A DNA stretch of 64,000 bases from Amphiscolops sp. MND2022 (lineage: Eukaryota): the NCBI GenBank assembly GCA_964187785.1, contig OZ076409.1:19346001-19410000 (forward strand), given 5' to 3'. Below are positions 1 to 64,000 of the stretch, piece after piece. A program made the translations under genes and the position numbers. The notes under the pieces are model-generated. The model had not been told where the DNA came from, did not search any database, and worked only from the letters and a program-made list of their open reading frames with translations. Position 1 is the stretch's first letter, and the number at the start of each line of letters is the position of its first letter.

Positions 1-2717
1 GGATTCAGCAGATAATGGAAAATAAGTAAGAAAGTTGTTAAACTTGATAAAACGCTGTTATCAATTGTGTGCTTCTCGTTTCGAAGGTACTGCTTTTCCC
101 GTTATTTTTTCTTCTCGTTCAACATGCAAGCCATTTGAACAAATTCAGGGTCTGTATCAGAGCGGTTCCTTTGTACACATCAATCAAGGACTTGTCAAAG
201 TGTCAAGGGTACTGGTTTAAAGCCCATAACATCATCCTCGTCCAAAAAACGAGTGGTTTGCTCTGGGTTGAATTAGCTGGAAGCTGAAGAAGAAAAGGAG
301 AAAAAACTGTGTCTGGTCATAAAGGAGCTAGCACTGCTTTGGCTGTTTCTAATTCTTGGCTTCTTGTTGCGTTACTTTTGTTCTGCCGGTGCTGTTGCTG
401 GAACAGAGAGACGACAAATGAAAAAAGGTATTAAATAACTCTCAACACAACACGCATATAAATATGGAAGAAAGCAAAATGGAAAATTCGATTCAAAAGG
501 TTATTAAATTCCGTCCAATTCCAGTTTCAAATCTCAAGGGGCCAAGAAACAAGAATTGAAAATGCTGAGGCTACATGCAAATTGTATTATTACCGCGCAA
601 CAAACTTAATTCACCAAGGGCTATTTTGACTCGTATAGTCGAGATGCAATGTCGAACAGAAAGACGTTAAATATTAGATTCCCCTCCTTGCTAACCCAAC
701 AAGCCTGAATCTTGTTCCAGCTCCTATACCCCAAACCCCTCCCCTAGGAATTGTTTCTCCCTCTATGACACGACACACCGACCCCCCTTAACATTTCTCA
801 CCCCAAACCCCAATTAACGCACACTTCAAAAACTGTGTAAAATTTAAATCAGTGTCAATGTCGCAATGACTAACGTTCCATATAACTATTCTACGTCATC
901 CAATGAACCAACAACCCCCCTCCAAAAAATCACCACCCATCTAATTCGTGAAAGAGTAGCACCCAAATCCAATCAAGTACCTGGCTCTCTCAAATTACCC
1001 ACCATCTCTGCCTACCTGCCTTTCCCAGGACCCTTGGGATCGACATGCACTTCTTACCCTCACAAGACGCCTCTTAAACTGGTTAACCTCAAGAAAGCCA
1101 ATTTACCTTCCATCAGAGCTGTGAATGAAATGCGCTGTTTGCATTTTTCCCATTAAATGAAGTCTTTTATGAATGTTAAATAAGGTTTCTGCTGAGGAGA
1201 AAAGCAGTTACGTAATAATTGCAACAATTGCGGCCACGCATTAATTTTTCATCAAATCCCTTGTGAACAAATACAGGGCTTCCTGCATTTCAAATGGAAG
1301 TAATATCCCGGAAAATAATAAAGATGAAGCATTGCAAAAAACGAAGTAAAAATTTTTGACTTTTCTTATTTTTTTTTCAATTTCGCTACGGGTTATTTTT
1401 CTGTGTCACAAGCCCAATATTGCGCAATACGCGTTGATTTCTTGAACTCTTCTTACACAGGAGATATATAAAGGTTTACAAGACTGCGAGTAATTCAATT
1501 AAGGAACTCGCGAAATGTTGAAATTCATTTTGACACACTTTTGAGCCTGTATTTTCATTCACATGTCAAGAAAGCCAATTAAAAGTAACACGTGATCGAG
1601 CCAGCTAGCAAAAATTACATAGCTACTCAACTTCCTGTTACTAGAAAGGCTTTATTTATAAGCTTAGTAATTAATAATATAGAGAAACAAGGATCACAGA
1701 ATAAGTTGTTTGATACATTGCGCCTCCTCATAGAACTGTTTCCTTTCAGAAGATTACAACATTTTTTCAATATGAACAAAGTCTTTGTTCAGTCGCGGTT
1801 GAATAACTATGCCAACGCTACTTTAAGGCCAAGTTCCTTCCGTCTCGTGGTCATTTGTTCTAAACAAATGTTATGTCACTTCCAGCAAAATTCTACCTCA
1901 TGCTGTATTAGAACCATAACTTGCAATAAGATGACAGGATGTTACTCAAAACAACATCTAAAATTAGAATTTCCTCCCTACTGTGTAAAGTTTGGAATTA
2001 CAATAAAAAATTGTACTGATAAGCAAGTGTCTTCAAATTTGATGAAAGAAACGTGCAACTTCGGTTTCTGCAAAGTCTGTTTTGACGATTTCAGATCTTA
2101 TATGACTCAATTTTTCAGTCTACAAAAACAATTGTCTGCTTCTGACATGAATCTCCTTGTTAAAATCTGAGTCATAATCTCAGGCAATTCGAAATACCCT
2201 GGAAAGCAAATCAAAACATTGGTTGTATGACACGGCCTAAATCTTTATGAGGCGCTAGAGGTATGTGACCGTTGCTAATCAAAACTTCATTTTCCCCAAA
2301 GTTTACTGCTCGGAAAAATTCCGTTCCAGCGGATATGACGTTGCTTATTGTGAATATTTTCGGAGCTCTTTCTTCGGACGTTGTGTTTTAAACCGATTTG
2401 AACCGTTTCGAACTCAACGCGTCAAAAACTAATGTCAAAATTAAAGGACAAGAAACTGGGCAGAAATTAGTTCGTCGTGATTAGGAACTAACTCATCGCA
2501 AAAGTTGACAATTAGATATTGATAACACATCACAAAAGCGTTTCTTCTAAATTTCCTACAACCAAATTGCTTTCCAAGAGAACCTGTCTCGGGTTGATCA
2601 ACACTAAACTGAAAGCACTAACTAGAGTTTTATGCATGATGACTTTTCTAGTTGTATTATTGCTTGAAATTCGTTAACTTTAAAGTTCACAATGTAATAT
2701 TGTTTGTAGTTTTTTTT

Positions 2718-3195
2718 AAACAACCCGGAAACGGCATAAGTCGAGGCCATATCTAAAGCTCAAAAATAGCAAAACTATTTGGACTTCAAAGTGTCAAAGT
2801 CTTCTCTTCTACAGTACCCGAAAAACCCAAAAGTTAAACCCAATTGGCGCCCCAGGAAGGACGCTCTGAGATCTTTCATCCATTCTGTCGCAAATCATCA
2901 AAACAATTGAAGGGGACCCTTTGGGGAAATATTTTTTGCGAAAAATAGGTCTCAAAATGCCGAAAAACTGAAAGGGGAACCCTTTAGTCTCCCCCAGTTT
3001 TATATGTTACGCGGAAAAAAAAGAAAAACTTTTTTGGTTCAGTTCCCTGGGCCAACAGAAACAATTTAAAATTTTGTAGAATTTTTAGAAGAATTTTAGA
3101 ACTATTTTGGTCACTTCAGGTATATCGAAAAAAACACTGACGAAATTCTCTGATTATAGTTGACTCTTTTCTTAAGAAAAGCGCCGACTAAAAAA
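2718..3195 (-). mobile_element. Non-autonomous Helentron/HINE-like element, near full-length copy
   Basis: Reverse-orientation homologue of 55981-56552. It has the T-run plus subterminal inverted repeat (GCGCCGACTAAAAA at 3181-3195 on +) and a degenerate partner repeat and hairpin at 2718-2748. Confidence 0.7.
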
Positions 3196-3199
3196 CAGG

Positions 3200-3541
3200 A
3201 AGGGGAGACCCTTTGGAAGGTTAAAAGATTTTCAAGAAGAAAACGAAGAACGATAATTCTGAACAGTCTCTTAGTGCCTCGAAAAAAGTGCCTCGTGTCA
3301 AAATTTTCGAAAAAAGTGTCAAAGTCCCAAAAAATGGGACTCCCTAGTCTCGCCCGGTATTGCATGTTACGCAGCGAAAAAGTAAAGACTTTTAGAGTTC
3401 AGTTGCTTGAGCCAAATTGTCCAATTTGGCCGCTTAAAATTTCGAAGAATTTTGTTGAACTATTTTGATCAGTTCGTGTGGAATGAAAAAAAAGAATCAC
3501 GATTATAGTCGCGTTACGCTTCATGAAGAGCAGACTAAAAA
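3200..3541 (-). mobile_element. Partial tandem copy of the same HINE-like element
   Basis: Shares TAGTCTCGCCCGGTATTG..TGTTACGC, GAACTATTTTG and the terminal TTCATGAAGAGCAGACTAAAA with neighbouring copies. Confidence 0.65.
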
Positions 3542-3737
3542 TGGACTTCGTCGTCGGAACTCTACCGCAAACACCGTTTTTCACCATATGATGCCGATTT
3601 CTAGTACCAGGCCAGACAACCAGCCTTTGGATAAACAAGCTGTAATTGCTGTTATTTTTGAGTTTTTCACAGTTTGTGAAGGTTGCTAAGAACTTTTGTT
3701 ATGAATTTTTGAGAATTCAACAAAACATTCACCAGAA

Positions 3738-4170
3738 AAAAATAGCAAAAGGATATCAAAGTGTCAAAAAACTCAAAGTATCAAACTCACAACAAGAGAA
3801 AACACTTTCGAAAATCCCAAACGACCGAAGGGGTGCACGCTAAAAGGGGGACCTTTTCGGACTTTTTACCATCCATTGTTGCAGAACATCAAAAAACTGA
3901 AGGAGGGACCCTTCGGGGAAAACAATTTTCGCAAAAAAAGTCCCACAATGCCGAAAAAACAGAAAGGGGACGGACCCTTTAGTCTCGCCCGGTATTGTTA
4001 CGCGGAAAATAGGAAAAACTTATTTAGTACAGTCCTTTTGGCCAAATGGTTCAATTTGACACCATAAATTTTCGTAGAACTTTGTAGAACTTTTTTGGTT
4101 ATTTCGTATGGATTGAAAAAATAGTCACTATAATAGTCGCATTTCACTTCATGAAGCGCTGACTTAAAAT
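3738..4170 (-). mobile_element. Third copy of the HINE-like element
   Basis: Same internal motifs (AAAATAGCAAAA..AAAGTGTCAAA, CCATT.TGT.GCA.A.CATCAAAA, CCCTTTAGTCTCGCCCGG) and the same terminus (TAGTCGC..TTCATGAAGCGCTGACTTAAAA). Confidence 0.65.
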
Positions 4171-7001
4171 TACCCTGCAAGCAGGCCTGCAGCATGTAAA
4201 AAATTCCAGTAATCTTGACTAGCATAGACACAAGTCAAAAATGCTTAATTCGTAAAACCTGGGTCAAAACAGAGTGATTCAATTCCCGTAATTTTCTTTC
4301 GATATCATATGTCATATGCCAAAACGAAAAGTATTATCGTTATTTTGATGAAAATTTGAAACACCTCCTTGTATCAAAAGATATCAACTTTTTTCAATTT
4401 TTGGTCTGCGGTATTAGCTGTCTAGAACTTTTGGTGCCGACACCGAACTCTCACGTATGTTACAACTTATTGTCTCAAGAAACAAAAATATGTTGTCTTA
4501 AATAGTTGCTCAAGGTTTTGTTGATAACCTTTTTCCAGGTGTAAACTTTACAAATTCAACTCTTGAAACCTTTTCAGCTCCCTAGATGAAATTATGAACT
4601 ACTGCAGTGTAAAAAGTCTATATGTTTGCCATTATGTCTCGTGAAAAATCGACTAACCGAAAATGAGTAGTTGCTTTTTAAACTCTGGTTGATAAATTCA
4701 AAAGAACCTCTCATAAAAATCCAAAAGCCAATGCGATACGGTTTGAGCAATTCAACCGAAGCAAACGTTCGGTTCTAATTGGGATCCATTGTTCACTTCA
4801 GTTCGCTAATCGACCCAAAAGTCTCTCTAAGCAAGTCGTGTTCTGATTGTGATGAAATGCAAGTTTTTATAATTTTCAAACATAGAAAAAAGTGACTGAA
4901 AATAATGATAATTTGGGAGTAAATCGCGTGCTCATAAACAAAAGGCTGCTCAATTTTCTTTCTTCCTCGTAAAACGAATAATTTGAGCTTTTGAACTAAT
5001 CATCTCTAGTATTCTAATCTTTGCCTGAAAGGCACTTGTGGGTTTAAGAGTATCATTATTGTTCTCTGTTGCAATCAAATGAGTAGGTTGTTGGCGCATT
5101 TTTTAAAATTAGTCCATTGGTGATTCTGTTTTAGCCCTGAATGGAACATGGTACGATTTCGTACCAGTTAGTTTCTGCAAACTTCTAAAAGCACCAGCTG
5201 AATGTATGGTGAAAAAACTCTTGAATAAGATTTTTAAACGATATAACAGCATTGCACGCCTTTTCACGGAATAATGACATGATGTCTCCGAAATCAAGAA
5301 AACGGGACCAAAAAATCAAAAAAAATTGAGCGCAGATTTTCCGTTTTTCCCGTTTTTGTTTGTGGCCACTCTATCCCACTGCTATCAAGATTGGGTCAAA
5401 GTGGACCTAGCATGCTTTGAAACATGCTGAAATGCAATCAGAGACACGAGGCGTGCAAAGTTTTGACGCAAAGCCCGGCCCAACGGTTAAGAAACCAGTT
5501 TGAAAGTCCTGATTGTCTTCTTGTCCTGATTGTCGAACGCGCTATAAATCGTTTGCCGGACTCGAATAGTAAAGGAGATATTGCGGTTTAAAGTTGAGGC
5601 ACCAGATGTTCGGAATTTTCCTAGTTCATTTAGGGTTAATACTGATCGCTAACTTTTGATCAAAACAACCACAACGATTTTTGATTAACCCCTGTCATTT
5701 AGTGGCACAGTGGCGACTACCACTTGGGTATATTTAAATAAAACTTACCCAATTCAAAATAACTAAAGATATAGTCGATCGAAAACTGTACCCAGTAATG
5801 GAAACTAAGCGTGAGATAACTTTGAAAGTTTCAGTCAACAAGAATTGTAAATTCTAGCTACATGGTTTTGAATAGCGATTCCATGTGGAAAACTGCAGGA
5901 ACATTGTTAAAATGTTGTTCAACCTTATCTCGAGGAGAAACTTTTTGAATTCCAAGAGAGTAGTATTGCTCCTCCGTAAAAATGATACTTTCGGCATATT
6001 TACTTTTGTCGACTTTTTATATTAACCATGACTTCGCAATGGCGCCGAACTTATACAGCTAAGTTAGGTTCTAGTTCTAGTTTCTCATACAGGCAATAAA
6101 TAGAGTTTAGAAAGATCTTTTGAATTAATTTCCGTTTTTCCTGTTCATCGTCGCCTCAAGAAAATGAAAAATGGTGTCTATTATCGTGACTTGAGTTTTT
6201 CATTCAGTTTTAACGCTCAATAAGGCTTTGCTGGTAAGGCAAAGAAAAAAGGCACATTGGGGAAGAAATCTTAAAGTATAATTAATTTGATCAATAAAAG
6301 TTATAAAGATGCAGAAAAAATTCTCATAACTGAATATTTTAAACATTTGAAAAATTAAAGATTCGACCGTTTTCCGAACCTCTTTAGTAAATACTTTGAA
6401 TATTTTTTATTACCCAAAAATTTTTACTGGAAAGTCAAATTAACTGAATTATCAAGCTAAAAGCACGGTAAGTCAACAGAAGTCAACTGAAGGAATAAAC
6501 GTACAATACAGATGTTGAGTTCATAAATATTAAATTATGAAAACAGTCTGCACTAACTAAGGACCCGTCCCTTTCTTTACAATACTAATTCCGGAGTCGC
6601 AAACATCACTTCGGTTTTGTGTTTCTAATTTCTGCTTTCCTAGATGCGTTGGCGGCGATTCTCAGTGGATGCATAGCAACGCGTGCCGTTAGTCTGTTTA
6701 ATAATTAAATACAACTACCTCGGGGTTATATTAATTATTAATGGATGTCTGAAATTGGCAGGTACCCTGCAGCGCCCAAATCCACTAAGCTGTAGTTATC
6801 GTGCTTCACAGAGTTTTGACGCACCAATCGATGAAAGAAGCAGAATATTGTGTAATGTAAAAGTTACTTAAGTTCTCTTTGGGTAACACTTTTCACGAGT
6901 AGGTTTATTGGCGAATGTAAACTTTGGAAACTCACAAGCAGTAATTTTTAACTTAGATGAGAAAGTTTGATCGAAGATTATGCAGATTTACAGGTTATGT
7001 A

Positions 7002-7601
7002 TCCTCGACAGTACACCGAGAAGTCAAAAAATTGACAAAATTTTAGCAATTTTTTTTCAAAGCTTCATTTCTCCACAAATAATAGCCGCAGCTCCAATCG
7101 GTTTTCTGTTACTGAAAGCCCTTTACCTAAGCTTTCAAATGCCACTAGTTAGGTCGCGAGTTGGCGCCACTTGTTGGGGTAAGAGCGCCACCCCGGCAGC
7201 TCGGGCCCGGCTGCGCCGGGCCTTTCAAATATCGGTTGAACTCATAACTGAAGCTTCATTAAAAAAAACTTCTATATGCGTTTTCAATAGTGGCAAGCTG
7301 TGTTACTAGAGTGGGACAGTAACGTAGCAAACAGTCGCTCAGTTATTGAGAAAAAACGAATTTTTCTGAAATGTACTTTTTTTGCAATTTTTCACTTTTT
7401 TTCAGTTACGGTTCCAGTGGCTCGGAAAAAAATCTATATTGACACAAATAACAATTCACACCAGATAGTCCAATAGATTGTCAATAAGAAAGACAATTTT
7501 TCGTTTTCCTCTTTTCCTCTATGCTTTTTACGTGTCGTAAATTATTATTGATTGCGAAAAAAATCGCTGTCCTCATTTGAGGGCGATATCACTGTCGAGG
7601 G
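7002..7601. mobile_element. MITE with short TIRs and TA flanks (Tc1/mariner-like)
   Basis: TA|TCCTCGACAGT ... ACTGTCGAGGG|TA, non-coding interior. Confidence 0.55.
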
Positions 7602-9222
7602 TACGGCTTTCCATGCAAGATTCATGGCTTCGCGGAGAATCCTTGCATGATCAAAAAGATCCATGCTTGATTCATGGATGAAAAGCCATTATACCAAACA
7701 ACATCATTAAAGGAACCCCTTTAGTTCAACTTATCAATTTTTCAGCGTTATCAATTTTCAACAAAATATTAAATGCTCAAAAAAACATAAATTGTCATTT
7801 ATTTTGGCATTAGTGATCCCGGTAGTCATGGCACACTTTACAGAGGCCAAGACTGGGCACGGTTGGAGAAGCTACACAGTCTGGTTCGCAACAGTTAAAT
7901 GTTCAGTAAAACGAGGAACTTATTTTGTCTTTACTGGATCTATAATGGGTTTTTCTTTGCCAAAAACTTTGATCGCTCCATATAGAGACTCGTTTTTTCA
8001 ATCTTGACCCGAAAATCAAACTGAACATGCCTGGAAAATTGCTTAATAAAAAAGAAGTTAATCCTAAATTGAGCATTTTTGGATTATTCATCTGAAAACT
8101 GCTCAGAATGAAAGTTTGAACAGATTCTACAGAGGCGGCAAATCCAGTAATTCCAGATCTTGTTCCACAAGAATACTGAACTTTTAGGTATAATTCCACG
8201 TGAGTACAATGATTTTAGATATTTTTTCATCAGAAAAACGATTTTATTTTCCGGCCACAATACAGGGACTTCAGGGGCTCCTTATCATACATTCAACCTA
8301 AGAAGTTGCTTCAAGAAACGCCGTGCGAAGAAGTGTCTCAATGCTACCCTGGGTGATGAATGTAACTTTCTTTTCAGGTAAAATTGGATTAGAGCATTGA
8401 ATTCTTAATAGAATTTTACCTATTTGCTTTTATTAAAGATTTGCTAAATCTTGAACCGATACGTAATCAAAACATTACCCAAAAAATTCTAACGAAACTT
8501 TCAGATCCGAAAACTTACCACCGATGATCCACTGGTGGCCACCAGCTGTGGTTTAACTAGCGAAAAAGTGGCCACCTGTGTAAGGTCCGGTCCTGTGGTT
8601 TAATTATGAAATTCTCTGGGACACCAAACGAAAGGAAATTTCTTCCAATACTGATGAACTATGAATGAATAGCAGTAAATTAGTAGTAGCAATGATGGCC
8701 TATCTGGGTAAACTCTCTATGAGTGAAAGATGCATAAATGCGTATAAAGCTGATGGAATCATAGTGAGGTTATGAAGATTTTGAAAAGAATTCAAAAATA
8801 TCAATTAATTTTGTCACTAGATTCATGAGTATCATCGCAAAACAAAACAGGGAGAGTTTGCTTCATTTATCCCTAAAAAACGTTAGACACATTGATAAGA
8901 AATTACAATTGAAAAGAGACATGGATTTAAGGAAGCTACTCGCTAAATTTGATAGTTATTTTGGTGATCGTTGGCAATATGTATCCGCAGTTTGAGAAAT
9001 CAGAGGAGTGTGAGAAATCTCAAGGACTTGTTTGGGGTACCTTCCTTTCCTTTTATTATTTTCCGACCCCACATTTTATAAATGGGGGAGGAAAATCATG
9101 ATCTGTGACGCGTTTTTTTTCCAAAATTTGCCAAATCTCCACAATCTCCATCTTTTGATTACTTGACTATTTTATATAGCTACTAGTAACTAAAATAGTC
9201 AAGTAACTAAAATAGCATACAG

Positions 9223-9369
9223 CGGGAATAATATCTAGAGTCAAAAAAGGGAATAAGATCTAAAGGGAATAAGATCTAAAATTTCAGGGCGGGAATAAGA
9301 TCTAAAAGGAATAAGATCTAAAATCACTAAATTTTAGATGTTATTCTTTAGATCCTATTCCCCTCTCCC
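9223..9369. repeat. Short array of GGGAATAAGATCTAAA units with inverted copies at the right end (foldback-type MITE remnant)
   Basis: About five direct units followed by TTTAGATGTTATTC / TTTAGATCCTATTCCC in inverted orientation. Confidence 0.55.
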
Positions 9370-9375
9370 AAAATA

Positions 9376-9450
9376 GCTATGGCTCAGTTGGCGAAAGCGA
9401 ACAGGGCAAAAAATATCCCGTTGCTTAGCGGGCGTCTTGTTGACCTACAA
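9376..9450 (+). repeat. Dispersed repeat with an A-box-like head (possible SINE); inverted relative at ~57595-57648
   Basis: TGGCTCAGTTGG head. AAAATATCCCGTTGCTTAGCGGGCGTCTTGTTGA matches the reverse complement of TCAACAAGACGCCCGCTGAGCAGCGAGATATTTT. Confidence 0.4.
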
Positions 9451-10067
9451 ACAATACCGAATCTTCATAACAGTAGTGTCATTGCCCGAGTTGAAGCTCC
9501 CGGAAAGTTTTCCATGTTGCATCCATGCAAGCATTCTAAATTTTTGATAAACATAGAAAATACTCAGAGCACGCATGGAGAAATTTTATAGGATTACAAT
9601 GCAGCTTCCACTATTTCAATTAAAACTGAAAACATTTCCATTTCTTCACCGCCGCGATCATTTTGTTTTCACGCGTAAGTTTCTCAAGTAAGTACCTTAT
9701 GTGATCACCGTTAATCAAATAGTACGCTGAATATGACGCTACTTTGAAACTTATAATGTGACTGAAGTTTGTTTGCATTGATGAAGGTAAAATTGATGAA
9801 GGTCTTAGCTACTTTTAAAATTAGAGCCGCTGCTTGATGAAACCTGCAAAACGTCGCGGCTGGCAATTGCCGCCAATTTTAGGATGCATCTTTAAGGCAG
9901 CTTGATAAAATCAAATTGAATCAGTGAAATTTTAATGCATGGAAGTCTCCTTGAGAATTTTATAAAATCATGAAAAATTAGCTTGGTAACCTACAAAAAC
10001 TTGTAAAAAGTTCAAGCAGTTTCAACCAGGGTGGCGAACATTACTTTCTGATTATTCTGGATGACAA

Positions 10068-10880
10068 TTGTCATCCAGAATAGTCAGAAAGTAATGTTCG
10101 CCAATGACACTACTGTTATGAAGATTCGGTTATGAAGATTCGGTAGGTGAAAAAGACTGACCCTATGGTGTCTCGTGTTTGATTGGAATTGACTGCATAA
10201 TTTAGATTGCGAATACTGACATTTATTACAAATGAACGTAAAGCGTTATCATTCGCTCCGGTAAATGCCGAAAAAACTTGTTCAATGAAGTATTGATGGA
10301 ACAAACTTGTATAAGTATTTAGGATTAAATCTGGTTAAGTGTTCAAGCTAAGAGTATATATTCATTTTTTCGCTGAGAAACTGCATGCAAATATTACAAT
10401 TTGTTAGCACATGGATCCGCACCGAAGACGAAACTGAACAAAAAAGAAAATTCTCGAAGGTTAAATCTGTGGAGCTTCTTCTGCCAACTTTTCAAGCAAA
10501 AGCATACTGAGGGTCATCTAAAACACTTTGGAGAACCAACTTTTGCCAAATGCAAACTATTACACGCCATGAACCAGAATTATCCATTGTTCCATTGACA
10601 GCGGCACGTTGACTACGAGAAAATCGTCCAAAAACATTCATCGTAAAGCGTATAATTGGTTGAAATTAGTTTCGCACAAGTGAGACGCTATATGGCAAAA
10701 CATTCGGATAACAAACCGATTTTTTAAAGATTTTATTCTCGGATTATATTTGGTCAAAAATGGACTCAAACTTTCTTCCCGAATGGGAAGGCTAGAGGAG
10801 CAATTATGCTCTTTCTTATTGTTATAGTATAATTGTTATTCGAATACATAGTTATTTATTGTCTTTCATCTTCTAAATGG
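10068..10880 (+). pseudogene. Decayed 5'-truncated copy of a LINE related to 12176-13841
   Basis: Colinear DNA similarity to the RT ORF: GTAATGTTCGCCAATGACACTAC ~ (V)MFADDT; AAGTATTTAGGA ~ KYLG; CATGGATCCGCACCGAAGACG ~ YGSAAKT; AAAGCGTATAATTGGTTGAA ~ KAFNWLK. A degenerate GAGCA..TGCTC 3' hairpin lies near 10800. Many stops and indels. Confidence 0.7.
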
Positions 10881-12175
10881 AGAGAGGTTTTTTATCGGAA
10901 ACAAAAACATGTACAATTTGGTGTCGGTAAAGTGTTTTTGTTCCGGTTTTCAAACCTAAGTTAGGTTCAAGAAGATTCGTTCCTTTGTTCAAAACGTCAA
11001 CTGTGTCATGTCAATTGATACAGAGTACATGTATGGCGTAGAGTACTTTAGACGTATGAAAGATATGCGAGTATGTGATGAAAGGTATCAAATAACAATT
11101 TCAACACAGTGTTTCTTATTTGCTTGCAACGATGATAAAGATTTTCTTCACTATGTTCTTTTAGTTTCTCGTGCGCTTATCCTTCATTTTTTTATAAAAA
11201 AGTTCACAGGAAATGTTTTTACAACTTACCTTACCACTGGTTTTTCAGATGGTTTTCTTAGGCGGAGTTTCTACCCTATAATAATGTTATTTAACAAGGT
11301 AGAGCAGCTGTATGTATTTATGTATTGCCATCAAGGATTGTTCCGATGAAAAAGCCCAAAATCGGCTTTGCTGTTTGTGAAAAATAAATTTTATTCCAAG
11401 CTTTGAAAATGATGTTTAATCTAAAATATCACAATTCAAGAAAAAAAAGTTTAATTGTATTTTTCAATTTTGTGCAGTATTTTTTTCTGATATAAAGAGG
11501 CGTTTCCCTAGTTCAAGTTTAATGCATGTACCAGAGTTTCACTAAAGCAGCGGATTCGTTTGTGCTGAATTGCATGTTATCAGACTATTATTCAGTATAG
11601 TCTATACAGACATGTGATGCAAAAAAACTGAAAATAGATAGTTTTTTTTATAACCGCAAACATTATTCATTATACGTGTACGACAGTTATTTCAAGCAGT
11701 AGAAGCCAATTTTTAAATTGAAATCTGATTGAAACTTTTATTGAGATACATTTTATCAAATTTTGGAACAGCTTTCAACTTTTGATGAAATCAACGAAAT
11801 TATGTTTGGTAGATCAAAATTCAACTGTTATTTACCTAAATATCGCTTCTAGAAAAATTCCTCTTTATAAAATTTTTTTCAGTTTCTTCGACGCCCTGTA
11901 GTGTAGTCCAGAGATATTAAAAGGTTAAATGCAATTAACCAATCGCGTTTTTTTAACATTCTAGGGATCAACTAAACTATTTTTGCTATTTGAATTGATC
12001 AAATGACTCAATTGGAATTATTTCGAATTTTTAAAAAAGTGGAAAACGTAAATTCATCAATAACAATCAACTTATTTCGATTTGCTACTCATCGCCATTC
12101 GGACTGTTTTTTTCGACTTATATTCAGATACGAACTGAAATTGAAACGTTAAGAATAAGAGTGAATAAAGAGTAA

Positions 12176-13841
12176 ATAAATGCTGCTCTCCCATTGTTGA
12201 AAATTTTATTGCAATTGCTTTTAATAAATGCATCCAAGAAAAAACATATCCGAAGTGTTTCAAAACTGCAAAAGTTATTCCTCTACACAAAAAAGGCGAT
12301 AAAACAGATCCATCCAATTACCGACCAATTAGTCTTTTGAGTTCATTAGGAAAAATTTTCGAGAAACTTTTGCACAAACGTATGGTCAAATTCTGCAAAA
12401 AAGAGAATATATTAACACAAATTGAATATGGTTTCAGAGAGAAAAGATCATGCATTGACGCTATTAACTCTGTGACAGAATTCATGAGAAATGAAATTGA
12501 GGCAAAAAATAAAGGACAAGCTTGCTTTATTGACTTACAGAAAGCGTTTGATACACTTGACCATGAAATTCTAATGTTCAAATTGGAGAAATATGGCTTC
12601 AGAGGAACAATTTTAGAAATACTCCGAAAGTATCTCAGTGACCGGTACCAATTTGTTTGTGAAAATGGAAATCATTCCAAAAAACTCTGTGTTAAAACTG
12701 GCGTTCCCCAGGGCAGTGTACTAGGCCCCTTCCTTTTCCTCCTTTACATCAATGACCTACAAAAAGTTGTGAAGGACAGCCAAATAGTGATGTTTGCAGA
12801 TGATACAACTATTGTGAAATCTGGAAAACATACTGACCGGAAACTCAACGAAGATCTACATAGAATCACTGATTGGTTCACAGCTAGTAAACTTACAGTT
12901 AATATAGGTAAATGCGAAGCAGTATCATTTGGCAACGGATTACCAGAAAAAATAACTATTCTAAATGAAGAACTATGTTACAAATCTTCATGTAAATACT
13001 TAGGTCTACATCTAGATGGAAGTCTCAAATTCAGGGAACACATCAATTACGTTGTGAAGAAACTCAATAAATTTTGTGGTTTAATTTACCGTGTCAGAGA
13101 CTTGTATCCGAGAAAATGTCTTCTCATGTTCTATAATTCGTTTGCCAGGTCAATAATTTCCTACGGTATCTTAGTGTATGGCTCAGCAGCAAAAACAAAT
13201 TTGAAAAAAATTGAAAACGCACAGCGAAGAATTATCCGAGCTATTTTTTTCAAAAAGCGATCTGAATCCATTTCAAACTTGTTATTGGAAAATAAAGTCC
13301 TAACAGTTTTTGAACTTTACATGGAAGAGCTTGTCAAGGAGTTGTTTAAGCAACTACGTAATGAGACACCACAAAAGTTTTTCCCTGAGAAAGTAGCAGA
13401 AAAGAATAAACCTACAACCCGCTGGAGTCAAAAAGGACTCTTTTCTTCAACCTATTGCAGAACTGTAGTAAAAAGGAAATCACTTGGGAACACTCTGCGA
13501 AAAGCATTCAATTGGTTGAAGTGGATGAACTTACTCCCGGAAATTATTGAGTCTTTCAGTAAGGTTCAATTGCGTAAATATACAAAAAATCTCACTGATT
13601 TGTACATTGTTGATAACAAACACCTCTACTCAATTTTTTTCTAGGCTTTAAAGTAAAACGTAAAATCTATATTCAATTCGTCATAATTGGTTCTCGGGGC
13701 AAGGACTCGAAGAGCATGTATGCTCATTCCTTGTCCTTTTTGGATGTTTTAGATTGATACTTATTTGTATGTATCATTATTTTGTATCTTTTTTGTACGA
13801 CTTCATCCAAATAAATTAACTTACTTACTTACTTACTTACT
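12176..13841 (+). mobile_element. 5'-truncated non-LTR retrotransposon (CR1/L2 group, Crack/Daphne-like)
   Basis: Uninterrupted RT frame, 3' UTR stem-loop (~13697-13736), AATAAA, then a (TTAC)n tail at ~13816-13841. No endonuclease domain upstream. Confidence 0.9.
12181..13644 (+). CDS. LINE ORF2 reverse transcriptase (N-terminally truncated)
   Basis: The frame is open upstream of the called ORF (FKTAKVIPLHKKGDKTDPSNYRPISLLS). Motifs: FIDLQKAFD, GVPQGSVLGPFLFLLYINDL, MFADDT, KYLGL. Confidence 0.93.
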   Translation, partial: CCSPIVENFIAIAFNKCIQEKTYPKCFKTAKVIPLHKKGDKTDPSNYRPISLLSSLGKIFEKLLHKRMVKFCKKENILTQIEYGFREKRSCIDAINSVTEFMRNEIEAKNKGQACFIDLQKAFDTLDHEILMFKLEKYGFRGTILEILRKYLSDRYQFVCENGNHSKKLCVKTGVPQGSVLGPFLFLLYINDLQKVVKDSQIVMFADDTTIVKSGKHTDRKLNEDLHRITDWFTASKLTVNIGKCEAVSFGNGLPEKITILNEELCYKSSCKYLGLHLDGSLKFREHINYVVKKLNKFCGLIYRVRDLYPRKCLLMFYNSFARSIISYGILVYGSAAKTNLKKIENAQRRIIRAIFFKKRSESISNLLLENKVLTVFELYMEELVKELFKQLRNETPQKFFPEKVAEKNKPTTRWSQKGLFSSTYCRTVVKRKSLGNTLRKAFNWLKWMNLLPEIIESFSKVQLRKYTKNLTDLYIVDNKHLYSIFF

Positions 13842-14105
13842 GAGTGAACAATGGATGTTAAAAAATATAATGACAACCAAATTGTAATGAACACCACTTT
13901 ATTGCAAAACTACAAACGCTTTCTTCATTTAAATGAGTTTTTGGACGGTATGGCTGTCCATGGTTCTCTGTTAAAGCGAAAAAACGTGAGAGTTTTAATC
14001 TTAACGAGGTTTTTTCTGTTTTCAGTGAAAAGGTTTGCAGGCTCTATTAAAGTTGAGTTTGCGCGAAGCGAAAGTTCAGTTCATATATTCTGTAATTTTT
14101 TTATT

Positions 14106-14560
14106 TCAATCCACAGCAATTGCAAATTTTAAAAACAGACTGTCTATGCGCTCTCTGGGCCTAGTCGGAGCTGCACGATAAGTGTTCCCTTTCTCTAACT
14201 GAGGGTCAACTCGTTGTGCCAATTTAGGTAATAAACTTTTCATTTGACGCGTTTCGCTTTGTAATTGGGCGATTTGTTCTTTCATTTCTCTCTGGGTTGC
14301 AACTGTTGGTTCATTTGCTGTCTCACCCTTTGATCCAGTTTCAGTGTTGAGATTAGATTTCGAGTTTTCGTTATTTTCCATGTTTAGATGAATTTCAGAT
14401 GAAGATAATTTATTATCAGAATTTCGGACGATTTTTCCAATACGTTGTTTGCGATGTGGATTTTCGTTCATACGATAGACAGTAGGTGGATTGTAGAATA
14501 GATTAATTTGCGAAGTTGATGAATTTATGATAGAAGCAAAGTATCAAATAGGGTGCCACT
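14106..14560 (-). pseudogene. Possible LTR-retrotransposon gag N-terminal remnant
   Basis: 121-aa low-complexity/coiled-coil ORF, with a PBS-like TGGCACCC about 80 nt upstream on the minus strand. No diagnostic domain. Confidence 0.25.
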
Positions 14561-14939
14561 GGTCGGTAGCAAGCAAATCTGGTTAGCTAGTTTAACTATT
14601 TTGCGACTCCTTCTGACATGTCACTTCAAGTGACAAGACGCATTTTTTGCCATTCTCACCTTTCAATTAGCCCATATGGCGAGGTGTCTATTGGGTCAAT
14701 TAAGGGACTGCATCAATTCGTGACCACAAGTTGGCGCAATTTTTCATGTATGTAAAATGGTGAATATATAATTTGCACCGATGACTATGAATCACAAAAT
14801 TGAACAAAAACATGAAATTTTAAAAATTGATGCTTTAAGGCTGGTAAATGACTGAGTCTGTTAGTGCAGAATTTTGGATGAATCGGGACGTAGCAACTTG
14901 GCGGTAGAGGCGTTGACCTCATTGTATTGGTTTTCATCC

Positions 14940-15139
14940 NNNNNNNNNNNNNNNNNNNNNNNNNNNNNNNNNNNNNNNNNNNNNNNNNNNNNNNNNNNNN
15001 NNNNNNNNNNNNNNNNNNNNNNNNNNNNNNNNNNNNNNNNNNNNNNNNNNNNNNNNNNNNNNNNNNNNNNNNNNNNNNNNNNNNNNNNNNNNNNNNNNNN
15101 NNNNNNNNNNNNNNNNNNNNNNNNNNNNNNNNNNNNNNN
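14940..15139. other. Assembly gap (200 N)
   Basis: Run of N. Confidence 1.
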
Positions 15140-15580
15140 GCCCAACAAAATTTCAGAATGTTTGTTTATTTGATTTTCAAATAACTTGGATGATAGCAGA
15201 AATCAGAGCTAGTTTTGTTTTGGTCCAATTCTTTTTTTACAAATAAGGGTTCAGTTTATTTCTTACACTATTGTATAAATATTTTTTAATTACAAATATT
15301 ATTATTAATACTACTATTTCAATGATAATTTCACTTGACCTCTTAACTGGGGGTATTAAATTAGTGGGGGAACCAGGGGTTGGTAATTTTGTATTGCAAT
15401 GCAATACAAGCCTACCAATTAATAATTTTTGTGCTAACAGAAAAGATCCCTTCATCATTTTCAAATGTCAATTATCACGTTCAAGCGCCACTTCATTCGT
15501 AACAGTGTGGTATGAGGCGCGGCGCGGAATGTATACATGTACTGTGTATATATATTCCAATTACTTTACTGTGAATAGGG

Positions 15581-15655
15581 GACTATGGCTCAGAGCAACA
15601 GCTTCCGCTTGTCAGATCACCAAAGTTAAACACTTGGCAGGCGGAGGCGTTTGAT
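15581..15655 (+). pseudogene. Degenerate 5S rRNA-like fragment
   Basis: CTTGTCAGATCACCAAAGTTAAACA resembles the conserved 5S internal segment CTCGTCCGATCACCGAAGTTAAGCA; the ends are poorly conserved. Confidence 0.4.
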
Positions 15656-16181
15656 ATCTGTAACATATCTGTAGATATCTATGGATAGGTCTCAGATATC
15701 AACTATATCAACTGCTGGCTCTGAGCAAATGTCCCCTTTTTAAAAAATGTTGAAAATCATTTTTGAAATGAAACACTGTACTATTTCAATAGGCGCCAAG
15801 AATGACCAAGAATGGTTCATTCTGTAACCGAGAAAGTGTGCAAAAAGTGCTCAACGGCGAGAAAAAAATGAAAACTCGGCAATTTATTGTACAATAAATG
15901 TATTAATTAATGTTGTTTGAAAGTTAGAGTATTTAATGAAAATGCCAGTCAAAGTAATGCATTTATTGAATGTAGGATATCCATTAATAATGTATTCTTT
16001 TAATGCAAATCCCTGATCGCAACTCCATTGCTCAAAATAGCGAATTTAAAACTCAAATATCTTTAAAATTGTCAGCTACAAAAGTTTCTTAGACTTTCAT
16101 CTAATTTACAAAAATGTTTGTTTGAAAATTCTGCGAGAAAAATTACAAAAGTTAGAAATACGAAAATTTGACAAAATTTCA

Positions 16182-16369
16182 GGATCTTTACTGGTAATCC
16201 CCCCACCACGTTAAGCGGCCAAGAGAAATTATCATTGAATAAATATTAACAACCAATGGAATTGCAGTATTTTATAGCTCTAACTGCAACTGAAACTCAT
16301 CACTGATAGTGGTGGGGAATTAAACTTCCGAGCTTACTTTGGGGGAGGGGGGAATAACAGAAAAGATAC
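16182..16369. mobile_element. GG...CC MITE (Merlin-like family also at ~31850-32026, 44761-44930 and an inverted partial at ~15300-15449)
   Basis: Shared core ATTGCAGTATTTTATAGCTCTAACTGCAACTGAAACTCATC.CTGA.AGTGGTGGGGAATTAA with degenerate GGATCTTT TIRs. Confidence 0.6.
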
Positions 16370-16640
16370 AATTTTCATCAAATTTGCACTTTTTCTTGAT
16401 TTTCACAAAGTTAAAAATATTTTTGGAAAATTTTCTATCCATCGTTTGCCCCCAAGTCTCCTGCGGATGCTGATATGGTTTCATTGAAAATTTTTTCTAT
16501 TTAAAATAAAAATCGGTACTTTCCTAATAGACCGGACGCACTATATAGAGACCGTACAATCAGTCATTGACTTAAAGACTCCGGTTTCAGGAAAGTACCT
16601 AAAAATCATCAATTCTCTAAATACAATTCAAACTTTCATT

Positions 16641-16939
16641 GAAATAGCAACGCGGTGTGATTTTGTGTAATTTCTTGTGAAATAGCAACGCAGTGTGATT
16701 TTGAGCAGTTTCTTATGAAATAGCAACGCGGTGTGATTTTGAGTAATTTCATCTGAAATAGCAACGCGGTGTGATTTTCGAGTAACTTCGGTGAAATAGC
16801 AACCCGATGTGATTTTCGAGTAACTTCGGTGAAATAGCAACGCGATGTGATTTTCGACTACCTTCGGTGAAATAGCAACGCGATGTGATTTTCGAGTAAC
16901 TTATTGAAATAGCAACGCGATGTGATTTTCGAGTAACTT
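16641..16939 (+). repeat. 38-bp tandem minisatellite, 8 units
   Basis: GAAATAGCAACGCG(G/A)TGTGATTTTCGAGTAACTTCGGT repeated head-to-tail without unique spacers. Confidence 0.95.
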
Positions 16940-16988
16940 TGTTGACAAGCAATAAGATTAAAAGCAAATTTTAGTTGTTCATTTTCAA

Positions 16989-17059
16989 GGCGCTATGGCC
17001 AAATAGTTAGTGCGCTAGCTTTCGAACCATAAGGTCTTGGGTGCGATTCCCGGACAGGT
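16989..17059 (+). pseudogene. tRNA-derived sequence (SINE head or tRNA pseudogene; TCG in the anticodon position)
   Basis: A-box-like TGGCCAAATAGTTAG and B-box-like GGTGCGATTCCC at tRNA spacing; stems pair poorly. Confidence 0.55.
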
Positions 17060-17341
17060 AAAATATTTCCTATTTCGGAAATAAGATCTAAATATTTTTC
17101 TTGATTTCAGTAAAATAACTTCGAGAAAAGGCCTTGCTATTTGTGTTACTGTTGTTTGCAATTAATTGTTGTCAAATATTATTTAATTATTTCGTTCTTT
17201 TTGCCGCTTTACATTTAATAATTTGATTGCTTTGTCATCATTGTGGGTTCGAAACTTGGCCCCGAATAATCAAGTATTTACTGCTTCTATTTTTGACTCT
17301 CAAAACGATCTATAGAGCAGCTTTTCCTATAGCTAATTTCA

Positions 17342-17532
17342 AACTTCGGTGAAATAGCAACGCGATGTGATTTTCGAGTAACTTCGGTGAAATAGCAACG
17401 CGATGTGATTTTCGAGTAACTTCATTGAAATAGCAACGCGATGTGGTTTTCCCCAGTGAATTTCATTGAAATAGTAATGCGGCGTGATTTTCAGTCAATT
17501 AAAGTGAAATAGCAACGCGATGTGATTTCGAG
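17342..17532 (+). repeat. Second array of the 38-bp minisatellite, 5 units
   Basis: Same GAAATAGCAACGCGATGTGATTTT unit. Confidence 0.9.
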
Positions 17533-18676
17533 TTTTTTCTAATGGGGGCCTATTCATACAGCAGAAAATAAAGCAGCATAAAGAAGCATCCTGATGGGAA
17601 TGAATATAAAAACTATTGTTGCGTTTGCAATACGATTGAAATAATCTAGAAGGGGAGACATTTTTGTGTTGTCTTTTGTTGTTTAAGGGTTCAAAGACGC
17701 CACCAAAGACGCCACTGTACTGTATTATATTGATTTATAACATCGATATTTTAACAAGATAACAAGATATATTGAAGAAAAAGGAACTATTTTTAGCTCA
17801 ACGTAGATCATCTAGACACTATCATGAGTCTTATATGTACTGCATTTTATATAAACCTCAGGAAAGTGCTAGTCGAAATATGTCAAATCAAGTTTAATTT
17901 GGATATTGTTTGCTAATGGCTCCCGCGAACTTATTTCCCTTTTCCCACTTAAAAGTTTTGGATTTTCAGCGTAGTCGTTTTTTCACTGTTTTGTCAGAGG
18001 AATTATCCCAGCTTACTGATAAAGGGCCACAGTATCCCATTTAGTTTTGGTAATGGTCACGAGTTTGCTTAAATTCATTTTGGATAGAGCCATTTTACGT
18101 GTTGACCGGGATTTTAGAAGTGAAAGTCAAGTTGTTCATGCAGCGTGACAACCTTCATTTTCCAATCAATGATCACCTTTTCTTGTTCACACAAGCGTGG
18201 AACGAACCTGACTTCATAGTTTTTGTTTGAAACATTCGAAAGCTTAGATTCAATAATTGATTAATTTCCGTGAAGGTGGCAATTTTCTGCAAACACTCTG
18301 GGGACAGATAAATTTTCCTGTGAGTGGGGTGGGGGGTATTAGCAAACAAGATCCGTTAATTTATATCAATAATCAGAAATTCTTCAATTGTAACACGACG
18401 AATTTCGTCTCGGTGCAAAACTGTGGCTATACTGTAGTGTTCATATCGTTTTCATATAGTACCAGTGCGGCGCCGAGCAACATCACCGTCCAAGTTAATA
18501 AACCACTTGACTTGAAATATTTCACTTGAAAGGAAAGTATTCAGTATTCGATGCCTATTCTGATTGAGTGAGACAGTACCAAGTTCATTCAGTTTTATAC
18601 TGTTATGTTTTATTTTCTTTTTCAAATATTACATTATTTTCTCACTCAAAATGCTCCTGATTTTAATTTACCCAAC

Positions 18677-18747
18677 GTTTACGAAACCAGAGTTGGTGGG
18701 ACATAGACCCCACTTTTTACTAGGCCTTGGTGGGACGGAAATAAGGT
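18677..18747 (+). repeat. Dispersed ~60-90 bp GTGGGAC-rich repeat (at least 10 copies between 18.6 and 47.4 kb)
   Basis: Consensus CGTTTACGAAACCAGAGTTGGTGGGACATAGACCCC.TTTTTACTAGGCCTTGGTGGGACGGGCA. Other copies at ~28308(-), 28440, 32606, 33060, 34220, 37143(-), 37768, 39519, 43118(-), 47260(-). Confidence 0.85.
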
Positions 18748-18816
18748 AAAGTCACTAGTTAAAAAAATAAACTAGTAAAAATTACATTGTCAAGAATTCA
18801 CAAGAAAAGAACTCAC

Positions 18817-19378
18817 TGGGTTCTGGTGAATACAAGTCGGATGCCTCAATTCCTCGCTCTCTGATTTCTTGCTGACGTCTCAAACAAGTGTTTTTTGACA
18901 GGTGTTGCTTGAGTTTTCCAGTGCTGGCGCAAATCAGACCGCATTCAGGACAAGTACAGCGATGAATACTCAAAGTTTTCCGTTGTTGATGAGCTAAAAC
19001 AGAATGAAGTTAATATCTCTAGATCTTCAAATAACATAAGATCAAAGAGCATAAAAATGGAATTAGTTCAAATTTTAAATGGCAAAGCATGAGTTACATA
19101 GAAAACACTACTTTGGGCCTCACCTATGATAGCATGAAAAAGGAAAACAATAGTCAACAAATATTCGTTTTCTTTTTGTTTGTTTCATTCGGGGTTTAAA
19201 CTAAAACTTTTCCCCAAAACTTGGCTTCAAAAAAATTTCGAAATTTCTCATTTTGAAAATATTTTTCAAATCCAACATAATATCTGAACTCACCAAGGCT
19301 TGTAGATTGATGACGCGTGTAGAACCATTGCTTGTTGGAATCAAACTCTTTGAAGCAGTGGATACAAGTGAAGGTCAT
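18817..19378 (-). CDS. Spliced zinc-finger gene fragment (exons 19378-19294 and 18993-18817); 3' exons not resolved
   Basis: GTGAGT donors and a TTCTGTTTTAG acceptor join in phase 1 to give MTFTCIHCFKEFDSNKQWFYTRHQSTSLAHQQRKTLSIHRCTCPECGLICASTGKLKQHLSKNTCLRRQQEIRERGIEASDLYSPEP. This has two C2H2/C2HC-like fingers; the splice supplies the last His of finger 1. Confidence 0.72.
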
Positions 19379-19509
19379 TCTGGAATCTGCAATCTAGGTC
19401 TTTTATTGAAGGTGGTAGAAAGTTTACCAAATGTCTACTACTGCACGGGACAAATGTTCAACACAAACTGAACCTGAAACTGTAACTTGACTTCGTCTCA
19501 GCAGCTCAA

Positions 19510-19580
19510 GATCGACCAATCACGTTAGCCGGATTTTGGTTGATCAACCAATCACAATAGCCGAAATTTGGCAGATTGGA
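19510..19580. promoter_or_regulatory. Cluster of CCAAT boxes upstream of the zinc-finger gene
   Basis: GACCAATCA, AACCAATCA and GATTGG within 70 bp, ~140-200 nt upstream of the ATG. Confidence 0.4.
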
Positions 19581-20559
19581 AAAAGATGATGTATGCTGGT
19601 GTTTGATGAGCAGGGCGACCAAATAATAACGTAAAAATTACAAAAGTTGATTTGACGATTTGTAGAAAAAAAAGACTTTATATTGACTTTGTGAAAAACA
19701 TTTGTCGAATCATGCGGTCGCAGGGGGGATAAGACACATGGTTCAAATACCATTGTCGACATCGTTTGCGTTGAAACTTTGATCAAGAAAACAATTGATG
19801 TCGACATAATTGTATACATTACATTGATTGTCAAAATAATGATTTAAAAATAATTTTTGCCTAAATAATTCCAATAAATACAATCAAAGTATTTTAATGG
19901 AACGCGAAAAAAAATACAAATAACTTACTTTCTCTCTGATAAAATACAAATAATTTATTTTTAGTGTCAAATAATTTTACCAGAAGAACAGTGTGCATAG
20001 GAAATATTTTTTGGCATCCCTCGGAGTTAAACAGATGGTCCCATTTGACTATGAGCCAAAAATCATTTACTGAGTACAATGATTAAACATAGGATTGAAA
20101 TAGTTAGAGAGATTTTCAGGCGAAAAGTTTCAATCATTTGCCAAGAGAGGGTGGGTTTATCTTTTAATTCCTTAGAATGCTTGTCACACTCATAATTCCC
20201 GTTTTTTACTTGATGATACTTCAAATTGATTTCAAAGATAATTTATTGAGGGAATGTATTTCATTGATATATTCAAACTTCTAATGAATACAAGACGATT
20301 TCAATTCTTGAGCTGCTTTGATGAATGAACTGGGTTTCAATTTTGAAAACACATATTATAAAGATATTGACAGTCGCGAGGATCGGTTAAAGGAGATAGG
20401 GCAAGAATGTATTGTAATTTGCAATTTTTAGTCCCAATAAATGATTATAGCATATTCAAAATCATAGCAACATCGACTGAAAAAAAGATCAACTTTAATT
20501 ATTAAAAACAAATAGCTATATACAAAGTTTTGAAAACGAAGTGTTCTTTTGAATAATGT

Positions 20560-20690
20560 TTGCAAAAGTGCATGTATAACCAATTGGTGTTTTTGCAAAG
20601 ATCGACTAATACCGAGTTTCGAACCCTTGACCTTGCGTTTATAATTCAAGCACTGTACCGATTAGGCTATAGTGTCTGAAATATTGTACA
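20560..20690 (-). pseudogene. Possible BED zinc-finger remnant (hAT transposase N-terminus)
   Basis: Minus-strand translation (frameshifted) QYF...VQCLNYKRKVKGSKLGISRSLQKHQLVIH resembles the BED pattern; the second Cys is lost. Confidence 0.3.
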
Positions 20691-21028
20691 ATTTAAGTTT
20701 CATTTATTTGCTACGCAACAAATAGGGACATCAATAAAATTCAATAAATTCCATTTGAATACAATACAAGATTATTTATTGTAGAGGATAATTGTTAATC
20801 GTGTTAATCAAGGTTAATTTTACGAATCAAATACCAGAACTCCTGTAAACTCCAGCTGTTTGCGCCATGAGAAAATTTGAGCCATCAATAGCCATTATGG
20901 CCATTATTGATGTAAACATTTGTAAACTTTATGGATTTTCTGTTTCGAACAATTAAAAAATAATAGTTTCCATTAATTTTTGAGCACCTCTGTTACCACC
21001 ACTTTGTCATTGACGAACCCCCACTTCG

Positions 21029-21197
21029 TCATTGCGTTGCTTGTTTTTTATCTTACTTCCATTATGGAAATAAGATAAAAAAGCAACGCAATGTGATTTG
21101 CGCGCTGACAAGTCGTCAACGCACAATCACATTGCGTTGCTTTTTTTATTTTATTTCCATTATGGAAGTAAAATAAAAAAGCAACGCAATGTGATTC
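21029..21197. repeat. Two consecutive palindromes built from an AAGCAACGCAATGTGATT motif
   Basis: CATTGCGTTGC...TTCCATTATGGAA...GCAACGCAATG occurs twice. Related motif at ~28245(-), 31370, 31490, 36158, 36257. Confidence 0.85.
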
Positions 21198-21924
21198 TGA
21201 GAAAATCCATTCTTTGCCCCCATGGCCAAGCTAGAGTATTTTTTCAATTCTCACCAAGTATGTATAGTACAAAAGGGGTCTAAGTCCCGCTGAGTGCGGA
21301 TTCGTCAACGGACAAACACTCAGTCACATCGTTTCTTTACATCTTTTATTCAGTCACATCTTTTATTCTCTTGCCATATACTATAGTTTAATTTGGTGGA
21401 TTACCAAATAACAAGAGCAAATGAGGTGGATTGATAATGCAGGGTTGTCAAAAAATTCGCACCAATTTAAATCGCAATTCAATTCGGGAATTAGTTCGCC
21501 GGTTTTTTCATTGATATTTTTTGTCGAAGGCCGCGTGTTGAATTGTACAAATTGTCTCACGAGAAAGCTCAGAAACGTGAGCTTATGCCAAAAAAAGGCT
21601 GAAAAATTGAAATTTTTGATGCGTTTTGTTGAAATATTTAACATCCCTCGTTTTGAAAGAAATTTTCGAGAAACGGTTTTGGAAAAAAATCGATTTAAAT
21701 CGCTATTTTGATTGAAAAAAAAACATTAAAAACGACGTTTTTCTAGAAAGAACGTTTTTTTAACCATGTGATTATTTAATAATACTAGTATTCTCGAAAG
21801 TATGCTCCAAAAAATTCAATAAAAAATTCATTGTAAAAATTTTTGACGCAGTGGGACAATCCTTTAAATTTACCAATTACAGCAGGAGAGTCATCCACTT
21901 CGGTCATCCACCCATGTCAGTCAT

Positions 21925-22328
21925 CCCGGTTTTGGGTGGTGAATGAACCAAGTTGAGAGCTTGACATACAAGCTGTTGGTTTGGATTCAATCAAGAGGGG
22001 GCAATCACTAATTTACTTGGTGAATAGAAACAAACAAGATTGCGGTAAAAGTCCCATCAATGCTTAGTAAATTACAGTTTCAGGTCCCACCAAGTGCATT
22101 TTCGAAACGTCCTATTTGTTTTTCAAACATTAACAACAGAAGCGTCAAGAAACCCTGCCAGCCCCATGAGGTGTTTGGTGGTGAATGAACCAAGTTAAAA
22201 GCTTGGCATCCAAGCTGGCAATCAAGAGAGAGAGCAATCACTGATTTACTTGGTGAATGAAAACAAACAACTGCGTTAAAATGTCCCATCAATGCTTAGT
22301 AAAGTAGTGACAGGTCCCACCAAGTGCA
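21925..22328 (+). repeat. Diverged direct duplication (~240-bp period)
   Basis: GGTGGTGAATGAACCAAGTT...GCAATCACT.ATTTACTTGGTGAAT...GTCCCATCAATGCTTAGTAAA...CAGGTCCCACCAAGTGCA present twice. Confidence 0.85.
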
Positions 22329-22622
22329 ACAACCAATCAAATTCAAACTTTTATCCAATTTTTTTCAACGTCATTTCTCATTCCATGAGTTAGTATTGCG
22401 TTGTTTTGTCGCCTAAGAAGGAAGAAGATTTCCAAGGCTTACAAAATACAATCAAATTCATAAGTTCATAGCAACACAAAAGTATTGATATAGCTAGTTC
22501 AAACGACACTAGCGTTGCAGATTATACTGCATAGAGCTGAAAGTATTCCAAGGAAGTCTACATTCATCAGCTGGTCAAAGAGCACATAGCAAGCCCAGTT
22601 CCGAGCTGACATCAACCCTATC

Positions 22623-23027
22623 ATGTTCAATCCCTCAGCAATGCCAATCAGGTCGTGTATTCGTCCGATAGATGAACTGCTCTCAAATTATGGACCACCA
22701 CACAGAAAAAACGTGCATTTTGCCGACTCAACTACCAATCAAACCTCTCCGACACATCCGAGAGCTTGGAGGATCAAAAGAAGCAAACCCATTCCTGAGA
22801 CAACCCCAACAACCTCGCTCACTCTAATCTCTTCTCTACGGAGTGAAAATACAAAAAGGAACAAAAAACCAGTAACAGTCAAGTTCTCTTTCATTGAAAG
22901 AGCTATACTACCAAATGGACAAGTAATGGAGTCCGTGATATGTTTCAATGCACCCAATGAATACTGGAAACCTGGGGCTCTGGACGACGAGCCGTGTTAT
23001 ATATTGAACTGCCGAACAACAAGATAG
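22623..23027 (+). CDS. 134-aa intronless ORF with a PP1-docking RVxF-type motif; possible reduced glycogen-targeting PP1 subunit (PPP1R3)-like protein
   Basis: ATG start. PIRSCIR...RKNVHFADS resembles PLRPCI...KKRVSFAD of PPP1R3 proteins. The C-terminus KFSF..LP..MESVICF..EYW loosely resembles the end of CBM21. CCAAT at ~22333. Confidence 0.45.
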   Translation: MFNPSAMPIRSCIRPIDELLSNYGPPHRKNVHFADSTTNQTSPTHPRAWRIKRSKPIPETTPTTSLTLISSLRSENTKRNKKPVTVKFSFIERAILPNGQVMESVICFNAPNEYWKPGALDDEPCYILNCRTTR

Positions 23028-23293
23028 TATTTCATTTTACTATTTGTCGTTTTTTGTTTACATTTTTCAAAATCAATTGACCTTTTTCATCTGATTCTCC
23101 ATTTCATGTTTTAAAAGCAAGCTATCTTGGAAAGGTAGAAAGAAGAGTGGCCACAAACAAAAATTGGAAAACGGATGTTCTGCGCTCACATTTTAAAATA
23201 ATTTTTGTTCCCGTTTTCTTGATTTCGGAAAAATGATGTCAATAATCTGTAATAAAGGGGGAAACCTCCTAGGGCTACGCCCTAAAGTCTATT

Positions 23294-23470
<177 letters not shown>

Positions 23471-24415
23471 GTTCGCGGTGACATTTTGCACCACAATTCC
23501 AAAATCGTGTACCACTTTGCATGACCTCGAAAAATCGCAAGACCGAAATGCACCTACTACTACCAAGAGCAAAATGGTATCAGATTTACTACTAAAACTA
23601 TGTCCAAGTAGCATGTGATTTTTTAAGTAGTAATACAGATCACAAATCTGAGAACCACTTTGCAATGCAAAAACTGTGAATACTCGGAACTCTCTGCGAA
23701 ACGTATTGAAATGAACTGAAATGAATAGTATTAGGTTCTGAGGAGGAATCAAATGATAATCGGAAGGCGTACGTTTTTTTGTAGCCATAGGGAGGATTTT
23801 GTAGCCATAGGGAGAGTTGACTCCGAGGGCTTGCACCTCTCGCACCCCCAGACAAAATGCATTCTCTCATAGCTTTTAAATAAAGTTACCAATCATTTGA
23901 ATACAAAGTCTTTAGTCACATACTGGAAAAACTTCAACTCAATCTTGCATGAGAAAAATGCAGAGAGCTGGGATATTGTAGCCATAGGGAGATGACTTTG
24001 AAGGGGCCTTTATTTTGCCTTTATTTTACGAAACGTTGAGCATTACCCAATCTGATGCTTGAAAAAGATTTGTTTGTCAAGGTTCTGGATTGCCACTTTT
24101 GATTTGAAATTTTAACAATTTTTCGAATTTGAATGATCACATCAGTTTTAACAACAGATATACTTTTCAACAGTATTCAACATTTTATAATCATTTGATT
24201 TTAATCAGCCAACTCTGCTTAAAAGATCTACAAAAATGAATAAAAAAATGTTTATTTGAATTCTGGGATCCAGTTAGTCTGAATTGAACTTGCTGAAGAT
24301 TTCCTTCAATAACAGCAGCTAACTGGTTGTGAATATAGTATATTCTTTACTAGGGATTGTAGCCAACAGTACAAGTAATAATAATTCCATATTTCAAGAA
24401 ACCATATATCAAATG

Positions 24416-24508
24416 GCTATTCAACAGATATACTTTAGAGAAATAGAGAAACCAACTAATTTGCTATTCAACAGATATACTTTAGAGAAATAGAGAAACC
24501 AACTAATT
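24416..24508 (+). repeat. Tandem duplication of ~46 bp
   Basis: GCTATTCAACAGATATACTTTAGAGAAATAGAGAAACCAACTAATT twice. Confidence 0.9.
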
Positions 24509-25343
24509 GTGAAAATTTCGTTCAGTCCCGGCATGGTTCGTAAGCGGATTTCCAATTTCTTCGTTCAATTGAATTCATTTCAATTCAATTCCAATTTCTT
24601 CGTTTGTATTGTAACGTTCGCATTGTAAATCGCAAAAGGCAAACAGCAAACAATTCTTATGATGACCAAATAACATAATAGCTATTTACTTCGTATGATT
24701 TGTGAAACTCAGTTCAGCTAAATGAATCAAATTCACAAGACAGAAACAAAAATAGTCTTACAAAAATTTGAAAATAAAATCCATTGTCATTTGTCAAGGA
24801 AATTGTCATTAAATGAAATGTCATTGAATCTGTCATTAAATTAAATTATAAATTTGCACTTATGTTATTTGGTCTACATTCGATGCAGTTTATTGGCAAA
24901 AACTGTTCATTGGCAAATTAACTTCTACCATTATTAAATTGCCATTAATACTTCTTTAATACTTGCCATTAATACTTGCCTTCTTTGCCATTATACTTCT
25001 ATTACTCCTTATACGGTAAGAACATTTAAAGGGTTACTCCGGGGTTAAAAGTTTTAGGTAGTGTTGCTATTTTCTTCGAAAACTTATAGAATTAACTGAA
25101 CAAACTTATGAATTTTTGAAGAAATAAACTTAAAGAATTCGAAGAAAGTTATTAGGATTCCTATTTCGAATTTGTCCATTGAATTCAACTATCATCAACG
25201 TCATAAGATGGGGGTTTTTAGGTTGAAAGGAGGTGTTGAGAGAGAGGTGTTAATTCTAAATGAGTGAAAATGAGTCTAACAGGTGAAAGACATCTAAACC
25301 TTTGATAATTATCTGAGGTAATGTGAGGAAAGAAAAATAAGCA

Positions 25344-25410
25344 GCCAACCCCATCCCCCCACCTCAACCCATCACCCCAACCCATCAGCCCAACCCATCA
25401 CCCCAACCCC
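25344..25410 (-). repeat. 12-bp C-rich minisatellite (CCCAACCCATCA); G-quadruplex-prone on the minus strand
   Basis: More than four G3-4 runs with short loops on the minus strand. Confidence 0.7.
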
Positions 25411-25864
25411 TCTCCATGATAGTTTATTAAAAGTCTAGTTAAAAGTTCAGTAGAGGAAGTTTATTTTTAGAGTTTAATTTTTTTAAATTTTAGAGTTTTA
25501 ATTAGTTTAAAAAGCAGAAATTAATGAATTATTGATTAAGATGAAAATCAAAATATCTTAGATAAATCAAATTTTTTTAGAGTTTTAATTGATTTAATTA
25601 GTTTAAAAGGTAAAAATTAATGAATTATTGATAAAATCATAATGAGGACACTTTTCAAGAAGTAAATTACTTTGTGACAATTTTATGCAGAAAAATCAAA
25701 CATGACCATTGGTTATTCATCAGAATAAGAATTAAAGTATGATATAAATTAAATCAAAGTTCCGAGGAAACTTCGATCAAATAGATTTAAATAAAATTGA
25801 AGTACGAATGAAACTTCGATCAAAGTTGATCAAATATATAAACAACTGAAATCGAAATGATAAC

Positions 25865-25946
25865 GGGGACGGTGGTTCAGTGGTTAAGTGGGCTGGTTGT
25901 TCGGGCTTGTTCATCGCAAACCGGGGTTCGAATCCCAGACTGGGCG
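25865..25946 (+). pseudogene. tRNA-derived SINE head or tRNA pseudogene
   Basis: Good A box TGGTTCAGTGGTTAA and B box GGTTCGAATCCC; no acceptor-stem pairing. Confidence 0.6.
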
Positions 25947-26078
25947 GGTTTGGAATGCGAATTTTTATTGCTGTTTTGATCTTTTAAGTGTTTGACTGGA
26001 AACACCCTTTTGACTGGAAACACTGAGTCACTGTCCTTTTTTGAGGAAACAAGGGAGGGAGGAGAGTCACAGTACTAA

Positions 26079-26805
26079 AATAATATAAATAATCTAATAA
26101 TAATCTAAGGACCAGATTTCTTTGCCCCCCCTTTTTTTCTTCAGAAGATATTGCTTTTTTGATGTTCTTTGAAAAAACACGAAAAGTTCTGAATATCTGA
26201 ATTATTCGTTACTATTGCGCTTTCTTATTGGCCGAGAATTCAACCAATTAGGCATCTGAATCAAAAGTACAAAGTTTCACACTTTTGAATGATGATTTAA
26301 GTTGATTCAAATATTATTTAATTTCACAGTATTATATAATTATTATATAACAAATATCATTTTAAAATAATTTTAAAAAGTGTGGGGGGAAAGGAAAAAG
26401 TTCCGTTACTATAATCAATTGCATAAACAACATTTTGAAAAGTGTGGGGGGAGGACAAAGTTCCGTTACTATAATTAATTGCAAAAACAACAATTTACCC
26501 CCACACTTTTTAAAATTATTTTAAAATGATATTTGTTATATAATAATTTTATAATACTGTGAAATTAAATAATATTTGAATCAACTTAAATCATCATTCA
26601 AAAGTGTGAAACTTTGTACTTTTGATTCAGATGCCTAATTGGTTGAATTCTCGGCCAATAAGAAAGCGCAATAGTAACGAATAATTCAGATATTCAGAAC
26701 TTTTCGTGTTTTTTCAAAGAACATCAAAAAAGCAATATCTTCTGAAGAAAAAAAGGGGGCAAAGAAATCTGGTCCTTAGATTATTATTAGATTATTTATA
26801 TTATT
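26079..26805. repeat. Long near-perfect inverted repeat (~310-bp arms, 26079-26388 and 26498-26805)
   Basis: Arms are reverse complements with very few differences. The spacer holds a ~60-bp direct duplication of the arm end. Confidence 0.95.
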
Positions 26806-26828
26806 AGATTATTAGATTTAATGCATCC

Positions 26829-26881
26829 GGCTGCAGCTCAAGCGGTCACTGGTTAGAACCCGGGTGCAACCTAACTTTTTT
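26829..26881 (+). pseudogene. Internally deleted tRNA-like sequence followed by a T-run
   Basis: GGCTGCA/TGCAACC acceptor-like stem, A-box-like CAGCTCAAGCGG, B-box-like GGTTAGAACCC, then TTTTTT; anticodon arm absent. Confidence 0.4.
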
Positions 26882-27035
26882 CATTTGATATTCTCCCAAG
26901 AGATTTTTGTTTTCGAGAGATTATTCGAATTTGAAGCTTGTTTTGAAACTAAAACGGGTACACAACTGCTTTTAAAAAAAGGATGCAGAGTGGTCAACTA
27001 ATTTTTTCACGAGGTTCCAGGTGTCAAGATGCAAG

Positions 27036-27245
27036 ATGAGACCCAAAAACTCGAAGCCAACAAAACTTTATAGTAGATGTATTATTTGTTTAGAGGACTT
27101 TAGATCAGTAGAATTACAGAGCTTTCATAGAAAACATTCCTTACATTTAGCATGTAGAGACTGTTTAGATTCCCTTTTTGTATATTCAGATGTATTTAAA
27201 TGTCCATTATGTAGAATACCTGTAGATAACATTGTATATTCTTAG
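27036..27245 (+). CDS. 69-aa RING-finger-only protein (variant ligand order C2-H2-C4), paralogue A
   Basis: CIIC-x15-HSLH-LAC-RDC-x13-CPLCR; clearly homologous to 40517-40735, with a conserved MR start. Confidence 0.8.
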   Translation: MRPKNSKPTKLYSRCIICLEDFRSVELQSFHRKHSLHLACRDCLDSLFVYSDVFKCPLCRIPVDNIVYS

Positions 27246-27287
27246 TTTTGTAAATTTTGTAGTTTATTTTATTAGTTAATTTACGGA

Positions 27288-27621
27288 CAGGGGTGTTAAA
27301 AGTCTCCCTTTTTTGTTATTTAAGACAACATTAGGTCATTACTGCCATTTAGTCCATTCACCCATCTGGGTTCAATCTTTCAGTGCATTTCTTTTTGGTT
27401 CATTGGATTTTGCATGTGGTGTTAAAAGTCTCCCTTTTTTGTTATTTAAATCAATATTAAGTCATTACTGCCATTTAGTCCATTCACCCATCTGGTTTCA
27501 ATCTTTCAGTGCATTTCTTTTTGGTTCATTTTGTCATTTGGTTCATTTTTGGTTCGTCATTTTGGTTTGTCATTTTGGTTCATTTTGTCATTTGACTAAA
27601 CGATAATTTTTAACACCCCTG
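27288..27621. mobile_element. hAT-like MITE with an internal ~128-bp tandem duplication
   Basis: TIR CAGGGGTGTTAAAA...TTTTAACACCCCTG; 8-bp TSD not recognisable. Confidence 0.7.
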
Positions 27622-27624
27622 TTC

Positions 27625-27703
27625 GAGACCTTACAGAGGCCACGTTCTCGTCGTGGGTCTTGTTAAAGGGTGACACTATGTGATCCCCGAACTGAGAGCC
27701 TCT
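27625..27703 (+). ncRNA. HDV/CPEB3-like self-cleaving ribozyme candidate, copy A
   Basis: P1 GAGACCU/GGGUCUU with G1-U wobble; P3 ACG/CGU; L3 UUCUCGU; single-pair P1.1; P4 hairpin; CNRA joiner; P2 AGAGGC/GCCUCU. Confidence 0.72.
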
Positions 27704-28307
27704 TTAAAATTACAAAATTTTGGGCTAGTGTTATTGTATGTTCTGATTTCTGATCAGAACATTAACAAAGGCCCAACATTTCGAAAATGTGTCATTGTGA
27801 AAATCAGTAGCAGTGCTGAAATCTAAACACCATATTACATCAATTGAGAATGCATTATGGGTTCGCGGCGTTGTACCATCTGCAACTTGGAAGCAAAAAA
27901 TTGAAAAATCATTTTTTTTTCAAAGTTGTGGAAAATTACTTTTTAATCATTTTCCTGAAAGAGTTTGAGTTCTTTTTATGCTCTACAGATTTTTTTTGGT
28001 TTACTTGGTCTCAGAAATTTTTTTGAGGGTCGGAAAATTAACTTTCAATATATGTACGTCAGACAATTCTGTAAAGTTTTAAATGATTCATTTTTTAAAG
28101 CATAAATGATTTCATGTTTAACGCGTTTCCTCTCCTCTTGAACTGGGAAGAACAGACAAAATGCCCCTGTAATCTCTTGGTTCCCCACGGTTGAATCTTT
28201 TAGGTAATATGTCTAACAAAACAATACACATCAAATCTCAACCCAATCACATTGCGTTTCCTTCGCTCAGTCCTTTTCCAATTTTTGTCAATTTTCACTG
28301 TCTCATA

Positions 28308-28518
28308 GGAGTTCCCACCTTTCATGTCCCACCTTTTGCCCGTTCCACCAAAGTTTATTTAAAAAGGGGTCAATGTCCCACTAAGTCTGCTTTCCTCAAA
28401 TCACACAATCCTTTAAGAATTTTCACTCAGATTCAATTGGTCGTGTACGAAATAGACCCCACTTTTTACTAGGCCTTGGTGGGACGGGCACAAGGTGGGA
28501 CATAATAAGTGGGACGCC
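28308..28518. mobile_element. MITE-like pair of inverted GTGGGAC-family repeats
   Basis: Left GG.GTTCCCACC...GTCCCAC and right ...GTGGGACGCC are imperfect reverse complements. Confidence 0.55.
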
Positions 28519-30019
28519 ATTTCACACATAGTGTTTTCGTTCAAAAACATTTCTCAGGAACCCTGGTCACATTGTAATTCTTTTAGAACATTTTTCTAAG
28601 GAAACGATACAAAGATAGCCGGCATTTGAAACCATACTGCATTTATTGCGACAAAATTCAATTGGCTGACGACGCAATTCATTATAGCGGAAAGTTTTTG
28701 GCTGGTGAAAACTTGTATTTCGAGATTCGAAAAGATTCGAAAAGAAAACATTATTCCATCGCTCTAAAAATAAATCGTTTCATTTAACATTTACATAATA
28801 GCCTCTTACAATGGAACAAAATGAGGACAGTTTCTCAGCCAGCAGTTGTTACGCCAAGACCCACCAGGGCCAAGTAAAAAATATCCTGAAATTAACCTTT
28901 ATATTAATATCTTATATATTATATTTATTTTTCATTATATTGTTACACACGTGGTACCCTTAGTCTCTCACTGCGCGTGAGCGTCGTATTTTAAATACTC
29001 AATGGGTTCGACATGCACTGGAAAGTTTTTATCAACCGCATTATTGACAGACGATTCAACGATTTTTTTTCTAAAAACGGGCTGTCACTTTCTAGTTTGG
29101 CCTCGGTGGTGTCCTTAAAATGTTCCTAATTTTTTGACTTTCTGAGGCTGGTGTTCTTATTAAGGTAATCTTACAAAAACTGGGTGTAGTCTATTCATTG
29201 TAGTCTATGCTATAATCAATCAATAACAGTATTTTAAAATAGCTTTATTAAAACAAAATATATGTAGAATTGAATAAATAGTTTTGAAAAAAACACAAAT
29301 AGTTAATAAATAATTTCTACTCGTATTTTAGAACGCAATTCTACAACATTTCCAAGACACATGCTTCTTTATTTCTACTACATACATAGACTTTTTACCA
29401 AATTGACCCACTATAAGAATTATTCATAACAAAAACAACAACATGTTAGAATGACGCACTTTGGACAAAACGAGGTCAATCACCAAAGAAATATACCTTT
29501 CTTAGTGGGACATACAACGATAACAGCGACTTCTCCGTCTCATTCCGAGGATGCGGTTCATACCTGATCAAAAACCTGTTCAAATCATGGTACTTGGTGG
29601 AGCATAAGGTGGGGATATGCAGTAGTTATTCTAGAAGAAGCAACATAGCACGCGAAAGAAAGCAAATGAACAAATCTCATTGGCCGATCAAGGTCTCACG
29701 CGCTCATTTCATTGGTTGAGAGCAACGTGCAAAACATCAGGTTTTAGTTTTTTGAATTTTTGACCCACTTACAATTTTTTGATTTCAAATCGTTTCCGAC
29801 TTTGCTGTTCCTAATTACTTGATTATCTATAGCCGGTTAGGTTACCAAAGTAATTCACTTTGAACTATATCACAACTGAACACCGAATAATTACTCGCGA
29901 ATAATTTTGGGACAATTGTGGCTAGGACGTTTTTGGAAGGGGTACTGTGGAACTCCAGTTCTTTCTCAGTCTCTTTGAACTCAGTCTGTTTAGTCTAGTC
30001 TGTAACACCTAATCTACTG

Positions 30020-30361
30020 ATGCCTTGCCACAAACTATTTTTGAACTTACAGTGGGTAGTTCCACAAGAGCTCAAAAACCTCGATATTGAGGTAGTTACA
30101 ATCACAAAAATATATTGGACCTTCAGAGGAAAAGTCATCAGAGTTTGTTTCTTTGGAATTCAATTCAACCGCTCTCATCCGCTACCCGTGAAAAAGACCC
30201 CAACCAAATTCAACATACACCTTCACCCTCAGTCAAAAAGTTTCAAGGACTTGTACGAAGTGCTGTGCTACCATGCTCTGGACAACAAGGATCCACTACT
30301 GGAAGAACTGCTGTGCTTTATGTCCAGCAAGGAGATTTCTTTCGAAAAACTATTTGACTAG
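30020..30361 (+). CDS. 113-aa orphan ORF, unknown function
   Basis: ATG start, globular-looking composition, higher GC than flanks, paired ATTGG (CCAAT) boxes at ~29680-29716. No recognisable domain. Confidence 0.4.
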   Translation: MPCHKLFLNLQWVVPQELKNLDIEVVTITKIYWTFRGKVIRVCFFGIQFNRSHPLPVKKTPTKFNIHLHPQSKSFKDLYEVLCYHALDNKDPLLEELLCFMSSKEISFEKLFD

Positions 30362-30700
30362 TCTTTGGACAAATCATTCTTTAACATAAAACTCTAATTG
30401 CACGCACTTATTGTGTTTTTTGTTTCCATTTGTATCAGCCTATTCATTTATAAAAAAATAGTTGTTTGTGTAATTGTTTCAAATATTTGTTCAGTTGATT
30501 TTCTGTTTTAGTAGAAACTTTTTGAAAAAATTGTTATTGATTATTTGAATATTGACATTTAAACATGATTACAAGGTAATGGACCATGTCATCAATCCCC
30601 CCCCAAACTGTAGAAAAATAAGACACAAGGTTCAAATACCATTATGTCGACATCGTTTGCATTGAAATTTTTAGAATTAGTGAATATTCTGCTTCGTGAC

Positions 30701-31126
30701 CAGGGATACGCAATAAATAATTAACTGCAAAATAACTGCAATTTTTCTTCAAAATAATTTATTCCTTGACGTAAATATTATTTAAAATTAATTTTCAGGA
30801 GTTAGCTATAAAAATAACTGCGGAAAAACTGGGTCAAACTTCTAAATTATTTAATATTAATATTTCTGTGGAGTAATGCGTAAACAGGCGTTGAAAACTG
30901 CATATACAAACCTCATTATTCTGCATTAAAAAATAGTCAAACTGTTCAAAGTTTGTTGATTCCTGATGATAATTAACATTCTGAATATTGCGTTTTGACA
31001 AAAAAATTTTGCAATTAATAATTTTTCAAAACCAAAAATTGTAATAATTTATTCAGCAGGCCAAAAAATATTAACTTTTTGCTGCGTAAAAGCAATAGTA
31101 TTGCAATATTTTATTGCATATCCCTG
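30701..31126. mobile_element. hAT-type MITE
   Basis: TIR CAGGGATACGCAATAAA...TTTATTGCATATCCCTG; perfect 8-bp TSD TTCGTGAC. Confidence 0.9.
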
Positions 31127-33924
31127 TTCGTGACACCCTTCCATATGGTCCAAGGTAATTTAAGTTTTGAAACCAAAATATGTTCTTTTCTGTTACTTCC
31201 CCCATAGTAAGCGCAAAAATTTTAATTCAATTTTTAAAGAGATGCGGTTACTAGATATATACCTACCTCATGAACCTCCATTACCTATAAAACTGGACCC
31301 TATCCGAACGCAGCAGCAAAACAACATTTTGTGGTAGTTATAATCAGATCCAGAAAAAAAATTATAAAGAAACGCAATGTGGTTGAGCATGAAAAGGTGT
31401 TATATTGACCACGAAAAGCACGCCTATTTTGATTCTCAAGCTAGCTTGTTGCATAGCTGGAGAATTGAAGTTCATTGAACGACGGAAAGAAGCGCAATGA
31501 GATTGAGCATACGTGCAACGGGTCTGCCAAGTTGCCTTTGTTTATTTAATTTACATGTACATGTTGCTCCTAAAACTATAGCTTACATGTACAAGGTAAT
31601 ACAGTCCTGTGATAAAAGAATGGAACCACAAATTGGTAATAATATTTGGAACACCTAATTTTTCTGCCCATATCTCTGAAACTATTGATATTCAAGAAAA
31701 ATGTCTCAAATAAAAGTTTCTCAAAATTTAACCTAGTTTATATTTGTTTTTTTGAAACTTCTGTGGCAAATATTGGGGGAAACTAGCTCCCAATACCTCT
31801 CTATGTAAAAGTTGGTTTGTCAACCAAGTTTCGAACCTTTTCTGTTTATTCCCTACCAGTTAAGCGGACAAATGAAATTTTGATTGAATTAATAGTAACA
31901 AACAATCAAATTGCAGTATTTTATAACTCTAACTGCAACTGAAACTCATCGCTGATAGTGGTGGGGAATTAAAGTTTCCGCGCTTACTGTGCGGGGGGGG
32001 GAAGGGGGGTATGAACAAAAAAGATCCGAAGTTTTTAATTTTTGCCAAACAGTTTTGATTAGTTTTTGTTTATCTACCGGTTATTAGACGAGTGGAAACT
32101 AGACAAAAATCCAAGAAACTTTTGTTTTTAACATATTTCGGAAAATTCGACAGTTTTTGAGAAATTTGCAATCTCATTTGGTGTTCCCCCCAAAACACGA
32201 AAGCACTTTTTGTTCTCTAATAAAACAATTTCACTAATAAGACAAAATTATCGATAATCAATAAAAACGGCACGAACGGAGCTAAATAGTCGCTCAGGCA
32301 GGTTGGATGTTGACTTAATCCTTGGGCTAAAATAAATAATTTTTTTGTATTTATTGAAAATTATGTATCAATAAACTATTTATTTTGCACCCCTGGGTAC
32401 AGTTAGTTCTAAAATATCGCAACTCCTTTGCTTAAACTTTCTTAGAATGTTATCTAGTTTACAAAAATGTTTTGGAATTTAAAAAGAGTATTTCATTTCA
32501 AAAAAGAACTAATTCCGTTTCTATCTTATACAAAAATCTCCCAAAAGCTATTCAAGTGAAAGTTTCTCAATTTTTCAATAAGAGTTGAGGCGTTGAGGCA
32601 ACTAGCGTTGGTGGGACATAGACACCTTTTTACTAGGCTTTGGTGGGACATGCATTAGGTGGGACATAAAAGGTTCGCCATATGAATGAGTTAAAGTAAA
32701 CAAATAAGAATTAAAAGCCGAATGGTTAGAGCAATAGATTCGGAGTCTGATGAAGAAGCTGAAAGTATCTATCGATGTCTTGAATTCTATTTCTGTAGCT
32801 TGTTAACCCTAACTGGACCAAGAAAATTCCGGATCCACCCAAAACTCTGGTGCTAAAATATTGAGGCCTTTTTGAAATGATCTAGAACAAAATATTTTTG
32901 CAGTTTTGCGGGAGGTATAATACTCGGTCACTTGGATTTGTACGTAAACTCTAATATGCTACGGCAACTTAATTCCAATTCGTTCAATCATATTTTGTAT
33001 ATCACTGTAGTTCAAATGTGATAGTATCACAAATGTTTCTCAAGTTGAACAAAGCAGACTTAGTGGGACATAGACCGCCTTTTTACAAAGCCTTGGTGGG
33101 ATGGCCACTTCTTTTGAAAAAAAATATAGGGCCATTGCTTAAAGAGGTGAGCCTTCTCGATTCCAGTATGAATTTTTTTATGTAAGAAAAAGACGCTTCT
33201 TGTAAAAAGTCGGCGCCAAAAAAGGCGCATAGTGCTGAAAAAACCCTAAGGGCGGACACTTTAGTCACCCCTCTACTTCTGGAAGCATAAGAAAACTTTG
33301 TGGTTTAGTGCCAGAGATCGACAAACCTTTGCAAAACCATGGGACCCGAATAATCGAGTACGAAATGACAGCCATGATAATTCGAGCATTGTTTCGATCA
33401 ATTTGTTTTGGATATTTCCGTCATTTTCTCCCAAAGCCATTGTCTATCAAATTGCAACTGTTAAATGAACGTAAAAACCTATAGGGTTGTCTTTACAGCT
33501 CTTTTGACATTAGCAGCAAACAAGGCTACTAAATTTATCGCTATGTACCAAACTTTATCAGTTGAAGACAGGAATTGGAAAATATCAATTGCAATTTAAT
33601 TTATTTTCAAAAATGGCACAAAAAATTAATTGCACTTTTCGAAAAACTCCAATTCAATTGATCAATTATTTGGCAATTAATTTCAACGAAAAACATTTAA
33701 AATTTCATTCATACTATCACAATCAAAAATAATGTTTGTGTGAAAGGACAAAACAAACTTTTACTAAACAAAGCAAGGAATAGATAAAAGATAGAGTTAA
33801 ATAACGATGTTTTTCGTCAATGATTTGACTCCATTGATCATTCAAGCTCCTAACACTGATCGCAAAACACTATCAAAACACCTTAATCTTCAAAATTTCG
33901 TCACTTTTCCTACGAAGTATCCAA

Positions 33925-34574
33925 ATGCTGCTCTGTGCCGTTTGTGGGGAGGAACTGTACAACCTTATTTGGTGGCTTGATGAGAAACACGCAATATGCC
34001 GGGTGTGCCGTAAGGCTTGGATCAAAAGCCTAGAGAGGTGAGTTTTACAGAACCTTGCTTTTGAAGTTTGTAGTTGAAGCTGACAATGTTTTTTACTTCA
34101 AAAGTTTCCCATATTTCCATGAACAAAATTCCAAAAACTTTCGTTATTTCAAAGATAGTTTTTTGATGCCATGAAATTATTACTTTTGAGTAATTCTTGA
34201 TACGTTGAGTAAAGTAGAATTAGTGGGACATATACCCCCTTCTTCACTAGACCTTGGTAGGACGGGCATTAGGTGGGTCATGAAAGGTGGGACATGAAAG
34301 GTGGGACGTCCAATTAGACGTTCAAAAATTATTGAAATTGGCAAAAAAATTGTTGGAGCTAACATTCTACAAAGTGTCTAATCCCCTGCACATTGACTCC
34401 GTTTCCAGATCAAGAATTAATAAAACGGAACAAAAAGTTTGAAATGAACTAACTTATTCATGATTGTGTTCATAAATTATCCATACTGTGATTTACAGGC
34501 AAACGACCACTGGCAGCATCATTTGGGTGAAGTGCCCTCAGTGCAGGAGAGAGAGCGTGCTTAAATGGAAGTGA
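33925..34574 (+). CDS. Spliced 62-aa RING-like mini-gene (exons 33925-34037 and 34499-34574)
   Basis: AG|GTGAGT donor and TTTACAG| acceptor in phase 2 give MLLCAVCGEELYNLIWWLDEKHAICRVCRKAWIKSLERQTTTGSIIWVKCPQCRRESVLKWK*. The splice unites CxxC..HxxCxxC with the terminal CPxCR. Confidence 0.75.
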
Positions 34575-34667
34575 GAGGTTGATCCAATTTCAGAAATTAT
34601 AAAACTTTTTCAAATGAACTGATTTTATTTTTATTTACATTGACTTTGTATAAAAAAAACAATAAAC

Positions 34668-35125
34668 GGACCATGTGATCTATTTCCCCCCCAGGTACAC
34701 CTTGTTAGGAAAATCCCCCCCATTACGAAAGCACATTTTGTTCTTGAATAAAAATATTTCGCTAATAAGAGAATATTATATGAATGTAAATACTTAGAGG
34801 ATTGTCTCCACAACTGTTTGGACACTTCAGGCAAAAAAATATCATATATTTTTTTTGATATTATTGTCCAAAATAGCAGAAATTCACGTTGGGAACATGC
34901 TAAAATTGTATAAAAAGGCCCTTATTTAGCGCAAATTTTGTCCGCTATAAAATCTAATGAGCAACTTTTAACTGACAGTCAATGTAATTGATAGGATTAT
35001 GTCGACATCAATTATTTTATTGGACTAAAATTTCAACGCAACGATGTCGACATAATGGTATTTGAACCTTGTGTCTTATTTCCCCCCGCCGCAGTTTGGG
35101 GGGGGGGAAATAGATCACATGGTCC
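34668..35125. mobile_element. Merlin-like MITE (related ends at ~19720-19830 and 30581-30670)
   Basis: TIR GGACCATGTGATCTATTTCCCCCC...GGGGGGAAATAGATCACATGGTCC; perfect 8-bp TSD CAATAAAC; GG...CC termini. Confidence 0.85.
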
Positions 35126-36317
35126 CAATAAACTTGTTCAATCACATTTTTTCATTAGTAAACTCAATTCTTTTTTTCCTTTTTCTCCGCCAGGTCTTCC
35201 ACATTTGTATTGCAATATCATTGCGGCTCTCAATAATTTATTTCTATTGCGCGCTGAGGAAAAACAATTATCTAGACAAAATATACAAATACGTCCAAAA
35301 ACGCCCGGTTTGAGTAATTATACTGCGCGAGGAAGTGGAGAAGGACATTGCTTTCAATACCGCTGCATTATTGCCACGGTGGAGGCGATTGGAACATCAA
35401 CAATCACAGTTGTATCTATTCCATGCAATATCTGGTGGTATCTATTGCAATAATTTCACAATATATTTTACAGTCAAATGAGTTATACAATTATATAACT
35501 TTTGAAACATTTTCTGCCGACCCGAGTTCCCTGTTATTATGGAGAAATTGAATGGCCTCCGCATGCAGTGGTGACAATGCATGTCGCAAATGAGTTTGTG
35601 TCAACCAATGCGACACAATTCTATTGGCTGACGACGCAATTCGTCATTGCAGAATTATTTTGGCGATTAGATACATAATTTTTATTTCAAGATCCAAAAA
35701 TAAATCATTTTTCTTCCATGATCTCAAAAATAAATTTTTAATATATATTTGTTGCAGGTATTTCCATTGAAGTAATTTTTTCGGTAACCCTGGTCAATAT
35801 AAAATTATTTTTTAGAAATAGTGAAGTCATTTGTTTTTGAATTATTACGTCAATATTTGGTCGCCCTGAAGATCACGAACCAAATAATATGAGCAAATAA
35901 CACAAATATCTCAAATAGAAGTTGTTTCAAATATAATTTTTCAAATAGAAGTTGCCCCCGAATATAAGCCGCCCCCGATTAGAGCCACATTAAGCATGAA
36001 AAATTTATCCTAAATGCCATTGCTTACCGTATTTCTTCGAATATAAGCAGCAAAATTACTGCAGAAAGAAAAACGGTAAAAGAATTAAGGTAATAATAAT
36101 GATAACGTTCCAACTAACATAATTTAGTTCGTTGTGATGGGAATTGAACTGATAAAGAAACGCAATGTGATTGAGCATGAAAATTGCATTCATCATTCAC
36201 AACCTACAGCTAGCTTGTTGCATAGACTGGAGTTCATTGAACGACGGACGGAAAAGAAACGCAATGTGATTGAGCATGCTTTTGTCATTAGCGTACATGT
36301 AACGAGGAACGTTCTAC

Positions 36318-37606
36318 AGTAGCCTTCTAACATATCGCAACTCAATTGTGCAAAAATGCAAGTTTCAGATCAAACTATCTTAAAAACTATCAGAAATACG
36401 AAAAATTGTCAGTTAAGAAAGTTTCTAAGAAATTTATCTAGTTTACAAAAATGTCGATTTGAAATTTCTGTGACAAAAAATACTTTAGTTAGAAATTGCA
36501 ATTTTGACAAAATTTAATCAAATTTGTATTTTTTTTTCTGGATTTCCATGAGGTTGAAAGAATTATTTGAAAAACTCAGTCAATCATTTGCCCCCAAACC
36601 TCCTTAGGACAGGGGTTGGCAATAAATAATTATTGAAAAAAAATTGTCAATAAATAAATAAGAATTATTTATTTCGAGATCGAAGAAATAAAAATAAATT
36701 ATTTTCCTTGGTAAATAAATTTTACAGTAAACTGAAACGTATTGTTGCGGGATAATTGAATTGTTAGTAGAATTTGAGTGGACGCCGAGAGCTGTGATTT
36801 GCTAACCGAGCAGTATTCACAAATTATAGAAAGGAGACATCTCCAATCAAACCTAGAGGCGCAGATATTCCTCCAGTTCAATAAAGAATACATATTGGAA
36901 TGTCAGGACTGTAGCAGATTTGATTGAGTTTTTTTATTGATTTTATTTTAAATAAGTTCAATAATTTATTTTTTCCCAAGCACAATAAAAATTATTTATT
37001 GCTAGGCTTGTATTGTATTGCAATACATTATTACCAACCCCTGCCTGAGGATGCTGATATAAGTTTAACGGAACACTTTTTTGATTTCAAAGAAAAATCA
37101 TCAATTTTCTAAATACAATTCTTATAACCAATCTTAATACAGGTCCCACCTTTTATGTCCCACTTAATGCCCGTCCCACCAAGGCCTAGTAAAAAAGGGG
37201 GTCTATGTCCCACCAACTCTGGTTTGGTACACGTAGTTCAGTGCTCATAGACACAAAATATAGTGTATTTTTTTCGAACAAATTTCTCAATCAAAACAAT
37301 TCAGTAGGTTCGGGAGATTAAAGAAAGTCTCCGAATCAAATAAAAGAATATATTAAAAAAATCAATTCTAAGCTACTCAATTTTCGAAAAACTCCAATTT
37401 TAACTAAAATTTTCTAAATATTGCAATTTTCAACTTTTTTGGTAACGGTTGTAGAAATTTCAAACAAACATTTTTGTAAACTAGATAAAGTTTTCAGAAA
37501 CTTTCCTAGCTGGCAAAAGTTTGTATTTGTGACAGTTTGAGAAATTTGGTTTTGAATTTTGTCATTTTATACTATGAGGTTGCGATATTAACAGAGAACG
37601 CTACTG
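36318..37606. mobile_element. Tc1/mariner-type non-autonomous element with long degenerate TIRs (same family as 41328-43530)
   Basis: TA|CAGTAGCCTTCT...AGAACGCTACTG|TA; ~170-bp imperfect TIRs; contains nested insertions. Confidence 0.75.
36610..37043. mobile_element. hAT-type MITE nested in the previous element
   Basis: CAGGGGTTGG...CCAACCCCTG; TSD CCTTAGGA/CCTGAGGA (7/8). Confidence 0.85.
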
Positions 37607-38069
37607 TAGAGTATATCTAAATCTTAATATCTTGAAAACTGTCACAAATTCAAAAAACTGTCAGCTGAGAAAGTTTGAGAATTTAATCTAGTATAAAATA
37701 CTTGCCAAAATTGCATTTGTTTTTTTTAAGTTACAGAAAATTAAATGCATTCAGTTTGGTTTCGTAAGCGTTGGTGGGACATGTACACTTTTTTGCATGC
37801 CCTTGTTGGGACAGGCATTAGGTGGGACATCGCAAGATGGATGAGTTTTAAACTGAAAAAATTTATAACGAGTTCAATTTAACAAAAATGAAATTCATTT
37901 TACTAAACATAAATAGGAACCGGAAAATAGTTGATTTTTTGGGGGGCAAAATAGTTGATAAAATAGTTGGTAAAAAACGGAATTGGTAAAAAAAATATTG
38001 AATTTGTCATGTCTTACAAATGGAAAACTCTACAAACTACAGAAAGTTTTAGTTGGCAAAATCCACCAC

Positions 38070-38526
38070 CAGGTATTGGTAAAGATTAATTGCATTGCAA
38101 ATAATTGCATTCATCTCTCACAATTGATTGATTGTCAGCCGTCGATAAAACCAATTCATCGATTGCAAAACATGCAATTAACTGCAATTATAGACTATAC
38201 TTTTCGTTTCAATTCACTTTATATTTTGCCTACATCGAATCTAGCCGTTTTTTTCAGCATGGCGGGATATGTCTGATAAGATTTGTGTCAGAGAATAATC
38301 CCACGTAAACTGGAATCTCAATTATTTCTCAAAGTGAACTTTCATTTGTGGCGTAAATACACTTGTGGAGACAGCTATCTTTTAAAAAGTTAAACTTTGT
38401 CTAGCTGCTTTTTTGTTTGAATTTTGCAATTAATTTCAGTGATTGATTGCAAAAACGACCAATTGAAATTAATTGTTTCCAAAAAACAGCTACCATATAA
38501 ATTCAATTAACTTTTACCAACCCCTG
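38070..38526. mobile_element. hAT-type MITE
   Basis: CAGGTATTGGTAAA...TTTACCAACCCCTG; TSD TCCACCAC/TCAACCAC (7/8). Confidence 0.8.
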
Positions 38527-39249
38527 TCAACCACTATTTGGTTAAGTAAAATTTAAGGTGGTTTCCCAAATTCCCAAATGACATAAATGCAAATAACAAA
38601 AATAAATTTATTCCCAGAGAACATAAAAGTTTATTGAATTCCCATTTAACATAAAAATTAAATATTATTATAACGTAGTCAGATATGTTCACATACCCCT
38701 AGTGCCCTTTAAAACAATGCTGTGGAAATGTTAATGATTTTAATCAAAAAACCAACTAACCAACATGAAACGAGTTAGGTCACCAATAAGTTAGGCTTTG
38801 TATAACATAGTAAAACAGAACTAAAGGAAAAAGATAGAAGTAGTTCCAGGAATCCTCGAAACTCTTCACGGTAATCTGTAAGCTAAGATTGAAACCGACA
38901 AAAGTTTTGAGATAATTGGTCTTGGAAAGACAAGAAAATCAGAGGAATTAGGCGGGGGAAAATAAGTTCATCAAAACTGAATTTTAACTCAAATCAATGT
39001 TGCTACTTGGCGAAGGAAGCGTATGCAAACCTTTTCAAATAAATCAAGTTCCAACATATTGGCTGTAACAGCACTAAAAGCTAGTATTTTGAATACTGCT
39101 GTATGGGTCCAAGTTTTCATTTTCTGCTGTATGAATAGGCACCTTACAATACCTTCACAGTACATGTATTCAGAGCAGCAACGTTCTACTTAAAGGGCAT
39201 TGACAATTCGGGCAAGGTGCGAATTTGCTGAAGCAAAATAGTTTTGTGG

Positions 39250-39333
39250 CGTTATGCTCGGCTGCTATCACACAATCATCGCACGTTATACACCGTTGTA
39301 CAACGTGCGATTGTGATAGCAGCCGAGCATAAC
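39250..39333. repeat. Imperfect hairpin/palindrome
   Basis: CGTTATGCTCGGCTGCTATCACA...ATCGCACGTT / AACGTGCGAT.TGTGATAGCAGCCGAGCATAACG. Confidence 0.85.
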
Positions 39334-39895
39334 GTCATCACAGTTCGTTTCCATCACATTATACATGTAACTGTAGGAAACGAAATGTGATGATTCATAA
39401 GAGATGAGCATGCTATTGTGCCTGCTGCTAGCAAGCAACTTCACAACTCTGAAAAAGAAGCACCGTGTAATGAGCATGTAAAGTTGATGAATTCCCAAAT
39501 AACATTTGAACTTATGTTCGTTTACGAAACCAGAGTTGGTGGGACATTTATAATATAAATAATAAAATATAAATGCAATAATCTTTGGACGAATCATTCT
39601 TTGGCATGAAAATATAATGAAAATATAATTGCACTCAGACTTTGTATATTTTCGTTTCAAAGTTCTACCCATTCATTTGAAAAAGAATATTTGAATTGAT
39701 CTCAATTGAACTCAATGATTGTAATCAAAATGACAAAACTCAACCTAAAGTAAACCGCTAAACTTTTGTGTGCATGTTCTACCAATGCTCGTATTCAGAA
39801 ACTTTGATTGTCAGAAAAAATGTCGGGCTGAAGTGAAAGTTATGATCAAAAATCACAACCTTGAAACACTGACACCCATTATCATGTATTTTCAA

Positions 39896-39973
39896 AGAGG
39901 CTCTCAGTTAGGGGATCACACGGTGTCACCCATAACAAGACCCACGCCGAGAACGTGGCCTCTAAGGGGTCTC
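39896..39973 (-). ncRNA. HDV/CPEB3-like self-cleaving ribozyme candidate, copy B
   Basis: GAGACCC CUU AGAGGCC ACG UUCUCGG CGU GGGUCUU G UUAUGGGUGACACCGUGUGAUCCCCUAA CUGA GAGCCUCU; same fold as copy A. Confidence 0.7.
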
Positions 39974-40018
39974 AAAAATCTAAGTTTACAAATTCTAGTA
40001 CAAAAATATGCTAACTGC

Positions 40019-40494
40019 CAGAGCTTCCGAAATTTTATTTGGGATCAAATATTTCAAACAAATTGAACCAAAATCAATGAATTGATAAGAGAAACTTGCA
40101 AATTCTTCATCACTTTTTCGCAAGAGCTGAAGCATTAATTTCGGTAATAAGACTTTCATGCCAAGATAGTCTATTCATCTTCGAAAATTTCACGGGTTCA
40201 TTTGAAAATAACTCATCTAAAACCATCTAAGGCCTAATACGCGGTAGTAAAGAAGTTTTTCATATAATTAGAGGTCTATGAAATCAAAATCAATATAATT
40301 AGGCATTTTTGTGTTTTCCGTTTTTTCATCATTATTTCTAGTGTGCGTCACATTTTATTGCTTCATTCCAGGCAAAAAATCACAATTAATTGTAAAAATT
40401 TCAGTCAATTGATTGCCATTGACCTGTCTAAATCAATTAATTGCATCCTAATAATTACAGTTGAATAACTGCGAGTTAAAACTCGGAAGCCCTG
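40019..40494. mobile_element. hAT-type MITE inserted between RING paralogue B and its ribozyme
   Basis: CAGAGCTTCCGA...TCGGAAGCCCTG; TSD CTAACTGC/CTAACTAC (7/8). Confidence 0.85.
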
Positions 40495-40516
40495 CTAACT
40501 ACCATTTTACAAAATT

Positions 40517-40735
40517 TTAATTGTACAAAATACAATTTACAGGTAATCTACAGTAAGGACATGTAACAACTGCACTTGCGAAACTATCTAAATAATGTTT
40601 TATACAATCTCTACAGGCTAAATGTAGACTATGTTCTAGATGGAAGCTTTGAAGGTCTTCTACTCTAAAGTTTTCGAAGCAGATGAGGCAATCTTTTGTG
40701 CATTTTATAGCTTGAGGCTTCTTTTTCACCCTCAT
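40517..40735 (-). CDS. 72-aa RING-finger-only protein (variant C2-H2-C4), paralogue B
   Basis: MRVKKKPQAIKCTKDCLICFENFRVEDLQSFHLEHSLHLACRDCIKHYLDSFASAVVTCPYCRLPVNCILYN; shares LQSFHxxHSLHLACRDC with paralogue A. Confidence 0.8.
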   Translation of the reverse strand: MRVKKKPQAIKCTKDCLICFENFRVEDLQSFHLEHSLHLACRDCIKHYLDSFASAVVTCPYCRLPVNCILYN

Positions 40736-41177
40736 CGTTGTGACACCTAGAAACTCGAAACTAATAAGCATGGTGCACGGACATACAAAGGATTTGCGAC
40801 GGGGGTCCTTCATTTACAGGGTGAGGTGTCACGAAGCAGAATATTCACTAAGCCGAAAAATGAAATTTTGCGAAAGTGAATTGGTTTCCTCAAGCCTTCG
40901 AACAATAAACCTACAATAACTTAAATTATTTATTTTCTTGATTATTCCCTTGGCCATACATTAATGGGAAACATATGTGTTCCATACATTAATGGAAAAT
41001 AAAATAAACCATTAATAGCCATTATTTAAACATTATTAACCGGTCAAAATTAAAGCATTGTGTGCAAAATACTTACAAATTCGTACATCAAATGCGATTT
41101 ACATTAATTAAACCACGTTCCATTAAATTTTGACAGTCCCTGCGAACCTTACACCCTTGGCTGGAATTAATTAACTG

Positions 41178-41327
41178 AACATCACACCGCGTAGTTAATT
41201 CATATAATATTACCTGGAAATCACACCGCGTTGCTATTTCATTGAATATTACTCAAAATCACACCGCGTTGCTATTTCATTGAATATTACTCAAAATCAC
41301 ACCGCGTTGCTATTTCATTGAATATTA
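41178..41327 (-). repeat. Inverted-orientation array of the 38-bp minisatellite; resumes at 43531-43596 and 43955-44005
   Basis: AAAATCACACCGCGTTGCTATTTCATTGAATATTACTC units are the reverse complement of the 16.6-17.5 kb unit. Confidence 0.9.
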
Positions 41328-41863
41328 CAGTAGCGTTCTAAAATATCGCAACCTCATTGCATAAAATAGCAAATTTCAAATCCAAATATCTCGTAAACTG
41401 TCACAAATACGAAAAACTGTCAGCTAGGAAAGTTTCTTAGAATTCTATCTAGGTTACAAAATTTGTTTGAATTTTCTACGACCCTTACTGAAAAAGTTAG
41501 AATTTTCAATGTTTTGTTTTCATTAGATTAGGACTTCGTCAGCCGAATTTACTGGCTCTAGTTTTACTTCTTGTCCGCTTCCAAAGCTTCTCTAATATAT
41601 AATTCATTTTCCTCTCTGCGCGTTTCTCGGTCTACGTTAACTCAAACAATTTAGAGCTTTGTACTACAGAAAATGACTGTATATGAAAAAATTAATTGAT
41701 CATCTAAATACAAAAATATATATGAAAAGGTCAAATCAACAAGTTTCTTCTGTTGAAGCAGTAGTGAAAGAGTGGCTCGAGAGGGCTTATAATTTCTTCT
41801 TTCTGCTGTACTGGATTTGATTTGAGGGGTACTGGTTGTGTTTAGAGCTAAGCCCTGAAAGGC

Positions 41864-42094
41864 TTAACGTCTCCAGATGTCATCGAAAATGATCTCTTCA
41901 TCGTACGTGTTTTTTTGTGTAACTTCGTACTTTGTTTTCCCGTTGGGGTAGAACACTTTGCAGTAGTAGCAAAACCCAACTTTGCGTGGGGTATTCGACT
42001 TTCCATGTAATTTAATAACTGCGTTTTCGCTGTTTTGTGAGATGAGTTTATCCATTGACCTGGCAAGAGAGGCTGATTGATGGCAGAATGACAA
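41864..42094 (-). pseudogene. Left-arm copy of the foldback cargo ORF, truncated by a short deletion
   Basis: Mirror image of 42682-42912 up to DDIWR, then a small deletion causes a stop. Confidence 0.4.
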
Positions 42095-42681
42095 CAGAAG
42101 GAGGCGAGAGATTGAATGATGACAAAAAAGAATAGAGACTGGATTGTTTGAGTTTGTTTGGCAACAATGAAAGAAATGTAATTGAAAGCCAAACTTTTTG
42201 GTTAACCCTTATTGGTTGAAATACTGTTTTGATGTCAGAATAAAGTTATAATAAAGTGTTTGGTTCTAATTATTTAATTGTAAATGGCTTTTACCATGCC
42301 GTCTTTTTCGTACTAAAATTTGACGTACTACAATACAGTCAGAATTAAACCTTGTGTCTTTTTTTCCCTTGCGGTCGCTTGGGGAGGGGGCATTTTGCGC
42401 AATTAATGACAAAATACAATTACCTTTGAAAAAGACGGCATGGTAAAAGCCATTTACAATTAAATAATTAGAACGAAACACTTTAATATAACTTTATTCT
42501 GACATCAAAGCAGTATTTCAACCAATAAGGATTAACCAAAAAGTTTGGCTTTCAATTACATTTCTTTCATTGTTGCCAAACAAACTCAAACAATCCAGTC
42601 TCTATTCTTTTTTGTCATCATTCAATCTCTCGCCTCCTTCTGTTCTCATTCTGCCATCAATCAGCCTCTCTTGCCAGGTCA

Positions 42682-42912
42682 ATGGATAAACTCATCTCAC
42701 AAAACAGCGAAAACGCAGTTATTAAATTACATGGAAAGTCGAATACCCCACGCAAAGTTGGGTTTTGCTACTACTGCAAAGTGTTCTACCCCAACGGGAA
42801 AACAAAGTACGAAGTTACACAAAAAAACACGTACGATGAAGAGATCATTTTCGATGACATCTGGAGACCGAACAATAATCTTCACGTTAAGCCTTTTAGG
42901 GCTCAGCTCTAA
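42682..42912 (+). CDS. 76-aa orphan ORF (CYYC motif) in the right arm of the foldback element
   Basis: ATG start, CCAAT at ~42522. After the TAA the frame stays open for ~35 more codons, so it may be a damaged longer ORF. Confidence 0.35.
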   Translation: MDKLISQNSENAVIKLHGKSNTPRKVGFCYYCKVFYPNGKTKYEVTQKNTYDEEIIFDDIWRPNNNLHVKPFRAQL

Positions 42913-44158
42913 ACACAACCAGTACCCCTCAAATCAAATCCAGTACAGAAAGAAGAAATTATAAGCCCTCTCGAGCCACTCTTTCACTACTGCTTCAACA
43001 GAAGAAACTTGTTGATTTGACCTTTTCATATATATTTTTGTATTTAGATGATCAATTAATTTTTTCATATACAGTCATTTTCTGTACCAAGCTCTAAATT
43101 GTTTGAGTTAACGTAGACCGTCCCACCAAGGCCTAGTAAAAAAGGGGGTCTAGGTCCCACCAACTCTGGTTTCGTAAACGCCGAGAAACGCGCAGAGAGA
43201 GGAAAATGAATTATATATTACACAAATATTCGTGTTTTTCAAAAAAGGGGTATTAGCCAACAGAGAAGCTTTGGAAGCGGACAAGAAGTAAAACTAGAGC
43301 CAGTAAATTCGGCTAACGAAGTCCTAATCTATTGAAAACAAAACATTGAAAATTCTAACTTTTTCAGTAAGGGTCGTAGAAATTTCAAACAAACATTTTT
43401 GTAAACTAGATAGAATTCTAAGAAACTTTCCTAGCTGACAGTTTTTTGTATTTGTGACAGTTTACGAGATATTTGGATTTGAAATTTGCTATTTTATGCA
43501 ATGAGGTTGCGTTATTTTAGAAGGCTACTGTACTCAAAATCACACCGCGTTGCTATTTCATTGAATATTACTAAAAATCACACCGCGTTGCTATTACAAG
43601 TCCGAAAATGAATTTGGGTTGCACAAGTCCGAAAAGTACTTAGCATATTTGTTGTATGGCTCGGTCGCTTCGCTCCCTTCGGCAAGTAGCAACATTGAGG
43701 CATGGTCATGTGGCACGTCGTTCCGCTTCGCTTCGCTCCTGCATTTAGGGCACTAGGAGTATGTGAATATATCTAACTGGGGGAAATTGAAAAATTCATT
43801 TTTTCATCTTTGAACGGACTTCGTTCCTGTTCGACCACGTCAGCCAATCAGATTGCAGAGAAGTATGTGTGGTAAATCTTGAACGACGCTGGATTTCTGA
43901 AATCTTATTGGACGAGAAAATTTTAATTTTATCCTTCGGACTTGTGACCCGACACCGCTATTTCATTGAATATTACTCAAAATCACACCGCGTTGCTATT
44001 TTAATGGAAGTACGTGTACGTTTTGAAATACCATATGTAATAAATGAGCGAAAGCTGTAGTAAATAAAGCGAACTTTTTTCAAATGTCAATGATTTCAAA
44101 ATTTGAACTGAAATAGGTTAGAAATGATTAGAATATAGGGATTCCATTCGTTTATCAC

Positions 44159-44534
44159 CAGGGATGTAAAATATTGTATTTAAATATTTATCTTAAAAAA
44201 AATAAATATATTTAATAGTTGCTGACTAACAATGAATATATTAAATATATTGCCCAATTTTGTGCGAGGAGAAAATATATTGTTTTTATAACCCTCAATA
44301 ATTTTAACGAAACTTCCTGAAATGGCTCTTCGCGTATTTCGCGTGAAAGATCAAAATTCTACATTTCTTTTAATACTTGCAAACATTAAAATGAATATCA
44401 AAATATAATGGCCCAAAACACAAATACATTGGATCAAAAAATAAATGAATTGCCTTGTACAAAACCACAAATAACTATATTTTATTTATTCATTGTCAAT
44501 ATATTTAAATACAATATAATTTTTTACATCCCTG
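44159..44534. mobile_element. hAT-type MITE
   Basis: CAGGGATGTAAAA...TTTTACATCCCTG; TSD TTTATCAC/TTTATCCC (7/8). Confidence 0.85.
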
Positions 44535-44760
44535 TTTATCCCCGGACTATGTTATTTGGAAATTCACCATTACAAAATTACGTATTGAATCAAAAATTAC
44601 GTACTGAATCAAAGACTTTAACAGATGATGAAAATCAATGATGGATTTCTAACACAAAAGTTTCATTTCTAACGTTAGAAACATATTGATAACACTTTTG
44701 TTGAAAAAGATTTCTCACTAAGTTCAATGGAAAAATTAACTGATTTCGTGCAGCATTTTT

Positions 44761-44930
44761 GGATCTTTTCTGTTAATCCCCCCCCACCAGTTTAATTCCC
44801 CCCAGTTAAACGGTCAAGTGAAATTATCACTGAATTATTAGGAACAAACAATCAAATTGCAGTATTTTATAGCTCTAACTGCAACTGAAACTCATCGCTG
44901 ACAGTGGTGGGGAATTAACAGAAAAGATCC
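44761..44930. mobile_element. Merlin-like 170-bp MITE
   Basis: TIR GGATCTTTTCTGTTAAT...ATTAACAGAAAAGATCC; TSD GCATTTTT/TCATTTTT (7/8). Confidence 0.8.
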
Positions 44931-45709
44931 TCATTTTTTTAAAGGTAACGACATTCGGCCGTAAAGTTTCTCTATGAAATGTTTAAAATGGGAATTTTCC
45001 GCAACTGCAAAGTTTGTATTCGATGATAGGAATGTTATTAACGATTAGGTATCAAATAAAATAAGAACAAATAGCACAAAATTAGGTTCAATTAAAATAA
45101 AAATGAAATTAATTTCGAACAACATAAAAATAAAACCTAATACCAGGTTAAGTAATCGAACTCACGAAACTTTATTTTTAATTTTCATACTTTTTTGAGT
45201 GAATCTTTTGAATTGTGAATGCTTTTGACAGCTAAAACTTTCTCGTAAACAAGCTTTCTTTCTGTTTATGTTTAGTCAAACTGATTTCAGTTTCATGTTA
45301 TTTGAAACTATTTTCGTTTTTATGTTATTTGCTCTTATGTTATCTGGGAATTCACCCGTTATTAACATGAACGCGCTTGTTAACATTAATCCATCACTGA
45401 TGAATGTTGAGAGAGTTGACAAATAATCCGCTTAAAGTAATCCAAAATGAAGACAGGAAGTTGCGGATAATGCAAACAAATGCAAAGCGATTCAAATGAT
45501 GCAAACAAAAAGACGATGATGAGGATCAATCGGAGAAGAATTCTGAGAAATCTGAGAATTCTCAATTGTCAACGAAACTGAAATTTTGTAAATCCGTTAC
45601 GAACCATGCTGGGACTGAACGAAATTTTCACCGAATGTCAGGACTGCTGTGACGTCATGATTAATATGATTTGTAGTTGATTACGTAATATGATTTGTAC
45701 ATGTAGTTG

Positions 45710-46295
45710 TGGTCAGTATTTCTTTTTTGTTTTCATTTTCCTCGTTTGTGTGTCGAACAAATTAATCTATAAATGCTATAAATTTCGCTAAGGCAAATAT
45801 AATTTCTCCTTTCTGAAGCGTTTGTAAGAAAGCTTATTCCAAAAATTAAACTGAAATAACAAATTAGGACCTTCAAATTTTTGTGCTCAGTATTTCATTT
45901 CTGTTTCATTTAACTCGTTTGCGGTGGGGGTTTATTGAATAAATTAATATTTAAATGCTAGAGTTTCGCTGAGGCATATTTAATTTCTCTATTGTAGCCC
46001 ATGTAAAATATAAACTGAAATAACTAATTAGGACCTTCAAATCTTTGTGTTCTGTTCTTCTTTTTGTTTCAATTAGCTCGTTTGCGTGGGGAGGGGGGGT
46101 GAGTTATTGAACAAAAAATAATGTAATAGTTTATAAATGCTAGAAATTTCGCTAAGACATATATACTTTCTCAATTCTGAAGCCCTTTTAAAAAACGTAT
46201 TCCAAAAAATAAACTGAAAGAACTAAATAACTAATTAGGACCTTCAAATCATTGTGTTCAGTATTTCTCTTTCTCTTGTTTCAGTTTACTCGGGG
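45710..46295 (+). repeat. Diverged tandem repeat, ~180-bp period, ~3 units
   Basis: TAAATGCTA..A.TTTCGCT.AG and AATTAGGACCTTCAAAT each recur three times. Confidence 0.85.
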
Positions 46296-46689
46296 GGATG
46301 GGCAAAATTATGCCAAATTTGAGACATTGAAGACAGTTTTTGTTGTAATAAACCAAAAAATTTTAAACCAAAAATAAATAATTTAATAGAATTTTTTGAA
46401 GGTTATTTATCAAATAATTTTTTATTTTATCAAATTAACAATCAAATCAATTGATAATTTTTAATTATCAAATAGTTTTTTATTTTGCACCCCTCATGGT
46501 GGGGGATGGTGAGGGTCTTTAAATAAATGGGTCTGTTGGGGGACTTCATTATCTTTTTGTTATTTATTTTGTTGGGGGATTTTTCATCAGAAAACTCAAC
46601 TCTACTAATTGTCATTACTGTTAAATCTCAGTATTATTCTTGGTGGAACTTCAATCGTTTTTAGCGACTGCACAAAACTGGAACCGATC

Positions 46690-47352
46690 AGGGTTTGTCC
46701 TGTTCAAAAACCTGTTCAAAACTTGGTACTTGGTGGGACAAGCACTTTGGGGCATACCCTGTCGGACATATCATAAATGAATCATAGTAATGCGGTGTTA
46801 CAAATGAAGCAACATGAACTATAAAGAGGTCAATCACCAAAAGAAAATTATCATACTTGGTGGGACTCACACCGATAAAAACGATTCGAGTTCCGACTTG
46901 ACGATCCGATGTCGGCGTTCGTCCCATTTCAAAAACCCATCACTTGGTGGGACATACACTTTGGGGAGTCGTCGACCAATCAGAAGCCGAAGTGTTTTAC
47001 CCGCGTTGGTGGGACATACACACAGAATTCTCGCCGACGAATCAGCGGCCGAGACGCATGGGGCCATTTCACGCATTGTTGGTGGGACATACACACAATC
47101 CGTTTAACCAATCAAAAACGCGGATTTCATCGATGACAACTTTTGGCCGCTTGTCGGCGCTGTAAAAATGTGTAGGTGTGGAGTGTAAGGCACTTGGTGG
47201 AACATTTTCTCAAATGGTTTCTTATTCAATTTTAGGCATTTTGCACTATGTGTGAAATGGTGTCCCACTTATTATGTCCCACCTTGTGCCCGTCCCACCA
47301 AGGCCTAGTAAAAAGTGGGGTCTATGTCCCACCAACTCTGGTTCCGTACACG
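46690..47352. mobile_element. Larger member of the GTGGGAC repeat family; partly homologous to 29470-29620
   Basis: Multiple TTGGTGGGACATACAC units and an inverted terminal copy ending at the (TG)n at ~47356-47372. GAGGTCAATCACCAAA and TCAAAAACCTGTTCAAA are shared with 29.5 kb. Confidence 0.55.
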
Positions 47353-49205
47353 CATGTGTGTGTGTGTGTGTGTACATTACAATTGTTGTACCACACAAGT
47401 ATTAGCACTCGTGGGTTGAATAGCCGAACTGCAATATTGCAGAACATTTTATAGCAGAACCGAATCGAATTCTTAAGTGTTATTGGTCGCTATGTTCGAC
47501 AGAGAGCTTCGATCTATGAATTTATCATACAACTTCGCAACAGGTCAGAATGAATAAATATAAAGCTGAGATGATACGCGACCGTGCAGTTGTAAAACCG
47601 CTCAACTGACCGACTTTGCAGTTAGCCGACCCAATTGAATATGATTGGATATGAGTGAAAACATTCTCAATTTTGTTATGCAACTATAAGTAGCATCGTG
47701 TGAAAAAGTTAAATGCGCATCAAAAATTCCATGTGAACAGGCTTACTATTTTTTTTTTAAAAAAATAAATGATTCTGAATCAATCTCTTGATATCTATGA
47801 AAACCTAATTTCATTAATTTTCAAAGTGATAAATTCCATTTTGGGTCTAATTCCGCTCTTCTGAAAGTATTCAGTCGGCCAATTGCACAGTCAGTCAAAA
47901 CAGCCAGGTAGGATTTGACAGTAAGGTAGGTGGTAGTTTGCTAGCTTCGTTGCCCAATCAGATTTGAGATCGGATTTATATTGGTATTCCTTAAAGCTCT
48001 TTCGGTTATACGAACGGCTACCTTTTTCAACAACCCCTGTAGGAACAAAATCCGCTAATGCAAACAATGCGAATACAAAGTGTAGGCATGAAAAAACTTG
48101 GAAATTTTGTCGATTTATCAAACGAACCTTTACGATCTAATATTAGTTGCTCAAATTGCATTGCGATCGATGATTGGATTAGCGATTATTAATCGGTAAA
48201 TACAAATACCGATTAACCTTGGAACATCCCTGGTGTAGTGTATTTGCTTGAAAAGTCGCAGCTCTCTAGTATGTACATAAATAATACATACCACTTGTGA
48301 ATACTTACCCATCAATAACTTGTGGTAACTGACATTTTCCAATAATGGAAAACAGTTTGAATACAGATAACTTTTATAAAAACTTGTCCACACAACAAAA
48401 TAAAACGAACAAAGTATATGAAAATTATTAACAGTTGGCTTCTGGAAGGAACTGGTGGGAATTTTTCACTAAGAGCGTTTCCTACAAACTGTAGTCAAGC
48501 TGTGAGAGAATAATGCAAACAATAATTGATAACATCTAAATTTTAATGTGTTTTAACTCAATGATCTATTACATGCAACCATCATACATAAAAACATAGT
48601 CACCAAGTTAGATGAAAAAGTTTTGTTTTGCGCACTGAATTTCCAGAAAATCGGATGTCTGTAAATTGGATGTAAGAGAAAGGAAAACTCATTAAAAATG
48701 CATAACTGTTGCAGAAACTGTGCAGCAAAGCTGTGAATTTATTATTATAATTCAAGCAAAAAAGCGTCTGGTTAACTCTGTGTGTTCACATGAACAAATT
48801 ATCGAGGATCAAAAGAAAGCAGAGACCGCCATATAAGGAGGCTATAACCTTTTTTTGGTTATTGAGGCAGATAATTTATCACCAACTTTACGTCACCGAG
48901 GAGACCAAGACTACATGATAATGTGTGATAAAAACTCGGCACGGTGATAAAGATTGAAAAGTTTCACTAATTCGAGAAAATTTAATTAAACTGTCATAAA
49001 ATACGTATCCGCCATTCGGACTTCTCCTCACCTTTTTCGACCTCCCCTCGACAAACTAGCATTTTTTGTAGGTGCCATAACTTCAGACTATTGAGCGGTT
49101 AAATTTTTCTCTTGGTCAAAATGTCTGTTTTGTCATTTATAGATTGTTGGTCAGGATTCACCAATCGAATTTCGAAAAACTTTTTCTTTAATGAACTAAT
49201 TTAAC

Positions 49206-49562
49206 GGTATCCGGACACTTGTTACTATGCCATTTCCTATTAGGACATTTGCTACTAGGACATTTGCCACGATTTGGGTGCTACTACGGAAAGACCAATG
49301 AGTTTTAAGTTATAAAAAAAGTTTTGCAGGAATTTAATACAACAATTGTCAAAATGACCGGTTAATTTAATCGTGAAATATGGATTTGCTTGTGCTTTTA
49401 GACTCAAAATCGGAAACTTTGTCTTGTCCCATAATTAACAGCTTATATCCACATAGTTAAAATTAGTAACAAACTACCCAGTAGCAAATATACCCTAGTG
49501 GCAAATTGCCTAGTAGCAAATGGCGTAGTAGCAACCGTCCCAGTAGCAAACGTCCTGCAACC
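49206..49562. mobile_element. MITE with tandem 15-bp subterminal repeats
   Basis: GGTATCCGGACACTTGTTACT / AGTAGCAAACGTCCTGCAACC termini; GGACATTTGCTACTA units on the left and their inverse on the right. Confidence 0.7.
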
Positions 49563-52500
49563 AAGTCAACAACCCACTATTGGTATACTATTGTTGACTT
49601 GGTCGCAGGACGTTTGCTTTATTATTCTTTTACCTTTCAACCAACTGGTTGAGTTGGTCAATATTATAATTATGAAGAATTATCAGAAACGTTTAAAGTT
49701 AGCAAAAGTTGTTGTTCAATGAAAAACTGACAAAAACTTTTTATCCATGCGATTGTCGATATTTGTTTGCTTTGTAGGCGGAACTCGAAGAAAAGGTAAA
49801 GAATAATTTCATGCACAGTTAGCTTATTCTTTTATCTGAAATTTGTAAAATCCGTCACTGTTTGTTCAAACTTTTATCAAGACACTAAATCTTTTTCAAA
49901 TTTTGCTGTTCTGTTACGACTACTAACAAAGGATCTTTATGATCATTTGGATTAAATCAGTTATTAACAACGCAGGTTGATGATTTCAATTCAACAATTT
50001 TTAAAACCAGTTTTCATCACTATTTTCAACCAAGTATTTCGTAACAACAAACGGGAAACGTTTCTGTAGAAAGATTTGTTGTCAATTGTCAATCAAAATG
50101 TTCTACCTTCATTTCTTGCAACTTACGATATGTGCCGTTTTTAGAACCAACTACCTTTATGCTAAATCTTTTGTTTTCACAACGCGAGTTGAAAAGTTAC
50201 GCTGGTTGAAAGTGCTCGACTTTCGTTTCACGTTTTCTTAAATTGCCAATCACATTAACCATGATGCTATAAAACCCTTGACGGAAGTTTCCATCCAATA
50301 AAGTTTCAATGTTTCAATTCATTTATGCCAGGCTGCAAAAAGCGTCCTAAATTTGGCGGCGAGTTGGTTTTTGAAAGATAGAATAAGCGATTTTTAAAAA
50401 AAAAATAGCAGTTGACAACTTTTCAATTTTACCGTCATTTCGATGCAAATAAATTTCAGTCGTTTGCTGAGTTTCAGAGTAGCGTTTTCAAAGTAGCAGC
50501 CTGCAATTTGACAAAAAGTCTTCACAAACGTTTAGTACTTGAAAAAGTAGAAAGAGCAAACAAAGTGATCTAGGCAATGAAGAAACCGAAGTGTATTCAG
50601 TTTTGACTGAAATAGTGGACGCTGTAATGTATTCCTGAAAACTTTTTCGCAGCAGGTTCCCGAAGTTTCCATGTTTTGGATCAAATCGGCCTTCCAAACA
50701 TGCAAAAAAATGGATAACTTCCAAAAACAGGTTGATTGACAGAGACCCCTTTTTGAAATTGCTTGAACGTTTTGCATGAACATTAAATTTCAACCAACTT
50801 TCATTCTGATTTTCTGAAACTCTTACGGAAACTTTCATACGAAAATATTTCACTCTGTCATTCGAATTTTAGCAAGCTGCTTACACGACGAACCTTGCTT
50901 TGGCGACAACTTAAGGCTTCGAAGTTTTTTTAGTTTTCATCAGGAAACAGTCTAAATTTTGAAAACAACTAAGTGTCATTTAGGTTTATTATCCATTTTA
51001 ATGCAAATTAAGTTCAGTCATACAATAAACTGCAGCTGAGCGTCATTTTCAGCGCGCTATCTGAGAAGCGGTGATCACAGCATAGGAGTAGTTGAGAAGT
51101 TAAAGTGTGAACACAAAGTGATCGTGTCGGTAACGAAGTGGAAAACTTTTCCAACTTTAATTGCAATAGTGAAAACTGCAGTGTAATTCTACAAGATTTA
51201 CCACCGGAAATTTACTGAAATTTCTAGTTTTTATAAACAAATAAAATATGATTGAAATTCTAGAACACCTATTAAAATTTAGCCGAGTCGACGTTTTTTG
51301 AAACATTACGTAGACTATAACAATGTAAGCAGAAAACGACAAAAAATAACAATGTCGTGTCTTCGCTTACACGACAAAAACAAGATAAAAGTTAAGGCGA
51401 AAGAATCGAATATACTGGGTATTTTCTCACTCTGTCAGTCTGCACGTCCTAATTTCGAAACTTTCCTCGCCTCGAAGTTTTTGTATGTATCTTTGAATTG
51501 AATTACGATAAAGACATCGGATAAAACGATCATACTTCGGATAAAATGAATAAGTGTCGCATGCTGCCGCTTGTGACGGTACCAGAATTACGATCACGAC
51601 GTCTGGACGGGAGATCGCATCGCCACTCTGCCAAAATTTTAAAAAACTGTCATTAAGAATGAACTTTTGTCACATGTATCACCGTGCTTTTTTGTTTTAT
51701 ACACGAGTATTATTAGTCTGTCAACATAAGTACGCTATTTGAAGTAGATGTAAATTAATACAGAAGCGAAATGAGAAAGTTGACTGCAAAGCAATACGGA
51801 AACGATTTCAAATGAGTTTCCGTACCTTTGCGGCAATGTCGCTTACTAGTACAAATATTTGCCGGTTATGGCCGTTTGCCTGAGATTTGTTAATTCACTT
51901 GCGCTGTTTAGGTAAATTGCCGGTTTCAGCCGATTAAAGTAATGCGCTTTTAAAATGCTAATACTCAGTACAGTAGAATTTTGATACACACTTGTTTCAT
52001 ATAACAACTTTTAAAGGATGAAAAGGATTGTTAATGATGCTTTGAAGTGTTGATTGTTGATTTATTATAGTAGTAATGAAGTTTGGACTCCGGTCCTATA
52101 CCGGTCTTTAATTACTGGATGTTATTGAGTACGCCGGCCTTATTAGGCCTATTTAGTATTTATCAACCACATGTGAATTATTTCACCCATGCCCCACTTT
52201 AAATCTCACTTGCCACCACCTTCTCGAAACTGATGTTACATATTTTGAATATTTGTACCTCAGCAGTTTTGTGACGATGAATTGTTGACAACATGAGGTA
52301 TTAACCAGGAATGTTCAGTATTTAGTTGTTTAAATGTTTTGTTTTGACCGATGCTTTGAGGTAGTAGTCCCATCAACCGCCAAATTGAAGGCATTCACTG
52401 ATGCTTCCTTATGATCGACAACGTGATCAGTTAGGGTCAAAACCATCTTGTGATTTTCCTTAATCGAAAATAAAAAGAATGTGAGTTTCACTCTCTCGGG

Positions 52501-52634
52501 GATATAAATACCCACATCCCTCTTGGGAGAGACACTAATTTTCATTTCTTACTTCGATAAAGATACTCTGAAAACAGTTCTCTGTTAGTTTTCCGAACAT
52601 ATAGATAACTCAAATATTTATACTCGGATTCTTG

Positions 52635-53213
52635 ATGCCTACTACAAGAAAACAGAAAAATGCAAGAAAATCTAGAGGGTTAGAGATACTCTCAGATATT
52701 GAAAATCTAGACATAATGCTAGGTGAAAGACATTCTGAAAGAGAGGAACGCGCTTACAGTAACTCAGCTGGGAGACCAGAAAGTGTCACTAGTGATATGT
52801 TTGAAAACAATGGTGAAAACCTATACTTGAATAATGTTGAGGCTAGACCTGGTCAGGGTCAGAAATCAGCAAGTGTTAACTCCAACACCGAGACCAACAA
52901 ACTGTCGAGTGAACTTGACTCTAGGCTGACTAGGGAAATGGATGACATGATGAATAGTGTCAATATCCAAATTCAGAGGGCAATTAGCGATGCAATAAGC
53001 AATCAGATTTTGCCCCAGATACGAAATGTCTTAAAGGCCGGGTCAGGCCCCTTGACACAAAACCGATGGAACGTTCCGGCTGAGAGACCTGAACTTAATT
53101 CCGAAGATTGCCGTAGTGAGAGAATCAAAGGCAACTTAAGAAGGGAGCCAGTCTGTTACTGTTTTGTTGACAACCACCACGAACAAGCTTACGACAATAA
53201 GATTCGAACATAA
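52635..53213 (+). pseudogene. Probable truncated gag-like ORF of an LTR retrotransposon
   Basis: 192 codons with a basic N-terminus (MPTTRKQKNARKSR) and a helical block (SRLTREMDDMMNSVNIQIQRAISDAISNQILPQI). Possible LTR-end/PBS at ~52290-52310. No pol downstream; assignment is from recollection of similar proteins, not a search. Confidence 0.45.
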
Positions 53214-55980
53214 CTTAAACGGAACGATCGTTATTCCTCACTCCCCTCTCGTTGTTTTCTTCAAAAATCCCTCAATGTTGTCAAAGGCCCTGCTCTTCCA
53301 GTATTTTGTCTGCATACATGAAGTTAGAAGACGTTATAGCTTTCAGATCTATACTTTTTTCGGACATAGTGATTAGGAACTTGAGAAAATTAACTTTATA
53401 GCTAATCTCAAACGACTGCTGAATTTCACGCCAAACCGTAATCAGATAGAAAAATCAGCTGATTCTTTCAATGTTTGAAAGTTCATCGAAAAATTTACAA
53501 GCACTTTATTTTACAATTGTAAAAAAATTCCAGAAAATTTTACCTGAGAAGCGAAGACGGCTTGAATTGATAACGGTGTAACAAAATTTCCAAGTACTCA
53601 AAACTGGCGTTTAGCATTTCCACCAAAATAAGTTTGATTGTGAACTGTTGAGACAAAAACTTGGACACACTTGATAGTTTACCACTATCAATATAGCATG
53701 TCTCGTAAAGTGCAAACTACGAAAGAATATAAAATATTGTCTTGTTGCATTAATAAAAGTTATATAAATTGGCTGTTAGAATGACTCCTTGTCGTACGGT
53801 AAGAGAAACACCATTTGGTAAGAGACAATTAGCTTTATCTAGGTTTGCAATCTCTAAATCCACAGGTTTGTCTTTGGCAAGAGGGAATTTTCAGTACTGC
53901 GTGGAATAAACAGTTACACGGGAATGTCGTAATGCCATAAACAAGTCCGTCCAGTGCCTACTTTGTGCATGAATGTCGCATGTATGCAACAGCCAGCTGC
54001 CATAGACTGGTAACATGTTTTGATTCCTCACTGCTTGAATATAAATTGGTATCAAGGTTTCAAATTAATCTCGGAAGAGCAAAATTATACCGAGATTACA
54101 TTTATGCGTACGTTTCGATTAGTTTCACGGAGAAAGGATTTTGGGTAATTCGCAAGCTGGGGATAAAATAGCCTTTAAATTTAAACGCAAAAGAGGAATA
54201 AGGCTATCTCGCTGAGCGGGACTGCTCCGGAAATTTGGGAAAAGATTTGTCACTTTCTGGGAAGATTTATTCATGCCGGCGGAACGAATACAGAAAATAT
54301 TAGAAGAAACCGCGAAGAAAACTAAAAATAAAAGAAAGTAAGATAAGCCGAATTTTTAGATTTGTGAGCTTGTGTATTTAGTTTGATAATACCATCCAGG
54401 ATCCTGTAAGCCACTTATATAACGGCAACAAAAGGTGTCATAAAACTAACAACAGCCAGTAGCCGATTAGACAAAAAAGAAAAAGAAAAGGAGGCATAAT
54501 AAAATGCTGAGATAACTGCGTAAAAATATACAGAGTGGAAAAAGTCTACTTATATGAAAAAATCAGCGGTAAGACAATTTGGCCATCGATTAATTTTTAA
54601 AACTTCCAAGAATATGTAATTCTGAGGAATTGCATTGATGTGCATACATGTTTTTGATGTTTATTGCATGATGCATTCTGCACGACAAGGACATATTTTT
54701 AGTCTTGCCGTAAAAATGAACCTACGGTCTTAGAAGTTGTAAGATGTTATAAAGCCTATTCTAGGAGTGATTATTTTTACGGGTCTTAGTCATCAGAAGC
54801 ATCAAAATACGTGAAACTTTTCAATTCTTGGAATTCTAAGGTTCTTAAAAAATTGTCTCATGTTAATAGATTGGTATGTTGGTAACTCGAAAAACAAAAT
54901 TAAACTATTTTGGTTTTCTGTTTGTTTTTTTTCTGTTCTAGGAAAAGTTATCAAACTTTTTAAAAAAAGATTTACAAGTTTTATGCTTCATTTTTTTCAG
55001 GCATTGAGCGGTTTTTAGTTTTTGATATAAAACAATTTGAAAGTTGTTCCAACCAGCTAGTTGTTGTGAAAGTTAAAACGTTTTCTCCTAGTATACATTT
55101 TGTTTATTCGACTAGTTTGAATGAAGCCAACAAATATCTTACCGAAGGTCCAATTTGACTGCCAAGTTAATATATTTAAAAAGCATGAAAACCAAGATAA
55201 GCAGGAAGCTACGTCAGGCATTTTCCTCCAAACCTTTCGAGTGCAGGGTGCTTCGTCAGGGGTTTTTACTCAAACCTTTTCGGTGGCTCTATGCTAATGA
55301 AAACACTCTGTTCTGAACAAAATGACGCAACATTTTGATTTGCAGCGTTAGCTAAACTAATGCAATTGACATCTAAAAATCGCTATTTTCCACGCCCCCA
55401 ACATTCAAGCGACGAATGTCTCCTAATTGGCACTTAGTTCGTGCCGTCTGTATGAACGACCCGTTTTCTTGGAAAAGAATCAACAAGAATTCAGATAGCG
55501 CATTTTGCTTGAACTTAAAAAAATCTCTTTTCAACGACTAATAGCGAAACTATTCAGAGTACATGTTTTTTCTACAATATTCAACGCGTCTTTTTGAAGG
55601 GTATATTTCATATATACATACGGGATTATATATTGCGTTAGCGTATATCTGAGAAAAAACTATTCAGGTGGTTTAAAAAACTGAATTTACAAATTAATAA
55701 TCGAAAAGCTGATTTTGATCTAAAACTACACATCGCGAATTTGTACAGTCCGACCGACTTTTAGCTTTAGCAGTATTTCACTTTGCTGAAAATAAAATTG
55801 TGAAATTTGGAGTCTAATTTGAAATCACAAGTTGAGAGTATACGTATAGTAGGGATGGCGGAAATCCATGGAGAAATTCTGTTTCATTTCACGGAAAGAA
55901 GCCAAATTTCACACTGAAATTCATAGAAAACTTCAAAAATCATGGAATTTCACATAAAAGGGCTCTTTTTCCTGCACTAA

Positions 55981-56552
55981 TTTTTAGTCGGCGCTTTATC
56001 CTTTTAAGGAAAAATGCCCGACTATAGCAGTGACCTTTTTTTCTTCAGACTACAATCCTCACACTGATCGGTCCACTTTTCTTACAATCTTTAAATCTTA
56101 CAATTCTTACTAAGCAAATTTAAAATACTAGCGCAAAAGAAACTCAAAGGGACCAAAGGGTACTCTACTCCCTTAGAGTATTTTCGGCTCTGTGAGACTT
56201 TTTTTTCGAAAAAAAATTCCCCAAAGGGTCCCCCCTTTAATTTTTTTGGAGTTTTCCGACAGAACAGATGTTGGAAAATCCCAAAGGGTCCCCCCTTTTC
56301 AGTTTTTTCGGCATTGTTAGACTTTTTTTCAAAAAAAAAATTTTTCACCAAAAGTGCCCTTCCTTCAATTTTTTTTGATGATTTGCCACAGAATTGATGA
56401 AAAATCTCAAAGTGTCCTCTCTGGTGCGCCAATTCGGTTCAACTTTTGGGTTTTTCCGGTACCGTAGAAGAGAATACTCTGACCATTTTAAATCCTTTTG
56501 CTGTTTTTGAGCCTTAGATATGGCGCCGACTTGGGCCGTTCCCGGCTTCGTT
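55981..56552 (+). mobile_element. Non-autonomous Helentron/HINE (Helitron2-type) element, complete copy
   Basis: 5' TTTTTAGTCGGCGC with a nearby inverted copy (GCCCGACTA); 3' subterminal GCGCCGACT followed by hairpin GCCG-TTCC-CGGC and a T-rich end. This is the asymmetric sub-TIR plus 3' hairpin architecture. Confidence 0.8.
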
Positions 56553-59500
56553 TAAGTAACAGCAATTTTAATCAAAACTCGCAATTTACATTTTTTAAAT
56601 AATTATTTTACATTATTTTTCTGAAATAACAGTTTCAAAAATTTGAGTAAAAAATAGCAAAAATAAAGTTGTCATTGAGTGAACTCTTTACTTTTTGATC
56701 GTCAATTACACGCCAATTTCGCAGATTTTTGCCAATCCAGTTTTCCACACAAGCGTCACAATTTTCTACGCCGTGAGTTTCAGCCATTTCTAGCGTATAG
56801 AAACGACAGCGTCAAGTTTTCATAATTGCAAACAAGAACAGTACGGAAATAGGCAGAGCCAGGAACTTTCTTAAAGCCAAGATTCTAATTTTGGAACTAC
56901 TTCAGAAGCGTTTCTTGTGAGATTAAATGCTATTTTATGAAACTTCATTTCCTGAAGTGGAAAAAGCGCACAAAGTTACACGTACCGGTTTTCCAGTGGT
57001 CGCTTTGAAATTTCCTTCGCAAGTGAATGAACGCCCAAGAAATCACCTCGAGGTCCATTTTGGTTTAGAAAGCTACAGAGTTTTGTATTATTCCATTTAA
57101 TGACTACAAGCTATAACAACAGTCAAGAGGATTGTGAACGTAAGCGGAAAGTCAAGCGCCAAATTGGGATTCAAATTCGTTAAAAGCTAATTCAAACAAC
57201 TCTATAATGTATGTATATGATCGACTTTTCTACCTGCCAGTCATTTTATATTGATATCGATATGAAGGAAAAACTGTGGAAATCAAAGACAGTACAAAGA
57301 AAAACTGAATTAAAAAACTATAAACTTCTCTCGCTAAAACTTAGTCAATCAGAAACTTCACTAATTAGAGTTTATTGTCAATAATTCCCTGCTCAAAGGA
57401 TTCTGATCTTAACTATGCTTAAATGAGGAGTCTGGTGGTAAGATTTAAAAAAACTTCTGGCGAAAGTGTACGAAAACTCACAGATATCAGTATAACTTGT
57501 TAGAAATCTTTGAAAAAATTAAATTTTTGCTGAAATACATTTGATAAATTCGGTTTAAGTTGCTGCAGTCAAAAAATACATTTTGAAGAATACTATCAAC
57601 AAGACGCCCGCTGAGCAGCGAGATATTTTCCGCCTCGAACTGTTCTGAAACTACATAAATTTGAGGCTCAAGAATAGCCAATGCTCTATAAAAATGCTGA
57701 GAAGTTCGAAGAAAAGAAAGTTTTGATTCATCTTTGCCCATTTTGTAAAGCAAATTCCTATTTTATTACTTCTGCGATAGCTGGCAAGTTTTCGTTTTTT
57801 CGCCACTATGCAACTTACAGAGTAAAAGAAATTTTTCATTTTTTTCAGAAACAATTTTCGAAAAACAATTCTCGCAATTTTCAGTTTTTGAGGTTTTCTG
57901 TCAAGGAAATAAGTTTCCCGAGTTTTGAGGGAGACCTCTTTATTACTTTTGATCACGTGGAACTGATGAGGTTTTTTATTGATTGTGGAAAATACGTCAT
58001 TTCAATTTTTTCGGGTCTGTGCGTCTTTCCGAAACTTTCATTTGGTCGAAGGGTAACTCCTCGATTTCATAGCTGATTTCAGCAAGAGACAGGTAGTTCG
58101 TGAGCTGAAACTTGTTTCGCAATCCAATGTCTTCACGGAAAAAACAAAAAAACTGGCTGTTGGGGAAAGAATGGTCTCCGAGTCTCAGGCGTATTTGTTG
58201 GGGGTAATTTTTGGCACTGAGAAAATGGTATAATCTTGAAACTAGGTCATTTTCAAGTTTAGGAAACTTGAGTGGTCCCAGTTTGTTGTATTATTGCAAA
58301 TAGTTCCACCAGAAGTGTAAAAAATTGGAATTTTTTTTGAAAACTGTGGGATCAATATGAGGAACTTTTCTTACTTGAATATACCCATGTCTCTTCACAA
58401 ATAACCCTACTGGACACCAATTTTAGTTGTTGTTGAATGCTTAGACCAATCTAACCCACTCTACTAGCTCGAAACATTTTCCTTTGGAAGGTGTACTCCG
58501 TATCTAGTGATTTTGCTTTGAGCTTATTGAATATTGAATGTTTGACAAATAGGGTCGAAGTTTACAATTTCAACTCAAGTTTATGTTGTGCCAAAAAACT
58601 TGTCTGGTATCTTTTCGAAACACTACCTGTAGCTACACGTTTCAACCTTGAGCCTATGGGTTTTCTGATTGAAGTAAATTTTCGGAAAGTGTCCAAAAGT
58701 GGGACTATATTGTCGAAAATTGAGGAAAATCAGAACTTTTGAGACCTTTGTTGTAAACTCGACGAGCATCTGCCTACTTTTTTCCCAACTTGCGTTTTCA
58801 ATGCCCTATTGCTTCAACGCTCTGGTCAATGGAAGTTCTCGATTCTACGAGCAATTTTGTGGTTTGAACAAAAATTGGGAATAATTTGTCAAAAAATGTG
58901 CCTTTTTGTTCAATGGATTTTGGGTGCTCTGGGGCCATTTCCAACAAAAACTTGCAATGATGTCTTTGAAATTGCCTACTGGATACCAAGAGTAGTCCTT
59001 GTTGAGCCTTTAAAACTTTTTATGCAAGGTAGTAGCTCAAAAATTGTATAAAAAACTGTCCAAAAACTTTTTTAAAAACTTGAAAATTCTCAATTTTTCC
59101 AACTTTTGGGTCATTTTGAAGAAACTCACTGCCAATAAAATGTAAAGTTTTCTTTTAAAACGTGCTGTGGATCTAGTTTTATAAGCTGGAGCTCTTTGAA
59201 GCTTTTATCTTACCAAAATGTTCCAATCTCAAATTAAAATTAACTGAAAATGCCAGGAATCGACAAAAATTTTGACATTTTCAACAAATTGCGGTCAATT
59301 TTGATCCTTTTTTCAACCGAAGTCTTCAAATACTTCTTAAAAAGCCGACAGAAGTATGAGTTCAATCTTTGTTGAACGTTTACCATCATGGTTCCAAAAC
59401 TCTGATTCACCATTCTGATTCCAAAACTATTCAAAAAGTAGACATAGGTTGTATAAAAACGAAGATGTTGAATTTTTTTGAACTATTTGGAGTCATTCTG

Positions 59501-59699
59501 AAGTGTTTTTGAAGCAAAACGCTGAAACGTTCTTTTCAAAAAATGTAATGCATAGCTCGTTCTTTCGTAGTTGATTGTGTTGGAATCTTTGACGAAAAAT
59601 CTCGGATAATCAACAGAAGTTGCATCAAAAACGACAATTTCAGCATCAATTTGAAGCATTTCTTTTAGAAATTGAACTTATCTCTTGACGAAAGCTCAC

Positions 59700-61610
59700 A
59701 AAAACAACCATTTCCCCATTGTTTAGGGGTTTTACCATTCTAGTCTACGAAGTCTATCGATAGTTTGACAAAAATTGAACAAAAATGGTGAAAACAGGAA
59801 AATTTTTGAACTTTTGTCTTTTTCGATGTCAATTCCAGACAATTGTTATTCACAAAATTGCATTTATCTATCCACTAAGCAAACTGGATATCCATTTCAC
59901 TCCTTGTGGAGTTTATCCAATATTCCAATTTCAGGGGTTTGTCGAAGTTTCGGAAAAAACTGCAAAAAATCTTTGAAAATTGAAAGTTCTTAGGGTTTCT
60001 GTCAATTTCGGTGTCAAATTTCGACTCTTTTCAATTAAAAAACTGACGTTATCTCATCTTTAAAGACCACTGGACAACAAGCTACTACCTTGGTGAATGT
60101 TTTCAACATTTCAATACTCGAAGTTTGTCGAAATTGTGACAGAAAATGCATAAAATTTTGAAAAATTGGAAAACTTTGAATATTTTTGTCATTTTTGTTG
60201 CTAATTTGAGATAATTTTCATTTTGAAAACTGCAATAAACTCTTCACAAAGGCCTACTGGACAAAAATTTGTTCCTTGCTGACGTTTCTCAACATTCCAT
60301 TTCACGAAGTTGGTCAAAAATTTGACAAAAAGTGCGTAAAAAGTGTGAAACACAAAAAATTTTGAGTTTTTGTCATTTTCGGTGTCACTTTGAGACTTTT
60401 TCAATTGATAAACAGCAGTTATCTTTCCGGAAAAGCCTAATGGACAACCAATTTGTGCCATGTTGTGCGTTTTCAACATTCTAATCCACGAACTCTGTCG
60501 AAAATGTGACAAAAATTGCATTAAAGTTTTGAAAATAATAAAATTTTTGGTTTTTTGTATTTTTCGGTGACAATTTAAGAATTTTTCATCTGAAAAACAG
60601 CGATTATCTCTTCGCAAAAGTTTACTGGACAACAACTTTGTGCCATTTTGAGCGTTTTCAACCGTCTATAGAAAATTAGACAAAAATTGCATAAAAACGT
60701 TAAAGATCGGAAATTTTTTGGTTATTTGTCATTTTTGATATATATTCGAGACCTTTTTCATTTGGAAAACAGCAATTATCTCACTATAGAAGACTACTGG
60801 ACAACGATTTCGTGCCTTGTTGAACGTTTTCAAATTTCTAATTCACGATATCTTTCAAAAAATTGCATTGAAACGTAGAAAAAAGGGAAATTTATTTCTT
60901 TTCAACGCATACTGGACAACACATTCTTTTCTTGTTGACCCGTTTCAACGTTACAAATGACGAAGTCCGTCGAAAATTTGAAAACATGCATGAAAACTTC
61001 AAAAATTGGAGAATTTTGGTTTTTATTGTCGTTTTCGGTGTCAATTTGGGACATTTTCACTTGGAAAACTACAATAAACTCTTCCGGACAACCCAATAAG
61101 CCTCTTGGACAACCCATTCTCTCCTTGTTGACGACCCTTTTCAACGTCCCCTAATCCACAAAGTCCGTCAAAAATTTGAAAAAATTCATAAAATTTTTGA
61201 AAATTGGAAAATTTTGGGATTTTTGTCACTTTCGGTGTCAAATTGAGATTTTTTTCATTTAGAAAACAGCTATTATCTCATCGGAAAAACCTACTGGACA
61301 ACAATGTAGTGCCAAGTTGAGCGTTTTCCGCATACAAATCGACGAAGTCTATCGAGAATTTGACGAATATTGCAGAAAAACGTTTTAAATTGGGAATTTC
61401 TTGGTTTATTGTCATTTCCGGTGTCAATTTCAGATCTTTTTTTGGGAAAACAGCAGTTATCTCTCCATAGAAGACTATTGGTCAACGAATTTGTGCCTTG
61501 CTGAAAGTTTTCAACATTATAATATACGATATCTATCATAAAATTAACAAAAACTGCCTTAAAACGTAAAAGTTGGAAATTTTCTCATTTTGGGGTCATT
61601 TTTGGGTCAT
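59700..61610 (+). repeat. Diverged ~185-bp tandem satellite, ~10 units (fainter units back to ~58.3 kb)
   Basis: CTACTGGACAAC-like motif near 59883, 60068, 60255, 60437, 60623, 60794, 60910, 61104, 61291 and 61475, with recurring TTTTGTCATTTTCGGTGTCAA. Confidence 0.85.
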
Positions 61611-63274
61611 TCTTGGGTCCTTGGGGTCAACTAAAAAAGTCCAGGATTCTCCACAAATACATATCGCACCAAGCTAAATTTATGTGAGTTGAATTCTATG
61701 GGTAACACTCATAAAGTTAAATTTAGTTTCGGTGAAATTAATTCTTGGCAAATGTTGTAAAAGAAACCCAAAAAAAAACGTTTGATTTAAATATTTTCCT
61801 TTCCCATATGAAATATGGGCGGAAAATATTTTAAAAAAGTCTTTGAACACCAAACTCTCATTGAGGAAAAATTTGATCAAAGACGTGAAAGCTTTCAAAA
61901 AATTGAGGAAACTGTTTGATAGTTCTTGATTCAGTTTCAACCTTTTCGGCTCGATAAAAAACAAAATTAGAACTATTTTGGATGAAGAAAAAGCAGCAGT
62001 TTTTGGAATACAATGCGGCGAAAAAACTACATAACTTCATATATAAGAAACACTGCAAACACCGTTATAGCCAAGACAAAAGCAAGATTTCTAGATCTTT
62101 GTCAGAATAGCTATGCGAACAATTAACGACACATTGAAAAAGCTGCGTTTGGCTCTAGTTGTGTAACTCCTGGGGTGGCAACACACGGCAACCCACCAGT
62201 GGCCACCGGGTTCCACATCATATTCATACCGGCCACCAGTCACTGCCGCAGCCATGAGACATTTTTGGTGGTTTTGATTGGACTACAGGTGGGCTGCAAC
62301 GGAACGATTCAAAGTTTAACTTTTAAAACCGTGCTTCAAACGAGCATTCTTTCGTTCGACAGTCCGGTGTTCTACCCCTCAGCTATCTGCGCTTCTAATT
62401 GATTGTTTTGGATGAGCAACGTTTGCTCTGCAACACTGCGTTGGACAAGAGGTGCCAAAAAGTCTCCTCAATTCTGCCCTGCCAGTGGGTTATTTGGGTT
62501 TCTCAAAACAACAACAATGAACTAGTCGTAGATTGTAGATCAAAAACGATCGGGAGAATTTTTCAAAACTGAACGTCTTCTGGATTCAAAACTCAATTAT
62601 CTAAACTGACGATAGAAAAGACAGCAGGCGCAGTGGAACTGCGATGTTTTTTGTATGCTGTTCAACAGAATCGTTCCGAAAATGACAAAAAACCGTAAAT
62701 CAAAGTTTTTCGAGAAATTTTTGTTCGGGAAAATTCGCACCTTGCCAAAATTTTTCAAAAATATGACTAGTTTTCTATCGAACCTGTAGTGGAAAAGAAG
62801 TCCACATGTATTGAAAAAACTTTCACCAGTCCCACAGGACCAGCAACTAACCAAAAAAGTTACCCTAGGTGGCCCTCTATACTCGCAAAAAAACTTGGTT
62901 TCTGCTAAAAATCATCGGCGGATATTTCGGTTTAAAACACTTCAGAAGAAAAATACATATAGTGGCGAAAGACCCAATAACCCAAAGGGGGCCCTTTGAA
63001 AAGTTTCTTCTCAAAAAATTTTTCTATGTGTCGAGCAACGCTGCAAAACCATAGTAGGGCCTTGTATGCTGGCAAAACCATTTTTTCTGCCAGAAAACTT
63101 GTTCCTGCTGCTTTTTGGCACATTGCAAATGTTTTCTGAATTCTTAAAACCAGCGGTTCTAGTATCAATTGGAAACTGCAATGGAAAATATCCACGACTG
63201 AAATAAAGATTTTTTGTGACTTAATGAAACGAGAACATCGAATTGCTAGCCAAAGATAATTCGTCGATTCCACA

Positions 63275-63627
63275 TACACCGAATAAACTCACACCCCATG
63301 TCTAAGTCAGGGGAAAGTAATTTGCAGCTTCCACCAGCGCGCGCTTCCAGCATCTATAGGCAAAAACTATAGGCAAAAAATTACCGTTCAAAACTGTGAT
63401 TTTTTGTTTCTCAATGAAATGGAATATTACAGTAAAACAAATTAGCTTTAGTGTTGGCAGAGCTTCTCTCCAAGTTTCCGTTGGGCATAAATTGAATTAC
63501 AACTTTAACTTGCATTTTTTTAACTTTAATTTTTTGCCTATAGTTTTTGCCTATAGATGCTGAAAGCGCTGGTGGAAGCTGCAAATTACTTTCCGCCTGA
63601 CTTAGACATGGTGTGTGAGTTTATTTG
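63275..63627. mobile_element. MITE with ~100-bp TIRs
   Basis: AATAAACTCACAC..CATGTCTAAGTCAGG...CTATAGGCAAAAAATTA and its reverse complement at ~63527-63626; TA on both sides. Confidence 0.85.
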
Positions 63628-64000
63628 TACAAAAATGAAGCGAGTGTTGTATTTCTAACTAGGTCTGGATAAAATAAGGTTTTCTAAGAGAATATCTTTT
63701 CTGTATCAAAGTATAAACTATTCAACAGTATCTCTATAACATAAATGGATGTAACAGTTTTACATCTTATGTTTGTAAACAGCAGACTGGTGTGTCTGCT
63801 ACCGAAGTTCGGTTGAGGTCATCGTCTTTTTGATTGACGGATGAACCGTATAACATTTCACCTTCTCTCTCTGGGGTTTTTCAGGGGCTTGAAGATGTGC
63901 CGGGTAGCGTCATGTTCTCCGGCAAGAAGTCTTGCAGCTTTTGTGCAGTTCCCGGTATTGGTTTGGGTGTGCCCTTTGTTCGGGTCCAGCTTTGGCCTGT

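Follow-up and report, generated by a model that had tools for sequence, protein, structure and literature searches.

A RING-only mini-gene in the 64-kb stretch of DNA analysed here (the window) is followed by a predicted HDV-like self-cleaving ribozyme that heads a conserved module and is carried by a giant tyrosine-recombinase transposon. The explanation that we favour, with a probability of about one half, is that a module of a retrozyme- or SINE-like family was captured by the transposon and has been retained to cut during transcription, thereby ending or damping the transcripts of the cargo. The positions of the features are given in Table 1.

Table 1. Features of the window discussed in the text (a point in the strand column marks features without a strand).
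Feature	Position	Strand	Basis or remark
Window copy of the giant tyrosine-recombinase DNA transposon	15140..47354	.	98–99.7% identity to ten copies, in multi-kb blocks
Splice-acceptor-like site (branch-like sequence, pyrimidine run, AG)	26995..27020	+	sequence; putative, splicing predicted
RING-only mini-gene A, 69 aa	27036..27245	+	ORF call; Pfam RING E 1e-5, under the cut-off
U-rich spacer, 42 nt, UGUA repeats, without AAUAAA/AUUAAA	27246..27287	+	sequence
MITE-like insert, 334 bp, 14-bp perfect terminal inverted repeats	27288..27621	.	3 nt 5′ of G1
HDV-like ribozyme, predicted cut 27624/27625	27625..27703	+	alignment parse, pair counts, descriptor
Conserved 3′ domain: A-rich hinge, ~55-nt hairpin (27720–27776), terminal ACA	27704..27778	+	end of homology; fold
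Copy B ribozyme and hairpin module	39821..39973	-	HDV descriptor; catalytic C at 39907
Independent insert in the copy-B spacer, 476 bp, near-perfect 8-bp target duplication	40019..40494	.	sequence
RING mini-gene B	40517..40813	-	Pfam zf-C3HC4, over the cut-off

The RING cassette and its predicted ribozyme

The RING ORF, the U-rich spacer and the insert of cassette A were all present where the original prediction had placed them, and a second RING gene with the motif (copy B) lies on the minus strand at 40813–39821. RING A gave a weak match to Pfam zf-C3HC4_3 (25.7 bits, under the 27-bit cut-off), and its ligands are atypical (C-x2-C...H-x2-H-x2-H-x2-C-x2-C...C-x2-C), the third apparently being His. 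All 30 type-A copies had an intact ORF, and six RING paralogues gave dN/dS values of 0.20–0.56 with dS up to ~1.5, which are rough estimates from short sequences. A homologue search returned three matches, all near-copies of paralogue C. Look-alikes in the Atlas at ~0.90 were mostly viral RING proteins, which we take as a lead only. The acceptor-like site lies 15 nt 5′ of the RING A ATG, and similar sites were seen in four RING paralogues. Just 5′ of RING A, a 266-bp inverted repeat (26127–26759, 99% complementary) was present in all copies read.

The distance from the stop codon to G1, the first base of the ribozyme, is 379 nt in cassette A with the insert and 45 nt when the insert is removed. 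In uninterrupted paralogues it is 49 and 61 nt, which agrees with the ancestral spacing of ~45 nt between stop codon and cut that had been proposed. The insert had been called a hAT-like MITE. It has inverted ends, but an 8-bp target duplication is missing at 27288–27621 and the flanks differ, so that the hAT label is an analogy only. The left end of this insert gave 64 exact matches, and all six of those on contig C1 lie within type-A cassettes; an insert resembling it in kind is also found in paralogue C. Among seven RING cassettes, two independent inserts have entered the spacer, lengthening it from 49–61 to 379–872 nt, and none has entered the module. AAUAAA and AUUAAA are absent from all seven spacers when these are taken free of inserts (7/7). 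Such spacers carry two to five UGUA each (shuffle P 0–0.12, the spacers not being independent and a duplicated target entering two of the counts). Four of the seven spacers carry AAUAAA within the inserted MITE.

Compared across genomic copies, the 79 nt from G1 form an HDV-type nested double pseudoknot, for which self-cleavage is predicted. In HDV-like ribozymes the catalytic C opens a joiner of the form C-N-R-A (J4/2). These ribozymes are described as nested double pseudoknots that are cut before the first base of P1 and have the catalytic C as the first base of J4/2 (PMC4908430, PMC10879173). At 27625–27703 we find a P1 of 7 bp with a G1-U pair, a 3-nt J1/2, a P2 of 7 bp with a bulged A27697, a P3 of 3 bp, a 7-nt L3, a one-pair P1.1, a P4 and the putative catalytic C27692. 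An HDV descriptor, which was composed after the motif was known and allows the bulge, found exactly two sites in the window (27625 on the plus strand and 39973 on the minus strand); each of 150 block-wise dinucleotide shuffles gave no site. Searching Rfam with the whole window at E<=5 yielded 23 matches, none of them to HDV, CPEB3 or another ribozyme family, so that a match to the curated models was not obtained; as Rfam models are lineage-specific, a missing match is weak evidence. A nested-only fold of the 79 nt was unremarkable (z -0.28), which is expected of a pseudoknot.

The fold was assessed in 29 aligned copies. The fetched loci held 118 complete instances in 32 clusters, from which L155 and L185 were omitted for internal duplications and L188:234 for a replaced 5′ end. 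Over P1, P2, P3, P1.1 and the P4 core, 95.7% of 608 cells were paired, with two-sided changes in 38 cells, which is covariation of the kind that the original prediction had called for. None of 500 shuffles scored as high and slid controls gave 41–59%; relatedness among the rows can raise this count and beat shuffles, and three rows with a 2-nt J1/2, shifted by one column in P1, lowered it. By an anchor-based parse the G1 pair is G-U in 26 copies, G-C in two and broken in one. The second P1 pair is A-U in 12 copies and G-C in 15. P2 is 97% paired, with an outermost pair that is A-U in 14 and G-C in 13. P3 is identical in 29/29 copies and thus uninformative on covariation; because the search pattern contained the P3/L3 core, no evidence can be drawn from its invariance, and L3 has 7 nt in all rows partly through this selection. 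The C-G pair of P1.1 is present in 28/29 copies. Read from C27692, J4/2 has C in 28/29 copies, then any base, a purine in 29/29 and A in 29/29. Next come an invariant G, whose partner is the final 5′ base of P2, and one variable bulged base (A in 21, U in six, C in one and G in one).

For the junction between J4/2 and P2 two models had been proposed, a bulged A with C27692 or a longer linker with C27688. The C27688 alternative ends in G in 17/29 copies and was rejected. We chose the bulged-A model, with C27692 as the putative catalytic base and a 1-nt P2 bulge throughout the family. Taken together, P1, P2/P3, L3, P1.1 and J4/2 agree with the HDV family across the 29 copies, and the fold comparison predicts a cut at the site originally proposed.

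A genome-wide family of ribozyme modules

Homology among the paralogues starts at G1 and stops ~155 nt further on, at ACA. Judged by this homology, the ribozyme heads a ~155-nt module that consists of the ribozyme, an A-rich hinge, a covarying hairpin and ACA. In the hairpin the sequence varies and the pairing is kept, with z below -2 in 20/29 copies and a z of -6.8 in copy A. A hairpin followed by ACA is also seen in H/ACA RNA; the rows were picked by a pattern that contains the final CA. In the alignment, read by eye, several subfamilies lacked the ANANNA H box, and the middle stem was self-paired. As neither the H box nor the guide pocket was conserved, identity as an H/ACA snoRNA was rejected.

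The core motif had 1,002 exact-pattern matches in the genome, a lower bound for the family since exact patterns rather than a covariance model were used. The pattern of the RING-element subfamily gave 583 matches and a second pattern 138, and reversed controls gave 0. The second group includes tandem arrays with periods of 217, 247–248 and 524 nt (L176, L177, L178, L186, L199), which are candidates for circular RNAs, as well as dispersed families with longer shared flanks. An unrelated repeat that is at least ~14 kb long (L196/L197, L204–L207) has one module copy ~700 nt 5′ of a long ORF. This ORF has a zinc-finger-like motif, looks spliced and lacks a Pfam match. The module is flanked by a donor-like site on one side and by the ORF on the other, and may belong to a 5′-UTR intron. 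Some module copies are visibly degenerate.

The motif pattern had no match in viral contigs and two in metagenome contigs. One of these, at L209:1150–1333, is an intact ribozyme and hairpin module with a different 5′ flank. The other, on L208, we regard as a chance match in GC-rich sequence that resembles bacterial coding DNA.

It had been considered that the motif might simply head a LINE. No reverse-transcriptase frame was seen within ~1.5 kb downstream in 13 non-redundant 3-kb loci, and this model was rejected for the loci scanned, most of which reach ~1.5 kb downstream of the motif.

The RNA data were contigs of two runs from a single seawater sample, which shared 5–12% of words. The pieces that fit the locus lie between 27620 and 27943. 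Several contigs cross the predicted cut site into other upstream sequence, which could represent uncleaved RNA or DNA; such contigs cannot show ends, and neither cleavage nor strand is readable from them. The RING gene and the MITE had no cover in the contigs of the two runs, which proves nothing.

The module may instead serve itself, as a retrozyme- or SINE-like parasitic RNA or as a small, stable non-coding one, using any transcript that reaches it, with the RING gene only supplying a promoter. The ribozyme would then free a 5′ end, and the hairpin-ACA would be a handle for reverse transcriptase or a 3′ protection. Homology that runs from G1 to ACA, the covarying hairpin, the tandem arrays, the occurrence in unrelated repeats and the start of locus-fitting RNA contigs at 27620 all point in this direction. 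HDV-like ribozymes with variable upstream and conserved downstream sequence are also described as probable heads of retroelements (PMC6765202). However, the surroundings of the module copies read showed no poly(A) tail, target duplication or partner reverse transcriptase, and the arrays could be duplications at the DNA level. Moreover, the module persists behind nearly every RING gene across a dS of ~1. We hold a self-serving module to be possible, if doubtful.

The carrier element and the association with RING genes

The window copy of the carrier lacks the left ~12 kb, which in other copies holds the recombinase, SET and JmjC-like frames and would lie past an assembly gap at 14940–15139. Its right end, at ~47351–47354, adjoins a (TG)n tract. 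All of the 29 other top loci (29/29) aligned to the window over the whole 3.17 kb with 97.4–98.9% identity, and ten copies could be followed over tens of kb to shared ends, which lie in CA-rich targets. From end to end the copies on contigs C8 and C7 measure 57.4 kb and 50.4 kb, respectively, and the pairing of end matches per contig suggests 50–61 kb for other copies, plus a 5-kb derivative. The ends, which lie in CA-rich tracts, form imperfect inverted repeats and have no clean duplication beside them. Of the ends inspected, 30 of 30 on the left and most of 18 on the right had the CA-rich flank, and the left ends had 194 exact matches genome-wide.

The minus strand of the left arm encodes a SET domain (E 7e-8), a JmjC-like fragment (E 0.013) and a 270-aa recombinase frame with 2,413 relatives, in which the R, K, K, H and Y columns are invariant. 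The top ten Foldseek matches of the recombinase model were all tyrosine recombinases or integrases (XerH, XerA, an integrase) with probabilities of 0.99–1.0 and a best E of 0.007, which does not reach 0.001. As a single sequence the frame gave nothing relevant in Pfam and PDB sequence searches and no match among longer proteins in a word search, and its profile placed XerA at E 0.1. A SET domain, which we take to be linked to the name CryptonV, was found in 10 of 19 long relatives scanned. Among the ORFs listed for the element, none stood out as a reverse-transcriptase or capsid frame, with Pfam run on selected frames. Judging from the recombinase residues and the microsatellite targets, the carrier appears to be a CryptonV-like tyrosine-recombinase element.

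We also noted several other features. The window copy contains a 10-base motif 20 times, with 0 occurrences outside it, and this motif may mark recombinase-binding sites. At 41665–43086 a 63/76-aa ORF that contains a CxxC motif is present twice, head to head, through a long inverted duplication; several assemblies break there. Two ORFs of 113 aa (30020–30361, identical in two other copies) and 134 aa (22623–23027) have no Pfam match and are possible further cargo. Variants of the element exchange left arms at a (CTA)n tract (23290–23470); the related elements L033, L040 and L157 carry a ribozyme module ~480 nt 5′ of such a tract. A motif that also stands 5′ of RING B is split at 30701–31126 by an insert whose termini are CAGGG, with a perfect 8-bp target duplication. 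Tandem repeats of 38 bp occur in both orientations at 16632–17544, 41174–41328 and 43493–43609. Outside the element, a reverse-transcriptase ORF fragment lies at 12382–13644 (RVT_1, E 7e-31).

The original prediction had raised the possibility that the RING gene and the ribozyme together form a ribozyme-bounded retroposing RNA with an E3-like cargo. The pair does recur at several positions and in both orientations inside the element, and the RING pattern has 302 matches. The copies travel with 50–61 kb of DNA, however: cassette A is present in about 64 copies of ~98–99% identity and moves as DNA with the element. The cassette is not bounded by a poly(A) tail, a target duplication or a second ribozyme upstream, and an acceptor-like site lies 5′ of the ATG. 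In addition, the piece freed by an HDV ribozyme would carry the RING but not the ribozyme. We consider a mobile RNA of this kind highly improbable.

The association of RING genes with the motif is tight but one-way. On contig C1 the motif lies at most 1.1 kb downstream on the same strand in 21 of 22 RING-pattern matches. With a narrow pattern, 35 of 37 RING genes on C1 and C2 have the motif at most 1.1 kb downstream, and 35 of 78 motifs have a RING gene, by a hand tally. The broad motif on C1 has a RING gene upstream in 21/80 instances and none in 59/80, so that most members of the family lack the RING ORF to which the motif had been tied. A full copy of the element holds five modules in both orientations. 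Three stand behind intact RING genes and two are without one, and one module has outlived the deletion of the RING coding part.

Within seven cassettes the ribozyme is 87–99% identical, the coding sequence 66–83% in distant pairs, the hairpin 58–95% and the flanks ~50%. Identity of 87–99% among paralogues with dS up to ~1.5 indicates that the ribozyme is maintained. Relationships among RING genes and among hairpins disagree, as cassettes B and L158 are 94% identical in coding sequence and 64% in the hairpin; gene conversion at the core could therefore inflate its conservation. Given the module that survived RING deletion and the swapped hairpin types, conversion and RING-independent roles are both possible. 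All pairs of RING gene and module may also descend from one capture, in which case the linkage represents one event.

The module might accordingly be a passenger, once active and behind RING genes by descent only, homogenised by gene conversion among hundreds of copies, without present function and perhaps unable to cleave. Such a history would account for every pair by a single ancestral capture, and it fits the swapped flanks at the core, the RNA contigs that cross the cut site and the degenerate copies. What makes it unlikely, in our opinion, is that the hairpin diverges in sequence yet keeps its structure among RING-linked paralogues, which conversion does not produce, and that the subfamilies hardly differ in their catalytic core.

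Under the explanation that we favour, a captured cutter, the HDV-like ribozyme would head a ~155-nt module of a genome-wide retrozyme- or SINE-like family, one module of which would have been captured ~45–60 nt behind a RING stop codon in an ancestor of the giant CryptonV-like transposon. Duplication of gene and module within the element, followed by their spread as DNA along with all 50–61 kb of it, is shown by the copies. The nascent cargo transcript would be cut just after the stop codon (~45 nt, or 379 nt with the insert), which may be why the module has been kept intact. Such a cut would create a non-polyadenylated 2′,3′-cyclic-phosphate end, which would end the transcript and hold RING output and read-through low, and it would also free the hairpin-protected RNA downstream. 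A poly(A)-independent 3′ end or destabilisation of the mRNA is plausible as the outcome. Against a cutter we count the RNA contigs that span the cut site, the 59/80 motifs on C1 without a RING gene, the two modules without an intact RING gene in a full element, the module 5′ of an ORF in another repeat and the AAUAAA in four MITE-bearing spacers.

Relation to known systems and significance

Genomic HDV-like ribozymes are known mainly at the 5′ ends of retrotransposons and in introns. The family described here is like the HDV-like ribozymes with a one-pair P1.1 (CPEB3; R2/RTE/L1Tc) in fold, cut position and the L3 and J4/2 core. It differs from them in the missing Rfam match, in a 1-nt bulge after the first P2 pair, in a constant downstream hairpin-ACA and in its setting, which is a DNA transposon or a tandem array and not the 5′ end of a LINE.

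Metazoan non-LTR retrozymes are described as low-GC tandem repeats of ~150–300 bp with one type I hammerhead ribozyme per monomer (PMC7229834, PMC7761336). The sister subfamilies with 217–248-nt arrays and one ribozyme each resemble them, whereas cassette A is a single copy without an array and the family carries HDV-type ribozymes instead of hammerheads. Ribozymes downstream of a coding region are described for the Clec2 3′-UTR hammerhead (PMC6765202) and for Leishmania SIDER2. The latter is presented as a retroposon-derived HDV-like ribozyme in 3′-UTRs that is proposed to have been exapted for mRNA control, with hallmarks in down-regulated mRNAs that are without in vitro activity (PMC4035085). 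In both of these cases the carriers are host genes, whereas here the carrier is transposon cargo.

CryptonV elements are described as having a tyrosine recombinase and inserting into microsatellites (PMC8869645), and the original Cryptons as lacking TIRs (PMC3212892). The carrier shares the recombinase and the microsatellite (CA-rich) insertion, but differs in its size of 50–61 kb, its cargo genes and ribozyme modules and its imperfect inverted ends, the likeness being to published descriptions of the group. Fungal Starships, as far as their descriptions go, are likewise giant and cargo-carrying, with a recombinase gene near one end. In contrast to Starships, the host here is not fungal by context, no Pfam captain family was matched, and the recombinase gene points toward the end of the element. 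Run labels and the kinds of element present suggest a marine animal as host. Among the titles and abstract beginnings searched, none reported HDV-like ribozymes that form tandem retrozymes, follow RING genes or occur in Crypton-type elements, which does not establish absence from print. Nor did the combination of tandem HDV monomers, a constant hairpin-ACA and retention behind the cargo of a giant transposon appear in this literature.

This genome unites about a thousand copies of the ribozyme core, HDV arrays of retrozyme size and a recently amplified 50–61 kb transposon with a ribozyme behind almost every RING cargo. A ribozyme as a signal for mRNA 3′ ends or damping can thus be tested with natural variants, namely spacers of 49–872 nt and RING-less copies. 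The carrier is of interest itself, as a Starship-sized recombinase element outside fungi with chromatin (SET, JmjC-like) and ubiquitin (RING) cargo. As a tentative and broader proposal, a giant recombinase transposon in an animal-type genome may use HDV ribozymes from an HDV-based retrozyme family, instead of cleavage and polyadenylation, to end its cargo genes and to stop convergent transcripts from overlapping. The released ~155-nt hairpin-ACA RNA, together with circles from the 217–248-nt arrays, would then constitute a new class of ribozyme-made small RNA.

Follow-up and report, generated by a model that had tools for sequence, protein, structure and literature searches.

The cassette formed by a RING-only gene and an HDV-like RNA fold downstream of it is real, is under selection and is more than an arrangement of two copies, while catalysis by the fold is predicted from its sequence. 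We studied it in the genome of Amphiscolops sp. MND2022, of which a 64,000-nucleotide stretch (the window; positions are counted from its first letter) contains two such cassettes in opposite orientations, described in an earlier note.

The two cassettes of the window

On the minus strand the RING gene and, behind it, the ribozyme (copy 2) were found exactly where the earlier note had put them, as judged by the ORF, its Pfam match and the fold (Table 1). The ORF scores 23.6 bits against Pfam zf-C3HC4 (cut-off 21), and its product has a basic N-terminus, ligands in the order C-C-H-H-C-C-C-C, an Arg past the last Cys pair and a short C-terminal tail. The spacer between the stop codon and the ribozyme is 543 nt long. 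The hAT MITE with its own 8-bp target duplication, which had been said to interrupt this spacer, is present as a hAT-like insertion (terminal inverted repeats matching at 11 of 12 and target duplication at 7 of 8 positions), and its removal leaves exactly 59 nt, as had been estimated; uninterrupted natural spacers measure 49-57 nt (eight distinct ones). Since the MITE is common to the whole subfamily of the window, it predates the amplification of this subfamily. The candidate catalytic C of the fold is at 39907, and the cut is predicted 5' of 39973.

Table 1. Features related to the RING-ribozyme cassettes, in window positions
Feature	Positions	Strand	Remarks
Window copy of the ~50-kb carrier, family A	15140..47355	-	both cassettes inside
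(ACT)n tract, then sequence resembling left ends of (ACT)n elements	23296..23530	+	
Paralogous RING ORF, copy 1	27036..27245	+	69 aa; ~51-57% identical to copy 2, depending on the alignment
Different inverted-repeat insertion	27288..27621	+	3 nt before the copy 1 ribozyme; without a clear 8-bp target duplication
Copy 1 ribozyme (27625-27703), hairpin and downstream arm	27625..28034	+	matches right arm of L259
A-rich linker and conserved 3' hairpin	39817..39895	-	ends with CCGACA and a T run
HDV-like fold (predicted ribozyme), copy 2	39896..39973	-	P1 39973-39967/39943-39937, P2, P3, 7-nt L3, one-pair P1.1, P4
Spacer, 3' part up to the predicted cleavage site	39974..40018	-	begins with the second copy of the target duplication
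hAT-like MITE	40019..40494	-	476 bp, 12-bp inverted ends
Spacer, U-rich 5' part (predicted 3' UTR)	40495..40516	-	ends with the first copy of the 8-bp target duplication
RING-only ORF, copy 2	40517..40735	-	72 aa and stop; passes Pfam zf-C3HC4

The description of the two proteins as well diverged, with both ORFs intact, holds (Table 1), and the pair is saturated at synonymous sites (pS 0.75, dN 0.39). Nucleotide identity of the two copies is highest in the ribozyme (87%), compared with 63% for the ORF and 65% for the 76 nt after the ribozyme, and it falls to 45% and 51% in the following two 100-nt blocks, shuffled sequences giving ~45%. The similarity does continue past the ribozyme, as had been noticed; its end, given earlier as ~90 nt, was measured at ~76-80 nt, beyond which identity is at the shuffle level. 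These 76 nt form a stable hairpin in both copies (z -3.2 and -7.4). The differences between the ribozymes, ascribed to J1/2, the last base of L3, P4 and one C-G/U-G exchange in P1, were all located there.

Linkage of the RING gene and the ribozyme

The linkage is one-way. The ribozyme lies downstream, on the same strand, in 60 of 60 RING loci, which were chosen by RING similarity alone (the best 30 of 150 for each of two queries) and represent about ten subfamilies, many of the loci being near-identical; in the other direction, 76 ribozymes were picked by their core among the first 100 of 737 listed matches, and a RING ORF within 1-3 kb upstream accompanies just 20 of them and is lacking in 56. 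In 15 cassettes, divergence of the ORF and divergence of the RNA are moderately correlated (Mantel r 0.42-0.44), and the occurrence of near-identical RING arms with different hairpins indicates that parts were exchanged. As to the idea that the ORF and the RNA fold travelled as one unit, co-travel stands on the 60 loci and on the Mantel correlation, whereas a mobile unit consisting of RING and ribozyme is contradicted by the 56 ribozymes without RING and by the absence of target duplications at the level of the cassette (around the module, only two short AT-rich matches were seen in 58 contexts). The suggestion of circular RNA received no support, as tandem copies break inside the ribozyme or away from it (in L3, in the hairpin or downstream) and not at the G1 cleavage site.

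At least two independent inverted-repeat insertions have entered RING-ribozyme spacers and stretched them to 330-870 nt, the ORF being kept. In several subfamilies (L191, L212, L221, L229) sequences like tRNA A and B boxes occur ~300-500 nt upstream of the RING start; ARAGORN called no tRNA there (none in seven loci).

The RING protein

The zinc ligands C16, C19, H35, H38, C41, C44, C59 and C62, the third of them His, are invariant in all eight aligned proteins and have the eight-ligand cross-brace spacing of RING E3 ligases. The best solved match is the RING of TRIM32 (E 1.4e-7). With RING E3 ligases (TRIM32-type RING-HC, IAP/MDM2-type C-terminal RINGs) the protein shares the Pfam families zf-C3HC4 and zf-C3HC4_3 and the conserved Arg after the last Cys pair; it differs from them in standing alone, with 69-79 aa, and in having His at the position of the usual third Cys ligand. 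Its close relatives number 54, every one a protein from an ENA assembly, and other proteins score only as generic RINGs. By analogy with its family, it likely functions as a minimal module of ubiquitin ligation, or else as a decoy, and so protects the element from silencing by the host.

Clustering of 50 distinct RING cores gave 15 groups, and a codon model was fitted to the 11 of these with at least three occurrences. Omega across these 11 subfamilies is 0.33 (2dlnL 39 against omega 1) and, after removal of the nine columns fixed by the search motif, 0.40 (2dlnL 25), in agreement with the earlier claim of selection on the ORF. Likelihood fits were used instead of pairwise Nei-Gojobori values, which were set aside because two of the 15 representatives, with internal stops, were mis-registered. 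The young copies of the window subfamily carry four synonymous, nine nonsynonymous and two stop changes; this is compatible with neutral decay, the changes being too few to be separated from it.

The HDV-like fold and the 3' hairpin

A search of the 1.07-Gb genome for the exact 22-nt core gave 737 matches, and for its reversed control none. For 109 distinct modules 34 representatives were chosen, one of which was excluded as mis-trimmed; pairing was analysed in the remaining 33 copies, less than 93% alike, with a hand-drawn HDV-like structure and the inner hairpin; the outer stem of the 3' hairpin was excluded from the count, the alignment being one column off between subfamilies. Paired cells make up 93.9%, against 85.0 +/- 0.6% in shuffles and 38-51% with slid partners, and two-sided changes were found in 14 of 34 pairs, in P1, P2, P4 and the hairpin, although kinship of the copies inflates these counts. 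This conservation of structure supports the claim that the RNA fold was under selection. Helices P1, P2, P3, P1.1 and P4 follow in the order of a nested double pseudoknot and are each 92-100% paired, the topology being that of HDV-like ribozymes (PMC4908430).

P3/L3 and parts of P1 and P2 served as the search seed, and their invariance is therefore circular. Outside the seed the candidate catalytic C of J4/2 and the G of P1.1 are kept in 32 of 33 copies each, G1 in 30 and two G of P2 in all 33, while J1/2 is only 37% identical and P4 65%, with compensatory changes. A near-invariant unseeded core accompanied by variable J1/2 and P4 is the pattern expected of a catalytic fold, as the predicted ribozyme would be. 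Rfam scans, including the HDV and CPEB3 models, gave no match to the window ribozyme; these models are lineage-specific, so that the miss lowers only the case for a known Rfam family. The minimum-energy fold of the ribozyme alone is unremarkable (z -0.6 and -0.3) under a method that cannot model pseudoknots. A J1/2 of 3 nt goes with slow cleavage in another HDV-like ribozyme, according to PMC4908430, and the equally short J1/2 here suggests slow cleavage by the predicted ribozyme.

Homology between unrelated contexts extends from G1 to the end of the hairpin, ~155 nt. Two matches to the ribozyme module came from a metagenome scan: one (L322) is genuine, the module being accompanied by (ACT)n and by an element junction, with a left end following; the other (L321) was rejected as a chance match inside a GC-rich prokaryote-like gene. 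In viral contigs the ribozyme core was not found.

Elements flanked by (ACT)n as likely parents

The likely parents of the cassettes were reached via the conserved sequence that precedes (ACT)n tracts. Two elements were recovered complete, one of 9,561 and one of 8,351 bp. Each has inverted ends and lies between two (ACT)n tracts, and they share one layout: (ACT)n, recombinase-like and SET ORFs reading leftward, the RING ORF reading rightward, 49-59 nt, the fold, the hairpin, ~300 nt and again (ACT)n. In two more diverged families the genes follow one another in this order as far as the right end. Altogether (ACT)n stands on both sides in four elements, the DNA beyond the tract being varied; the inverted ends are imperfect (~22-55 bp), and the ribozyme usually starts 460-600 nt from the right end. 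In two elements of 8.5-8.9 kb with related ends, searches for RING, SET and recombinase gave no match, and the fold has been retained at 478 nt from the end.

The leftward ORF carries the pattern R..K..NxIRK..AH..Y. Its six top Foldseek rows are Cre/Tre, all weak (E 0.1-0.3); many integrase/Xer structure rows reach up to Z 8.1 with middling fold scores, and of the members of its Atlas match set 17% have Phage_integrase. No sequence match to this ORF was obtained in Pfam or PDB, and relatives of the recombinase were not found in viral contigs. The SET ORF, which passes the Pfam cut-off in one family, is apparently continuous with the N-terminus of the recombinase across introns. Among ORFs of at least 140 aa in the two complete elements, only SET- and recombinase-like ones were seen and no reverse transcriptase. 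Of 26 listed recombinase matches on C1 and C2 (the scoring covered 150 of 750 candidates genome-wide), seven have a listed ribozyme within 12 kb, six of them in divergent orientation, as against a mean of 0.27 and a maximum of three in 5000 random trials; the remaining 19 have no listed ribozyme nearby.

A sense (ACT)n tract lies within 1.5 kb in 12 of 45 classes of downstream sequence (ten at 461-596 nt) and an antisense tract in one; some of these classes were picked by end sequence, and the core-picked sample gives 7 of 76 sense against one. In 33 of the 45 classes there is no (ACT)n within 1.5 kb. As most sampled ribozymes lie away from (ACT)n and most of the listed recombinase matches have no listed ribozyme nearby, the RNA module is not confined to (ACT)n elements.

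Larger carriers

Both window cassettes belong to a carrier of ~50 kb (family A), the window copy of which has a sharp end at 47355, an internal deletion at 33736 and an assembly gap at ~15140. Its siblings are 98-99% identical over tens of kilobases, reaching ~50 kb, hold two to five ribozymes each in both orientations and end in an imperfect inverted repeat, and (TG)n flanks the right end in three of three cases and the left end in three of six. Near the inverted-repeat end there are a JmjC-like ORF and an ORF with a recombinase-like pattern, which we take to be of CryptonV type. In the earlier note the second cassette was held to confirm the linkage; the same order is indeed present, but both cassettes lie in one multicopy element, and the second is therefore no independent landing. 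The arm of copy 1 is 97% identical over 430 nt to the right arm of the recombinase-bearing (ACT)n element L259 and is cut off ~70-90 nt short of the position of (ACT)n there. The window cassettes are best explained as fragments of arms, passive passengers in a larger recombinase element.

Several other features of this region deserve mention. Just upstream of RING copy 1, at 26079-26805, lies a near-perfect palindrome of 745 bp, and upstream of RING copy 2, at 41326-43532, an internal inverted repeat with ~700-bp arms (96%), which duplicates an ORF of 63-76 aa with a weak MORN_2 match; both occur in siblings as well. A 134-aa ORF without Pfam match (22623-23027) is found in both the ~50-kb and the 27.7-kb carriers. 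Short ORFs beside the left end of one sibling (L077/L078, G000:C13 ~40.372-40.375 Mb) resemble a packaging ATPase and HNH proteins and may be akin to Polinton-like genes. The non-LTR reverse-transcriptase ORF at 12382-13644 is outside the carrier and unrelated to the cassette.

The module is common to several giant DNA-type elements, having reached them by capture or by its own movement. An element of 27.7 kb (L251, L307 and L308 taken together; G000:C2:20038576-20066256) has 22-bp inverted ends and 2-bp target duplications in four of four copies and carries the cassette. Its copies are near-identical, and its cargo comprises SET-, BRCT- and JmjC-like ORFs along with an uninterrupted RING-ribozyme cassette. 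A family of more than 23 kb (L171-L176; G000:C2:56.42-56.45 Mb and 29.31-29.34 Mb; copies 99.6% identical) bears a ribozyme without RING, followed 700 nt downstream by an ORF of 644 aa that has no Pfam matches, and no recombinase match (among those listed) falls in it. RING-less modules also occur in other large repeats, and once the module stands upstream of SET/recombinase on the same strand. A reading of the carriers as Helitrons by their TC.../...CTAG-like ends was given up in view of the inverted ends, the 2-bp duplications and the (ACT)n flanks, and a reading as a SINE with an (ACT)n tail was given up because the right end is an inverted repeat of the left one. Apart from these elements, open frames of 2,300-2,850 aa with a C-terminal GIY-YIG domain and many clustered copies were encountered (L272, L275, L278, L283 and others), with a helicase-like P-loop upstream; their Helitron-like origin is a guess.

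Proposed function and alternative explanations

We consider it probable that the parents are CryptonV-like DNA transposons in which outward transcription of the right arm yields an RNA that the predicted ribozyme cuts. In the (ACT)n elements the right arm faces outward and consists of RING, the HDV-like fold and the 3' hairpin, and the fold is predicted to split the arm transcript 5' of G1, one product being a short RING mRNA and the other a structured 3' RNA. The cut would leave the RING mRNA with a 3' end that lacks a canonical poly(A) signal, and would uncouple it from read-through into the microsatellite and the host DNA; the 3' product, with G1 as its first nucleotide, would include the hairpin and is the part under the widest constraint. 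AATAAA and ATTAAA are absent from all eight short spacers, and the short U-rich spacers are rich in TTGTA (19 against 2.8 when shuffled); a poly(A)-like hexamer overlapping the stop codon in one short-spacer representative counts against a signal-less mRNA. Since the ribozyme and the hairpin are kept without RING, the RNA or the cut itself is suggested to serve the element, possibly by ending read-through at the terminus or, less likely, by acting in transposition. A further version strikes us as very improbable: the ribozyme would set the 5' end of a non-coding RNA running through the hairpin and the right end into (ACU)n, this RNA would have a role in recombinase transposition, such as directing the enzyme to microsatellites in the manner of a bridge or guide, and RING would be the host transcript only.

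Alternatively, the ~155-nt fold and hairpin might be an RNA parasite in its own right, ribozyme-headed and SINE-like, with reverse transcriptase supplied in trans and a preference for these DNA transposons, RING standing upstream only through one old inherited insertion. Of 62 context pairs with hairpins at least 88% identical, 27 break within 10 nt of G1 and 14 at both ends, which speaks for such a parasite, as does the lack of RING in 56 of 76 copies; HDV-like ribozymes also mark the 5' ends of non-LTR elements (PMC4908430). Strong constraint on the module alone, however, explains the breakpoints too, and the parasite is at odds with the missing target duplications (apart from the two short AT-rich matches in 58 contexts), with a distance to the right end that stays constant across diverged families and with the fact that this end is an inverted repeat of the left one and is no tail; we regard it as rather unlikely. 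A non-autonomous retroelement of Penelope or retrozyme type, in which the ribozyme would free monomers, possibly circular, from tandem transcripts and (ACT)n would be the priming site, could account for the tandem or inverted arrangement of some copies, an inverted one of which stops in the hairpin loop, and Penelope-like elements are described as biased towards microsatellites and as leaving copies that are inverted and truncated (PMC8557442). We give it little credence: the complete elements have no reverse transcriptase or GIY-YIG ORF (among ORFs of at least 140 aa), the best 30 of 88 GIY-YIG matches have no ribozyme match within 1.5 kb and look mostly like the helicase-linked long ORFs, tandem breakpoints are away from G1, and the fold is HDV-like and not a hammerhead.

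It is about equally doubtful that the fold does not cleave, now or ever, and that the module is a DNA or RNA binding site of the element's proteins. The lack of an Rfam match, the ordinary energy of the ribozyme-alone fold (z -0.6, -0.3, though the method is blind to pseudoknots) and a J1/2 of just 3 nt, tied to slow cleavage elsewhere (PMC4908430), would agree with this, whereas the near-invariance of the unseeded core (P1.1 G and J4/2 C in 32 of 33 copies, two P2 G in all 33) alongside variable J1/2 and P4 would not. As for a neutral segmental duplication with a chance resemblance to a ribozyme, the case named in advance as the one that would overturn the linkage, it has in its favour that both window copies are within one amplified element; it is refuted by an omega well below 1, by 87% identity in the ribozyme next to flanks at the shuffle level and by the two-sided changes of pairs, and we consider it hardly credible.

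Relation to known systems and significance

HDV-like ribozymes have been described for retrotransposon 5' ends, subviral RNAs and CPEB3. With the known ones (HDV, CPEB3, R2, L1Tc/RTE) the module shares a 7-bp P1, P2, a 3-bp P3, a 7-nt L3, P1.1, P4 and the C of J4/2, and its one-pair P1.1 and L3 look CPEB3-like to us. It differs from them in a bulge in P2 and in the separate conserved hairpin that always follows, and in location, for it follows a gene on its 3' side, close to where a DNA element ends, and does not head a retrotransposon RNA. No paper listed by the full-text searches is described there as pairing an HDV-like ribozyme with a RING gene or with the ends of a DNA transposon or Crypton; Repbase CryptonV entries may already include SET or RING cargo.

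With Crypton and CryptonV elements the (ACT)n elements share a probable tyrosine recombinase, the absence of a reverse transcriptase ORF and insertion into microsatellites, which CryptonV families also use (PMC8869645); this likeness is based on descriptions of CryptonV. Classical Cryptons are, according to PMC3212892, without inverted ends, and in contrast to them the (ACT)n elements have inverted ends, a SET ORF and the RING-ribozyme arm. A tyrosine recombinase is tied to microsatellite insertion in endogenous nimaviruses as well (PMC10871703), from which the elements considered here differ in size (8-50 kb) and in that no virus-like gene set was seen in them. Retrozymes and Penelope-like elements are likewise ribozyme-bearing dispersed repeats, some tandem or inverted (PMC8557442, 10.64898/2026.07.22.740005, PMC11167929); these use hammerheads and reverse transcriptase, neither of which was found in the RING-ribozyme elements (among ORFs of at least 140 aa for the latter).

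The HDV-like fold is thus a conserved, covarying part of apparent DNA transposons, present in at least 737 copies and situated downstream of a selected RING-only gene. Transposition by Crypton-type recombinases is, according to PMC13565253, a process not shown experimentally; if the fold does cleave, the (ACT)n elements would offer a compact system of 8-10 kb, with clear ends and a clear target, for its study. Cleavage would likewise mean that a natural mRNA 3' end, or the 5' end of a transposon RNA, is made by a ribozyme, and the non-coding-RNA version, should it be true, would add a ribozyme-processed RNA component to a eukaryotic DNA transposon.
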